Below are positions 1 through 64,000 of a DNA stretch of 64,000 nt, one piece after another. How positions within the stretch are numbered: the first letter of the stretch is position 1; each line of letters begins with the position of its first letter. The position numbers and the translations under genes were made by a program. This stretch comes from Perna viridis (taxonomy: Eukaryota). The notes under the pieces are model-generated. The model did no database searches, was not told the DNA's origin, and saw only the letters and a list, made by a program, of their open reading frames with translations. The stretch spans positions 26,040,001 through 26,104,000 of the forward strand of contig CM074513.1 of assembly GCA_037379345.1 (NCBI GenBank), in the 5' to 3' direction.

Positions 1-480
1 TAAAGATATACTGGAACAATATGTTTCTTGCCTCAAGGTATATAATACATTACATTTTTATGACCTAAAAAAAAACTATTGACTGTGTATATTGACATGA
101 TGGGGTATAAAGCTGACATCTGTATTAGAATATTAAACACATCATTAACCATGACATACTCATCAAATAGAACCAATCCCTAAATCAATGGACATTATTA
201 ACAATGATGAACTTAGTATTTGGTTGTACATCAAAACTACACTGAACATTAGCTGTGGCTTTATTCAACCATTGAAAAAAAAAACATTTGACCATATCAC
301 CAACATTGATAATGGTCCAAAATTTAGATACTGAAGATGTACCCTTGTATTAGTAATCTACCACAACAGGGTAGGTGTATGTTTGAAATGTTAATACACC
401 AGTAATTGAACAGAAAAAGAGACATTCAAACCAAACAAAAAAAAAACACATGAAAAGATCATAAAGGATGTAGGTCTCAC

Positions 481-1064
481 CTTGTCATATACATTGAGTA
501 ATAAGTGTCCAGAATAAATGTGACTTTATCCGAGACAGCACCTCGGAAGTCTTCCTGCATGGAATTCATTACATTTTCTGAGACCTCTTGTCCTTTTTGG
601 TTTTTACCACGAGCACTAACATTTTCTAGATAGTCAATTATTTTGGTTAAGTTGTCTTCAGACACTGAGAATGTATTGAAAGGGTCCTGTTCAGGATTAT
701 CTTTCCACAGAGTTGTGCTTACTCGGATAGGAAACATTGCCAGGGCATCAGTATCACTGACATAGGATGCTAGACTAGCAGATGTACTCGTTGATGCTAC
801 AGAAGGTGTGTCAGAGTTTCTTCTAGCATTAGAGATGTCAATTTCATAGTACAAGTAATTCAAATTTTCCAAGTTATCAGATCCAATTAAAAATTGTGCA
901 GTTGAATCACACAATTCCTGGTCGGCCATTTCTGATTTGTTTTCTATGTCTGCAGCAGCTTCTGTCAAGTCAAGGCTGTCATCCCCAACAGAGTTATCTA
1001 ATACTGTATCTAACAAATCTAAAGCCGTCAAGTTCCAAGACTGATCTGATATTGCTTCAGCCAT
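481..1064 (-). CDS. Putative alternative first coding exon of the SLK gene (kinase-less short isoform)
   Basis: Acidic 195-codon ORF. ATG is in good context (acaATGG) with an in-frame TAA 8 codons upstream. It ends ACA AG|gtgag, a phase-2 donor with the same phase and split Arg codon as SLK exon 5701-5834. It lies in the SLK intron, on the same strand. Confidence 0.6.
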
Positions 1065-3655
1065 TGTTTCAAATGTACCTTTCAGTTATTTTCTACATCC
1101 TTATTAGATAAAAATCTGAAATACGATGAAATTTCAAGATTGCCGGAGGACATGTAAACACTGCAATCAAGGAAAGTGCAATCCAATTGTATTTGTCAAA
1201 ATCAATCCCAGAATAATTCCGCTGGCCAGACCAATAAATGATCCAACAGAACTTTTAACTGTTCCGAATAAAAAATCAACTTTTTTCCAACTGATTATGT
1301 AATATGGAATGCTCTCTCAGAGATCTAACCTTCTCTGATCCTGTCTTTTATAGATTTTCTGGCAATTCAAGTAAAATTATATAATCAGTAATATCCATGG
1401 TAATTTTGTTTACAAAAAAGAATCACACTTCCGATCAAATGTTTATAGGACACTTCTCAGTTTCCACATTTACTATACATCAACATGAATAAATGAATAA
1501 CCAATCTTCTATCTATCATCAAAGCTCCAACGACACAAGACAATAGTTACGACATATCCAACCACAGTTTGACTATGAATACTCACAAGAAGAAATAAGA
1601 TAATTTACATAAAAGCCATCTAATATATTCCAATTATGAGAATATTCTAGGAGAACTATATTGGTGTAATACTTCTCTGTCCAATTTCGTCAAAAGCTAA
1701 TAAGTATTTCCTTGATATCATCATATAAAACTTCCTAAAATCAATATGTTCCAATTTATTAAAATCAACAACTACTTTATGTGATATCTCTGTCAATCAG
1801 AAAGACAAGTTTGGAGGCAAAATGCACGTGTATAAACTGCCATCTCTAATTCTTTTTAAAGCACACTATATTTCATGCTATGTCTGAATTCTATAATTAA
1901 ACTGGCATTGTCATATAACATCTAATTTTCACATGTATGTCAGTTTTATGAACAGTTCTATATAAGTACGGGAAATGACGAAGGTCAACTAGGTAAAGCC
2001 TAAGTCCAGATTAAACTTCAACAAGCTGAAGCTACATCTGTAAGAAGAATTCAGTGTAAGTCTACCTGCAGACTGAGCCAACAAATGCAGTGTATTATCC
2101 AAATGTCATTAACAAATGCAGACAATTACCAGTAATCCCTTTGAGAACCTATGCTAATCTATTACATGTACATATTGTCCCTCATCATCAATTATATCTA
2201 TATTACAAGAGAAATGTCAAAATACTCCCCTGCCAGCCAGATGTGAATTCGTTATCATTGTTGGTTCACAGAAGTACCATTAGAAATATGTACAGAAGCA
2301 AATCTACGTGATAATTTATTCGTTTTCGTCCTTCTCTTTGAAATTGGTCACCAATATGCATGCAATAAAACACGATTTGTTAGGAATGGGAAATATTCAA
2401 TTTCACTTGTTATCTATTTAACAAATTACTACCGGGTCTCATAAGCATTATTTTCTCCTTCTTTTACAATTAGTTTAAAAAAAAAAAAAAATTATTCCCA
2501 GTGGAAATCTTGAACACATACTTTTAAAACACTGTTTATCTGAGTAACTTAACGCATGGGAGACAGTCACAGCTGATTGTTTTTTAACAGTATCTAGACA
2601 TCTACAGAACACAGTAGACAAAAACATGATATGACCTGTCTATAGCTATCAGTCACAACCTAGATATCATTCCATAAAATGCCAAAATGCCAATGTTAAC
2701 ATCATAAGTCAGCTGCTTTCTTCCACCACAGGTATTGATTCTAACAAAACAAAACAATATATCCTGGCTTTACATCAGGAGTGGCATGGTACAACTAGAT
2801 ATCTATAGTCATTAAACTGCAGATCTTTGTCTACTCCTCCAGATTATCGATTTCAATTGCATTTAAGTGTGAAGGCTTTTATCTTTAAGTTAATTTTCTA
2901 TCACTTTTGGTAAATTATTTCATTACTTCCATACAAGATCATCCTGTGTTTCAGGCTACATGTTTCACTGATTGAAGAGACAATTCAGAATCATATTACA
3001 ATATGTAACTCCAGACTATAATTTTTGACAGTCCTACTTCCGTCAGTTCAGAATAAGAATTTCTCAATTAGTTTTTTTATCCTCCATCTTGAATGTATCT
3101 TAAGTTCTTTACAAGGGTTCAATTTCAATTGTGACAGAATTTCTATCCCACTGACAACTCAGAACTTGACATATTCCTAAAAGCCAACAACAAACTCTCG
3201 AGTACTGATAATCTAAAACTAGAGTTAAGTTGTGTAACAACTCCTGTGAAACTAAACTATCCTACTTCTACTACATGTAATTCATAGAATAAGGTTAATG
3301 ATAATCACTTCTAATAGTATACATGAAAGGTCATAAGAATCCAGTACTACCAATTTAGTTAACAAAGTATGACACCTGTATTGCTATCATTACACATTAA
3401 AACAGTGATCAGCACACATCTCTGATCCATACAATAAAATTTATCACAATAAATGTCAGTATTATAACATCCTACATAACCTACAACAGTCCTTGTCATC
3501 GCCCAGGCAATAATAATTACTATAGATATCCCCATTACACAATGGTATGGTCACATGATACACCTGGTACCACGTCCACTGGTGTCAACTAACTGGTTAA
3601 ACATGTACGTAACATGTACTATTCAGTTATATAACAATATGAACTCTTCATTCTT

Positions 3656-3746
3656 TCGTTTTTGATCAATTTCCTGTGAAGACAGCCCATTGAAGACTGC
3701 AGCACGGACCATGTCTTCACTGGGAAAGCCAACTAATCAAAAACGA
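3656..3746. repeat. Short imperfect hairpin / palindromic element
   Basis: TCGTTTTTGAT pairs with ATCAAAAACGA, and GTGAAGACA pairs with TGTCTTCAC. Confidence 0.5.
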
Positions 3747-5700
3747 GGATAAAAAAGTTATCAAAAAATAGAACATTGTAGTACCATATTTCAGAAAAAT
3801 AAATCTTCCAAAACTTTTGAACCACATCATTGCGTCTCTATTTTATTATTCTTAGCAATTACACATGCAATAATTGTTCTTACTGAGAATTTAATTTATT
3901 TAAAGGTATTTACTCTTAACTAACATGACACACATTTTCGAACGGACACACTAATTTGCTACATTTTTCAACATCATTCATTCATATAGTTGAAGTAATT
4001 TTAAACGAAAGAAAAAGGTTCTTGTACTGGTGAATAGTGAAGATCTGGGATATCTTCCACAAGTGAGAGAAATTCTGTCTTTTCCAGTTGTCAGTTGTTT
4101 TTTTTTTTTTAATAACGAAGTAAAAGCATCTTAAGAATTTCTTAACATTTTCATAAGGGATTCAAATTAGTCCGAGGTCAGGGACTCTAAATTTTTTTTA
4201 TCCAGGACGTTGGAAATATCATTTACCTACATGTATAGGTCCTGGACCTATAATATTTTTGTTAACTTTTATTTAGAACCTTTAACTTTCTTCCAGAGGA
4301 AATTTCATTATGATGCAAAAAAAGTCCAGGGCCATTTGATCTTGCAAGTTAATTTTAATCCATGGAACTACCAAAAATAGGACTTGAAATGAGAAAATGT
4401 GTCTAACAAACAAATATCAGTGAAAATATGAAAGACTTAACAATGGAACTTTTATTTTTGTAACATAATTAATTTTTCACAAGAAAGCTTTTTTTCTCAT
4501 GGGAATTTTTAGAATGGTCAGTAAGAAATGACATTGCACATTTCCAATTTAAGTTAATATTAGAGAATACATGTAACTGTATTGTCCAAAAATCACCACA
4601 ACAGTAGAAGTGTCAGTAGAAAGATGCTCAGTAGTCATCATATCTAACATTTATGGTGAAGGACCAATCATCTCCTCAGATAAACTTGTCAGAACAAACC
4701 ATGGAACACCCAGACCACATCCTATAATTTTTATTATGACCAAGCATTATGTTTTTCTTGGTATAAAGTATGTGTTTATTACAGACTTCATCAATGTGTG
4801 GAAGTAAAATCCTGTAGTAAATTGTGCATATAATTGTAGTTCGGTAACATTTAATAATGTTAAAAAAGAACCCAGATTCTTTTTTTTTTAAATTGTGATG
4901 TTACGTTTCAACAAAAAATAAAATGTTTTGCAGGACACAGCCTGATATGATCACAGAGGTCAAACTCTGAACAAGTATGACAAGTATGGTTAAAAAGATT
5001 CCAACTTGATCCAGCTCTGAATTGGGATTGTGATTTAAAGCTAAGACACAGCATATGATTCTGACAAAAATCAAAGTGTTCAAGGAACACCATATTAGAC
5101 ATAAATATAAGCAATTTATACATACAACAGTTACTGCAAAAAATACTCTAGCCCCTATTTGGCCATTAATTCCCAAAAGGTACATGTAAGTAAATTTTGT
5201 ATGTAAATTCATCAAAACCATCCTTTTGTGGCATGAAACCAAGTAATACAGTTTCATGGAATACCATGCACTTTTACTAAAGTTAATGTCCACAAACCAG
5301 GATAATGACTTTTGGCCCCTTAAGGCCACTATTTTTTAATGTTTATGACAACTCCCTCAAAAACCATTCCAGTTTCAGTCTGACTTAATCAGTGTCTATT
5401 TCCCCTTTTCATCCACACCTTATTTAGTAATAAATCAAGTACCTTCTGGACCATCATTTCTAATTTTCATTCCCAACCTGTCCATTACAAATCCAAGTAT
5501 TCACTTCAGATTATAACCCACCTTTTCATTCCCTGTATCTCTCTAATTTTCCAGTTAAAAACCGAAAGAAGTTCAGCAGGTAATGGTCATTTAATCAAAA
5601 GAAGACCATACCCTACAGTTAACAGTTTTGCCAACTATTAGTTAAAACCTCCCCCTACCAGATCACATTCTGTATTAACATGCTCCAGAAGTTGACTTAC

Positions 5701-5834
5701 CTGTTGTCATAGTCCACCCTAATCTTATTCTCATCTCCTGCCTGGACCACTCTCTGTGTTGTACTGGTGACCACCACACCATCTTTCATGTATCTCCTGG
5801 TCTTTGTCAGGGTTCTGTACTGGGATTTACTTTC
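5701..5834 (-). CDS. SLK: SLK exon at the start of the C-terminal coiled-coil region (ESKSQYRTLTKTRRYMKDGVVVTSTTQRVV...)
   Basis: ttaacag|GAA ... AAC AG|gtaagt. The translation resembles the conserved SLK/STK10 TLKKTRKFxVDGVEVSVTTSKI motif. The gene continues beyond the window start. Confidence 0.85.
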
Positions 5835-7680
5835 CTGTTAAGTACACAATGTCCACAGTTAACATCTCAATCAAAGGTAACTTAATTTCATTACATTAAT
5901 GACTAATCTCATTTATAAAATAAAGAGAATACCTGCAATATACAACAAAGTATCATATCTGAAATAACTAATAAACATCCATTCTGTTAAGTATTGTGAG
6001 ATAAATCTGCTGCCATACTATGTACATATTTTTAGAATAAGTTTCAAGAGGTTACAGTATGTATATATTTACCAAACAAATTAAGATGATATAAACAAAT
6101 AATCAGGAATAAGACATGACACTTATGTATGAGGGTAAATGCAGCACTTCAGAACTGTCCAGATCTAATTTACCTCCCCTAGCTTAAAGGAATTAGTAAT
6201 TGGGAAAGACACTTAACTCTTGAAGGTGTGTTGTACTCCTCTTTAAACTTCATCCTTCGATTAATGATTAAATCAATATATGGATATTTCTTTTGTGAGA
6301 GTTTCTTATACATGTGTTGCGGCCACTTAAAACAATGATTAATTTTTTTTACAAGAATGACAATTAAACTAATATGTTGTAAGAATAAATCCTAAGCAAT
6401 GAGAACTTACATGTAGCACTTGTTATCCCCTAATAATAATTAACAGAAACCCCATAACTACACATTTTCACATACATAATGAAAGGCTATGATAATCTGA
6501 TTCATTTTATAAGTTCATTGCATGCAGATTTCTGATCAATCAAGAAAGTAGAATTACCAAAGTCCAAGGTTAATGATACATGTATACAGTTAGTCCCGAC
6601 TATTTTCAGTCATTAGAAATAATGTGAATAAGATTTTTTATCAAATGTATCCCTGTTACAGATAGTTGGACTTTTAAGAAGACTTTCACACTTGTGCACT
6701 TACCACTATGGTTATGAATATTTTGTTAATTTCATCATCAATATTGCACAGAACTTGACACGAGGAGCAATATATAGATAGATTGTTATGAAATAAATAT
6801 CTATTTTGTGATTAGTGTTGACAGAAGGGTTAAATACCATAATCAGGTGTGAACTTATGTTAAAGTTCCATCATACCCAGTATGACTCTTTAATCTAAAA
6901 TCTAATTGGCTTAGCACCTAATGGATTGTATACTGCACTATAGATGTGTAAGTGTGTATTTAATTCCAGTATGTTATTTCAACATTACCTCCCACATCAT
7001 AAACTTACTTATTGTCATAAAACCTATTTATTACAAGATGGATTTTTTTCCTACACTCAATAGCATTCAGAATTTTCAATACATGTTGAAACCAATTTGA
7101 TCAAGCTCAAAATTTGACTGTCGAATTTTGAACAAAAAAGCGGGATTATTTTTCAATATCACAAGACTTAACACTTCATTCTTGCCCAAAAATTTATAGA
7201 CCTCAACTAATAACAGAAAATAAATGCAATAATTTTCAAATTGGCAAATACAATAATAGAAGTTCAGAAAGTCATTATTATTACAAGGCTGTCACTATCG
7301 AACCTAAGAAAACTAAAGAATCCTGACATAGCTCAAAAAAAGCAAACAGTAATAACAAAAATCTGTGATCACATCAGCTTCATTTAATAAACATTATCCA
7401 TGTAAGAAATAATTTCTGATCTGACCAGCTTCCAACAAAGCTGAGAAAAAATGACATTCTACAATAACTTTCTGGCAACACTTATGGATGTCAGAGCACT
7501 TTTTATCTCACTGTATGCTGCACCGACTGCAGGTGGTTGTATAACATGTAATGGCGCAGCAGTTTTGAACACCTGTATTCAATAAGAGATGTGTTGTATT
7601 ATCTACTAGACTAATTAAACAATGAAACATGTTTAGGTAGTAATTATAAACATCCTGTCCCTTGAAGAAAAGAGAGATAC

Positions 7681-7701
7681 CTGAAACTTTGTTTTCCCTA
7701 G
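7681..7701 (-). CDS. SLK: Candidate 21-nt SLK microexon (LGKTKFQ)
   Basis: ttttgacag|CTAGGGAAAACAAAGTTTCAG|gtatct; phase 0-0, frame-preserving. Confidence 0.4.
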
Positions 7702-7894
7702 CTGTCAAAATTAATTACTTTCTTCAAAATACAGGTAGACTACATTACTTTACATGTAACAGTAGTGTACTGCTAACTTTCGCTTATCAGTAAAATATAC
7801 AAATCATTATTTCAGAATAAGGGCATATCAAATGAAACTTCTTATTTTACTACATTCAAATGAATGCTTGTTTTCGCAACGAATAAGAGCAAGA

Positions 7895-8717
7895 AACAAG
7901 AGGCTCCCAAGAGCATGAATTGCTCACCTGGTTAAATTTTGCCTTTCAAGGGCAATAATTTAAACAAGAAGTAGTCCAACAATTTTGACTCAAGAAAACT
8001 TTGATAGAACTTATCATAAGGATCATTTCAGTAAATGAAAGTCTAAATCTATCATAGTTTTCAAGACATTGGCTGAAAACTGTAAAAAAAAAAAAAAAAA
8101 ACCTGTCATTTCCCCCTGTCAAGGGCAATAACTCTTATAAGAAGGCGTCTGACAAATTTTATGCCTAAAAACTTTTGTAGTCCTAAAAATAAGGATCATT
8201 TCAGCTATTGAAAGAATTTATGCAAAATATATGCAAAAAACTATTGTCTCACCCCTATGTTCTATTTTTAGTAACGGTGGCCATGTTTTTGACGGATCAA
8301 AAATCCTCACATCAGCTCTATGCAGAACACACCAAGGAACATTCATACCAAGTTTAGTTCCAATTGGTCAAGTAGTGTCAGAGGAGAAGATTTTTGAAAG
8401 AAATAACATAAAAAATAGCAAAAAAAAACGTTGAAAAAGGGCAATAACTCCAACATGGCTTAACAGATTAAAATGAAATTTGACCACAGTGAAAAACTAC
8501 TGTCCGACCCCTATGTTCTATTTTTGATAACAGTGGCCATGTTTTTTGACGGATCAAAAACAGTTCTGTGCAGGATACCCCAAGAAACATTCATACCAAG
8601 TTTGGTTCCAATTGGTCAAGCAGTTTCTGAGGAGAAGAGTTTTGAAAAATTGTTAACGATGACGGACGCCAAGTGATGGAAATAGCTCACATGACCTTTG
8701 GCTAGGTGAGCTAAAAA
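7895..8717 (+). mobile_element. Non-autonomous Helentron/HINE-like (pearl-type) bivalve repeat with internal direct repeats
   Basis: Begins AACAAGAGG. Recurrent AAGGGCAATAA(C/T)T, and two copies of a CCCTATGTTCTATTTTT...GGCCATGTTTTT...CATACCAAGTTT...GAGGAGAAGA unit. Short GACG microsatellite, then a terminal hairpin (GCTCAC...GTGAGC) followed by an A-run. Confidence 0.65.
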
Positions 8718-10031
8718 GATGATCAATGTTATGGTCTGTATGTGACTTTCACTCCTATTTTAATACTATTTGTACATACAAAAATTTTGAAGAAACATAA
8801 GTTTTTGAATAAAAAATGTACTGAAAGTTTTTTTATATTCATTTCTCAATTGTTGCCTGTTTTGAAACAATGATTTTTTCTTTGGTGGCTTTGGAAAGTC
8901 TAGGTATGGTAACAAAAAACTGTCAATGAAATGCCTATCATTGACCTGTGTAAGTGTTGAAGTGTGGAATAAACAAATATCTCTTGTTATGCTACAATTG
9001 TTGATACAAATGTCCCATTTTCCCATTTTGAGCTAAAAGTATGGCTTAACAGGTCAATATTGTCATCCGAACATTTATTGTTTCTACATGGTCAACACAG
9101 ATGGTTATTTACCAATTTATTTATGACTTCAAGCAACAATTGGTCAATATGTTTACAGAAAGACAGAAAGGGGCAAAATATATAAAAAATTGTTGTAAAA
9201 ACATTTTTTCCACATGTTGATCAAATTGGCCCTTCTAAGACCCATTGTTTTTTCAGAGATTCTTGACTTGATGATATGTCTAGTCTGATTTCATCATAAT
9301 ACAACGACCGGTAGCTCCACTAACTACACAAACTGACAAAGCCCTATGCCATCTTAAACTATTTTTTAGCATCGATGATACAAATCAATACACAAATGTC
9401 TGTGATATGTATGGCTATGCAAATCCCAGGAAATGCTCTACCAATTAACCTGCTATCATTTACCAAATAAAGGATTAAAAATGATTGTGGACAGGAAATT
9501 ACTCTTAATGCAGCGATAAAGTTAGACCTGACAGGGGATTGTAAATCACAAACATGACAGCATGGTCTTAAATGATGCCCACCTTCCCATCAAGTCTCAT
9601 CAAAATACCTTGAGGAGTTGTGCTTACAAGAATAATAGACAGGTGAACAGACAGACAGACACAGAAGGGGTGATTCCTATATACCCCATCAAACTTGGTA
9701 TCAAAATTTATACTTGAAATGAAAATGTATGCTGTAGAAGTTAATCCAATAGATAGAATTAGAATAATTTTTTTTTCTATTTAAAATGATAGAATAGTGC
9801 ACACGTCAGTAGCAGAAAGATATCATATCCATGACTTGATTGACAGCATTTTCTGCTGATTAAAATTTATTAGATTTAAACTTTATGAGACAACCCATTG
9901 TTTATTGCTACTTTATACTACTGGAAAAGTATCCCACATAATAACTTAATTCTACAATAGGTTAAATGCTAGGTTGTGCCCTAATGTTGAAATTTTAGTC
10001 ACATTTAATACATGTTTATCAACATCTCCGT

Positions 10032-10243
10032 TACATGTATATAGGCAGCGTGTGACATTGTCAACATATTTTTTTTTTTGCAACACAACTATCACTGATT
10101 GGTATTTACTATACTAAATGGTTACTAGTTCTACTGCAGTATACATGTATAAAGGCAGCATGTGACATTGTCAACATACATTTTTTGCAACACAATCATC
10201 ACTGATTGGTATTTACAAATGTACTATACTAAAAGGTTACTAG
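10032..10243. repeat. Two-copy tandem duplication, period about 110 bp
   Basis: TACATGTATA.AGGCAGC.TGTGACATTGTCAACATA...ATCACTGATTGGTATTTAC...GGTTACTAG starts at 10032 and again at 10142. Confidence 0.85.
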
Positions 10244-12146
10244 ACCAGAAACCTAATATGTTACTAACAGAAGAGGGTTGTACCATTGCTTAGAAAAAGG
10301 AGTAAAAAAATCTAAATATCAATGCATATACAAGCGTTTTATAATGCCTAATGCAAAATGTACCTATTACAAATGGTAAATACAAGTAGCAACTGTCTGA
10401 ACTGGTACCTCAACATACTGAACTCAGTAAGAGTAATCTTTTAAATTCAATGGATACTTAAAAACTGTATGCTTGTATGCATATGAAATATACAAGCATT
10501 GTGATCAATAACCATGTCATTCATAATGACTACATGTACCAGTTACATGTATTTATGGTAATAAACAAATACAACTTCTTGACATTTTACTTCCTCCTTG
10601 CCTGAAGCAATACACTACAAATATTTTGATTACTACAACAAATCCTCAAATTTTATTTACTATAACAGTTGAACATCAGTTTACCAGAGTATATAATCAT
10701 AATATAATCATTTCTAGTTTAGTTCAATTTCTTGAGTACTACACATCACATGTGTTGATAACTAAAACAATCAATGATATACTCATCTAAATATTTCAAA
10801 CTAGAAGTATCAGATAGATGTTATTTTAAAAACAAATACTATCTTTAAAAAAAGATAACCAACGCAGTAAAATTTGTTCTCTTTACACATAATTTTCATC
10901 AGGAAATAACGCATGGCACGCAATTTCAATTTCCTTTTTCAAACCCCACTATGTTATCAATATTTGGCCAATCTGGAAACAGAATTTTGATCAGGTGACT
11001 TGTGTTTCCATGGGAGAGCGTCTTTAAGGTCAAAGGCTAGAAAGGGAAACTATACCGACTGCATCAGAATGAAAAGGTAATGCATGGTAAAAATTAATAC
11101 CAGCAATTTAGAAATGAACAGTATATTATTTCTGCTGACTAAGGAAAGGGAGTTAATACACATTAACATGGAGTTCATTTTCTGTCAAAATCAAAATATC
11201 TTCCTTCAATGATTTTAGCAGTCAAGGGACTCCAGACAGCTCTAAATATTACCAGTAAATCATTAATAAAACATATCTAAACAACAGTTTATCTACATAA
11301 TGCATATCACAAAAAAAAAGATTCCCTTCCATAAAAATTTAAACACTTATCATAAATACATGTATATAAGAATAGGGAAAGAGACAGGACTATACAACTA
11401 AAATCAAACAACTATAAAGATGAACTACCAAAATACACTATAAAGTAAACTTACTTTTCTTTGCAAGAATAAAGTAGAAAAATAAAAGGAACCAAAGACA
11501 ATTTACAACACAAACTTTGGAAGAGACTGCATTTAAATATGTTGCAAACATGAAAACATGACTCTGTGTCAATCAAAAATACAATCAGGAAACCCCTAAA
11601 ATAAGTTTTGGAAATGTGTACTTATCTGGTTAATAGTGGGTACATGTAAGTCTAAAGAGTTCACCATTTATGAGATTCTGATTGATTGTACATATTCACT
11701 GATAGCCATTCAAAATAGAACAGGTAAATGGCTATGAATAGCTGACAATATCTGCATGGAATGTATTATCCAAACCCCCCTTTTTTCAGTATTAATTATA
11801 ATTGGTACATGTACATGTAATAAGAGTATGAGTACAATGTAGAATGTTACAAAATAATTGTTTCAATAGACATGTCTGAAATTAACATTAATTTGTGAGG
11901 AAGTTTTAATTCTTATAGATTAATTAAAACTTTTCTCTTTATTTTGATAATAATCAATAATTCAAATAAACATTACCTGTTTAACGTATTAACAACTTCG
12001 TTCTTACCATCCTGAACATCTTAGTGAATATTTGTAATATTACCCAAGTCTTCTATTGAAACAATTATTTGTTAACTAAAGGACAAAGGGACAGTGCAAG
12101 AAGATGTTAAGAATACACAGATTAACTGAGGGACATCTATACTTAC

Positions 12147-12155
12147 TTTTCTAGC
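12147..12155 (-). CDS. SLK: Candidate 9-nt SLK microexon (ARK)
   Basis: gtactaatttttcag|GCTAGAAAA|gtaagt; branch-point-like TACTAAT, consensus donor, phase 0-0. Confidence 0.45.
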
Positions 12156-13859
12156 CTGAAAAATTAGTACAATATCTATAGATTAGAAGTCACATCACAT
12201 ATATAATGACACGAGAATGGAAGGTTTATTATGATGATTGAGTACAGGCTTGTATCCTTTTTTAAATTAAATGTACATGTATGATCATTCAAATATAATC
12301 ATTGGATTCTCATCTCTACCCAGCCATTACAAATTGCTGTCCCTAATTGAAAATTTATTAAATATATCAATAAATGATTTTGGAAGCCATTAATATCCTA
12401 TCCACACGTACATGTATGTAACTTAATAAGTTTTCTACTTCAGATTTATTTTCAGTTAAAAGAGAAAGATACTTTCATAACTCAGTGACATTTTCTGTAA
12501 AAAATTAACCCAGAAAAAAAAGAAGATCAGTTCTCAAGACCAAGAGGACCTTAGCAAGTAATGATATCAAAACAAAAAATGCCATTGTGAATTTAAGTAC
12601 AGGAAACTATCATATGAAATCATCCCATCCTGCCTGATACTGTTTCAAGAGGTAGATGAGAATCTATAAGTACACCTAACTATTAAATAAAATCCAAATT
12701 TTTAAAAAATTCTGAAATGCTCGTTAAAATCTAAACTTATACTAACAATAGAAATAAATCATACATCATTTTGTTAACGATAATGATTTAGTATCATGTA
12801 TTTATCAAATAAACATATGATGCTCTTAATAAACCTTCCATATGCCATTACAGTAAAGTTTAAGTCCGTGCAAAATTACAAAACACTACATCATTGCTTT
12901 ATGAAATTAAAGAAGTTAAGAAAGTCTACTGTAAATATTTCATCAATCAAGAAATTTTAAGACCAGAAATACATGTAGGAGTGACTCTAAGTATTATCCA
13001 TAACACATCCTAAGGGTATCCCATACCAGAAGGCATTATTTCATTGTTAAAGTCTAGTTTCATAAGTAAAGCATGTAAACACAAAATGAGGTTTCCATAT
13101 TATCTTAACACTCCCCAAGAATTCAGTAATTGAACAGTGCATGTTTTTTGGAACTTAAGTAAGTGAACTTTTCATTCATTAACCTGTCACAACTCATAGA
13201 AATTATGATGATGTTTGGGAAATATAGTGGTGTTTCCTTGATTATTTTTTTCTACATACTTGTAACTAGCCATAAATCATTATAAGATTCCTGAAACACA
13301 GTGATACATTAGGCCTAATAGTTGAGTTCTAGAATTTACAAAGAAAAAGTGTTTTTACTCACTAAAAATAAGTATAGACAAAAGACCTCACGTAGAGATA
13401 TTTTATGAAACCTACCCCTTATCACAAGAACATGCATGCTATGATATGCATCTATGTAACTAGTACTAGGTGCTTTCATATTGCTATATATTCAGTTCAG
13501 ATGAAGCTGTCTTAATTGAAAGCCAATGCCACAAATCATTTAATTCAGAAAAGCAAAAACTTAATACCAAAAAGATTTTTTTAAACAAATGCTCAAGCAT
13601 ACTGAAAATGCATTATATTTGCAGGTACTTATTTTTGTGACAAAATGAGCCTGAAGGTAATTATCTTCTTCTTGTTTCGAAGTTTTGTCCTCCAACTCAT
13701 GTGGAAAGTTTATATGTGCCATAAAAAAAGAAAAAAAATTAAGTACACTGCAAAATTAGTACATATACAGTAGTTTTCAAACTCTAATTTGAAAGCATGA
13801 ATCCCAGCCAGGTAAAAGAGCATTAAAGATATCATTAGTTCACAATCTAATTTACTTAC

Positions 13860-14660
13860 ACTTCTATTTCTGATATGTCCTTGACTTTTATGCACTGGTT
13901 TCCTAGGTTCGACCTTGTCTATACTGTCCTCTGTATTTACACTCTCTGTATCAGATTTATCCTCATGGTTCTCTTCCACGTCATATGAGTCAAGGTCAGT
14001 CTGTGGTACATTAGGATCATTCTTCTGATTTGAGATAGAATTGATCATTATTTCGTTACCAGAGGTATCCTTAACACCAGTCACATGACCATTAACAAGT
14101 ACACTGTTTCCCGTGTTTGCAGGAGCTTGCCCATTAATAGTAATTACAGAAATGTTTTTACCTTTTTGCTCTTTCTGATCTTTCTTATCAGACTTTTCAT
14201 CATCACTATCAACCCTTACTTTTATTTCCTGTTCCTCTAATTTGGAATCCATTTCAGTTTTCTGAACAATAGCAGTTTTTGGTTTATCACCAGGCTGTCC
14301 AATTTCAATTCTAGTAACACTAGATCCACTATTTTTGTCATTTGATACACTTTCCATATCTTTCTCTTCAGATTTAGGCACATCTTCTGCTTTTACATTT
14401 TTGTCATTTTCAGTTTTTTCATCAACTTTATCAACAAGATCATCAAGTTCATTTTCAATATCAGCAACATCATAGGTAGATGTTTCATTTTCCTCATCAT
14501 CTTCCTGATTGACAACATCATTAATAGTATCAAATACAACCTCCGCCACAGAAGGCTCGGTTTCTGTAGATTTTAACACTTCATCAATAAGATCTTCAAC
14601 AAAACCTTCCATGTCAGCAACAACATCCTTATTATCTGCAGGCTTGGCAGGACTTTCATT
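13860..14660 (-). CDS. SLK: SLK exon 11, acidic disordered linker (NESPAKPADNKDVVADMEGFVEDL...HIRNRS)
   Basis: ttttcag|AAT ... AGT|gtaagt; 801 nt, open, phase 0-0; overlaps ORF 13710..14612. Confidence 0.85.
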
Positions 14661-14977
14661 CTGAAAAAAAAATTATAAAATGTTTTGAAATGATAAAAAC
14701 TTAATTGTAGATTACCAACTTTGGGAGTCTTTATCACCTAGATTTTACAAGACTTAATAAAGTCCATGGTTGTAACTTTTGTTATGACCATACACTTTTC
14801 GTAGTAAATCTGTGTGGTAAAGGTAGTCAAATTATTATTTTTATTTACTGGTATTAAAAAGCATTACTGTGACCACTGAAAGCAGCTTAACAAATTTTAT
14901 TCAACCATTTTGTGTTTCCAGTGAAAATTTGACCCACATAATTTCCTTCGCAGTAATTCCAGTTTGGAAATATTAAC

Positions 14978-15146
14978 AGGATAACTTATTGGAAAGAGTG
15001 AATAACCAAATTATGATCATGAGTGCTGGAGAAAGCCTAGATTTAACGAGTGTGTGGAACTCGTTCTGCGCACGAGTTAAATCTTAATGCATTCTTGGCA
15101 CAAGTGATCATATTTTGGTTATTCACAATAACCAATTGATTATCCT
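14978..15146. mobile_element. Palindromic MITE-like element (copy 1)
   Basis: Arms GTGAATAACCAAATTATGATCA / TGATCATATTTTGGTTATTCAC; its reverse complement aligns with 61103-61259. Confidence 0.75.
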
Positions 15147-15579
15147 ATTTATTATATAATAATTCTTCCATAATATGTTGCAATTTTCAATATAAATTTT
15201 AAATTTTGTGAACGGCAGATTGATATTCCTGTTATGACATTTTGGCAAGAGAAAGTCTGTGGCTGAAATTAGAGAATTTATTTAACAGTGTGAAATACCA
15301 ATTTTTTTTTTTCTGTTACGCAGAGAATTTTCTGTAAATCACTGCTATCTACATAATAACAGGAGGTATCTGTCCAAGTACAAAAAAGCTCAAGAGAAAC
15401 TTATTTGCAATCACAGAACATCTAAATTTACAATATAGAAAAGAAAACGAAGAAGTTAATGCAAACTCTTCACTGAATACCAATCATATTCAGAATATAC
15501 TATGTTAAAGTTATCTCCCAATTCAAAAGTGGTATTGGTAATGTCATCACCTACGTATGACGATTGAGTTTTGTTTTAC

Positions 15580-15981
15580 CTGACTTGTGTCAGATTTCTC
15601 ATCACTACTCGGTCCAAGACCTTCATCAGATGACTTATCCTGCTCCTCCTTCTGAACTTTCTGTGGACTTGATTCAGGAGATTGTTTTGGAGTAACTTGA
15701 GGAGAAGCCATTGGAGAAGATTTAGGTGATGGAGCTGGAGACTTTTTAGGAGACTCTGCCTTAGATTCAGGTGTAGTAATTTTTTGAGGTTCAGGACTTG
15801 AAGCCTTCTCTGGTTCTGGTGTAGGAGCTTTCTGTGGCTCAGGAGTGGGAGCTTTTATTGGCTCGGGAGTAGGAGCTTTTGTTGGCTCAGGAGTAGGAGC
15901 TTTTGTTGGCTCGGGTGTTGGGGCTTTCGGTGGCTCAGGTGTGGAAGTTTTCTCAGGTTGAGGTTCTGGTTTTTTATCCTC
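15580..15981 (-). CDS. SLK: SLK exon 10, Pro/Thr/Ser-rich linker with KAPTPEP repeats
   Basis: aatcag|GAG ... CAG|gtaaaa; 402 nt, phase 0-0. Confidence 0.85.
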
Positions 15982-16360
15982 CTGATTAAAAAACAACTTG
16001 TTAACAGTAATAATTCATTTCTAAATTTGCATGTAAAATTGTATCAAGTAACGACACTAGTGGGCATCACTGACAGTTCCTTGCACTCAATTTATTATAC
16101 TCTTCTAAAACTGACTAACTGAACATAACCTGCATGATAGTTTGAAAAATGTTCCATCACTCATGCACTTGTTACTTGCCCTTTCAATCAATCTCTGAAC
16201 AATGTTTCAAAAAAAGAAATTGCAGTAGTATCTTTTTTTAGTATTTTATTTTTAACCATTGCTTTATAAAACATATTATTTAAGATGTTTATAGGAGTCT
16301 GCAAACGCTTTTTCACACCTTTTGTCATAAACAAAAACAATTTTTAACATTTCACCATAC

Positions 16361-16510
16361 CTGAACAGGCTCTACTTCCTTGGCTGGTGAAGGCCTCCTT
16401 TCTTTTACTACCTCTTTGTCTGGTGATGGTGCCTTCTCTTGATCTGTTTCTCCTCCTGATGTAGATATGTCATCTAAATCTATACTTCCTGACATATCAC
16501 TCATGTGACG
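16361..16510 (-). CDS. SLK: SLK exon 9 (RHMSDMSGSIDLDD...EPVQ)
   Basis: ttttgtag|CGT ... CAG|gtatgg; 150 nt, open. Confidence 0.8.
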
Positions 16511-17076
16511 CTACAAAAAAACACTTTTAGTCAGCTGGGGAAGTCATTTTTTACTTGACAACTACGCTTCTATTGTTCATGTTTGACTTAATACAGAAAT
16601 TCACTATAAACTTTTGTTTGTTCAGTTTTGAAGCCATACAAAGATCAACAAAATGTTATCTAGAGTATTTCATGTAATCCAGACATGATAGAATAACTCT
16701 ATAAGCCTTTAAAAAGGTTTGTACAATTTGTAATTATCTGATACTGAATTTGATCAGTAAAAATAATGGTCATACAAGTCAGACTGCAAAAACCAGTACA
16801 TTAACATCAACTCCAATGGTCTCTTTAGTTTACTTATGACTAGTGTACTGAAATATAGCCCTTCAAAGTTAATATCTTGGTTCTCAGAAAGTGACGGAGG
16901 CATTTCTTTTTACCAGTTAACTGTCCAAAGAGCTTTTTACATTGTTCATGGATAGAAAAAAATGATGAGGGGGGTTCTTTTTAATTTTGATTTTATTGAT
17001 ATGGATAATAAAGCACCTTTAGAAAAGACAAGAGAGGGTCTAAGAACCAAGTAATGTGAGAAATAATGTGTTATAC

Positions 17077-17199
17077 CTTCATTTCCTGAATGTCTTCTTC
17101 CTCTGTAAGATCTTCAATAACTTCAACTACTTCCGCTTTAGATTCTAACACCAAGTTCAGTATATCTTTCTTATCTGTGTAATCCTTAATAAACTTGTG
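17077..17199 (-). CDS. SLK: SLK exon 8 (HKFIKDY...LESKAEVVEVIE...)
   Basis: ttacag|CAC ... AAG|gtataa; contains the post-kinase KAEVxE motif of SLK/STK10. Confidence 0.9.
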
Positions 17200-17516
17200 C
17201 TGTAAAGTAATTAATTTGTCTATTAATCTCCACCATAAGTAGAGTAAAATATCTTATTTCAACTTTCTTGTATCTTATAACCAACTGCACAAACTTCAAA
17301 CAGGTACATATGTTAATGAGTCATCAAATCTGGTATGGTCAAAGAAAAATAATATGCAGCCAAAAATTTTATGCCTCCCCCCTAAAAAAACAAAAACTTG
17401 TGTGACATGTAACTTTTTTCAACAGTCAAATGGTTTTGGTACAAAGAAAATTCAGATAATTTTAACTTGCAACATAAAAGACTCATCTTAACAAATTAAA
17501 TTTAATCATATTTTAC

Positions 17517-17598
17517 CTGTAATAACTCTCCAGCAGTTGGTCTTGAATCAGGGTCTTTATTTAGGCACAATTTAATGAATTCATTAAAAGCTTTTGAC
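17517..17598 (-). CDS. SLK: SLK exon 7, kinase subdomain XI (SKAFNEFIKLCLNKDPDSRPTAGELLQ)
   Basis: Canonical splice sites, phases consistent with neighbouring exons. Confidence 0.92.
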
Positions 17599-17960
17599 CT
17601 GTAAAAAATATGATAGAAATTAGAGGGGAGATAATCCTGTCTGTGATTATTAAAATCTTCTAGATTTTTTGTATCTCTCCTTTTTTAACATATCAGCATA
17701 AAAGAATAGAAATATATGATGTCTGCAGAAGCAAACAGCACATTTCAATTTTAAAAATATCTGCCACTTTACCTTCACGCAGCAAAATAATACAAAATCC
17801 TATTATGTCATCAAACTTTGTGGAATCAAATTGTTTACATGAATAAATATGACAAACCTCAAGTGACAAGTTAAAGCATCTATGATTAAAAAATTATATA
17901 CGGAACAACAAAAGATTCACATGTTAATGAAAAGTTTTACTTATTTTGTCACTTAACCTA

Positions 17961-18110
<150 letters not shown>

Positions 18111-18626
18111 TTATTCAAGCAATAAATAAAATAAAAAAATACAGGACAATTCAACTTACCAGTACCCAAATTTAACCTGAAAACATCAGTAACAGTCCTT
18201 TTATAAAAATAAAAACACTTTCACATCATTAAGCAAAAATGTTTCATTCATAAATATAATTAAGTATGTAGTAGATACATTGTGTACTTAAAATAATGGC
18301 TTACTACTACAGAATATACACAGTGCTTGCCTTTATCCACTAGCCAAAAGCCTGGGGCTAGTAAAAATTGATTCAGGCTAGTGAAATGATGTGTACTTTT
18401 CTCGTTTCCAGCTAGTTGACTCCTATAAAGTCCTCTTATTCGGACTAGTTGTTGAGAATTTTGATGGAAAGGACTGTAAATGTAAGTTCTTATCACAGAT
18501 GTCTAACAAATGAATGTAAAAAGTTCCCTTTAAATGTCAATAGACAAAATGTTCTTTCTTTTCTGTTTTTACCCTCATACCATAGATATTAAAGGGATCA
18601 GAATGACTACCTCCAGTCAATTACTA

Positions 18627-18731
<105 letters not shown>

Positions 18732-18969
18732 TCAGTAAAAGTTATGTTGGATAATGTATAACATTCTTCTTTAAATGGTAAATACCAGTAGATGACCTAT
18801 GGCTGGTACAAATGTCAATACACAGATTCTTATTATGGTACACATAACTCAAAGATGTCATAGTTGTAATTGATAAAAATAATGTTTACAAAATTATTGA
18901 CATTCAAATTTTAATGCTACATTGTAACAAAATCATTATCATGTATGTTGAAGTTGTTACATGTAACTA

Positions 18970-19128
<159 letters not shown>

Positions 19129-20040
19129 TCAGTGTAAGACACACGTGTGTTTATCTTAAGATATTAAATGACCAAGGAAATGGTCATCATGAACATTAGG
19201 TATTATTGCTTGGACTATAATATTATTTTTTTACCATGCAAGATATTGTATGCTTTGAGTAAAAATGTGTACTGAATGCATATTAGTAGGTGTGTTTTCT
19301 TGATGTGTATGACAATGGACAATTATACTAATTTCAAATGATAACTAATAGTGTTAATATTACTGCATGTTTTTTGTACATGCAAATCAAAGAGTTAGGA
19401 AAAACCACCCATAAGTGAACCATGACCCTTTTTCAAATATTTTGAAAATCATCTTATATCAATAAATATATGTTCTATGTAAGACAGTACCTTGCCTCAG
19501 GAAATATGTTATGTACTATTTTAAATACATGATTTTCTGTTATTATAATCCTAAAATTTTTTCTTCCTGACAAAAATATTAACAAAATAAAAACTGCACT
19601 TGGCTAGTGCAAATTACTGAACCAAGATGGCAAGTGATACTTCACTGATTAAATCTTAATTACCATGGGCAATACAATTCTAATTATCTCAAATATTCCA
19701 AACATTTCTGCCAACCTAACACGATGTTTAGAGTGTCAAGGATCATACATAAATCAAGATGGCTAGTGAAATTTTATTTTTGGGGTTTGATATGAATGTT
19801 ATGAACCACTTGAATAAGAGAATAATTAAAATTCAAAAAAAAGCTTCACACACCTGAATCAAATACAATAAATATTTTTCCAAGCCTTTACAAAGTTGGG
19901 GTATCAGTGTTTTGATTTTCAATTTGCAATACATTATTCCCTGGGTAAAAATATTGTACACTACTATGCTGTGTCGTATTTTCTAATTATTATAAAAAGT
20001 ATGGTGAACTAAGAGAAGATGTCAGATTAGATCTATTTTA

Positions 20041-20268
<228 letters not shown>

Positions 20269-21037
20269 CTACAAAAGAAGGAAAAATAAAATTAGTTACA
20301 GCTACATACTCATACTTTAGTACATGGTAAAAAACCAAGTAGTCAAACAGTAGGGTTATATTGTCACCCAGGCCTGAAATATACCGCATCAATTCAGAAA
20401 CTGTATGGCATTCTGGGATTACTATCATTTATGATGCTCCTGATTGGTCAAGACATATTTTATGAATACACTGCAATAGGTCAAAGATGAGGATAGAAGT
20501 TCGATTTCTGTATTTGTTCATGATAAGGTACACTGAAGACAAGAGTCAAACATTGTGAGCCTGTGTCTGTCCCCTCTTACGGAGCAGGGGTATAAAATAC
20601 ATTTCAAGACATACAACTAGAAGTTGAATAGATTTTTTTTTCTTAGACTATTGCTTCAGTACTATATGTACATGTTTCTGAAACAATTAACAAATCAAAA
20701 AAAGGAAATACATACATAAGGTATCAAATACTGTAATGCATTATTGCAGTGGCTTTTAGCTTAATAAACAACTGAACTTGGCAAGTGGAATCTCAGCCCA
20801 AGGAAAGTAATATTTGTAAGGAAGTCAGTGAAATTTTTGTAGAAAAGTTATCTGAAAATGCCAATCTTTCATAAGGAAAGTAGAAAAATTCAGAATAGTT
20901 TGTAGCTTCCCATCTTTTCCAAGTCTATTTCACATTTAAGTACAATCAAAGAAAGCACCATTCCTATATCTTTTACAATTCTGACATATAAGACAAAATA
21001 TAAACACAAATCACTAACAATGACAATTTCTACGTAC

Positions 21038-21202
21038 CCACAGCTTACTGTCAAAATAAAATGCTTCATGTAAGGCCACAACATTTTTATGTTGACATTC
21101 AGTTAAAATGTTAATTTCTACAGAAAAGTCTTCTATATCTTCTTCACACTTGATTTCCACATGTTTTAAGGCAGCACATGTACTGTTTTCTTTGTGTTCA
21201 GC
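21038..21202 (-). CDS. SLK: SLK exon 2 (AALK lysine, alphaC helix)
   Basis: ttttcag|GCT ... TGG|gtacgt; 165 nt. Confidence 0.93.
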
Positions 21203-24200
21203 CTGAAAAAAAGGAGCACAGCTGAGTAACAAGAGTAATTATAACACCCATCTTAACAAACGTAAAAAAGAAACTGACAGATATCAATATAAACAGCAGG
21301 AAATACAAAGTACACTCATACATGTACATGATATCTTTATGCATAACCTTCAATTTCAAACAATATATGAGAAGTATTAGATTATTCAACTACATGTATT
21401 TTTCTTGTGAAGCAGTAAATTACTTTAATAGGAATAATGAATTTGTGAACAATAACCATGTTTAAAAAGGTAAAAAAGGAACTTAATACAAATAAAATAT
21501 GAATAAAACATAAAAACAAATAGATAAATGTGAGCCAAAATATTCAGCCTTACAGCCTTCGTCAGGGACAAACAAGTACTCAAAATAAAACTCAAAATTA
21601 CTCAAAAAGTGACAGACAGACAGGGTGAAACATATATACCCCCAAACTTCGTTTGAAAGGGGGTTAATAAAAAATTTTCATTGACATGGTTTACATTTAC
21701 ATCAAATGTTATGATGATCAATATAATTGGACTCCTGCACTTTCAACCACAGCATTCTGCTACTGACTTACAAAATAAAGATATACACATACTACAACTT
21801 TGCACCATAAGACATGACCTAAATCTACAAACTGTCTATCAAATTTTGACATGACATGCATCAAATGCATTACACTTACAACTATACATATTTCGGGTAC
21901 AAGTTAATGCATGTAACTGAAACCTACATAGTAAATAAAAACACCATATTGGCCAAACAATGGCTGAAACTTCTATCATAAATTTGTTGTTTAAATGCAA
22001 GGTCACAAACTGAACTTGGTTTATAATTATATTTGCACCCAGATCACATTTCTTCCAATGGACCACACATTTTAATCTCATCTATATATATCCTTATAGC
22101 ATACCTGTACATGTATGATACATTTGTTAAAACCTATTTACGTTTTATAACTAAAACTGAAGTCAAGATATGATAAAATATAACACTTAGTAACCTGACC
22201 CGCCCCTAAGTATCAATTTAATGTGTAATTTCAATGACCCACCCAATAGAATAGGGAAGTTTATAAAGTTAATAGGATATAGAATTAGGTACAAAGTTAC
22301 TAATAATAAACGAAAGTATCGTTTATAGAATATTCACTTCACTGACTATCAACATTGTGACAAAGTGACTCAGGAATTAAACTACTCAAAATATTACATC
22401 ATATGTTTATATACACCCAAATATATACATGTTAAGGAAAAATCTTCCTTAACTGACTCTGAATGGCCTTGTTTATATTCAGACTTGTATATAGGTAACC
22501 AAATACCAATACTTGTATCAAAATGTCAGGCCAAAAATGTTTGAAGTACACTTTCTTTATCCTCAAACACTGCACTGTCTGCAAAAACCATATATAATCC
22601 ATAAAGGATTAAGCAATTTTCTTGCATTTGAAAGTAATTGTGAGTCATTTACCTACTATATACATTGTATTGTATTGTATTATTAGAATTAATCATGTAA
22701 TATTTCTACTTGCATTAACAAATTGGTTGCCAAGGCAATCTTGCCTTATGCAAAAAGAATTCAAATTTATCTAGGACCATGAATAATATTTTAAAAGGTA
22801 AAATGTTTGTTCAAGTGCATGTCATATATTAGATTCGTCATAGACTGCATGATAGGGCACTGGTTGGGGAAAAGTGAACCTGTAAATTATACAATTTATA
22901 TAAACATGACACATTAAACTTACATTAGACTTTCACATTTAGTTATACTCCAATATTGGGTAGAATCCATTCACATTTTAATAACATATGAAAGAATACA
23001 GATCCAGATTTTCTGGGTTCGTGGCCTTTATTTGTAAATTTTATTCCCTAAAAAATTCATGAAATTAACCAAATTTTCAAAAAAGGTTTTTTTTAAATGC
23101 TCGAACACCCCTAAATCTGCCAATGACTTGTATTTCCCTCTCCATTTAATTAGAAGACAATAATTTACAAATACAAGACATATTGTACAACTACATACAT
23201 GTACATGTATGCATAGACATCTTTCAAGTACTTTACAATTTGATAATCTTGATTTAACTTCCTACTAGTATATATTTTCTTATTTTTTATACCTGCACTT
23301 TAGGTCAAAACAAACAACATGATTTGACAATCTACTTCACTAGTGCAAGTTCAAGCAATAAATAATCGCTTGTACATATGTGAACATTATAAACAATTAA
23401 TTATCATAATTAGATATCTGTAGGGGGTAATGTCATATACACAGAAACCTTTTCTTTTCTTAGCTTGACCTAAACTTGTTTTCATTTTTAATATTTACAC
23501 TTCGAAGGTATTTACCTTTAAAAAATGTTTAAGTTGTCTCACTTTCATGCTTATACCAGATGCTGAATGTGGGTAAACCTTAGGTGATCAGATTAAATTA
23601 CACGTTTTTCAACAAAGGATGAATGAAAACAATGAAGTGTTAATCCTTATACACAGAAACTGGATTAAATCTGTAGTATTTACATGAACATAACATTTAC
23701 AACAACAGGTTGGAATTAAGATGAATTAGTTGTAATAATATATCCTGTAAAATTCGTAACCTACATGTACATGAAGTTATTGTACATGTGTAACAAAATT
23801 ACAGCATTTAAAGTTTAAACTCTTCTCATGATAAAATACATGTTATGTAAAGGATTTACAATATTGAAATGAATTCTTGGAACTGTTCTGAGACAAAACT
23901 ACAACATAGATACATTGTTTTTTTAAATTTATAGTAATAAACTATCGCTAATCATATCCATTGAATAGTAATTGAGTTAACCTTTAAAAGAAAAATACAT
24001 GTATGTATTGAACCCAACATGTATGTGGTAGCACAAAGTAACAAAATGGCATCAAAGACACTACAAACATGAGAGACTTGGAAGAGGGGTGCACAATGCA
24101 GTGTTCTAGCTAGGATCTGAAAACAGAGAGGCACAATAGGAGGGTACTTAAGAACATTATTTCATAAACATATTGCAGTCCCTAATGGACACAGGGTCAC

Positions 24201-26342
24201 TCATAGGTAGCAGAGTGGCAGGAGTCTTTGAGGCCTGACCAAGGCACTTCTTTATTTCTCTCTAGTGAGGACATTGATAGATGATCTTGACTATTTTTAA
24301 ACATATGATATCCAAAGGGTTTGACACCAACACTTCCCTTCTAACCCAAATCTAGCAAGCTTCAGGAACAGCTAGTAACAGCTTTATAGATGTTTTCCAT
24401 TATCAATTACTCAAACCACAAATATCCTAATACATATTTCATGTATTATACCAGTACATACAATATTACATTTACATGTACATGTAATGATGTTGTAAAA
24501 ATAGGTCAATTAATTATCAACTTCCTATCAATATTTCTGTTGTGTCTATATTATAGCATTTTTTTCAACAAAATTATCTTTACCCTAGAAATGCTTTGTA
24601 CATGAGATGAAAAGCTATATACATTGGATAACCAAACAAGAACATACTCCTTTAGGTCAACCACAAACTAAAGTACAAAATACAAAAATTAGAATATTTC
24701 AGCCTACATACAACTTATTTTATCCACCAACAATACAATTTATTGTACTTGATGAAAGGAGGGTACAGGTAAAGCAATATAAAGACTGAAATCAACACCC
24801 AACACAGGAAGATATCATGAATGAAAACATTGATAGAATACACACCTAGAGATAATTAAACTTCCTTAATCTACCTGTATATTTGAACCAGTGGTAATTT
24901 CACACTTAACTGCTACAATGAACCCTAATAGAGAAAGTAGCACAGTAACCTACACTTACAATGAATTTACTCAGTCATATAAAAAATGTAGAACAATACA
25001 GACATTTCACTCATTATAAGACTTAGATCAGTGCAAAGAAAACAAAACATTCAAAAAATTGAAATGGTTGAAATTGAATATACACATGTACTGTAGTAAC
25101 TAGTTAGATCATGATGAGCTCCTTTTAAAGAGATAGAGGATGCATTATCATGTCACAAAAAGACAAAGATCTTAAGGATGAAGAGGAATAGAAATTTAAC
25201 ACTACGGCCTAGATCTTTGACCATGAAATTTCCTTATGACTTACCATATAAATGTACACAAAATCATGAACATGTACCACTTCTGATCAAAATTCATTGA
25301 AAAGATAATGACAGAGGGTTAGAGATATAGAATTAATTTTTACAACTTCCTTAGCAAAGGAATAAAAATATTAAAAGTAGCTTAATATCTTCAAAATCTA
25401 CACATGTATTTCAGATGCTGAAACTACTAACCCAAATGATAGCTGTCAGAATATGTCATGCATTTTGTGAAATCTTATTTAGAAACACATCTTGCTTTGT
25501 GTTTTTATGTTCGATTTGGTATTAAATTACCATATTGTTTCTTAAATTGCTATACATTGTACAATGTAAGTCTGAATGTACATATGTACATGTATCCTTA
25601 AAGTTTCTATGTGAGTCTCGTAATACAGTATATTGTTCCTATGTAAAATAGTATTGAAATCAAGATATGATCTTAGGAATACATATACATACATATACAC
25701 GTATATCCAGTGTTCAAGGATTTTTTTCAAAATTTCAGGTTTCACGGAAAATTTCTAAATAAAGATTAACTTTCCAATACTTGAAGTTAGCTTTCCAAAC
25801 TTAACAAACCCTTTAAAATTTCAAGCTTTCTACCTGCCAAAGGGAAAGTGGGGCATAACTATCAATTTTCCTACATCAAAATTGCACTTGCCATGAGTGA
25901 CCGGAAAGTGGAATCCATGAACACTGATATCTCAAGGTTTTTTGTATGGACATGCACCCTGCTGAATTTAAGAAGTAAAAATGCTTTATCCATGAAACAT
26001 TTTACATATTTTAACCTTTTGCCTGCCCATGTTCCATTTCTCTACCGCATGTACATGTACATAGCACATTTGTTTACTGGGCATGAATTAAAATTATTAA
26101 CTTTGAAATCAATCATTAAACTATGGCAAAAACTTTATATTCCCATTTTCGGTATGATGTCACACTTTCAATTAGATTGATTAAAGGAGTTTTAGTTGAC
26201 TGTAAGCCATACAGAGCTACCAAGTCTATCTACAAGACGGGAAATTCCTTATTTTTCAATTGTAAATAACTCTGTTTAAAGAAATTGTCTGTTCAAAAGA
26301 TCGTTTTATAGATTTTTTTTTATATAAATAACGAAAATAGCA

Positions 26343-26416
26343 GCAACAGATTTTGAATTAGCTTTTGGGGCTCTACATCTGCAACAGATTTTGAATTAGC
26401 TTATGGGGCTCTACAT
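26343..26416. repeat. 38-bp tandem duplication
   Basis: GCAACAGATTTTGAATTAGCTT(T/A)TGGGGCTCTACAT occurs twice. Confidence 0.85.
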
Positions 26417-27222
26417 AACTTAAACAAAGGCACCTGTGAAGCATCACCTCTCTGCATCTCCAAGATACTAAACTTAAAGTACATGTACCTAGATGTTTGG
26501 AAACACTAATATATACAAAGTACATGTATTGTTCAAATTTCGGGTTATACTTAAAGGTTTCCCTAGACCAATTTAGCATCACGTAGCACCATGCTGCCCT
26601 CATCATGAATTTTACAACATGCCCCCAGTTGGCCAAACCCTGCTTTCAATTTTTAGAATAATTTTATTATTTTTCACCTGATTTGTAATGCTGTGGTGTC
26701 AACACCCATTTGTGACACTTTTATAACATAACACTAGTGTGAAGGCTGTTTATTTCTGGCTTGAAATTGATTTGTCCTCATGTTTAGATGGGGTGCCCTC
26801 AAAATACATACATTATAATGCCTTCACAAATTTGTGGAGAAAAACACTACTTCTGATCAGCTTGATAAAGAAGTTAACATTTGGAATACAATTTCTAAGA
26901 TATGCTTTATTTGAAGTACATGTACATGCTATCCACTTGATTTGTTAAGGGAGTTATTTTTCTCAGGTATAATTCAGCCTTGCTAGTTGAGTATCCTGAT
27001 TGGCCTGAATAGGCTGAAATCTTAGCTATTGCTACTGGATGCTTGTTGGTTTACTCTACTTTTTATTGGTCAGATTGATCGGAGTGAACATTAATCACTG
27101 GCAGGTTCCTGGGACATGCCTATTTTCATTGCAATTAATGCAAATGCAGCATAACTGATTTCCAATGGAAAGGGCAGAACACCTGTCAATGCTTTTTCAT
27201 CATTTCACCTTCTCGTTCTTAC

Positions 27223-27390
27223 CTTATATACTTTCCCAAATGCACCATCGCCAATTTCGGATAAAATCTCCCAAAGATTCTTAGGATCAATGTCTCTTTT
27301 GATATTTTTATACAGTTCTTTTTTCTTGGATTTGAGATCATCCTCTCCGCCGAAACGGAACAACTTTCGGAAGCTGTTAAAAAATGACAT
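27223..27390 (-). CDS. SLK: SLK (STE20-like kinase, SLK/STK10 family) first coding exon
   Basis: MSFFNSFRKLFRFG...WEILSEIGDGAFGKVYK|gtaag. The MSFFNFRKIF-like N-terminus and GDGAFGKVYK P-loop are typical of SLK. Confidence 0.95.
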
Positions 27391-27568
27391 TTTTGGTGCT
27401 CTGACACACTATGTAGGGCAACAAACTACATCTTTCGGATGCAATAGAATTGCTTTGGTATGCTTTGACCTAAATACCATTACATATTAGCAGTAAGTAT
27501 GTGAGAAACACTTCAATATTTAAGATAAACTTCTTCTGCAGCGGTAAGTCGACATATTTATATTTTTC

Positions 27569-27608
27569 ACGCATGCGCTGTTGTGTCTGACATCATATTA
27601 CTTCCTGT
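27569..27608. promoter_or_regulatory. Putative SLK proximal promoter motifs (NRF1-like ACGCATGCGC, ETS ACTTCCTG)
   Basis: Motifs lie about 180-220 bp upstream of the ATG, where CpG becomes frequent. Confidence 0.35.
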
Positions 27609-27687
27609 CTCGCTTCCTTGTAATGGTTATCTCCCTTTCATCAATGCTTATGAATATTGTCATCGCTATTCGTGAAAATATAAATGC

Positions 27688-27906
27688 CAGGCGCGTAGCT
27701 GCCGTTAGGCAAAAAAGCTCTTGCCTGCACTTAATTTTGCCATTCTTTTTAGATAAAATACATCCTGGAGAGGCATAAATGATGCTCTAAACGCTATCTC
27801 CGCGGAGCTTCGGGGTGGGGTGGGGTGGGGGGGCTTCGCCCCCTGGACCTGCTGGGGGCCTTAAGCCCAGACACCCTGCCGTAATTTTGCCTCAGCTACG
27901 CGCCTG
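27688..27906. mobile_element. GC-rich MITE with 14-bp terminal inverted repeats (hAT-like termini)
   Basis: CAGGCGCGTAGCTG ... CAGCTACGCGCCTG; no clear target-site duplication. Confidence 0.75.
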
Positions 27907-28042
27907 AATTCTATATAAAAAATCTTTGGTGAATGTCAAATCTTAACAAGTTTTCAAACTCAGCACACTTCTTTTATCATTTTTATTCTTAATGTTTGGT
28001 TAAATCTTTTTTCATGTAAACTGCATTGTTAGTAACACGTCG

Positions 28043-29209
28043 AAAAGAATAATCAAGGGAACCAAGGTTATAGCGGTAATCAAAAGAATGTAATCCAGGG
28101 ACAAAGACCAGACATGGAAAACAGACATACACAACAAAGAACACAAAGTAACCAAAATCATACACACAAAGTAACAAAAACAAATGAGCAACTCGGTCTC
28201 CACTAAAACTGGGAGCATGCACCAGGTGCACCGGTAGAGTAAGTGTCCTCTGCTTTTCTAGAAACACCCGCAGAGTTGCACATAAAAAGTCAAGTCCGGG
28301 GTAGAAAAACGATGAAAAGAAAAACCATGACGCGTTGAACAAACCAGCCCCCATGGTGCAGATGGATACACCACAGCGACCCACGAGCCCACGACAACGA
28401 CCACAAAACTTCTACAGTGATGACTTCAATCTTGTAGCTACGTAACCATGCTCCAGAAGCTCATCCGTTAGAGTTCTTCCGCGATACAAAAAGTCTGCGC
28501 AGTTTCGGCAAGCTCTGGCATAACGTATGAGTTATGATATGAACACTCCATACGCAGGTGCTGAAGGGATGTCGCCACAGATGAAAGGGATGTCGCCACA
28601 GATGAAAGGAATGTCGACAATTCTGAATGAAAAGTCATCACGTTATCGCAAAGTTTAGTCAACAGTTTTCCTTTACTATCGATTTCTAAGTGTAGGTCAA
28701 GATATGGGGCTGGTGGGCAGATGCAATGCACCAAATCCTCGAAATCAGGACTGTTCAAAGACAATACGTCATCTATATAGCGGAAACTGATATTAAAGGA
28801 TCCAGCCAAACGACACTCCCTCCTTCGGATCAAATCAGCTATAAAGTCAGCCTCATAAGAGTGAAGTAATAGGTCAGCAAGTAAAGGAGCACAATTTGTT
28901 CCCATTGTAATAACGACCGTTTGTTGAAAAAGCACGTCCACCACACTTGACAAACATGTTGTCGATTAAAAATTCCAGCATTCTGCAAACATCCTCTTCT
29001 GCATACCCGGAAGACGACCTGCCACAAAGCATGAGGAACCTCAACCAAGAACTACACATTTGTATCTAGGTGTACCATCCCTCCTGAAAAAAAAACAGCG
29101 ATGTATAATGCCCTCAAGTCGGGGGGATCTCATCCGAGCATGGGGAACAGAAGCATACAGCGTTGAAAAATCATAGGCTTATTATCAGAATATAATAGCA
29201 TTAGAAACA
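28043..29209 (-). mobile_element. 5'-truncated, frameshifted Penelope-like retroelement (RT + thumb + 3' end; no C-terminal GIY-YIG, so Naiad-like), A-to-G hypermutated
   Basis: Fragments translate to YDFSTLY, LEFLIDN, MGTNCAPLLADL, FRYIDDVLSLN, YLDL, PAYGV and LIRYARAC, which are Penelope-like RT motifs. Internal 21-bp duplication near 28565-28607. Confidence 0.85.
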
Positions 29210-29955
29210 CTGCATACTTCTTTTTCCCATACTCATTTAAAAGCCCGACTCGAAAACATTATACATAGTTTTTTTTTTCAGAAAAGATGGTACATCTAGA
29301 TACAACTATATAGTTCTTAGAAGTGATTCCTCATACTTTAAAAAAAATAATTCCAAATCATCTTCCAAATATACAGAAGATGTTTTCAAAATGCTGGAAG
29401 TTTTTGATCGACAACATATTTGTCCATCGATGGTAAAGGAAAACTATTGACCAAACTTTATGACAAACGTGATGACTTTTCATTCATAATTGTCAATTTT
29501 CTTTTCATCTGTGGCAACATCCCTTTAGCACCAGCGTATGGAGTTTTTATATCACAATTCATACGTTATGCATGAGCTTGCTGTATCTACGCAAACTTTG
29601 CATCGCACTAGACTTCTTAAAATTAGGCTTCTGGAATAGGGTTATGTTGCTACAAGATTGAAGTGATCACTTACAGAGGTTTTATGGTCGTAATCATGAA
29701 CTCATGGATCGTTACAGTGTATCCATCTGCGCCATGAAAACAGATCTGGTCAACGTGTCTTAGTTTTCCTTTCCTCTTTCGCCTACCCCGGACTTGACTT
29801 TTTATGAACAACGCGGACGCTTACCCTACCGGTGCACCTGGTCCATGCTCCCAGTTTTAGTGGAGTCCGAGTTATGTTCTTTGTTGCGTTTGTCTGTTTT
29901 CCATGACTGGTCTTTGTCCCTGGATTACATTCTTTTGATTTCCGCCTTCTAACCC
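29210..29955 (+). mobile_element. Second copy of the same Penelope-like element, inverted, with the RT core deleted
   Basis: Aligns with the reverse complement of 28060-29160 and encodes GKLLTKLYDKRDDF-like sequence. It jumps from DNIFV directly to IDGKG near 29423. Confidence 0.85.
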
Positions 29956-30279
29956 GAATCTTGAATTATTCTCTCCATCCTTGTTAAAAAGTAAACGAGT
30001 TCATAAAAAATCTGAAATTTGGTCAGCTCCCCCAGCTGACCAAGGTCTGGATCCGCCACTGCCAATCGAATGATGATTGATACACATACATACCCTAGAC
30101 TATAGTAGACTCCTAATATAAAGACCACTACATTCAAATCTTTAATGTACCCAGAGACATAAATAAACAATATGTTTTATATGTCTCTGATGAACCCGGG
30201 GACTTTATATACCGAATATTACATGTCAAAATCTGTATCACATGCGGTATTAAACCGAGACACATAGAGCCACCGGCCT

Positions 30280-30465
30280 GCGGGGTGATATAGGTCAAGG
30301 GTTGATACCACATGCGATACAAATTTTGTCATGTCATGTTCATCATATCATATATTTTAAGTATACTTCATGTATAGTCGATGAAGGAATGTGATATAGG
30401 GTATGCGACATAAATCTAGAGGTGTGATATAGGTCTAGAGGTGTGATATATGGTATGCGATACAG
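30280..30465. repeat. Degenerate short tandem repeats (GGTGTGATATAGGT / GTATGCGA units)
   Basis: GTGATATAGG recurs, and TCTAGAGGTGTGATATA occurs twice in tandem. Confidence 0.5.
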
Positions 30466-31406
30466 AGTAAACAATGTAGGGTTTAAACAAGCACTTATAA
30501 TGCATATACAAAAAGGTGTATTCTGATTTAAATATATGATATGTTAATTAAGTACACCCCCTGATGTACCCCAGTGTATATTTCAAAAATAATAACGACC
30601 AAATATTCAACTTGTAATATTGAAAACGAAAAATTTGTAAAAAAAAAATAAAAAGGGGTGCTGAATCCTTGCCTTAAGACCTTTTGAAAATTTAAAATTG
30701 GCATCTCCAAGGATTCTATACTATAAGGATCCTTGCACGAACCAGAGTGGGAGCAAGCCCCTGTAGTTCTCTGTCACTCTTTCTAATTCTTGATATATCT
30801 ACTAGAATCATAGCTGGACTCGATATACAACCAGTACATGACTGAACTCAATATGGAGACAGCTTTTATTGTAATTAATCACTATTTTAATACATGTATG
30901 ATATCTCTTCTAGCATCCACACGCGAGGGAAATAGTAGCTGGGCTTTATATACAACCAGCACATGACTGAACTAATTTTAAATCTCATAAATGAAGATTT
31001 TATCGTACTATAAGTAATATTGGTCCCAGAAAGTTAAGTCTATACCTTCAATTCAAATTTTAGAAACATACATTAATCTCACAACCGGGGAAGTATATAG
31101 TCTATATTATTAACTGATGACTTAAAATACAATGTAAATTGCCCCTTTAATACAACAGGAGGTTTTAGCAACCATAATTTATACAGGGCACATGCCCTGT
31201 ATTAATTCTGGCCCTGTATAAAGTAATTTGAGAAGGTATCAGCAAACTTGGTATATTAATATAGATCTATATAGAAAAGAACAGTTGGGGTGAATAAATG
31301 CATCAAGAGATCTGGAGTGTTACAGTCTTCACTAGGAAATATGTCATACTGAGCTGTATTTAAAGGTTTGTACAGATAACTCCTGTTATTTTAAGTTATC
31401 AGTTAA

Positions 31407-31596
31407 TAAAGGGATCATAAAATGGTTATTTTCATATTAATCCTGTATTATGTCCTCGTACAGTCGTATTGGGTTTCGACCACTTGTATTGGCCCTCGGC
31501 TTCGCCTCGGGCCAATACAAGTGATCTCAACCCAATACGACTGTACTTGGACATAATACAGGATTAATATGAAAATAACCATTTAATAACCCTATA
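31407..31596. mobile_element. Near-perfect palindromic MITE-like hairpin, about 190 bp
   Basis: AAATGGTTATTTTCATATTAATCCTGTATTATGTCC...GGC-TTC-GCC...GGACATAATACAGGATTAATATGAAAATAACCATTT. Confidence 0.85.
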
Positions 31597-33031
31597 ATAT
31601 TGATGCACAATTGAAAACACTATATGTGGGTATCACATTTTGCATAGATATGCGTGAGTTCACCGATACTTTTTGTTAGCCTAACTGCAGTATTTGGCTG
31701 AAATCAATGGTTTGATCGTTTAACTAATAACCTTCGTGCAATTTATCAACATGCTGTGTTTGAATCTTTCAGAAGTTTTCACTAGCTTATTCTGAATTTA
31801 TGAACCATGGATTGACGAGAATTTTTATTACTACAGTATACGAAATATAATGTCAGAAATTTGACAGAAATTATTAGAGAAAAATATCCCGCTCTGCGTA
31901 CAGGATGAAATCTTGATTAAAAAAAAAAACAGTCAGGAGCAGATAAAAGAGAAATAGGAAAAAGACGACATCAAGAAGACAAAATGCAACAAACTAGACC
32001 AAATCCGACTTTACTCAGACTCAGTAACCTTATTTACCGATATAAGAAGATAACTAAATTTATATAAAAAAGAGAAGTTGTTTTTTTCCCCCGTCAAAGT
32101 TCAAACGGAACGGAACTAACGAAAAATAGAACAGAGAGGACTGTAATTGACTGGTAGTTGAATTACAATACAAAACACAAGAATGGCTTCAATATTCCTG
32201 TTTGTTTGACGAACACCTTAAAATAAAAAAAAAGATGATTTTTTTTTATAATTAATAATATAAAGGAGATCAGGAAGATGTTTCCATAGTGATGCATGAT
32301 TTATTTAAAGTTTCATTTTATGCATGTTTTATCTTCTGGAGAATTTACACAATTGCTAGTAATTTATTGACATATCTACGGAACAATACCTACAATTGCT
32401 ATTATTTAATATGTGTTAATATAAGTGACAGAATATGTCCAAATTATATAACATTGGTTTACCTGTGCATAGGATTACATACAAATAAATGTCAAAAGCA
32501 TCCACTGGAAATGAAGATCAGTGTTTCATTTTTTTTAACCTATCTAGGTTAGGGAAGGACTAAAGAAAGACAGGATAAGACAATTATATGGAAAGGAATA
32601 TTTCAAGATCTTATGGTCATAAAAACAGGACGTCATTTGTATATTTATGTATAAATATATCGGCTTTTACGAGCGTGAGATGTCATAAATATTTGGCATA
32701 ATTCTAACAGAAATTTGTATCAACTAGTTAAACAATGGTATGTGCAAAGGTGACCGCTTGTTTTACAACATCCATATAACAATGTCCAATTAAATTATTA
32801 CGGTGACATTAGAACGAGAAAAGATGATAAAATTTGTGTATTCGTAGGAGAATCTCATTTTGCTATGCGTGGTCGAGGTGAGGAGTAGTTTCAGTCTTAT
32901 GACTTATCTGAATTGTTGCGGCGAAATTTGCGTTAATTGAGTGATTAACATAGCTATTAATTTTCCATCGAACACATTCAGATTTGTTATGCATAAAGAC
33001 GTGATTGGAATAAAGTGAGAATTTATAAATT

Positions 33032-36000
33032 ATGTCGGGAAAGAAATATAAAGTAGCTAGAGCTTATTCGTTACGTGTGCTGAAGGATGATAGCCCAACA
33101 GGAACTTACCGCAAGATTTCGGATGATGTGATCACTGCGCGAAATCCACGCGTTAGTAGACCGTTGAGTTTTGCATATGGCGAAAAAGACATAAACATAT
33201 TAAGAAGATATAACGGAGAAAAAAATGATGTGCTGGACAATAGAAACAAAAACGCCCTTACTTGGTCCGGAGAAACTCCTTTTAGAGCTGAATCGTGCAG
33301 AAGTTTAGACGAAACGCCACCACAGCTATCGATATCCGCAGATATAAATGGTGATACAGAACTTTTACCGTTTGACTTAGACAAGAAAGGTGAAATAGAA
33401 TTACAAAAGGACGAGGAACCTAGTCAACCTCTATCAAAGGAAAGGAAAGACAGTAGTTCAAGTTCTAGTAGTGACAGCGAGAGCAAGAAAAAGAAATCAA
33501 GTGAAAGAAAAAGTTCAAGCTCTAGCTCGTCGTCTCATTCTAGTAGGGACGTTTCGAAATTGAACGGCAATGACGACCGTCTTTCCAATCTGGAAATTTT
33601 GATAAGTCCAGAATCTGCAATATCCGTCCAAGCAACAAATCAAATCCCGGAAATATATCAGGATACTGGCTCTCAGGAATACGACACAGCAGACAGACGT
33701 CATACAGTGTATGAGACTCCATGGGATAGCGGTAAGGAAAACAATATTGATATTGATATAAAATATTCTGAACATGACACTTCTGTAGGAAGTATCGAAG
33801 ACGAAATAATTGACCACGTAAAAACACCTTTAGTAAACAGAGAGCTTTTACCTGAAATAATAACTGCATCTCCCGGTGAAAAGTCAACTATTCGCAGAAA
33901 TTCCTCCACTTCTAGCAAAAACAGCCAACATAGTCAAACCTCCACTGAAAATAACATAGCATCAAGCATTTATAGCGCAACCCCACCTTTACCAACATCC
34001 TCACCACCAGAAATCATGGTCGACTCGCCACCCGAATCTATAGAAGTGGAAGTAATCAAAGACCAAATCAATCTACAACCAATACAAGATAATGAAGAGC
34101 TTCTTGGGGAAGAAAATGTAGATGACTCTTCAAAAAGACTTTCAGTTACATACTATGGCCCGGTTTATATGCACGACAATGTCCTTATCATGCCAACATC
34201 AAACTCACAGTTCTCAGGGGGAGACAAGTCATATGAGAATGGGATGATTTTCCAAGGTCAAATAGAGCTAGAGTATGTTCCTCAAGATCAGTACGATCTC
34301 AATTCTTCGAAAACGTCAGACACTGACGAGTCAGAATTAAATACATCCAATGCCCCAGAAATATCCAACATCAAAATAAGCTTGTCAACAGACAATACTG
34401 ACGGTGAAGATGTAAATGATTCTATAATCCCCGTGCCTGTTATTACTGCCGAGTTCATCACGCCATCAGAATCATTTCCACCGAAGGTATCTGACAACCT
34501 AATTGATAAGAGCAAATCTAGTCAGTCATCTTCTAGTTCATCTTCTAGTTCAAGCTCATCCGATTCCGAGTCGGAGAAAGAAGACAAATCAGAAAAGCCA
34601 GAAGGCCAAAACAAGAAAATCGACCATGATTACGCAAACATTATAATACCTGATCCCGACTTACGGGATGACACTAAACAATCTACCTCATCATCTTCTG
34701 AAGATGAACGCAAAAATCAATCACCAATAAACCAAGAAACGCCCGATGAAATTACAATAGTTGACACACAAACTGATCCAATCGAATTCGAAGTCAGTGG
34801 AACTATCTTAGAACCAGTCATTGAGCTGTCTACATCCAATGTTTCTCATTTAAAGCCACTAAACCAAACTTTTCTAAAATGTGATCCCTCAGTATACATT
34901 ACACATGAGGTTGAAGACTCCCCGAAAGAAGTCGAAAATACTGAAATTACGGAAGAAATTAAAAACATAGTGGACGAACCTCAACCTCATGTTAAAAGAT
35001 ATGAAAAGATACAAAGGTCGAAATCTAGTTCAAGTTCAAGTTCAAGTTCAAGTTCTTCAAGTTCATCTGAATCAGAAGATGAAAAGACAAACAACTGTTC
35101 TTTAGTTGATCAAAAGATTAAGCGAAACGAATCTAGTTCGTCTGACTCAAACCACGAAACAAAAGAAATTGTACCAGAAACAACACCATCCTCAGTACCA
35201 ATAATTAAAGAGCAACACAAGTCAACCTCATCTAGCTCTTCTGAATCAGGTCACGAAGTAAAAGATGTTCAAGAACCAAAAACGCTTGCAAATCAAATAG
35301 TTATAGAACAAAAGTGTTCGTCTAGTTCTTCTGAGTCTGATCACGAAGCAAAAGATGTTCAAGAACCAAAACCGTACCCAGATCCAAAAGCCGTAAAACA
35401 AGAGCGTAAATCAAGCTCGTCTAGTTCATCTGATTCTGATAAAGAAACAAAGAAACCAATTTCATCTATAAAACCATTTGTTAAAGAAGAAAAATGCAAG
35501 TCCAGTTCATCTAGTTCCTCTGAATCTGATGACAACACAGAGAAAAAAGTTAAAGAACCTTGCCCTTTTACAGAATCTACGGTAATAGAACCAAATCACA
35601 AGTATAGTTCATCTAGTTCATCTGAATCTGATCACGAAATGCAAAAAACAAAACCTCGCACGGAACAAGTAATTATAGAACAGAAGCACAAATCGAGTTC
35701 ATCTAGTTCTTCGGAGTCTGATAACGAAACAAATAAAAGGGTTCAAGAACCTTCTTCTCCAGAACCTACAATAAAAAAGATAAAGCGTAAGTCTAGTTCT
35801 AGTTCATCTGAATCTGATCACGAAACGAAGAAACCCAAACATCCCAAGGAAAAACCTGTCATAGAACAAAAGCACAAATCAAGTTCATCTAGTTCTTCGG
35901 AGTCTGATAACGAAACGAAGAAAAGGGTTCAAGAACCTTCTCCTTCTCCAGAACCTACAATAACAGAGATAAAGCGTAAGTCTAGTTCTAGTTCATCTGA

Positions 36001-38222
36001 ATCTGATCACGAAATGAAGAAACCCAAACATCCAAAGGAAGACCTTGTCATAGAACAAAAGCACAATTCAAGTTCATCTAGTTCTTCGGATTCTGATAAT
36101 GAAACAAAGAAAAGGGTTCACGAACTTGCTCCTTCTCCAGAATCTATAGTAACAGATATAAAGCGCAAGTCTAGTTCCAGTTTATCTGAATCTGATCACG
36201 AAATGAAGAAACCCAAACATCCAAAGGAAGATCCGGTCATAGAACAACAGCGCAAGTCAAGTTCATCTAGTTCTTCAAGTCGTGATGATGCACAACACTG
36301 TTTTACAGATAAAGAATGTCATAAGCCAGAGATCATAGTGAGTGATGACAGAACACACGAACCTGAACCGACACCTATCATAATTGAGAAAAAGACAACA
36401 CAAAACGATTCCAGCAGTTCAAGTTCCTCCGAATCTGATGATGACACAACGGAAGCAGAAAAGGAACCAATAAAACCCCACGAGAAAGTTGGTCGGAAAT
36501 CTAGTTCAAGCTCAAGTTCATCTAGTTCATCTGAATCAGATGACAACAAAAAGGAGAAATGTCCAGTTACAGAGAAAACAACCGAGGGGACCGTACAAAC
36601 AGCAAGATCAAGGTCCAGTTCATCTAGTTCATCTGCATCAGACGCTGAGAAGACAAAACTTAACGATAACGATCGCGGGGATACTGAATCCAAGAATGAC
36701 AATTTACAAATTGTTGTCCGAACACCTAGTCCTATTGAACAAAAGACTAAACGAGGCGATTCAGCCATTTCTAATTCATCATCAAGTTCTGAGGATGACA
36801 GTGACATACAGAAAAAAGGTTCAGACAGCAATGATAAAAATGTTGATTGTAATTCAGTTGGGAATACTTTGAAAGATGATGACTCATGTAAACCGGTGTC
36901 GTCAAAAACTGAAGAACAAGAGAAAGAATCCGGCTCATCCAGTTCCTCCGAATCAGATGAAGATAGAAAGATAAAAGGAAATATTAATATTAATTCTATA
37001 CCAAAGTCTCCCAAGGATGAAACACTGGTTGTATATGAAAAAGTACCATCTGACCAAGATATAAGGTCAAGAAAATCTAATTCATCTAGCTCGTCTAGCT
37101 CGTCTAGCTCTTCAGAGTCTGACGATGAAAAGCCTAAATCGAAGAAGAACAACACTAAAAAGCCTGATACAAATGAAAGCGCGAAAAAGTCTAGTTCATC
37201 GAGTACGTCAGAGTCTGATTCTGAGAAAAAAGGAAAAACTGGTAGCATTGGAAAAGTCTTTTCAGAGATGTTGCCTGCATCTAGCAAGATTATTGATATT
37301 GAACAACCGACATTTCCGAATTTTGAGACGCCGACAGTTGATAAAGACGACACTATAACACTGATTAAACCGACGGTTTCCATAGAATCCGATATCAAAT
37401 ATGGTGAAACAAGTAATATCAACAACTTTCCAAGTGTGTCAACTCCAGACATCATACCAGAAGGCAACGTTCAAGTTGAAGCAGTGATCTTGCCAAAAGC
37501 CGACTCTTTACTCGAGTCTGTAAATGATGAAATTATTATCGATCCGATGTTGATAAAAAAGCCCGAAAACTCTGACGACAAAACACATAAGAAAAGTAGG
37601 TCGTCGTCTTCCTCGTCATCCTCATTAAGTTCGTCTGATTCTGAGTCGTGTGATAAAAAGAAACAAGATAGTGCACCAGCAAAGTTAAAGACCATGCCTA
37701 TTGCAGAGGTGGATATTTCGAAGGTGAAAGAACTAGCACCCGAACCAGACGTGCAGGTAAATATAGAACATGGAAATAAAAACAACAGTAGTACTGCTGG
37801 CACTGCAGATTATGAAAAACAAAACGCGTTTGAGAATGACCAGCCCCTTGTAAAGATAAAAACACCCCAGTCAGAGGAAGTGTCACTGGAAATACCAGAG
37901 AATTACATGCCATACGTCCCTGACAAAGAAGCAGATATGGTAATTGAGCAAACATCTCCAGAAATATTTAAAGATTCTCAAACAGACGAACCAACGCCTA
38001 AAGAAAATAAGAAAGGCAAAAAGACGAAAGACTCGGGCAAAAAGAAGCCGGACTTCAGCTTAAAAATACCAGAAAAGATAACTTCTCTTGTGCACAAACT
38101 ATCATTCAAAGGCGGCGACAAAGGATATTCCAAATCACATGAAAACCTTAACATCGCAGAACCGATAGTTAGTGAAAAAGTTACAGGAGTTCAGACCATG
38201 CCCGTTACAGCATCAAAACTGG
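33032..38222 (+). CDS. HSPA12A: HSPA12A-like gene, exon 1: giant 5191-nt exon encoding a disordered poly-Ser/acidic/basic region
   Basis: 1730 open codons with an in-frame TAA just upstream of the ATG. Ends CTG G|gtgagt (phase 1), compatible with the exon 2 acceptor. The same SSSSS..SDxE motifs continue into exon 2. Confidence 0.75.
35600..36280 (+). repeat. Coding tandem repeat, period 186-189 nt (62-63 aa), about 3.5 copies
   Basis: GATCACGAAA recurs at 35630, 35816, 36005 and 36194. Unit is approximately [63 protein letters not shown]. Confidence 0.9.
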
Positions 38223-40932
38223 GTGAGTTCATTTTTTTTCATATCTTTGATATACTCGAAACTTATCTTTAACATGTCTCGCTTTGGGTTACAGGTCTGT
38301 ACATGTAAAAATTTCGTATGTTTTACTATGTGACACATGTTCACGTTAAACTAAGCTACAGCAATTAGCTCAAGATGATTCTTTCCTTCAGCTCTTACGT
38401 TTAAAGTTCATTTTACGTAATAGGAAAACAATTTGTTTCTACCATGGTAACCTTTAAAACAACATTCTAGAAAAGGTCAAATAAGAGTACATTCATTATG
38501 ATAAGAAATAATAACCATTGAGTCTATGTGGTATTCCGATTGTTGTTAGTCCCTAAAAACACCAGTTGTAAACAATAGACTATTTACAGCCATTGCAATT
38601 ATTTTGTCTCCACCTTTTGATGTTTTATAAAGCTGTACTTTTCATTGACATTGAAAGACTTCGAAAGCAAATACATAAAAAAACACATGGTAAGAAAAAA
38701 AAAAACTACTACATTTTATGATCTATTAGCCCCCATGGGCATTTATGTTTTTGCCACCTAATGATCTAACGTCATTATTTTATAATAGTGTATACCAGAC
38801 ATTATAATAGATTACTCCCACACACGTAATAAGTCAACTTATCTTCTGGCTTTTATTCTTCACGTTTGCCTTATTCTAGCGTTTTATACTAGTCCGTAGT
38901 GGACCTTTTTATATCCTTATTTTTCACATGCATCAACGAAATATTGTCAAAATTGTATACATTCATTTAGACAAGATTACAATTATTTTTATACACTGCC
39001 ACCAATATAGAATTTTCTAGTAATCTACATAAAAAGGGAAAGTAACAAAATTAATACATTTGAATACTGGTTTCGTCTAAAATGGAAGAAAAATGATTTT
39101 TAAAATTTGAAGTGCTTTCTGTGCCAAGAAATGCAAGGCTATGAAAACAGGTTTTCTTGCAGATTGAATGAATGTAACAGGTTTAAGATGCTGTCTTAAA
39201 AAAAAACTATTTCTATATATGAAAGGCCTTCGTGTTGTTAATTATCTTCACGTTAAAGAATACATCATCTTTATTTTGAACAAACCGCTAATTCATCATA
39301 AGACATGAAACAACAAATTATTACGAAGTTTTCATTTTTTTAACAGAATTAAGTATTTCTTCACGGTTTTCGCACGAAAGGTGCTGGTGAACTCAAGCGT
39401 TATCAAAGGAGCACGAGATGACGTTTATGTATTGCTTAGTAAGTTAGAATGCTTTAGGGACCTCTTTTCCACAACTTATTTCTGTATCGGGTCGAAGTTA
39501 ATGTTACCTGTCACAATAGTGGAAACAAAATGTTCGTTTTATAATTATTCACTAATTGCTTTTTGTGTCTATAAAAAGAAGTTTATAATATTAATTTGTA
39601 TTTGAGAAAAATCGCTACTTTAACACACACATACAACAGACGAACGGACGGCATGACAGACATACAGACATCTGTATATCATAATACACCCATCAAAGAA
39701 GAGTCATTGGACTTGTATATCAATGATATACTTTGTGCATTTATATCATGTATTTAAACAGGACACTCTTTTTTTGGATTTGCATGATTTTTAAAAAAAC
39801 GTACAATTCAACAATAGTGGACTTTTTTGGCCTTCCTAAAAAAGTACAAGCAAAAGTATGTGTCTTAATCATGACACTCTGAACATTAATATTTTTCTTT
39901 GAATTATATTTTGATTTTTTTAACCACCTCGAAATAATTAGTGAATTTGTTTCATTGTTACTACACGAATATGTGACACGTTCTCGGTTTCGTTCGATTT
40001 GATTTGAAGAAAGATCATATCTTAAATTAGTGCTTGTCAAACCTAAAAATAAAAAAAGGGGATGTTTCCTCGGGCCATACGCCGTACCTGGTGTTTACGT
40101 GACCTGGGATTTGAGAATTGTTTATCTGTTTGGATATTTAGAAGTAACCATTGTAAAGATATAACAGTTTGAAAACCACTTTGATAAAGATAGTCATAAA
40201 ATGATAAGTAAACGTTACAGGTATCTGCAAACACTCAAGACATGCTCAAATCAAATAAATAATTATACCTACATGTTATCATATACTTCAGTTCTTATCT
40301 AATGTGGACTCTGGCGACAATTTCCAACTGACATTTGTGAGAGTTCTAAGTTCATTAAATTTTAAAATATGTACATTGAAATGAAATTGGGTAGGCCGAT
40401 ATTTACTTAGAATGTGTTATGGGATCCTTTGAACATATGTGCAGCTGATATCCTGAACCTTGATGCGTTACTACTGTTTAAACAATACACATTTATTTTT
40501 TTGCCCGGTGAAAGTTTAAAACAGCTCACAATTTCGTTGATTTTATGCATCGAGGCCTCCTTTCTTTTAACTGATAAATCACCTTAGCTAATTCACCATT
40601 GAAGCTACGACTGTTCGATAGCTAGGTATAATGGATGTAAATTTCTGTTTATTTATTCATTCCGTTGCTTTCTAGAACTAATTGTAGATTTAATCAAACG
40701 TATTTAAGCAAATAAATCATTCACACCCAGCATTGCCGTCAAGCTTCACATAAAAGTAAGTTCTCAATTTGTTCCAACCTTTAACTAGTTCTATAAAAAA
40801 AATGTTAAAAAGTCCATCGCACGATAAATGGTTAATGCTAGTCATGTTTTTTCATGATCTTAACTGTTTACATGTATCATAATTTTTGTTTATCATACAC
40901 AGCTAAAATACATTTTTTCATTGTTATTGCAG

Positions 40933-42614
40933 ATTCAAAAGACACAAAACAGAAAACAACAAAGAAAAGAAGCCATTTCAGAAAGAAAGAGAAGCAGAAA
41001 TCTAAGTCTTCCTCCTCGTCATCGTCGTCGTCCTCATGTAGTGACACAGAAGACGAGAAGGACGCGAAAAAGGTTGACATGAAGAAAGACAAGCAAATAC
41101 AAGTCAACGTTTTCAAAATTGATTTGAAAACGAATAAGATAAAGCAGCCTGATGGAAGTCAAACTAAGCGAAAGAAACCTAAATCAGTGGCAACGCCTCC
41201 GTCCACACCAGAATCTCCTTTCGATAAATTATCACATTTGTTCCATAGAACTCATAAGGCTAAGATAACGGACCCAAAACTGGACGCAAAGAAAGTTGAA
41301 AAAGAAAAGAAGAGAGATACAAAGAAAAGTAAGCAAAAGATAACACCATCGTTGATTGGAAGTAGTACCTCACATACTCCAACAGACGAAAAGGCGTTGC
41401 AATCAACACCAACGGTAGCAACCGGGAGTGCCTCTTCTTCATCTTATGACGGTAAGCATCTACCATTGTCTTCAACAGATGAGAAAACACGGGGTAATAT
41501 CTCATCTCCCGATACACCTAGAAAAATTGATACTGATGATCAAAGTCCTTTTAAGACTCTGCAAGAATATGCTAAGTCTCTAGATCGACACATTGATAGA
41601 ACTAAAAAAGAATTTTCAAGTTCTAGGTCAGATATTGAATTGGACAAAAACTCCGATGATGATAAGATTGAACCAGTTCGAATTCCAAGTCCGCTTGAAG
41701 ACATTATTGTTGAGCATAAAATTGAAAAAGTTGAAACAGCACGAGACCCTGGTTTTAAACCGTTATTTCCCGATATCCCGTGCCTGGAAAAGAGGACTTC
41801 ATTATCGTCACTTGAGAAAGAAATTGTTGTGGAACAACCAACATCGTCGGCTGATGAACTAGATTCTTCCATCCAAAACTCCACTTTTGACATGGGAGAT
41901 ATAGGTAGAGAGCCATTAGTTGATACACCAGATGACAATAAAACATGGAAATCTTTAAGTGAGCAATCAAAACTAAGAAGATCAAAGAGTTCATCGTCAT
42001 CATCTTCATCGTCGTCATCTTCATCTGCTGACTCAGTGAAGGCAGCAAAGGATAAATCACATGGACAACCCTTCGATGCCGATGTGCAAATTGTAAAGAA
42101 AGCAGAAATCCCAAAGAAAATTGACAATCTAGATGGCACTACTAGTCAGGACAATATAGAAAAAATTGTTCAAGAATCACTGAACACAGAACCGAGTCGA
42201 GTTTCGGTCGATCTATCGACCTCTTCGCCAGATATAATTCATAGAAGAGAACTTTCCATTGACACCACAGAGGCCTTGCAGACGTTAGACAATTCCATCA
42301 TTGCAGCAGAACAACCCTCACCAAAGCATAAAGGGCATTTCGTGGTTGTCGCTATAGATTTCGGAACAGCGTATAGTGGATATGCATTCAGTTTTACCCG
42401 GGACCCAGACAGTATTCATATGATGAGGAAATGGGAAGGTGGGGATCCTGGAATTATCAACCAGAAAACACCTACAACCATGCTGTTGACTCCAGATGGG
42501 TCTTTCCATTCTTTTGGTTACAGCGCAAGGGACAACTATCATGATATGAGCAAGGAACTGGCACAAGAATGGTTGTACTTTGACAAGTTCAAGATGACTT
42601 TTCACACCGCAACA
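40933..42614 (+). CDS. HSPA12A: HSPA12A-like exon 2: end of the disordered region plus start of the Hsp70-12 nucleotide-binding domain
   Basis: ttgcag|AT ... ACA|gtgagt; encodes [18 protein letters not shown] and [20 protein letters not shown], diagnostic of HSPA12A/B. Confidence 0.92.
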
Positions 42615-43756
42615 GTGAGTTTTAAAAACTAAGTTAAGTAAAATTGCGATTTTAAAGAAAAAAAAAGACAAGTTTAAAAGAGAGCTTAAAAAGTGATATT
42701 TATATAAGCATTTTATTCATTACTAGTAAACTAACGCTTTCAAAGTTTTTTTTGTAGTTATAAAACATGTTTTGTCTATTAGTATATGGGTGTTACAACA
42801 AAGGCTGGGAAATGAAACTAAGTCTTCATTGTAACTTATAAATTATGCCTTGACATGCTCCTTGTATCTAGTTATTACGGATCTACAAATGTTGAACGAC
42901 AATTTAAGCTTGTTTATTATGATGTAAAGATAGATTCGAATTGATTCACTGATTTAATAAAGCTGTATGTAGTAATATATGATGATGCATTTGAATATCA
43001 AATTAACATTACTGGGTATAAAGTACAAACATCGTTTGTTTTAACACCTTTGATCTTTGATGTGCATTCTTTGCATTCTTGTTCATTTTACTATAAATTT
43101 ACACAAAATATTCAGTATTTTTCCCTTGATAAATTATTTTAAGTTTATTGTTTTAATTATGCATAAAGGACATTTTAATCACCGTATTTTTTTCTTGTTT
43201 AATTGGCGAAAACAAAAATGAAGTGTTATGGCTATTTTTAATGACTAGAAAAATATCAAGTATTGTTTTGTTTTTGTTTTTTTTATGTGTTCAAATTGAA
43301 TAACTGACCTAATCATATGGTTCAAAGCTGAATTTTAGCATAATGGCCGAAATGATTAATCATATTTATGATATGAATAATAATAAGTGGAACATGTATA
43401 GCCACATCTAAATGGTAAAAGGAACCCAATACAAATAAAACGAAGGGAGGGAGGCCCAGATGTTCGGTCTGAGGGGCATCTAGCACGAACTGAGTGGGAA
43501 AAACACCAAATGCAAACCCAGACTAAGGAGAGAAGTCACTTTCAAAATACTGATCTTGAATTTTGTGTATTAGTGATATTTCTATTTGTCAATTTAATTG
43601 TTTATCTCTCTACTAATAAATGGAAAACTGTAGTAAAATAAACAATCTATCAAATATTGAATAAATATACATTTTTATTTTAATTACTCTTATTAATCTA
43701 ATAAAATATTGACGGTTTTCAAAATGTAACTAAGAGTAATACGAACTCTTCTCTAG

Positions 43757-43978
43757 GACCTAACAACTGAAACTATGTTAACGGCAGCAAATGGCAGACC
43801 GTATCCTGCTTTGAAAATTTTCACCTACGCTCTCAACTTCTTTCGTGATCATGTGATCAAAGAACTGTCCGACCAATCAGGTGTCAGGATCCTAAATGAA
43901 GACATCAGATGGGTAGTATGCGTACCTGCAATATGGAAAGCACCAGCTAAACAGTTCATGCGACAAGCAGCTTACAAG
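43757..43978 (+). CDS. HSPA12A: HSPA12A-like exon 3 (IRWVVCVPAIWKAPAKQFMRQAAYK)
   Basis: ctctag|GAC ... AAG|gtataa; HSPA12 VPAIW motif. Confidence 0.93.
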
Positions 43979-44294
43979 GTATAAACCACATCAAACTTTT
44001 CAAGCCTAGATTTTTGTTCCTTTGTTCCTTCATTTCTACGTTTTATTCCATACCAAAAGAAAAAAAGAGACAGTGCATTCAATGAGAATTATAAGATATA
44101 TTTTATAAACATATCAACCTTAGTTGAACTCAATAGAAAAGGAAACGTACATGCAGGACCCTGGTGTAGATTTTCATGACCAACTAAATTGTTGAACCAC
44201 AAAAACAAAAAAACAAAAACAAACAAACAAACAAACACATGCAAAAAATAATGAAGCAATACGGGGTTGAAATATAAACCATCTTAATATTTAG

Positions 44295-44478
44295 GCTGGA
44301 ATCGCATCCGAGGAATGCCCAGACCAGCTGTTGATAGCACTAGAGCCAGAGGCAGCGTCAATCTTTTGTCGAAAGCTGAGAATGCACCAACTTGTTCTTG
44401 AGGAACAACGCCCCCTACAGTCACCTACAAGGAGTGAACCCGTAAATCTGGACGATGCCTTTGAAGTTTCTAATCAAG
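44295..44478 (+). CDS. HSPA12A: HSPA12A-like exon 4 (QLLIALEPEAASIFCRKL)
   Basis: ttag|GCT ... G|gtaaca; ALEPEAAS motif. Confidence 0.93.
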
Positions 44479-44798
44479 GTAACATTGTTCAGAGGTGTAA
44501 ATAAACGGTGATCCTTATTTATTGTTTTTATTGGTTTTCATTTGAAGTTTAAACCTCCGAAACAGTGTTTATTTTGGCATTTTGGTCATTTTCTTCTTGC
44601 TTTTTTTCATATAAGAGGCATAAAGGCAGTTAGTGCTTGTTTCTTTTATCATGAGACAGTTAGCATCTACCTTAAGTAAGCTGCTTTCGGGATAAGTACA
44701 TTTTTATTGCATATATTTTATGTCATGGGAGTGCATACTAGAGTTTTACTATAAAACATGCAAATTTATTTAAATTTTATTCTTTGTTTTTCTTCCAG

Positions 44799-44831
44799 TG
44801 AACGAGTTTTCCATAGATATGATTCTTCGAG
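44799..44831 (+). CDS. HSPA12A: HSPA12A-like small exon 5 (VNEFSIDMILR), phase 1-1, possibly a cassette exon
   Basis: Long pyrimidine tract, ttcttccag|TG ... CGA G|gtattt; 33 nt, open. Confidence 0.6.
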
Positions 44832-45672
44832 GTATTTCAATATTTTGAGCCTGTTCTCTATTCTATCTTGTCCTAAACTTACTCATCTATGAATGACAGT
44901 ATGAAGCATGTTAACTTTACTTCCATTTGTAACCTATCTGAAGTTTTATTTATTGTACCCTTACATTTCTTACTGTCAAAACCTATCTATATATATCCAG
45001 TGTGTAACTGGCTAATATAGCCAGTAAGATATACCACTTTTCCCAAACGTATATTCTATGACAAATCTTCTTCACAAAGCAGTAATACCGTTATTTTTAT
45101 AGGCATAGTCATTTTAGTTATTGACCAATCATATTCTCAAGTGACAGAAGCCTTTTCCTGAATTTTGACCCATTTTAGTCATTTTTTTATGTGTTTGTAC
45201 AAAATCCCCAAAAGTGACTAAAGCTTTTGAAATCCTGACCAAAACACTGTTAATGTGGTAAGTGACATAATGATACAATGATGTGCTTTAGTCTTCCTTG
45301 ATATTGTAGTAATTCTTACCTTGTGAAAAACTGTTTGCCCCATACTAAGTTCTCAAAATCAAATTGAGACTCAAAGTCTGTCATGCTAGATTGATCACTC
45401 TCTTTGTAACACTGCTTCTCAAATGAGAATGCTACCATTGACTTGGTTCAGGAACTATCCTACATACTTTGATTTTGCGTTTAGTCAGAACTTGGAAATA
45501 ACTTATGACCAATATGATCTTGTAACATGACATCCAAAACTATGTGCAAGTATGAACGTCATCAGGTAATGAAACTACATATATAAGACACTTTATATTC
45601 CAGTTTTTAAAAAAGCAAAGCTAAATAAAAACGTTTCATTTCACGTTTTGATGCCGATGACGTCATTAGTTT

Positions 45673-45923
45673 GAAGGAGTAATCATGGGAACCAAGGTTG
45701 TAGCGGTAATCAAAAGAATGTAATCCAGGGACAAAGACCAGACATGGAAAACAGACATACACGACAAAGAACATAAAGTAACTAAATTCATACATACAAA
45801 GTAACAAAAGCAAATGAGCAACTCGGACTCCACTTAAAACTGGGAGCATGGACCAGGTGCACCGGTAGGGTAAGCGTCCTCTGCTTTTCTAGAAACACCC
45901 GCCGAGTTGCTCATAGAAAGTCA
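45673..45923 (-). mobile_element. 3'-end fragment of the same Penelope-like element, in an HSPA12 intron
   Basis: Closely matches 28045-28292 (GGAACCAAGGTT.TAGCGGTAATCAAAAGAATGTAATCCAGGGACAAAGACC...). Confidence 0.85.
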
Positions 45924-46038
45924 TGTACAATGTAATATGAGAATCCATTGCCAACTTACATAGTTTTGGTTTTCTGTGGGTGATATGATGTAATGATGCT
46001 ATACAATAATTAAAATAAATGTAAATTTTAATCTTCAG

Positions 46039-46161
46039 GAACTCGTTATATAGTGGTTGATTGTGGTGGAGGAACGGTGGACATCACTGTACATGAGCTA
46101 GATACCACGGGCAAACTAGCAGAGCTTCATAAAGCTAGCGGTGGACCATATGGGTCTATTG
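46039..46161 (+). CDS. HSPA12A: HSPA12A-like exon 6 ([17 protein letters not shown]...KASGGPYG)
   Basis: Hsp70 phosphate-2 motif DCGGGTVD; canonical splice sites. Confidence 0.95.
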
Positions 46162-46465
46162 GTATGTATTGGTTGTACATATTATACACATCGGAAGAAA
46201 ATATACTAATAATTTGATTTTTTTTTATGTTTTAACATAACTGCATCTACATTGTATAAAATGTAACTACATGTACATTGTAAAAAAATTACTGATGTGC
46301 TTACTGGAAAATATTCCGATGTTCGCATTACTTTCAGTATAATTCGCGTATAATAGTGCATGGCTTGTAATATCTTAGGACACTTAAATGTTTGACAAAA
46401 AATGTTCTATCTTACTCAGTTATAATCGACTGGCATTATTCTCTGGTTTATATTTCTTTCCTAAG

Positions 46466-46668
46466 GTGTTGATATGGAGTTTGAAAAACTAATGATGAAG
46501 ATATTCGGAAAGAATATTATAGAGCAGTACAAGTTTAAGAGATCGGCTGGCTGGATTGACATGCTTGTAGCATTTGAATCGAGAAAGAGATCAGCATCTC
46601 CTGACAAGACCACACCTCTGAATATCGCGTTGCCATTTTCGTTCATAGATTACTATAGAAAACACAAG
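46466..46668 (+). CDS. HSPA12A: HSPA12A-like exon 7 (WIDMLVAFESRKR...LPFSF)
   Basis: Canonical splice sites; HSPA12 motif. Confidence 0.92.
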
Positions 46669-47499
46669 GTAGGCACATCATTGGCTGACACCACAAGAAA
46701 GTAAAATTGAGGCCTATTTCTACTTGTAGATAATTAATTCGCATGTTGGGTCAATCTATGTTGGAAAAGTATTTGGGGCTATAACTTCAGGTGAAAACCT
46801 ATGTTAAGAAAATGAAAAAATAAACATAACTATGTCTTTCATGTTATGTATGTAAACTTGTTTTTTACTTTTATTTATTTAATGACATTAAAAAAATCGA
46901 CCAGGAAATTTTAAGAGGATGTGCTATGAACGAGGAACTAAAGACTGCACGAAGGCCCAATCAATTTACCACCAAGCATTTTTACAAAAGTTTTAATAGG
47001 TTATTTCACTTAAAATATACATAAATGTCAAATGTTCAGGGTTTTTTGGTAACAATTACTATAACTGTCATTACGAATTTAAAGAGTTTTAAATTTAACA
47101 ACCGAAAGACTACTAATTCTACCAGGAATGTTAGTTTATCATCTTATTATGGAAGAATATTATATCATTATTTATATCATATTGATAAGGGAATTTAGGA
47201 TTGTTGACCAACAACAACGTACCCATTAGGTGGTGAAAAGAAATACCCAAAATCAAAATTATCAAAATAGGAAGCCAAAGGTTACAAGTGCTTTATGTAT
47301 TTTAATTTAATGTCTCGACCAATGGACCCAAATTTGTTTTGCTTTGGTTCACATTTCATGGTTCACTGTACAATAATACATTGGAATGTTTATACCGAAA
47401 AATATCAGTCGGGGTCTGCATTTTGTTTGAGACCTTTTCTTCTTGTGTGTGTTTGTAAACCAATACTTGGGCAAAGGGATAAAGTTAACGTATAATAAC

Positions 47500-47683
47500 T
47501 ACTGTATACGTACTAATTTTTGCTGTTGACAGAAAACCGCGAAAAATAAAACACGCGAAATTGATTTTTAGCACTATATAACGCTAATGACTTTTTGAAA
47601 CCGCGAATATTGATACCCAGGAACATGTTCACTTGACAGAATCCGCGAAAATTAGCAACCGCGAAAATTAAACGTTTACAGTA
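47500..47683. mobile_element. Tc1/mariner-type MITE
   Basis: TA-CTGTATAC ... GTTTACAG-TA termini with internal CGCGAAA repeats. Confidence 0.7.
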
Positions 47684-47806
47684 TATAAAACGAGAAAAGG
47701 TATGGTGAATGTGTGAAAGAGACAACAATCCCACCTGGATGAAAATGTCAGTACAAGGCCACCCTCGTTTTATATAACCCCTTATAACTCATTTTTAACA
47801 TTTTAG

Positions 47807-47972
47807 CTTACTTCCATTGAAACTGCAATAAAACGATATGGAGATAAAGATGTCACATGGTCTTCACAAGGAATGCTTAGATTGGCCCCAGAAGCTATGA
47901 ATAAGCTCTTTCGTCCGACTGTACAGAAAATCAAAGAAAAAATTGGCACCATCCTAAATAATAACATACCAG
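47807..47972 (+). CDS. HSPA12A: HSPA12A-like exon 8 (WSSQGMLRL)
   Basis: ttttag|CTT ... G|gtaagt; HSPA12A/B WSSQGMLR motif. Confidence 0.92.
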
Positions 47973-48676
47973 GTAAGTGCAGATTCTGAGTTGAAATGGA
48001 AAGACATTTTTGGCAATTTATTCTTAATTGAAGCTTTGAACCAACCGGCACAGCTAACTCATTTATAATGTCGAATGACGTCATACCAAAGAAAAGGCAC
48101 ATGACATTTACAGTGTTTGCTGCGGAATAACATAATTTAGTTGTAACAAAAAAATAAATGTTAGTAGGACATTTTAATTTCTTGTTTACAACACCCATGT
48201 TAAAAAAAACCAACAAAATTTCTCAATAATGGATTGTCATAATAGACCATAAAAGGTAGCCAATTGTACATTTTGTTTTTGGAAATAATCCAAAAGATAT
48301 ATCATAGTGCAGCAGCGTCATACACCTTAACTGACATATGTAGATTAAAATTACAAACAAGTCAAACATATAACTAAAAAACGTCATTTGAAGACTTCAC
48401 TCGTTTATTATCTATAAGTGCTACATTCAAGGAAGTGATTCCATGAAGCAAATAACTACATATTGAAAACAAGAAACAAGAAACAAGTCTGACTTCGAAT
48501 CACACGATATGGCATATCAATATAAAACGTCTGTCAAAATATTAAGTTGACAGTACATATAAGTACATTAAAGAAAACGTTGAAAAGGTAGAAAAACGGC
48601 AGGTGACACTATGATCATTACCTCCATAAGTGGGGTTATAAAATTATATGTGTACAAAACACGGTCTTCTTTGCAG

Positions 48677-48805
48677 ATTTGAAGTATATGTTCCTTGTTG
48701 GAGGCTTTGCTGAATCCTCTATTGTACAAAATGAGATACGCCAAACTTTTGGAAACTCCATTCAGATCATCATTCCACAAGGGGTAGCCATGACCATTCT
48801 TAAAG
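48677..48805 (+). CDS. HSPA12A: HSPA12A-like exon 9 (FLVGGFAES...IIIPQ)
   Basis: Adenosine-binding motif LVGGF; canonical splice sites. Confidence 0.93.
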
Positions 48806-48979
48806 GTATTTATTTATTGTGCGATTTTAGAGAATGTGTTAGATATATTCAATTGAAACTTCTATAGAAAAGCCTCAACTGCAGGCTAAAGAATATTTTT
48901 GAAAAAAAACCCCAAAAAACTTTTCAACAACCTTAGATTTTATTGGCAAAATCCTTTGAAATTTAAATTACTGTTACAG

Positions 48980-49464
48980 GTGCCGTATTGTTTGGCCTTG
49001 ACCCAACCATTGTCAATGTCAGGAGATGCCCTTTGACTTATGGCGTCGGCGTTCTCAATCGATACAATCCTAAGAAACATCCGTTGAAAAAGAAGGTGTC
49101 GCGCCAAGGGATAGACTGGTGTACCGACATCTTCGATAAATATGTCGTAGTTGACGAGCCGGTTACAATCGGAGATATCATTTTACGTAGTTACACGCCG
49201 GCTCGGAAGGACCAAAGGTTGATTCAAATTAACATTTACTGCAGTGAAAATAAAGACCCAAAATTTATCACAGAACCTGGTGTATATAAAGTTGGAACAG
49301 TGACACTGCATTTATCGAATACCAGTGACGATGAATGCGACGTTCCAAAAAGAAGAGAGATTCAGACGCGGATGCAGTTTGGAGAAACGGAAATCAGAGT
49401 TTGTGCTCTTGATGTGTCTACGGGTGAAAATATTCAATCAACTGTTGATTTTCTCAGTAGATAA
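48980..49464 (+). CDS. HSPA12A: HSPA12A-like last coding exon (GAVLFGLDP...LTYGVGVLNRY...REIQTRMQFGETEI...VDFLSR*)
   Basis: ttacag|GT; stop TAA ends at 49464. The spliced CDS totals 8418 nt, or 2805 aa. Confidence 0.93.
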
Positions 49465-50465
49465 TTCATTTTTATTTCCTTTTTCCCATCTTCACATCCT
49501 GTGTACAAGTATTTAGGTTGTGTCAAGTGCAGGTATGGTGAGATTGTACATTTTTATTTTCATTCTGTGATAGTAGTCCCAGCTGTAAGAACATGTTTAT
49601 GTAGTAGGCACAGTAGATTTAATTTTTATATTATGTACTACAAATTACACAAGTAACAAATTATGGATGTAAGTTGATGAGCGTTAGATACATGTATTTC
49701 AGTCTTCTAGTAGTTATTATATAGTTTTTTAAGGTCTCTAAACATAATGATAGGGGAGAGTTTCTTTAATTGAAATTAAGTTATAATAGTTAAACAAAAA
49801 GGGATAACTTCGACCTACCCGTTTAAGGCTTTGACAGTTGCCAGAAGATGAACTTGGTTAGGGGATAATTTTAACGTGAATTTCAAGGCAGGAAAATGGA
49901 ATGTGAAAAAAAATTTGGATGGGAAAACAGGTATTGGGGGTCAGGAATTTATTTTTCATTTTGTGATAAAAAGAAAAAAAAAGAAAAGAAATCATGTGTT
50001 ATAACAACAAATATTGCACTTACACTCTGATATATGGGGATCGACTGGTATGTATGACATACAAGTCTACCCCATATATCAGAAAACTTCATATGGGTTA
50101 TATAAATGCAATATTTGCTGTTATAGCACATTATTTCGTTATTTTTTTTAATTATTTTTTTTCATTTTAGTAATCAAAAACAAAAAAATTCCCGACCCCA
50201 AGTATCTGTGGGTGTGAAGTATTACCATAAGTGGTGAGAAAACGATACTTTGTTCAGTTTTATACTTTATTTAGTCCTTCATATAATGAATATTTTCTTC
50301 CTGTTATTAATTTCTTATTTACTGTTTTCGTTCCTTTATTTATTAAGTAAGCTAGTCATTATATATATTTTATATCGCCAAAGGAGGGTATCTTGAATTA
50401 CCATGCTGATTTAATTATCTTCCTTGGAGTATGTATAAAATGTACTTATGTACCATAAATACCTC

Positions 50466-50479
50466 AATAAAAGAATAAA
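50466..50479 (+). terminator. Candidate polyadenylation signals for the HSPA12-like gene
   Basis: Tandem AATAAA hexamers about 1 kb after the stop codon. Confidence 0.35.
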
Positions 50480-51217
50480 AATTATCGTTACAGTGTTTAA
50501 AGGTTAATGGCATGTTTGCGGTTTAAAGATTTCTGAAACAAAATATGACCCGCCCTTACAAATACACTGTGAAATATATCACCTAGTCGATGATTGATTT
50601 TTGTAGTGTTTTCGTTCAAATGCACAATTTACAGAAACTGCATGTTTTACATACTAGTAAGTTGATATGCTCCATCGATTTCCGTTGACCCAAGAGAAGC
50701 CCGCTTATTTTTTACGTCGAAAAATGAAAAAAATACCAAGAAATTAATAGAGTTCAATCAACTTTTGAGCAAATTCGTATTATTAACAAAACTGAATATA
50801 AAACATTTTTTTTCACATTTTCTTGAGGAAAACTTTGCCCCTTCTTTGTTAATCTATGGATCTGCCACTGGTCCCATCCAAATTATGCAAAACTCAAGCA
50901 AGTACATGGGAACAAGCAGGGGCGTAGCTAGGCTAAATGATGTATACACAAAACAAATCACTATGGTCGCGCCGACTTCGGAAATGTGGCATTACGACAG
51001 GGGTCTGAGGCCAATTACCATTTTCTGGCACTTCAGTTGCTGTTAGAAAAAATATATTTCAATGACTTTGACTACCTTTATCACGAGGCTCCAATGAACT
51101 TTTTCAGTTTTTCATCGATCCATGTTTTCATCCATGGATAGCCTGTAGCTGCAAACAACCAGGGTGAAAAATAATAATCCACGGCAAAAAACATGACGTG
51201 TCCTTAATGAACGTTAA

Positions 51218-51530
51218 GGTGTTTCCATCTGCACCATGAAAACTGATTTATTCAGCGTGTCATACTTTTACTTTCCTCTTTCGTCTACCCCGAACTTGAG
51301 TTTTTTTTTAGTTTTTATGAGCAACTCGGTGGATGTATCTAGAAAAGCAGAGGACGCTTACCCTATCGGTGCACCTGGTCCATGCTCCCAGTTTTTTAGT
51401 GGAGTCCGAGTTGCTCATTTACTTTTGTTACTTGTATGTATTATCTTAGTTACTTTATGTTCTTTGTAGTGTTTGTCTGTTTTACATGTCTGATTTCCGT
51501 TAGAATCTTGGTTCCCTTGATTACTCTTTT
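51218..51530 (+). mobile_element. 3'-end fragment of the same Penelope-like element
   Basis: Encodes the end of the ORF (SICTMKTDLF) plus the 3' region ending CTTGGTTCCCTTGATTACTCTTTT. Confidence 0.85.
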
Positions 51531-52254
51531 ACATCTATAATGGGCAGTGATCCATTTGTTACATTTCTCCGTCTCATAAATGTATTATGGAATGGGGTTC
51601 ATTTTTATTAGATCGATCCATACATGGTAGGTTAATTATAATGGTGAACTTTATCCCATATTTCTGACATTAGACTGTACTTTTCACTGTCACTAAAGAA
51701 ACCAGACTTATATATGTGTTAGGATAAAGTGGAGAAAAACCTTCTTTTTTTGCCATTTTGAAGTTTGTGCAATATATAACTTAAGGGAAGTAAATCAAGA
51801 AACGTACGCAGATTGAAATCCGTAATTCCGGTTTTAATATTACATTACATATTGCATTACATATGATAATATAACAGGAATGGAAATTATTGGCATAGAA
51901 GAAAAAAATATCATTATGTCAAAGAAAGAACAACCCATCCTAGATGAATTAGTATTTAAAATCAAAAGGTACCACCTTAGACTGGTATTCTGCAGCAAAA
52001 GACTCTTCTTTTTATTTTTTGCTGATTTTTCGATGTGTACGCAAGTGCGTTTTTGCGTATAGGGAGCTACGTCCATGACAAGGCACTAAATCGACCACTT
52101 ATGTACGAACTGATCTATACATCTCGCGAATTTTGAAAAAGACAAATGTAAACTCACAGGTACGCTCAATGACATGAACTACATTTTTCAAGCGAGTTGT
52201 TTTGTTGTGTCATACTTTGGGGTGTGTATATATGCATGAAAATGGACGCATTCA

Positions 52255-52525
52255 GTACTTGATAGTCCAGTGGTTGTCATTTTTTTTATGTTCATTGTTA
52301 TTCGTTTTTTTGTGTAGATTAGTTCGATTTTCGTCTTTTATGAATAGTTTCACATTTATTTATTTTGGGGCTTTTACAGCTTGCAATTGCTTTATGGCAT
52401 GGGGTTTTACCCATCATTGAAGACCGTGTAGTGACATGTAGAAGTTAAATTGTTCGTTGCTTGGCATTTGGTGGATGACTTAATTTCTCATTGGCAATCA
52501 TACCACATCTCTCATTTTTATATTG
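52255..52525 (+). repeat. Degenerate copy of an abundant mussel-type interspersed repeat (retroelement 3' end)
   Basis: Ends TCTCATTGGCAATCATACCACATCT followed by a T-run; recognised from memory, not searched. Confidence 0.5.
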
Positions 52526-55500
52526 ATATAGACATAAGAGTTCAAAATTCGTACATAATCGATCTGACGAATTACAACTAAATTGTTGTCTTTCAAAGGC
52601 AGATCAACGACCGCCTCATCCGTTCTACTCCAGCAGTGCTAGAGGTTGTCTGGCAAGCTATTTTCTGACTTGGTGCCATCCTAACTGCACAGTTAGCTTA
52701 TGTAATTAAGATGCTCCGACAGAAGCCAAATGAAATGATATGAATGGCGGGGAAAACGATTTTTGCCCCTACAAAGGAATATCAAGTTGTATCATTGTAA
52801 AAAACCAGCAAACCAGTGCACCTAACATCCGTATCTAAAATATGTTGGCCTATTTTTACTATCATGCGTTATGTAAGAGATTGCAAGAACAAAGTTTCAC
52901 ACTGTGACATACATTTTCCCCGGCATCACTATTTACAACCTGGTTATGTTAACTAAAGACTCGAGTCATAACTGCAGATATTCTAACATTATCATTTTGA
53001 ACATTAGGTGCAATATACACATGGTATAGTTCTTCAGAATTTATCTTAGCAAGGAGAGGATCCAGAGAGGGTTTCGGAGGGAAAAAGGGGATGGAACCAC
53101 ATCTTTCTGGACAATTTTGAAAGTTTTGCAAAAAAATTTTTGACAAAAAGGAGCATTCTGGAATCTACTTTTCAATATCTAAAATCTATGGATCTACAAT
53201 AAGAGTTTCTTGCAAAGATGTTTACCCTACCATTGTAATTGGTCCATTCTTCAAGTCCATATTGTTTATTTACTTTTAGTTTAATGCATGTTTTGAAATT
53301 TATTGCTATCTCCGTTATCTATTGCCCAGCCACGTTCTTAAATAAACCTTTAATCCTGCGTATCCTAGATTTATGTGAGAAGGCCTACATAGGCTTTGTC
53401 TGATGTATAATCCTTTAAAATTATATTGAGTTGAATATGCTTAAAACTACATGTTATTTAACTCACTTTCATCATCACAAAATTCATTCAAAACTTTGCT
53501 AAACTGAAAAAGCTAATTCTAGTCAATCAGCTTTAACCCAAAGTGCTAAAGTATATTCAGGCTAAATATATCTATACCATTGCTGGATTAATATTAACTT
53601 TTTAACACTAAACATCAGCAATTTGTTTGTTAGTAAGAGTTACCTCTACCCTGCAACAATCCTTTTTAATTTGGACGTTGATAAACTGACACATCAATAT
53701 CAAAATAAAAAGGAGATGGGTTGCATTTGGACTTCCAGTTTGTAAAACATAGTATAAAAGCATTGTAACAGACTTAATACATATATTAAAGCATGCAGTA
53801 TTTTCAACCATACAAAAAAGTATCCTCTGAACTCTTAGTTTCTGGAGAATTTACATACAAAGGGAGACAATCTAAAACAAAAGTGAATTTCCAAAAAATT
53901 CATATATTTCTTTTTTTCTAATACTAAATTCTTAAAAGTATTCAATATATTTAGAGCTGTGAATGGTATCTGAAATATATACGGAATAAAACACAACTCA
54001 TTAATTATTTATTTACATCCATATAAAATAAAATAAAATAACAAATATGTTGATCGAACAACAAAACAAAACTATCATACAATTATTTACTTCTGTTTAC
54101 CAATATTCTTAAATGGATTATGATTTTACTGAAATGACTAGTTAGAATGATGCATATATTACAACTAAATTAGTGTTTACTTCAACAGTTTGGTTTTTAC
54201 TGAAAGCAAGACTCCAAATTATGTTGAAATAGAAAGACAAGAATGTCAGCCTTCCAAACCAAAATGTGTTGTATTACTGGTTGAATGGTAGATATCTCAT
54301 TATGAAATATGATGATGCAGTGTCATTCTGAAATTTAAGAAAAAAAGAGAATAAATGGATATTTCTAATCTTTATAACAAAAAAATGTCTGTCCTTCAAA
54401 CATATGAACATTTGCTTTTTTAAAATAAATTAATATAAGAATAGGAATAATCATCCTCTACACTAAGAACATTTATATTCATATTTGATAAAAGTTTAAA
54501 GGAAAATAGTCATTAAAGCATGTATCACACTCTTCAAATCTTTCAAGGGTGTATAGCAAAGATATGCATCAAACACTAAAATGCACAAAGAATGATGTAT
54601 CTTGAAGTAAGTTTAAATTTCAAAAAGATTGGGGGGGGGGGTGGATTGCCAATGATTTTCTAAATAATTATCCATAAGCATATTTCTCCCTTAGGATTCA
54701 CCAATGGCATAATACATTGTTCTCCAACAGTAAATTAAAGGTTCAGATACTTACAATGTATTTAATTACACCTAACAAGACTGTCTAGTATCTTTGATGG
54801 TTAGGATCCCCTTCCCATTCAGCTTGTATCACTCTTATCAAGTCAGTTGGTAATGCTGGTCCCATCAATGGATTTAACTGGAAAAGGTATGCTAGCAGCC
54901 AACTGAAATTCAAGAAAAAATCTGATTATATGTGGTATTTATTAAAAATCTAATGCTGATACAATACTTTTATTATTACTGTAATACAAGCTAGAGAGAC
55001 TAAAGAAAGGACAACACAGAAATGAGTAGCACAATTACGACTAAAAGCAAGGCTGAACTCTGTACAAGTACAAGCAGTCCCTACTTCTACCAAAACATCC
55101 ACTATATAGTACTCACAATAACCAACAGCATGCAGCAGACATAGCCAGCATTAACTGTACAACTCTGAAAACAAATTTACATGTATTAAATTAACATGTA
55201 TGAAGAATTTTGTTCAATGTTAAATTAATTATGGATAAAGCAGAATTAAGACCAAAAACATAACAAAATCAATAAGCAGGACAAAAATTGATACTACCTC
55301 ATATGTTGGACCCTGAACAGTCGGGACATAACAAAACTATTGATTTAAATTGTGATTAAATGACAATATTTAGAACAGGATTGAAGTGGTCAAAGAACTT
55401 CAAAAACTTGCAATTATATATAAGATTAAGAAAAAAAAATGTTTTGCATGGCACAGCTTCATACATCAGACCACAAATGTTGAATCTTGTACATGATCAC

Positions 55501-58500
55501 AGAATTCAAGCTTGTTACAGTTCTGAATTTTGATTGCAATTAAATATTTGACATAGGATTTGCTGTGAACACAAAGCCTTGAAGGTTGCTCTTAAGTAAG
55601 TTAATATACTTAAACGATTTTTATCAAACAAAAGACATGGTGACTAAAAAAATGTCAATTAAAAATGTGCGACATTCAGAGTTATTTGTTTGAAAATAAA
55701 CAGAGTAAAAATTTGATCCAAATAAAAATAGGCTGCTGACCCCCTTTTTTACCCCAGATTGTTTTACTCCTCGTTTGCTGGCCCTGAATTCCCAAAAGGT
55801 TAGGATAATGACACTTTAAATCAATCAAAACCTTCTTAGAAAAAATTCATAGAGATCCATACACTTTTACTGCCTGGAAACCAGGAAAATGTTTTTTTGT
55901 GAGCTCTTAATTCCTTCATGTACATTTGTACATAAAGCAATCCCAGCCTGACATTGGTGGCATTGTATCTTGTGATACAATTTCAGAGATCCATACACAT
56001 TATCAATTAAGGTATGGCTTGCAGTATTCATGCATCATTCATACATGGACAATTTTCTGTGGACAGAATTTTGGAAGTTAGAGAAGCCCCTGCATGGTCT
56101 CTCCAGAATGTCACCCAACTTTAAAAACTTACTATGGTCAGTGATAGCAATACAGTGATACACTGCAACCGCACATGTACTTTTTAATTGTTCTTTCCAC
56201 CCATTAAGTTGGGTAGAGAGCTGTACAGACATGAAACAATCAGCTATGTTGCAAGATCAAATATGCTTCATAACATGGAGATTATCTCAATAACCTTGTC
56301 CATATTTCTAACTGATGTGTAGTGACACTAATACTGATAGTGAAAGCTTAAGACTTATGTATGTGTCATCTGCTTGGCTTGAACACTTGCACATATCCCG
56401 TAGATACTCATGAATGCAGGGATCTCCAGGGATCAAAATGAACATATAGCCCACTCTCCGGTTGGACAAATTTTCATTGAGGTGGGTGTCCTTTCATGCA
56501 GAAAATAAATAGCCAAAGAAAAAATGATAAGGTTGAATGAATAGCACAAACTACAATAGAAATTAACAATCAACAATGGTAAATCTTTCTGTCTGCATTG
56601 TCTAACTCAATCATACCAAGGTAAAGTTTTCTCTTTGCCAGGCTTGACCATAGGTCCCCAGCACTAGAGACGTTAATATCACTGGCAGGTCTTGTAACTT
56701 GGTTGATACCATTAAACAAGTTCTTTATAATTTAACCACAATAACTTAGACAGTCATTTTTATTGTCCGAATCTGTGTCATTAAACAATCTTTTAAAGCT
56801 TTTGGGAATCGATCCATTACCTTTTCAAAAAAGTTAAGCAAATTGGATTGCCTTTTGGTGACAGATAAATGCAGAGATCGTTAAGACACTGTTGTCTAAA
56901 TTTAAGATCATCTTTCTCCCTCTTCGATCACATCAATCTTTGTCAAATTGAATTAAATTCTTGATACATGTATTTTCCATATTTTATTAAATGATAAGTT
57001 ATCAAATTTTTTTCATTCAAAAATACAGTAGAAATTATTCAGCTTATTTGAATCTTATTGATTTTGTTGACGTTGATACATTTAATAACCAATTTGACAG
57101 ATATGAGATTTATTTACGTATACCTTTCACTCCCTAACACATTAACCCCCGGAAATTACCAATCAAAACATTGTAATATCGGTAGAATAAGCACATGTGC
57201 CAATCATATTGATTTATTTCAGGTAGAAATGATTAATCGGCAAGAGCATTTGGGAAATACAGTGCTGATTTGCAGTGCATGACACCAGTTTGAATGCACG
57301 GCACACACCAAATGAACCCATGGCACAGCACCATGTAAAAAGAGGACATGGAATCCTGGAATGGGTATATGATGCATGTCAAGGTTAAGTTTACTTTGGT
57401 TACATTTATACATCTTTCAACCAATATCTAGTAAAGAATTTCATGATGAACCAACAGCCCAGAAATACGTTTTTCGATGGTATGATTGTTCATTATGTTA
57501 TTTAAACATACCTGAAATAAGTTTTTCATGAACAAAAATTAGTATTTTATGAATATTCATTAAAATATATATGAACAATTTTATGAAGAAATCTCAGTAC
57601 TTTGAAATTATTCATGTTTCTTTCTGATGCCAGACTTCTGTTGGGTAGTTCGAAAGTGTTGTATTATGCAAAAAAACTTTTTTTCATGAAAATACTGATT
57701 TAATATAAATTTAAATAATGTAAGAAGTGAATACACACACACAAAAAAGTATTTTATTGAGATATTTGGATACACTCCTGATTTCCCCCCAAAAAAGACA
57801 GTTTTCGAATATTCCAGGTACCGAAGTGAGAGACAGTATGGAATTGTGTGCTGCAGCGTAGGGGATGATTGCAACAATATTGTCGATCATTGACATTGTT
57901 CAATATTAAAATTGATAACATCATTTATGAGTGTGGGCTCGTCTTAATGAAATAAAAAAAAATCTTGATGAGATTTCATTATTTACAAATCATCAGGCAA
58001 TAACCATCATATGTCAGTCAAAAATTCAGATACATGATGATGTACGTTTTACGATATACCAACATGTACATATCATTTATTTCTGAAATATTTAAAAGGA
58101 AATAGTTGTATACCCTTTATTGGCAGATCTTCGCATGAACAACTGTATGAAGATTGGACATACTATTCCCACAAATGCCCAAAACCCTGTCACAATGACA
58201 ACTGGAAGGGTTTTTCTGTCTACCATCTCGATCGTTTAACAGGAAATTATCATGTGATCGATTTGTTTATTGAACTGGTAAACGACATGTAAGGTGAAGA
58301 GCTAAGTGAGAAAGATTTGGTAACCAGTTTTAATGATCAGATCGGAACAAAAAGTCGTACGAAATCCTTTCGGTAATAATCTGAAAATTTTCCGGAAAAC
58401 AGGCATTTTTGTCAAAGTGTTCTCTTTCAGGTCCGCGCTATTAAAATATTCAGGTGCATTGTATTTTTTTTACAATATCCTTCAATTTATCTGTTGTTAA

Positions 58501-58536
58501 TTTCTTCAAAGATCAAAGACTAGTCGGTGAAAAAGG

Positions 58537-58557
58537 GTCACATGATCAAAAGATGGC
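58537..58557 (+). promoter_or_regulatory. E-box (GTCACATGA) and YY1-like (AAGATGGC) motifs at the PYROXD2 5' end
   Basis: Motifs lie about 20-40 bp upstream of the ATG, in a CpG-richer patch. Confidence 0.4.
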
Positions 58558-58575
58558 AGACGTACACACTGAAGA

Positions 58576-58696
58576 ATGAGATTTTTTCAAAGGAAATTGT
58601 GTGCAAAGCTGCACTCAGCAGCATCACAGAATCTTTCAAGAAAGTGGCACAATAAATCTCTTAAGTCAGAATATGATGCAATTGTCATTGGAGCAG
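58576..58696 (+). CDS. PYROXD2: PYROXD2 exon 1 (mitochondrial-type presequence + YDAIVIGAG)
   Basis: Basic N-terminus lacking acidic residues; start of the Rossmann GxGxxG motif; G|gtaata. Confidence 0.9.
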
Positions 58697-59871
58697 GTAA
58701 TATATTATATGTCATGTCATGCATTATCATGATATCAACATTTTATATTTTCATACAATACATTGATAAGTTTTTTAGGGGATTAATTTATCAGGACCGT
58801 CTTGTATAAAATAGGAAGAAACTCTCAAGTCAAATCAAGTCAAGTAAACTTTATTTAAAGTCGATATTTCAAACAAGAAAACATAACCTCAGTATAGAGC
58901 TTTTAAAATCGACATGAAAAGGCTGCTGTTACACATATGTATATATATATATATGTGTGATGGGAAATAGTACCTGTAAAATTCATAGACAAACTGGGTT
59001 TCCTCAGGACATATCATGTTATTTACGTAAACACTTGAAAGCGTGGACAATTTGTGTTTCTGATGATATTGAAAACAACTTGATTAGACCAGAGGAAACC
59101 AAGTTTATCTGAAGTTATGTCAAGGTCAAAGTAGTTTAACTTTCAGTCTAATCAATTGTAGAAATATGGAGTTTGATTGTACAAGTCCTTATTTTGATCT
59201 AATAAGCAGAATTTGATGGTGATATCTGTATTCGTATATTAGATTCATCCTTTGTTAAGTGATTGCAGAGAAGTTAATAGTAATATGTTCAATTTTATTT
59301 GAAAAAAAAATGATATGAAATGTCTCGGGTGCCCCCAAATCTGGGTTTACCTTTTGTGTTTTAATATACTAATCAGCTGCATATTTGATAGTTAGAACAA
59401 CCCCTGGACTATAGTCCAGGGCATTGTTTTACAAAGCACTTGTAAGACTTACATACATGTAAATTCTTACCAAACCATTGGGACTTATGTTCATGTAAGT
59501 CTTATAATAGCTTTGTAAAACAATGCCCTGAGCATTACCATGGTTGACAATTAATTTTTCATAAGTTAAAACCCCTTTGCACATCTTTGTATCTACATCT
59601 GGCAAAGTTTTGAAATGACAGCAGTGACCTTTACAAATAATTGACTTTGATGTCACTAAAGTGGCATCTGTTATGGCTACTGATGAGCAAGTTGGGTTTC
59701 TAGTAACAGCTGTAGTTTCCAGTTACATATATACTAATGTTTTAGTAAATACTTTTTAACAGGTATGCTATGTTAATACATAAGTGTATGATAATTTGGA
59801 AACAATTTAGATTATTATATGTGACATTATTGATAATTTTCAGACTGGGTGTTTTGGATTTTTTTTTTCAG

Positions 59872-59891
59872 GTCATAACGGCCTTGTCACA
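59872..59891 (+). CDS. PYROXD2: PYROXD2 exon 2, 20 nt (GHNGLVT)
   Basis: ttttcag|GTCATAACGGCCTTGTCACA|gtaagt completes GAGHNGL. Confidence 0.9.
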
Positions 59892-60522
59892 GTAAGTATC
59901 AATTTCTTGATATGCTTTTGAATTTTATTAAGAATAAGAACCAAGCTTTGTTAACCATTGAGAACACAACACATAAAATAGCTTGAGAAGTTGAGATGAT
60001 CTGTGTTCTGTTTAGGTGAAAAGTAAATTATAGTTAGCCAACATGAAATTTATTGGTTGTAACAGGTTATTACCCCTGATGCACTATTTATACCCCCAGC
60101 TTAAAAAGCAGGAGGTATATAGTAATCACGCTGTCCGTCCCGAGTTCTAATCTGCTCTTCTCAAACTGCGGAAATGGAATTTTAGGAAATTTTCACTCAT
60201 TCTTTATAACATTATGCCATCATGCACATCCTGTTTTGTATTCCATATGACTGACTTTTTTTGAACATGGACTATCTTTTAATCCACAACTCTTCTAACA
60301 CCACTAGGTGGAATTTAATGAATCTTTCATACAATGTACATTCTTGGTGCCATTGTGCAACTCCTATTTTGTACTGTATGAATTATAGGTAGGGGAGTGG
60401 GGTGTCGACAAGTGAGCTTTTCTAGTTTTATAAAAGTTGAAATTTGCATAAATGCTGAAGCTGAGGATTTCTGCTAGAAATTTTTTTTCATGTTAACATG
60501 GAAAACATTTCTGCCATTTTAG

Positions 60523-60616
60523 GCTGCCTACCTACAGAAAGCTGGACTGGATGTTTGTGTCTTGGAAAGAAGACATGTCATTGGGGGAGCTGCTGTCACT
60601 GAAGAAATAATCCCTG
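60523..60616 (+). CDS. PYROXD2: PYROXD2 exon 3 ([32 protein letters not shown])
   Basis: Characteristic PYROXD2 / phytoene-desaturase-like sequence. Confidence 0.95.
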
Positions 60617-61102
60617 GTATATATAGTTTATTGCATGGTTTTTAATTAGAGAGGTTACAATGACCCTTATCTACATTATCATGAAAGGAATACTAGTACT
60701 TGAACACTAATATTCCTTGTTCATGGGCCTTTTATTTTTGGTACTTTGCAAACTTATTTATTGACTATTTTAATTAAACATTGGAAAAGGATTTAATCAG
60801 AAAACTACCACCTGCACACAAATAAGACTTGAGAAGGAAAGAAAAAACACAATAATAAATATATAGTGACTGGTTTGAATTTGGAGAATGGGTTATTTTT
60901 ATTATATAGATAGTAGTGATTAAACGAAAGTTCCCAGTGTAAAAATTTTCAATAATCCACACTGTGAAATAAATTCGGTAATTTCACTCTCAGACTTTCT
61001 CCTGTCAAAAGGTCACAACATGTTTATCAATCCACCATTCACAAAATTTAAATTTTATGTTTAAAATAACAACAAATAATGGAGAAAATCTATATAATAT
61101 AT

Positions 61103-61259
61103 AAGATAATCAACTGGTTATCGTGAATTACAAAATATGATCACTCATGCCAAGAACGCATTAAGATTTAACTTGTGTGCGTAACACTGGTTAAATCTTG
61201 GCGCTTTTTGTCACTCACAATCATATTTTGATCATTCACTTTTTCCAATTAATTATCCT
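61103..61259. mobile_element. Palindromic MITE-like element (copy 2, opposite orientation to 14978-15146)
   Basis: Aligns with the reverse complement of 14978-15146. Confidence 0.7.
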
Positions 61260-61513
61260 ATTTTACTGATTTCAATGGACCACTCTTTAGTAATCTTTCT
61301 AAGAAAATATATGATGGGACATTTTCAGCCAGAATGTGATAAATGGTGCATGTCCCTAAATCCTAATCACTGTATATATAATCTAGAATAAAGAGGTTAT
61401 AAAAATACATTTAGAAGAATAATGTATTATGAAGGATGGGTAAAATTTTGTAGTCATATGCAGATGTTTTAGATTGTAGTTATATGTAAGTAGTTTATGC
61501 TTTATACTTTTAG

Positions 61514-61587
61514 GATTTAAATTTTCTAGGGCTTCATATGTTCTGAGTTTGATGAGACCCCAGATTATGTCAGATTTGGAACTTAAG
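61514..61587 (+). CDS. PYROXD2: PYROXD2 exon 4 (FKFSRASYVLSLMRPQIMSDLELK)
   Basis: FKFSRASY motif; canonical splice sites. Confidence 0.95.
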
Positions 61588-61880
61588 GTATACATCTCAT
61601 TATAATGAAATATGGTACATGTTAATATTTAAAAACTAAAGCAGTGGTCTTATATACGTTATAATTAAGTTTTCTTGTTTTTCAATTTAGCCTAGTTATG
61701 GTTAATGTTCTGTTTTATAGCAACATAGCATGTAAAAGGCTTTTGGACTTTTCCTATATACTCTTTATCTCCATCATGAAAGAAAAATAATGTTGGATGC
61801 TTTCCTTTTTACCATATATTGCTTTTTTAGAGGTATTTTATAGACAAGAAATTAACCAGTTGCTTTATCATAACTTACAG

Positions 61881-62036
61881 AAGTATGGGTTGAAAGTTTA
61901 TTTGAGAAATCCAAATTCCTATACACCCTTGATTAAACCAGGAGGGTTAGATGGGAAAGCTAGATCGCTTACAATTGGAAGAGATTCTGCTGAAAATGCA
62001 AGACAAATAGCCCAGTTCTCCACTAAAGATGCAGAG
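61881..62036 (+). CDS. PYROXD2: PYROXD2 exon 5 (KYGLKVYLRNPNSYTP...QIAQFSTKDAE)
   Basis: ttacag|AAG ... GAG|gtaatt. Confidence 0.93.
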
Positions 62037-62500
62037 GTAATTCTATCCTTATTGTTTGAACAGTTGGTTCTTCTGGAACCTTAGATGCATGTTTATTTAT
62101 AACCCTTCAAATAATAAAAAAATACCACCAAAAACTAAAACAACAAACCAACAAAACTGAACTAAAGTAAGAAAAAAATAATACAAATGTATTGGTATAG
62201 TTACTACAATATTTAGGACAAAGAGCTTTGTGTTCCTTTTTCAGAAGATTTCTATGCTTCTAATTTTAAGAGATTATCTCCCTTTAATTAGTTTTATCTT
62301 ATTCAGTTGTGTAATGTAATACTAAAAAAACTACTAAATGTATGCTTAATTTATTTTTGCTGATATTCCTTAGTATTTCAAATTTCTGTTCTGTCAATAG
62401 GAAGAATTATTTCTGTATGCATTAGCATAACTCTATCATACATGGTCAAACAGCTAAATTAGTCTATACATTGCATTGTATGCTTTTTATTTACTCTTAG

Positions 62501-62657
62501 TTGTTTGGGAAATATGAACATATGTTGGAGGAGATAGTTGATGCTATAGAGCCACTCTTAGATTCCAGTCCAGTGTACCTACCCCATGTTTTATCCAGTG
62601 CTACATTGATGGAAACATTGTCACAATTACCTAACATTAAATCTGTTGCAAGTGCAG
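62501..62657 (+). CDS. PYROXD2: PYROXD2 exon 6 (LFGKYEHMLEEIVDAIEPLLDSSP...)
   Basis: ctcttag|TTG ... G|gtaatg. Confidence 0.9.
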
Positions 62658-63575
62658 GTAATGCTATTTCTGTTTGAATTTGTTGTATGATGTTTTTTTT
62701 TTTTGGGTATCTTTCAACAATATCAGAATCATTGAACTAAAATAATAAGTGAGATTATACATGTTTTCCGTAAGTTGAAACTCACAAAAATGTTTTAAAA
62801 TATGCTAATATTGCTTCCTACATATGTTTGAATTGACCAACCTGAGTAACAGATCAGTATTCACAAAACTATTTTTACCCTAATGTTGAATAATTCAAAT
62901 CTGTGTATTTCTAAATCTAATTTTAAACCTACTTTACAGCAAGTCTTAAATCCTTCTCCAGGTGATGGTTGCAACAAACAGATTTGCAGGAAATTACTCA
63001 TTTTTCAACAGAGAATTTTTGAAATTCAGTGTTCATTATTTATAAATAGTGCTAAGATAACGGAATTACAATAGAATTTTCTTATAAAGAAATATCTTGT
63101 CAGATTTAAGAGATAGACAACTCTGATCTGAGATTAAAGCAAAACTCTAGAAAAATCACTGGTTCATTCAATTAAAATATTGAATTTTTGTCAAGCACTT
63201 TTTAGTTATGTTATAATTTTGATCTTTAGTTGGCTAATAATAGTTATACCATATGACGGGTTATATTGCTGGGTGTAAAATTTAGGTGTTTCTCATTTTG
63301 GCGGATGTTTATAGGTGCACAAAGTATATAAGCCCAGAGTAAATATTTCTCAGAATTTATCATGGCCTTTTTAGACAGACTGTTTAGATATGCCAAAATA
63401 AGCACCTTGTGAAAACTACCTGCTGTACAGTAAATCAGACATACAAGAATCAACAGCATGGTTATCTCACCTTTTTGTGTGTTTTCATTATTATTGTTAG
63501 TTTGGTTGAATTTTTTATTCATGTTGCAATTGAATTTTAATTAATCACAATTATATGTATCATCTTATTTTTTAG

Positions 63576-63637
63576 CTCGTAAATTAAAAGAAAATACTGA
63601 AGCATTTACAGAACTGATGACAGCACCGACTACTAAG
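63576..63637 (+). CDS. PYROXD2: PYROXD2 exon 7 (RKLKENTEAFTELMTAPTTK); gene continues past the window end
   Basis: tttttag|CT ... AAG|gtaatt. Confidence 0.88.
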
Positions 63638-64000
63638 GTAATTGCTGAGGAAATGTACTTTTAGCTAAAATGCTTAACTGACATGTTTCCTACTAGGGAT
63701 TTGATTCTCTGGCTCCCAAGAGCTATCTTTTGGAAGAGAATATAAAAGGCAAATGGTTATAATTACAATATGCTATTATACTAACGTATGTAATGTAAAA
63801 AATTCTATTACTGTAGAACATTTGCTTAATAAACATTTATAAGGAATTTCCATTAACTTGTAATATGCCATTATACTGACTGAAACATCACAGGTAAACC
63901 AGAAAAATTCCAGTTTCAGAGGTTGAAGACAGAGATTATCATAAATATTCAGCAATCTCTAAGGCATGAAATTGGTGATACTTCTAAACTGGCATTTTTC

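Follow-up and report, generated by a model that had tools for sequence, protein, structure and literature searches.

The SLK gene of Perna viridis holds a long open reading frame within one of its introns, which raises the question of whether this gene produces a second protein and what such a protein would do beside full-length SLK. We analysed a 64,000-nucleotide stretch of a 723 Mb assembly (G000:C3:26040001-26104000, hereafter the window), in which SLK lies on the minus strand; negative positions lie to the left of the window. A sequence-only reading had proposed that the frame is the first coding exon of a kinase-less SLK, with an acidic N-terminus of its own ahead of the coiled coils. 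The gene is laid out as follows (a slash marks an exon border).

27390-17077, minus strand: SLK kinase-domain exons, located by tblastn with the full-length SLK of Mya (P0004).
16510-13859, minus strand: SLK acidic-linker exons, located by tblastn with P0004 and by spliced joints.
5701..5832, minus strand: final exon exclusive to full-length SLK (QYRTLTKTR...), located by tblastn and transcript contigs.
-4688 (G000:C3:26035312), minus strand, left of the window: common PKK acceptor, ttttacag/A.

The kinase and acidic-linker exons (13859..27390) are absent from the short isoform. The exon at 5832-5701 ends in AAC AG/gtaagt, in the same phase as the donor at 481, and the two exons are alternative partners of the acceptor at -4688, which completes AGA (Arg) for both donors; the shared phase and split Arg codon claimed earlier are thus present. 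Nine coiled-coil exons extend from -4688 to about -15640 (tblastn with Mya P0001), and the intron of the new exon sits just ahead of these PKK exons. The two PKK (PF12474) matches of the genome are both at the SLK locus and above the cut-off. The first exon is single-copy in the genome as protein and as DNA, the DNA copy search being one that skips common words. An origin from a repeat or a retrocopy was ruled out by this single genome-wide match at both levels.

High-copy repeats lie in the SLK introns at about 7900-8700, 10840-11040, and 15000-15200, with very deep and divergent contig cover. Exon 5701-5832 contains Y-R-T-L, in which the Tyr occupies -2 and which is followed by basic residues. 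It resembles the ERM site phosphorylated by LOK and is a candidate autoinhibitory or autophosphorylation site, one that the short isoform would lack.

On the minus strand, the open frame itself spans 1085 to 480. An in-frame TAA at 1088-1086 precedes it, and its ATG lies at 1064 (context ACAATGG). Its own ATG, upstream stop, and 195-codon length are as originally described. The exon is much longer than its coding part, since a transcript contig continues without interruption to 1634.

481..1064, minus strand: the alternative first exon's coding sequence, with 194 codons followed by the AG of the split Arg codon.
475..480, minus strand: phase-2 donor AG/gtgaga, joined to the PKK acceptor at -4688.
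1065..1634, minus strand: 5' untranslated part of the exon, unspliced at AG 1116, with the in-frame stop at 1088-1086.
1650..2095, minus strand: probable further 5' extension, on separate contigs unjoined to 481-1634, from two samples (X1 and X2) of one study.

When the 9,769 flanking intron bases were shuffled, none of 300 shuffles reached 195 codons; the longest frame averaged 98 codons, with a maximum of 155. A chance ORF was ruled out by this result together with the conservation described below. From ATG 1064 the frame is open to the SLK stop, and the predicted product has 608-612 residues (the six longest of 16 splice choices); a length of about 610 fits the homologues. Upstream ATGs number 10 in the leader from 1634 to 1065, and 19 when it is followed as far as 2095; each opens a frame of 23 codons or fewer, and together they could damp translation of the short isoform. 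TCAGTC at 2076, near the contig ends at 2087 and 2095, is what we take to be an Inr-like element.

Transcripts were followed in assembled contigs from 6 of 24 runs (X1-X6), a format in which rare variants drop out. The runs carry no RNA record and were treated as RNA because they contain spliced GT..AG SLK introns; the samples X1 and X2 belong to one study, and X3 comes from another. The joint from 481 to -4688 was present in X1 and X2, that is, in two of the four runs compared across it, with GT..AG ends (L007 912 to 6081, read there as CT..AC). The short side of this joint measures 28 letters, fewer than the 31 that mark a bridge. In X1 the full-length contig terminates in an identical overhang of 28 letters, as is expected in an assembly graph where two exons meet one acceptor. 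The full-length junction was also found in X1 and X2. At 5701, a loose end in X4 matches the first 30 bases of the acceptor exon, which confirms the common acceptor. The exon therefore joins the acceptor used by the 5701 donor and not a non-SLK gene.

One unbranched contig of X1 covers 481-1634 and crosses the AG at 1116 unspliced, as does a contig of X3 (925-1135), and further contigs end at 2087 (X1) and 2095 (X2). The absence of splicing up to 1634 in X1 indicates a first exon and not a cassette, in line with the original proposal. From the 5701 donor, splicing to AG 1116 meets a stop after 11 codons, as had been noted, and all nine AGs between 1300 and 1085 lead to stops. A cassette entered through AG 1116 was ruled out by that stop and by the unspliced contigs. 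In X3 and X5 the exon is represented by low-depth pieces only, and a single unbranched full-length contig spans the acceptor; this pattern fits a regulated use of the first exon. X4 and X6 have no contig cover at 668-2001 and were not counted as evidence. Among the contigs listed, the shared downstream one of X1 (L007:789-914 onward) has a depth of 65, compared with 17.3 and 14.6 for the two upstream contigs; 3' bias would explain the excess, to which a third first exon may conceivably contribute.

We then asked how far the exon is shared. Of 1,985 candidates in an initial search, one was a hit: a model from Mya arenaria that has no kinase and is 55% identical over 87 residues. A junction-centred search gave 8 of 55 candidates, three of them with the N-terminal module (Mya, Pinctada imbricata, and Biomphalaria glabrata) and five with PKK only. 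Across 1.84 billion representatives, phmmer yielded 26 hits at E<=0.001. When 25 proteins were looked up, B. pfeifferi, Octopus vulgaris (645 aa, 'isoform X2'), and O. bimaculoides joined the list, and the other clusters bore no names. Six named predicted gene models are thus kinase-less (Mya, Pinctada, two Biomphalaria, and two Octopus): no HRD motif was found in any of them, by Pfam for Mya and by motif for the other five. In 6/6, the border between the module and [RKG]K-x-DLRE[LM]K falls at one and the same point. From the junction onward, 411 residues are identical between the short and the full-length model of Mya, which lie on contigs of equal length, and in the homologous models P0016 and P0002 both PKK repeats pass the Pfam cut-off. 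The proposed splice to the SLK coiled-coil exons is supported by the joint in X1 and X2 and by the same join in six kinase-less models.

Since these six models from three classes join the boxes to PKK at one point, we read the exon as predating the bivalve/gastropod/cephalopod split. The three classes separated more than 500 million years ago. The module was not found in named non-mollusc proteins, and a kinase-less midge model (P0008) is without it; P0022 and P0025 are divergent, unplaced rows. In a motif tree of 48 columns, gastropod-like rows grouped together and most forks stayed open. A profile search for kinase and module in one protein, covering proteins of 971-2770 aa, returned nothing, which is a weak null.

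The acidic N-terminus proposed at the outset was borne out in composition (15 D/E versus 1 K/R in residues 1-60), but its conservation did not extend beyond one close relative. In the closest relative, 88/109 residues are identical before the module and 82/86 within it. What is conserved across the three classes is the C-terminal stretch of about 80 residues with two boxes, which the sequence-only reading had overlooked. Its elements are listed below; motif counts refer to 30 sequences that are not independent, and the near-duplicates P0009, P0010, and P0029 were dropped for position counts.

624..710, minus strand: box 1 (residues 119-147), [LM]W-x-[DE]NP-x-x-D-x-[FY]-x-TF-x-VSE-x-x-[LV]T-x-x-I-x-x-LE.
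481..524, minus strand: box 2 (residues 181-195), V-x-FI[LM][DE]-x-YC-x-[IM]YM-x-[RG], in 26/27 rows.
813..824, minus strand: RRNS (residues 81-84), a basophilic [RK][RK]x[ST] site.

Box 1 was present in 29/30 sequences, and its W, D, T, F, I, L, and E are invariant in the 26 rows that hold it. It ends in a predicted helix (136-153), the pattern of which occurs in 30/30. The box 2 pattern is found in 27/30, plus Pinctada, which ends in K. This box is predicted to form a hydrophobic helix that continues into the first PKK coil; it has a Cys in 24/26 rows, replaced by Tyr in the exon of the window. The linker between the boxes ranges from 25 to 80 aa, and the region ahead of box 1 from about 60 to 430 aa in the rows having one. 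Within 75 aa before box 1, [RK][RK]x[ST] occurs in 23/27 homologues, compared with 4.8 expected from shuffles; RRNS is a candidate PKA-type phosphosite. A third motif, [ST][SG]W[IV]Y, appears in 14/30 N-termini (e.g., P0011, P0015, P0016, P0018, P0019, P0023, and P0024) and is absent from the exon of the window.

In the AlphaFold model of the exon, short helices interrupt a tail that is otherwise disordered (mean pLDDT 57). For the Octopus isoform, a helix spanning 218-342 was predicted, with box 2 continuing into the first PKK helix (pLDDT 62-67). The N-terminal module had no Pfam match at E<=1, no match among PDB sequences, no Foldseek match at E<=0.001 with this low-confidence model, and no usable hit in two ESM Atlas queries. 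VIA gave a best Z of 4.8 with nothing above background. With a low-confidence model, these negative results do not demonstrate a new fold. A complex prediction for the Mya kinase domain and the Mya module, run without alignments, scored 0.02 against a mark of 0.34.

Further functional readings of box 1 were considered. LOK and SLK prefer a Thr preceded at -2 by an aromatic residue (PMC5400502 and PMC6445471, available parts), and their site motif also has basic residues downstream. Thr131 has the aromatic residue ([FY]-x-T-F in 29/30 sequences), but basic residues at +2/+3 were found in 0/26 rows, so that only half of the preference for an SLK substrate is present. The possibility that the box 1 helix is an AKAP or LD motif was dropped, as an invariant Glu and a Thr stand where such motifs need other residues.

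Relative to the GCK-V kinases SLK, STK10 (LOK), and Slik (PF12474), the short form comes from the same gene and keeps both PKK repeats, but it is without the kinase domain and the acidic linker, and has a different, conserved N-terminus. The Drosophila Slik isoforms described in the available part of PMC7594492 vary in their C-termini, none of them being smaller than 147 kD, and the human SLK-L/S pair is given, in a source likewise available in part, as an exon-13 event. FRNK and PRNK arise from an internal promoter in a kinase gene, and FRNK is a dominant negative with a 5' leader exon (PMC1570463, available part). The mollusc form is alike in having a C-terminal targeting region without a catalytic domain, with an internal promoter that is presumed. 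It belongs to a different kinase family and adds a first coding exon of 160-550 aa with boxes of its own, whereas FRNK starts at an internal Met and is not known to bring a new domain.

A second counterpart is alphaKAP, which is produced from an alternative promoter without a kinase domain, keeps the oligomerisation region, and has its own N-terminus (PMC5882894, available part). The mollusc form is likewise kinase-free, with the oligomerisation region kept and an N-terminus of its own. This N-terminus is long, mostly disordered, and without a membrane-spanning segment, in contrast to the short hydrophobic membrane anchor of alphaKAP. The engineered fragments LOK-C and SLK-C, which localise apically and block ERM phosphorylation, have nearly the same domain content; they are laboratory constructs, whereas the mollusc form is natural, conserved, transcribed, and extended by the added module. 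Caspase cleavage also frees the SLK C-terminus.

With these comparisons in hand, we suggest that the short isoform is likely a cell-type-restricted, FRNK-like brake on full-length SLK (probability about 0.5). An internal promoter near or above 1634-2095 would be active in some samples only. The product would keep the C-terminal region, which in LOK and SLK serves apical cortex targeting, RhoA-GTP and ERM binding, and kinase inhibition. Having no kinase domain, it would compete for RhoA and ERM while inhibiting full-length SLK in trans, thereby lowering ERM phosphorylation locally. The N-terminal module, with its short helices, disordered tail, and RRxS-type site, may set where and when the brake works, through a partner.

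The published fragments suit such a role. In the available text of PMC3518218, LOK's or SLK's C-terminal domain alone localises to microvilli and is dominant negative on ERM phosphorylation, a block exceeding that by kinase-dead full-length LOK. Acting in trans, LOK-C inhibits the kinase with an IC50 of 1.2-1.9 uM, and it binds ezrin domains (PMC5400502, available part), and LOK-CTD pulls down active RhoA (PMC8185690, available part). As the mollusc isoform has the domain content of LOK-C, a natural brake on the RhoA-SLK-ERM pathway is the simplest reading. On the other side, inhibition was measured with human fragments, either overexpressed or purified, and not in molluscs, and the human fragment LOK 310-968 probably includes the exon directly before PKK, a conserved exon that is absent from the short form.

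A pure competitor needs no module conserved for so long, which favours two other explanations, and the conservation of the module argues for more than passive competition. One possible, if tentative, elaboration is a mollusc SLK subunit without a kinase, kept since before the three classes separated. Its two-box module would bind a partner of its own and, switched by PKA-type phosphorylation, would link cAMP signalling to the way RhoA, SLK, and ERM control the cell cortex in certain cell types. If true, this would be the first natural non-kinase regulator from an SLK/LOK/Slik gene.

The first of the two other explanations, the main rival of the brake though one that we regard as rather doubtful, is an alphaKAP-like targeting subunit: it would pair with full-length SLK through the coiled coils, and the module would carry the active kinase to a new site or substrate, so that the kinase is redirected and not blocked. 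The strong conservation of a module that has no counterpart in full-length SLK, and a hydrophobic box 2 helix with its widely kept Cys, would suit this role. RhoA-GTP dimerises SLK, as cited in the available part of PMC8185690, and alphaKAP, from an alternative promoter of CaMKII-alpha, offers a precedent (PMC5882894, available part). However, the highest 19-residue hydropathy was 0.76 in the exon and 0.65-1.13 in three homologues, giving no membrane-spanning segment in any of the four N-termini; the box 2 Cys is replaced in the species of the window, and free LOK-C inhibits the kinase rather than helping it.

The second, an independent non-catalytic scaffold, would use the coiled coils and the new module to act as a RhoA effector or cytoskeletal adaptor where full-length SLK is scarce and leave SLK activity unaffected. 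A private module kept over a long time would fit such a protein, as would the ability of the CTD to bind RhoA and ERM domains without the kinase; Drosophila Slik has kinase-independent roles. We hold it to be unlikely, as both transcripts occur in the same two runs, although possibly from mixed tissue, and any CTD-bearing protein beside SLK is expected to inhibit it.

An internal cassette using an acceptor within the ORF, or a first-exon transcript that stays untranslated, is improbable: eight AGs within the ORF are in frame with the 5701 donor, the kinase-plus-module search was a weak null, and the many upstream ATGs could suit a non-productive transcript, but the X1 contig is unbranched from 481 to 1634, all six named models join the module to PKK without a kinase, and conservation at the amino-acid level in three classes argues for translation.

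A search of titles and abstract openings, with subscription journals mostly outside its scope, found no paper on a natural kinase-less SLK/LOK/Slik isoform. Automated gene models of the isoform do exist, most of them tagged as partial or hypothetical or named after the family, and several of these 'partial' or 'hypothetical' mollusc SLK models would be a real second isoform and not broken predictions. ERM proteins are phosphorylated mainly by SLK and LOK, and laboratories routinely use the C-terminal domain of these kinases, in isolation, as an inhibitor; its natural counterpart in three mollusc classes suggests that animals locally switch off or redirect cortical ERM activity by this design. 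The general strategy is known from FRNK and alphaKAP, so that we describe a new instance and not a new principle, together with a previously uncatalogued conserved module of two boxes and a basophilic site.

Several neighbouring features were observed. At 28468-28965 on the minus strand lies a 165-codon frame with no Pfam hit, which we take to be a decayed reverse-transcriptase fragment. The plus strand, opposite to SLK, carries a gene at 33029-49464. It has a Ser-rich exon of low complexity that is 1,747 codons long, another of 596 codons, and a later one at 48967-49464; the pieces scanned had no Pfam hit, and the 596-codon exon presumably ends in an HSPA12-like N-terminal motif. Downstream of SLK, at about -20302 to -22608 (L004:8337-9698, minus strand), a 454-codon frame encodes DUSP and ubiquitin-like domains and a coiled coil. 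The frame that follows it looks to us KCTD/BTB-like, which would be an unusual combination if the two belong to one gene.

What the first reader, a model, noticed from the sequence alone, without database searches (positions are those of the whole stretch)
33032..49464. Giant HSPA12: an atypical Hsp70 fused to about 2200 aa of basic / poly-serine / acidic repeats
Seen: phase-consistent splicing gives 2805 aa, with the Hsp70-12 domain starting only near 42340. The extension has roughly 30 blocks of the form (K/R)xSSSSS(S)nESD(D/H/N)E separated by Lys/Pro/Glu-rich spacers, and no evident signal peptide or transmembrane segment. The Hsp70 part carries vertebrate-like HSPA12A/B motifs (WEGGDPG..NQKTPT, WSSQGMLR), so it looks like the conserved orthologue rather than one of the divergent bivalve-expanded HSPA12 copies. 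Known: vertebrate HSPA12A/B are under 700 aa. S-x-x-E/D is the CK2 consensus, and alternating acidic-serine and basic blocks typify CK2-hyperphosphorylated condensate scaffolds such as Nopp140 and Treacle. Inference: a chaperone-ATPase tethered to a phospho-switchable polyampholyte, possibly forming condensates or binding cations. I do not recognise this architecture as described.
Basis: partly seen in the sequence, partly recalled or inferred. Interest (0 to 1): 0.75.

Follow-up and report, generated by a model that had tools for sequence, protein, structure and literature searches.

The report
Giant disordered-tailed HSPA12 chaperone gene
This is one real nine-exon gene for a roughly 2,800-residue version of the atypical chaperone HSPA12, in which a long serine-rich disordered arm sits in front of the ATPase; similarly long forms occur in many invertebrate groups but seem never to have been studied.

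Summary
A 1746-codon ORF (33032-38272) and a second exon (40933-42614) that runs from similar low-complexity sequence into an HSPA12-type ATPase are joined by a GT..AG splice at 38222/40933. Intron-less contigs of two RNA-type runs from two studies carry that joint. One 5.7-kb contig links about 2 kb of exon 1 to exons 2 and 3 and runs on.

A related species has 2370-aa full-length proteins of the same build.

The ATPase part is the single conserved orthologue of vertebrate HSPA12A/B: 53-62% identity, against 24-38% for 66 other matches in this genome, and a 100/100 tree split.

The architecture is not unique. 56 database proteins of 1309-3712 aa from molluscs, arachnids, crustaceans, echinoderms and a hemichordate carry the domain at or near the C-terminus. 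I found no paper discussing this.

Special here is the inflation of Ser-run/acidic blocks (29 runs), partly by recent tandem duplication.

The CK2/condensate mechanism remains inference. Human HSPA12A binds acidic clusters (PMC6345817), which suggests a testable self-ligand model.

The parts
33032..38222 (+). Exon 1 (5191 nt): start codon and 1730 codons plus 1 base of the disordered extension
   Evidence: ORF. In-frame TAA 6 nt upstream of the ATG. Donor G|GTGAGT. RNA contigs and sense-strand raw reads on its 3' end. Single copy in the genome.
33032..33406 (+). Conserved island A (aa 1-125), including the N-terminal motif MS..KY.V...PG.YRK(I/L)
   Evidence: 69% identity to P0003. The motif is shared with 14 of 56 giant HSPA12 proteins and with 0 of 1420 control windows.
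34133..34480 (+). Conserved island B (aa 368-483: KRLSVTYYGPVYMHDNVLIMPTS...)
   Evidence: Run of invariant columns in alignment A1. Only weak strand propensity in AlphaFold2, pLDDT below 50.
35231..36276 (+). Tandem coding repeats (90-bp and 189-bp periods) that generate the regular Ser-run/acidic/basic blocks
   Evidence: TRF: period 189, 4.1 copies, 86% matches at 35497-36276; period 90 at 35231-35401. Protein units printed.
37973..38218 (+). Conserved island C (aa 1648-1729: KKPDFSLKIPEKITSLVHKLSFK...)
   Evidence: BLASTP and phmmer matches to the relative's protein.
38223..40932 (+). Intron 1 (2710 nt, GT..AG, phase 1)
   Evidence: Skipped in contigs of X1 and X5. Zero contig depth over 38400-40799. 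Low sense-strand raw-read depth in X16.
40933..42614 (+). Exon 2: 467 aa of extension, then the start of the HSPA12 ATPase from about 42336
   Evidence: 42% identity to P0005. 62% identity to shark HSPA12A over 42306-42614. Joint 42614/43757 in an X1 contig.
43757..43978 (+). Exon 3 of the gene (HSPA12 domain)
   Evidence: 86% identity to P0005. Lies in the X1 contig. Borders.
44295..44478 (+). Exon 4
   Evidence: 84% identity to P0005. Loose ends at 43979 in X16, X1 and X5 read into its first bases. Borders.
46039..46161 (+). Exon 5 (phosphate-2 motif [10 protein letters not shown])
46466..46668 (+). Exon 6
47807..47972 (+). Exon 7 (WSSQGMLR)
48677..48805 (+). Exon 8 (adenosine motif LVGGFAES)
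48980..49464 (+). Exon 9 with the stop codon (49462-49464)
   Evidence: 86% identity to P0005. 53% identity to shark HSPA12A. Borders.

Best explanation
Shown: 33032-49464 is one nine-exon gene on the + strand. It encodes a 2794-aa protein. Its last ~596 aa are the atypical Hsp70-type ATPase of the HSPA12 family, and this is the single pro-orthologue of vertebrate HSPA12A and HSPA12B. Its first 2198 aa are a hydrophilic extension rich in Ser, Lys, Glu and Asp, with no confident predicted fold in the 560 residues modelled.

Shown: long extensions in front of this ATPase are common among invertebrate orthologues in the databases. Vertebrates have about 50 residues there.

Shown: in this lineage the extension has been inflated by tandem duplication of 30/63-aa units. 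Each unit carries a Ser run followed by an acidic patch and flanked by Lys/Pro-rich basic spacers.

Inferred (about 0.3): the Ser runs are processively phosphorylated from their acidic 3' flank by an acidophilic kinase such as CK2. This would turn the arm into an alternating phospho-acidic/basic polyampholyte. Such an arm could give multivalent, switchable self-association or partner binding, as in Nopp140 and Treacle, and so concentrate or position the nucleotide-regulated HSPA12 module. The short conserved islands (aa 1-125, 368-483, 1648-1729) would be docking motifs.
For: Splicing: a 5713-nt contig in X1 lies on 38000-38221, 40932-42614 and 43757-43979. It runs on 1798 nt upstream and 1787 nt downstream. 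A 497-nt contig in X5 crosses the same first joint. Both skipped parts are GT..AG, and no contig runs into intron 1.

Even depth: word depth is similar on exon 1's tail, exon 2 and exon 3 in X5 (10.5 / 8-11.5 / 10.3). Read depth in X16 is also similar (5.1 / 1.5-9 / 3.3). All X16 pairs over the exon 1 tail and most of exons 2-3 show one orientation.

No retrocopy: the extension is single-copy, and no intron-less high-identity copy exists in the genome.

Relative: P0005 and P0008 (2370 aa) have the same build. The 1260-1285-aa forms end '...KHGK*' where the long forms read '...KHEIK'. That fits a phase-1 donor read through in genomic ORFs.

Orthology: 55-58% identity over 99-100% of the domain to vertebrate HSPA12A/B. 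The window's exons are 53-62% identical to shark HSPA12A, against 24-38% for 66 other matches. In the tree, 17 orthologue-type rows split from 12 paralogues with 100/100 support.

Spread: 56 proteins of 1309-3712 aa carry the domain, 49 of them with at most 5 residues after it.

Disorder: no Pfam family, AlphaFold2 mean pLDDT 33.8 for aa 1-560, no hydrophobic stretch.

Phospho-pattern: 27 of 29 Ser runs are followed by D/E. The iterated rule reaches 242 of 459 S/T, against 115.8 +/- 11.6 in shuffles. Ser runs mix a median of 4 of the 6 Ser codons, so the runs are kept at the protein level.
Against: Raw reads: neither raw-read run (X16, X17) has a listed joint at 38221/40932. The same holds for the undisputed 42614/43757 joint, so depth is probably too low.

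Contig limits: contigs do not prove single molecules. What I laid links exon 1 only from about 36.2 kb on. The 5' 3.2 kb rests on the unbroken ORF, the shares of words held and the relative's full-length protein.

Weak homology of the extension: beyond one relative, phmmer finds nothing among 57 sequences. Only 3 hits appear in 1.84 billion representatives. The cross-phylum N-terminal motif was defined after looking at the sequences.

Weak kinase signal: minimal CK2 sites are only modestly enriched in exon 1 (108 vs 84.9 +/- 7.3) and not in exon 2 (26 vs 19.1 +/- 3.5). The relative has only 9 Ser runs, so the striking pattern is young and could be neutral.

Other caveats: low pLDDT may reflect the 4-sequence alignment. 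The atlas hit (0.78) is below the level of a lead. No phosphorylation, localisation or interaction data exist.
Confidence: 0.8

Rival explanations
1. The giant isoform is real, but the arm is a largely neutral, fast-evolving spacer. The Ser-run/acidic blocks would be by-products of tandem duplication and slippage. Only the few conserved islands and the ATPase would carry function, with no phospho-switch or condensate role.
For: The extension is 28% identical to the relative over exon 1, against 74-87% in the ATPase exons. 189-bp repeats at 86% match point to recent duplication. The relative has 9 Ser runs against 29 here. No other extension is alignable.
Against: A long Ser-rich (6-18%), acidic and basic arm is kept in front of the domain in several phyla. 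The 5.2-kb frame stays open. Ser runs are encoded by mixed codons. 27 of 29 runs keep an acidic 3' flank.
Confidence: 0.3
2. Two neighbouring genes: a stand-alone Ser-rich protein from 33032-38272 and a normal-sized HSPA12 that starts within or after intron 1. The joint would then be a rare read-through chimera.
For: The first homologues found were 1260-1285 aa and ended near the donor. Sense-strand raw reads lie in intron 1 at 39400-39799, and that stretch is single-copy. Databases also hold invertebrate forms of 614-1038 aa, some of them listed as numbered isoforms.
Against: In X1 and X5 the only continuation of exon 1 is exon 2, at equal depth. Exon 2 itself carries 467 aa of the same kind of sequence ahead of the ATPase in one open frame. 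The relative's 2370-aa proteins are full-length fusions, and the short forms fit genomic read-through of the donor. Many phyla have the long form.
Confidence: 0.04
3. Secreted or mineral-binding acidic Ser-rich protein, of the shell-matrix or phosphophoryn type, fused to an ATPase.
For: Ser/Asp/Glu-rich repeats recall acidic biomineralisation proteins (recalled knowledge).
Against: No hydrophobic N-terminus or segment: the first 30 aa have mean hydropathy -0.83 and the maximum 19-residue mean is 0.96. The C-terminal partner is a cytosolic-type ATPase. The same build occurs in spiders, crustaceans and echinoderms.
Confidence: 0.02

Closest known systems
Vertebrate HSPA12A / HSPA12B (atypical Hsp70 family members, 641-686 aa)
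   Same: The whole ATPase region aligns: 55-58% identity over 99-100% for the relative's domain, and 53-62% for the window's exons 2 and 9 against shark HSPA12A. The phosphate-1, phosphate-2 and adenosine motifs are invariant in alignment A2 and present here. The gene branches with them on a tree that broadly follows the species tree.
   Different: Vertebrates have a median of 52.5 residues before the domain, over the 82 rows P0124-P0205. This protein has 2198. It stands before the 12A/12B duplication. Here the domain lies in 8 exons; human HSPA12 has 12 coding exons (PMC2266713, passages read).
Predicted giant HSPA12-like proteins of other invertebrates (for example Elysia marginata 2519 aa, Lymnaea stagnalis 2542 aa, Acanthaster planci 2816 aa, Anneissia japonica 3099 aa)
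   Same: Same order of parts: a long Ser-rich, charged N-terminal stretch, then a C-terminal HSPA12 domain. Molluscs, echinoderms and a hemichordate share the N-terminal motif.
   Different: Their extensions are not alignable to this one by phmmer. They have 0-10 Ser runs against 29 here. Most are gene predictions without functional study, and they carry names that hide the relationship.
Nopp140 (NOLC1) and Treacle (TCOF1): nucleolar scaffolds with alternating acidic-serine and basic repeats, heavily phosphorylated by CK2 (recalled knowledge)
   Same: Alternation of Ser-run/acidic patches with Lys/Pro-rich basic spacers in regular repeats. Nearest protein-atlas cluster is 'putative Treacle protein' (0.78, weak).
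   Different: No sequence homology shown, and no Pfam family of either. Those proteins carry no Hsp70-type ATPase. Localisation here is unknown.
Expanded bivalve HSPA12 paralogues
   Same: Same superfamily. At least 66 matches in this genome.
   Different: 24-38% identity to shark HSPA12A, against 53-62% for this gene. In the sampled copies the C-terminal half is one open frame of about 350 aa. They are separated by a 100/100 branch of length 1.9. I did not examine whether any carries a long extension.

Membership tests
HSPA12 (atypical Hsp70, HSPA12A/B orthologue group) | Homology over the whole HSPA12 ATPase region with named vertebrate HSPA12A/B | tested here: met
   The relative's domain is 55-58% identical over 99-100%. 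Window exon 2 is 62% and exon 9 is 53% identical to shark HSPA12A. The window's ATPase exons 3-9 are 74-87% identical to P0005; the exon 2 match, which also spans its extension, is 42%.
HSPA12 (atypical Hsp70, HSPA12A/B orthologue group) | Falls in the orthologue clade, not among lineage-specific paralogues | tested here: met
   The tree has 29 rows: 17 orthologue-type against 12 paralogues of G000, split at 100/100.
HSPA12 (atypical Hsp70, HSPA12A/B orthologue group) | Actin/Hsp70-fold nucleotide-binding motifs intact (phosphate 1 DFGT, phosphate 2 DxGGGTxD, adenosine VGGFxES; motif names recalled) | tested here: met
   [10 protein letters not shown] (exon 2), [10 protein letters not shown] (exon 5) and LVGGFAES (exon 8). 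The same columns are invariant in A2. The orthologue profile hits the HSPA1A nucleotide-binding domain at E 8.2e-6.
HSPA12 (atypical Hsp70, HSPA12A/B orthologue group) | Match to Pfam HSP70 (PF00012) | tested here: not met
   No family at E <= 0.01 for the window's ORFs or for P0005, P0030 and P0048. Many vertebrate HSPA12 rows carry a precomputed PF00012. The family is known to be very divergent (PMC2266713).
HSPA12 (atypical Hsp70, HSPA12A/B orthologue group) | Size under about 700 aa with a short N-terminus, as in the described vertebrate members | tested here: not met
   2794 aa with a 2198-aa N-terminal extension.
HSPA12 (atypical Hsp70, HSPA12A/B orthologue group) | ADP/ATP-regulated client binding | not testable with these tools
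   Reported for human HSPA12A and the SorLA tail (PMC6345817, abstract and passages read).
Nopp140 / Treacle type CK2-phosphorylated repeat scaffolds | Family-specific conserved domains (Nopp140 C-terminal SRP40 domain, Treacle family domain, LisH N-terminus; recalled) | tested here: not met
   Pfam scan of the 1746-aa ORF and of exon 2 found 0 families.
Nopp140 / Treacle type CK2-phosphorylated repeat scaffolds | Regular alternation of acidic-serine clusters and basic spacers | tested here: met
   29 Ser runs, 27 with an acidic 3' flank and 23 with a basic 5' flank. 63-aa tandem units.
Nopp140 / Treacle type CK2-phosphorylated repeat scaffolds | Actual CK2 hyperphosphorylation and nucleolar or condensate localisation | not testable with these tools
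   Only an in-silico n+3 rule: 242 of 459 S/T reachable in exon 1, against 115.8 +/- 11.6 in shuffles.

The most novel reading that the evidence does not exclude
The Ser-run/acidic clusters of the arm are built-in ligands of the protein's own HSPA12 module. The only mapped client motif of human HSPA12A is a pair of acidic clusters in the SorLA tail, bound better with ADP than with ATP (PMC6345817). An arm with about 30 clusters that become phospho-acidic could therefore bind the ATPase module in cis, giving auto-inhibition, or in trans, giving a multivalent network. The result would be an assembly set by kinase activity and dissolved or remodelled by the nucleotide cycle. On this reading the giant form would be the ancestral bilaterian state, and vertebrates would have shed the arm and moved the ligands onto separate client proteins.
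Probability: 0.12. Interest if true: 0.75.

Novelty: new variant of a known kind. Interest (0 to 1): 0.5.

Why it matters
HSPA12A/B are among the least understood Hsp70 relatives, and a 2008 survey found them only in vertebrates (PMC2266713). Bivalve studies concentrate on the expanded paralogues (PMC11268181, PMC10939072).

This work shows that the true orthologue in a bivalve is a transcribed 2794-aa protein. It also shows that comparable giants sit unrecognised in databases across molluscs, arthropods, echinoderms and hemichordates. That changes the picture of the family's ancestral form and points to a function for which the vertebrate proteins give no hint.

It also gives a concrete experiment: test whether acidic or phospho-Ser clusters bind the HSPA12 module in a nucleotide-dependent way.

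On the practical side, many of these proteins are named 'mucin-2', 'serine-rich adhesin' or 'enolase-phosphatase E1-like' and would be missed in Hsp70 family counts.

Tried and rejected
Pfam on the single ORFs and on three full-length relatives gave nothing.

phmmer of the two extension pieces against 57 giant proteins found only the one close relative. Simple regular expressions for the internal islands also found only that relative.

A search of 1.84 billion representatives with aa 1-500 gave 3 hits, all from the same relative group.

AlphaFold2 of aa 1-560 gave no confident fold, with mean pLDDT 33.8 on a 4-sequence alignment. I did not run a fold search on it.

The protein atlas gave one weak lead, 'Treacle' at 0.78.

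I considered and rejected an intron-less retrocopy as the source of the spliced contigs. The extension is single-copy, and no long high-identity match exists elsewhere in G000.

I considered a transposon as the source of the intron 1 reads, but the stretch is single-copy.

Literature: six searches gave no paper on a long HSPA12 extension. Supplementary Table S2 of PMC11268181, which may identify a 2391-aa oyster 'MgHSPa1A-1', is closed.

The search of earlier findings returned three notes on other places; none bears on this finding.

Full report
**What is in the sequence.** On the + strand there is a 1746-codon ORF at 33032-38272. About 2.6 kb further on there is a 592-codon ORF at 40854-42632. 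The second ORF starts as Lys/Ser/Asp-rich low-complexity sequence and runs without a break into [18 protein letters not shown]...[15 protein letters not shown]. The ATG at 33032 is preceded by an in-frame TAA 6 nt upstream. The window has 29-41% G+C, so an ORF of this length cannot be chance.

The first ORF passes a strong donor, CTGG|GTGAGT, with the exon ending at 38222 in phase 1. The second ORF contains a strong acceptor, TTTTTTCATTGTTATTGCAG|AT, with the exon starting at 40933. The split codon G+AT encodes Asp and keeps both frames.

Seven further exons downstream carry the rest of an HSPA12-type domain. I found them as open segments and by tblastn with a full-length relative. Their AG/GT borders and phases were checked one exon at a time. 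They are 43757-43978, 44295-44478, 46039-46161, 46466-46668, 47807-47972, 48677-48805 and 48980-49464.

The nine exons sum to 8385 nt, that is 2794 aa plus stop.

**Is it one transcript?** I laid two raw RNA runs (X16, X17) and the contigs of two likely RNA runs from other studies (X1, X5) on 38000-43990.
- In X1, one 5713-nt contig lies on 38000-38221, 40932-42614 and 43757-43979. It continues 1798 nt upstream, into exon 1 to about 36.2 kb, and 1787 nt downstream.
- In X5, a 497-nt contig crosses the same first joint, with 222 nt on one side and 29 nt on the other.
- Both skipped parts are GT..AG.
- No contig in X1 or X5 runs into intron 1, and contig depth is zero over 38400-40799.
- Depth is even across exon 1's tail, exon 2 and exon 3. 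In X5 it is 10.5, 8-11.5 and 10.3. In X16 raw reads it is 5.1, 1.5-9 and 3.3. The long form therefore looks like the main product in those samples.
- All X16 pairs over the exon 1 tail and most of exons 2-3 have the first mate on the minus strand, which in the usual stranded libraries means + strand RNA.

Points against or neutral:
- Neither raw run has a listed joint at 38221/40932. Neither has one at the undisputed 42614/43757 either, so low depth is the likely cause.
- Contigs do not prove single molecules.
- The 5' 3.2 kb of exon 1 was not physically linked in what I laid.

A retrocopy as the source of intron-less contigs is unlikely. The extension's first 560 aa are single-copy in the 723-Mb assembly, and no long high-identity HSPA12 match exists outside the window.

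**The relative.** The 1746-aa ORF found three proteins of 1260-1285 aa from unnamed assemblies. They share three islands with it: aa 1-125 at 69% identity, aa 156-483 at 45%, and aa 1617-1729 at 40%. They stop a few residues after the point that matches our donor, which at first suggested a stand-alone gene.

The cluster of P0001 also holds two 2370-aa members, P0005 and P0008, on contigs of 8.0 and 8.8 kb. These read from the same N-terminus through about 1750 aa of extension into a complete HSPA12 domain. The short forms end '...KKRHKHGK*' where the long ones read '...KKRHKHEIKE...'. That is what a phase-1 donor (G|GTAAA TAA) read through in genomic DNA would give. Several short members come from metagenome sources.

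So the same fusion, with an intron at nearly the same place, exists in another species. Against P0005, the window's ATPase exons 3-9 are 74-87% identical, exon 2 is 42% and exon 1 is 28%.

**Which HSPA12 is it?** The relative's domain is 55-58% identical over 99-100% of its length to vertebrate HSPA12A and HSPA12B of 641-686 aa (best 120 of 2930 hits listed).

I searched the window's own genome with shark HSPA12A and got 68 scored matches. The two inside the window are 62% (exon 2 part) and 53% (exon 9) identical. The other 66 are 24-38% identical. In the 12 I sampled, the C-terminal half is a single open frame of about 350 aa, and many lie on contig C10. These are the expanded bivalve copies.

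I built a maximum-likelihood tree of the C-terminal half with 29 rows. There were 17 orthologue-type rows, including P0005 as stand-in for the window's protein, and 12 paralogues that I picked's 66. The two groups split with 100/100 support. Within the orthologue side the branching broadly follows the species tree: molluscs together, echinoderms with the hemichordate, amphioxus with vertebrates, and the 12A/12B split inside vertebrates. Four paralogue rows have long branches, and their placement among the paralogues is unsure.

The nucleotide-binding motifs are intact. A profile of orthologues reaches the HSPA1A nucleotide-binding domain at E 8.2e-6. Pfam's HSP70 model does not match at E <= 0.01.

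**How unusual is the architecture?** It is not unique. A search with the relative's domain, restricted to proteins of 1300-4150 aa, gave 56 proteins at E <= 1e-10. They come from these groups:
- Molluscs: Pinctada 1608 aa, Gigantopelta 2005, Haliotis 1344-1582, Patella 1500, Lymnaea 2542, Elysia 2519, and others.
- Spiders and mites: 1310-1717 aa.
- Crustaceans: 1354-1860 aa.
- Echinoderms: 1616-3099 aa.
- A hemichordate: 1628 aa.

In 49 of the 56, at most 5 residues follow the domain. The stretch in front is 526-3458 aa, with 6-18% Ser and many charged residues. A few rows are evident mis-fusions: one with a reverse-transcriptase family, one with a DHHC family and one with dynactin. Eight rows cover the domain only partly.

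Source names include 'uncharacterized protein', 'mucin-2', 'serine-rich adhesin for platelets-like', 'enolase-phosphatase E1-like' and 'heat shock 70 kDa protein 12A'. Invertebrate forms of 614-1038 aa also exist, some of them listed as numbered isoforms. Rows P0124-P0205, nearly all vertebrate, have a median of 52.5 residues before the domain. Proteins of about 1040-1300 aa fell between my two length windows and were not examined.

The extensions cannot be aligned across groups. However, 14 of the 56 start with MS and carry, in order, a [KRSQ][YF][DEKR][VLIY] element and a G-x-[YF]-[RK]-x-[LIV] element within the first 70 residues. All 14 are molluscs, echinoderms or the hemichordate. The window's protein (KYKV...GTYRKI) and P0005 do the same. 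None of 1420 control windows from the same proteins does. I defined the pattern after seeing the sequences, so it is suggestive, not proof, of a common origin of the arm's N-terminus before protostomes and deuterostomes split.

**What is special here.**
- Exon 1 has 20.4% Ser and 26 runs of four or more Ser. Exon 2's extension has 3 more. The other giants have 0-10.
- 27 of the 29 runs are followed by Asp/Glu within three residues. 23 are preceded by Lys/Arg/His. 21 have both.
- Much of the regularity comes from tandem duplication: a 189-bp unit in 4.1 copies at 86% match (35497-36276), and a 90-bp unit. As protein these read [59 protein letters not shown].
- The runs use a median of four different Ser codons. 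They are therefore not simple trinucleotide repeats.
- No 19-residue window exceeds a mean hydropathy of 0.96.
- AlphaFold2 gives mean pLDDT 33.8 for aa 1-560, from a shallow 4-sequence alignment.

**Mechanism (inferred).** By the minimal S/T-x-x-D/E rule, exon 1 has 108 sites against 84.9 +/- 7.3 in shuffles. Exon 2's extension has 26 against 19.1 +/- 3.5, which is not remarkable.

If each phospho-Ser primes the residue three positions upstream, a property of CK2 that I recall and did not test, the numbers rise. In exon 1, 242 of 459 Ser/Thr become reachable, against 115.8 +/- 11.6 in shuffles (maximum 144 of 200). In exon 2's extension, 42 of 116 become reachable, against 25.3 +/- 5.0.

The alternation with Lys/Pro-rich spacers resembles Nopp140 and Treacle (recalled). 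The protein atlas's nearest cluster is 'putative Treacle protein', but at 0.78, below the level of a lead. There is no homology to those families.

One published fact gives the idea a handle. Human HSPA12A binds the SorLA cytoplasmic tail through two acidic clusters. ADP increases that binding and ATP decreases it. The authors call SorLA the first described substrate (PMC6345817, abstract and passages read). An arm with about 30 clusters that can turn phospho-acidic could therefore be a ligand of its own ATPase module, in cis or in trans. This is my most novel reading, and I put it at about 0.12.

**Literature.** Six full-text searches found no paper on a long HSPA12 N-terminal arm.
- Brocchieri et al. 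2008 found HSPA12 only in vertebrates among 18 genomes, and reports 12 coding exons (PMC2266713, passages).
- An oyster HSP70 survey gives lengths of 288-2391 aa, the longest being 'MgHSPa1A-1' (PMC11268181, passages).
- A blood-clam survey gives 173-944 aa (PMC10939072, passages).

**Verdict.** The orthology claim is supported. The claim of an unseen architecture holds only for the literature I could search, not for the databases. The phospho-switch and condensate function is plausible but untested.

Noticed in passing
window 39400-39799 (intron 1): Sense-strand raw RNA reads in X16 at depth 1.6-2.5, higher than in the rest of the intron. The stretch 39350-39850 is single-copy in the genome. 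It could be pre-mRNA or an unannotated alternative exon. No joint was listed.
   Followed up: partly
window 36319-37467, minus strand: A 382-aa ORF (LDELDELD...) on the opposite strand is the mirror image of the poly-Ser/acidic coding repeats. It is not a separate gene.
   Followed up: no
G000, many places, above all contig C10 (for example C10:4405214-4438492 and C10:39591890-39658635): At least 66 HSPA12-like matches at 24-38% identity to shark HSPA12A. In the 12 sampled copies the C-terminal half is one open frame. This is the expected bivalve expansion.
   Followed up: partly
window 13941-14633, minus strand: tblastn with P0005 aa 265-501 gives a weak match (23% identity, E 6e-5). It is probably Ser-rich low complexity in another gene.
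   Followed up: no
window 41991-42026: Contigs of X1 and X5, and three X17 reads, match only 20-30 nt of the Ser-coding stretch here and have unrelated flanks (tables 5c, 7, 8). They come from other transcripts with similar low-complexity sequence, not from variants of this gene.
   Followed up: no
P0029 (82 aa) and P0028 (117 aa), fragments from unnamed assemblies: P0029 shares the N-terminus of the extension but diverges after '...NRPLS'. P0028 carries island B behind unrelated residues. These may be assembly fragments or alternative splicing in the relative.
   Followed up: no
PMC11268181 (oyster HSP70 survey): The longest family member listed is a 2391-aa protein named MgHSPa1A-1. By its size it may be the oyster counterpart of this giant HSPA12 under another name. 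Table S2 was not available.
   Followed up: no
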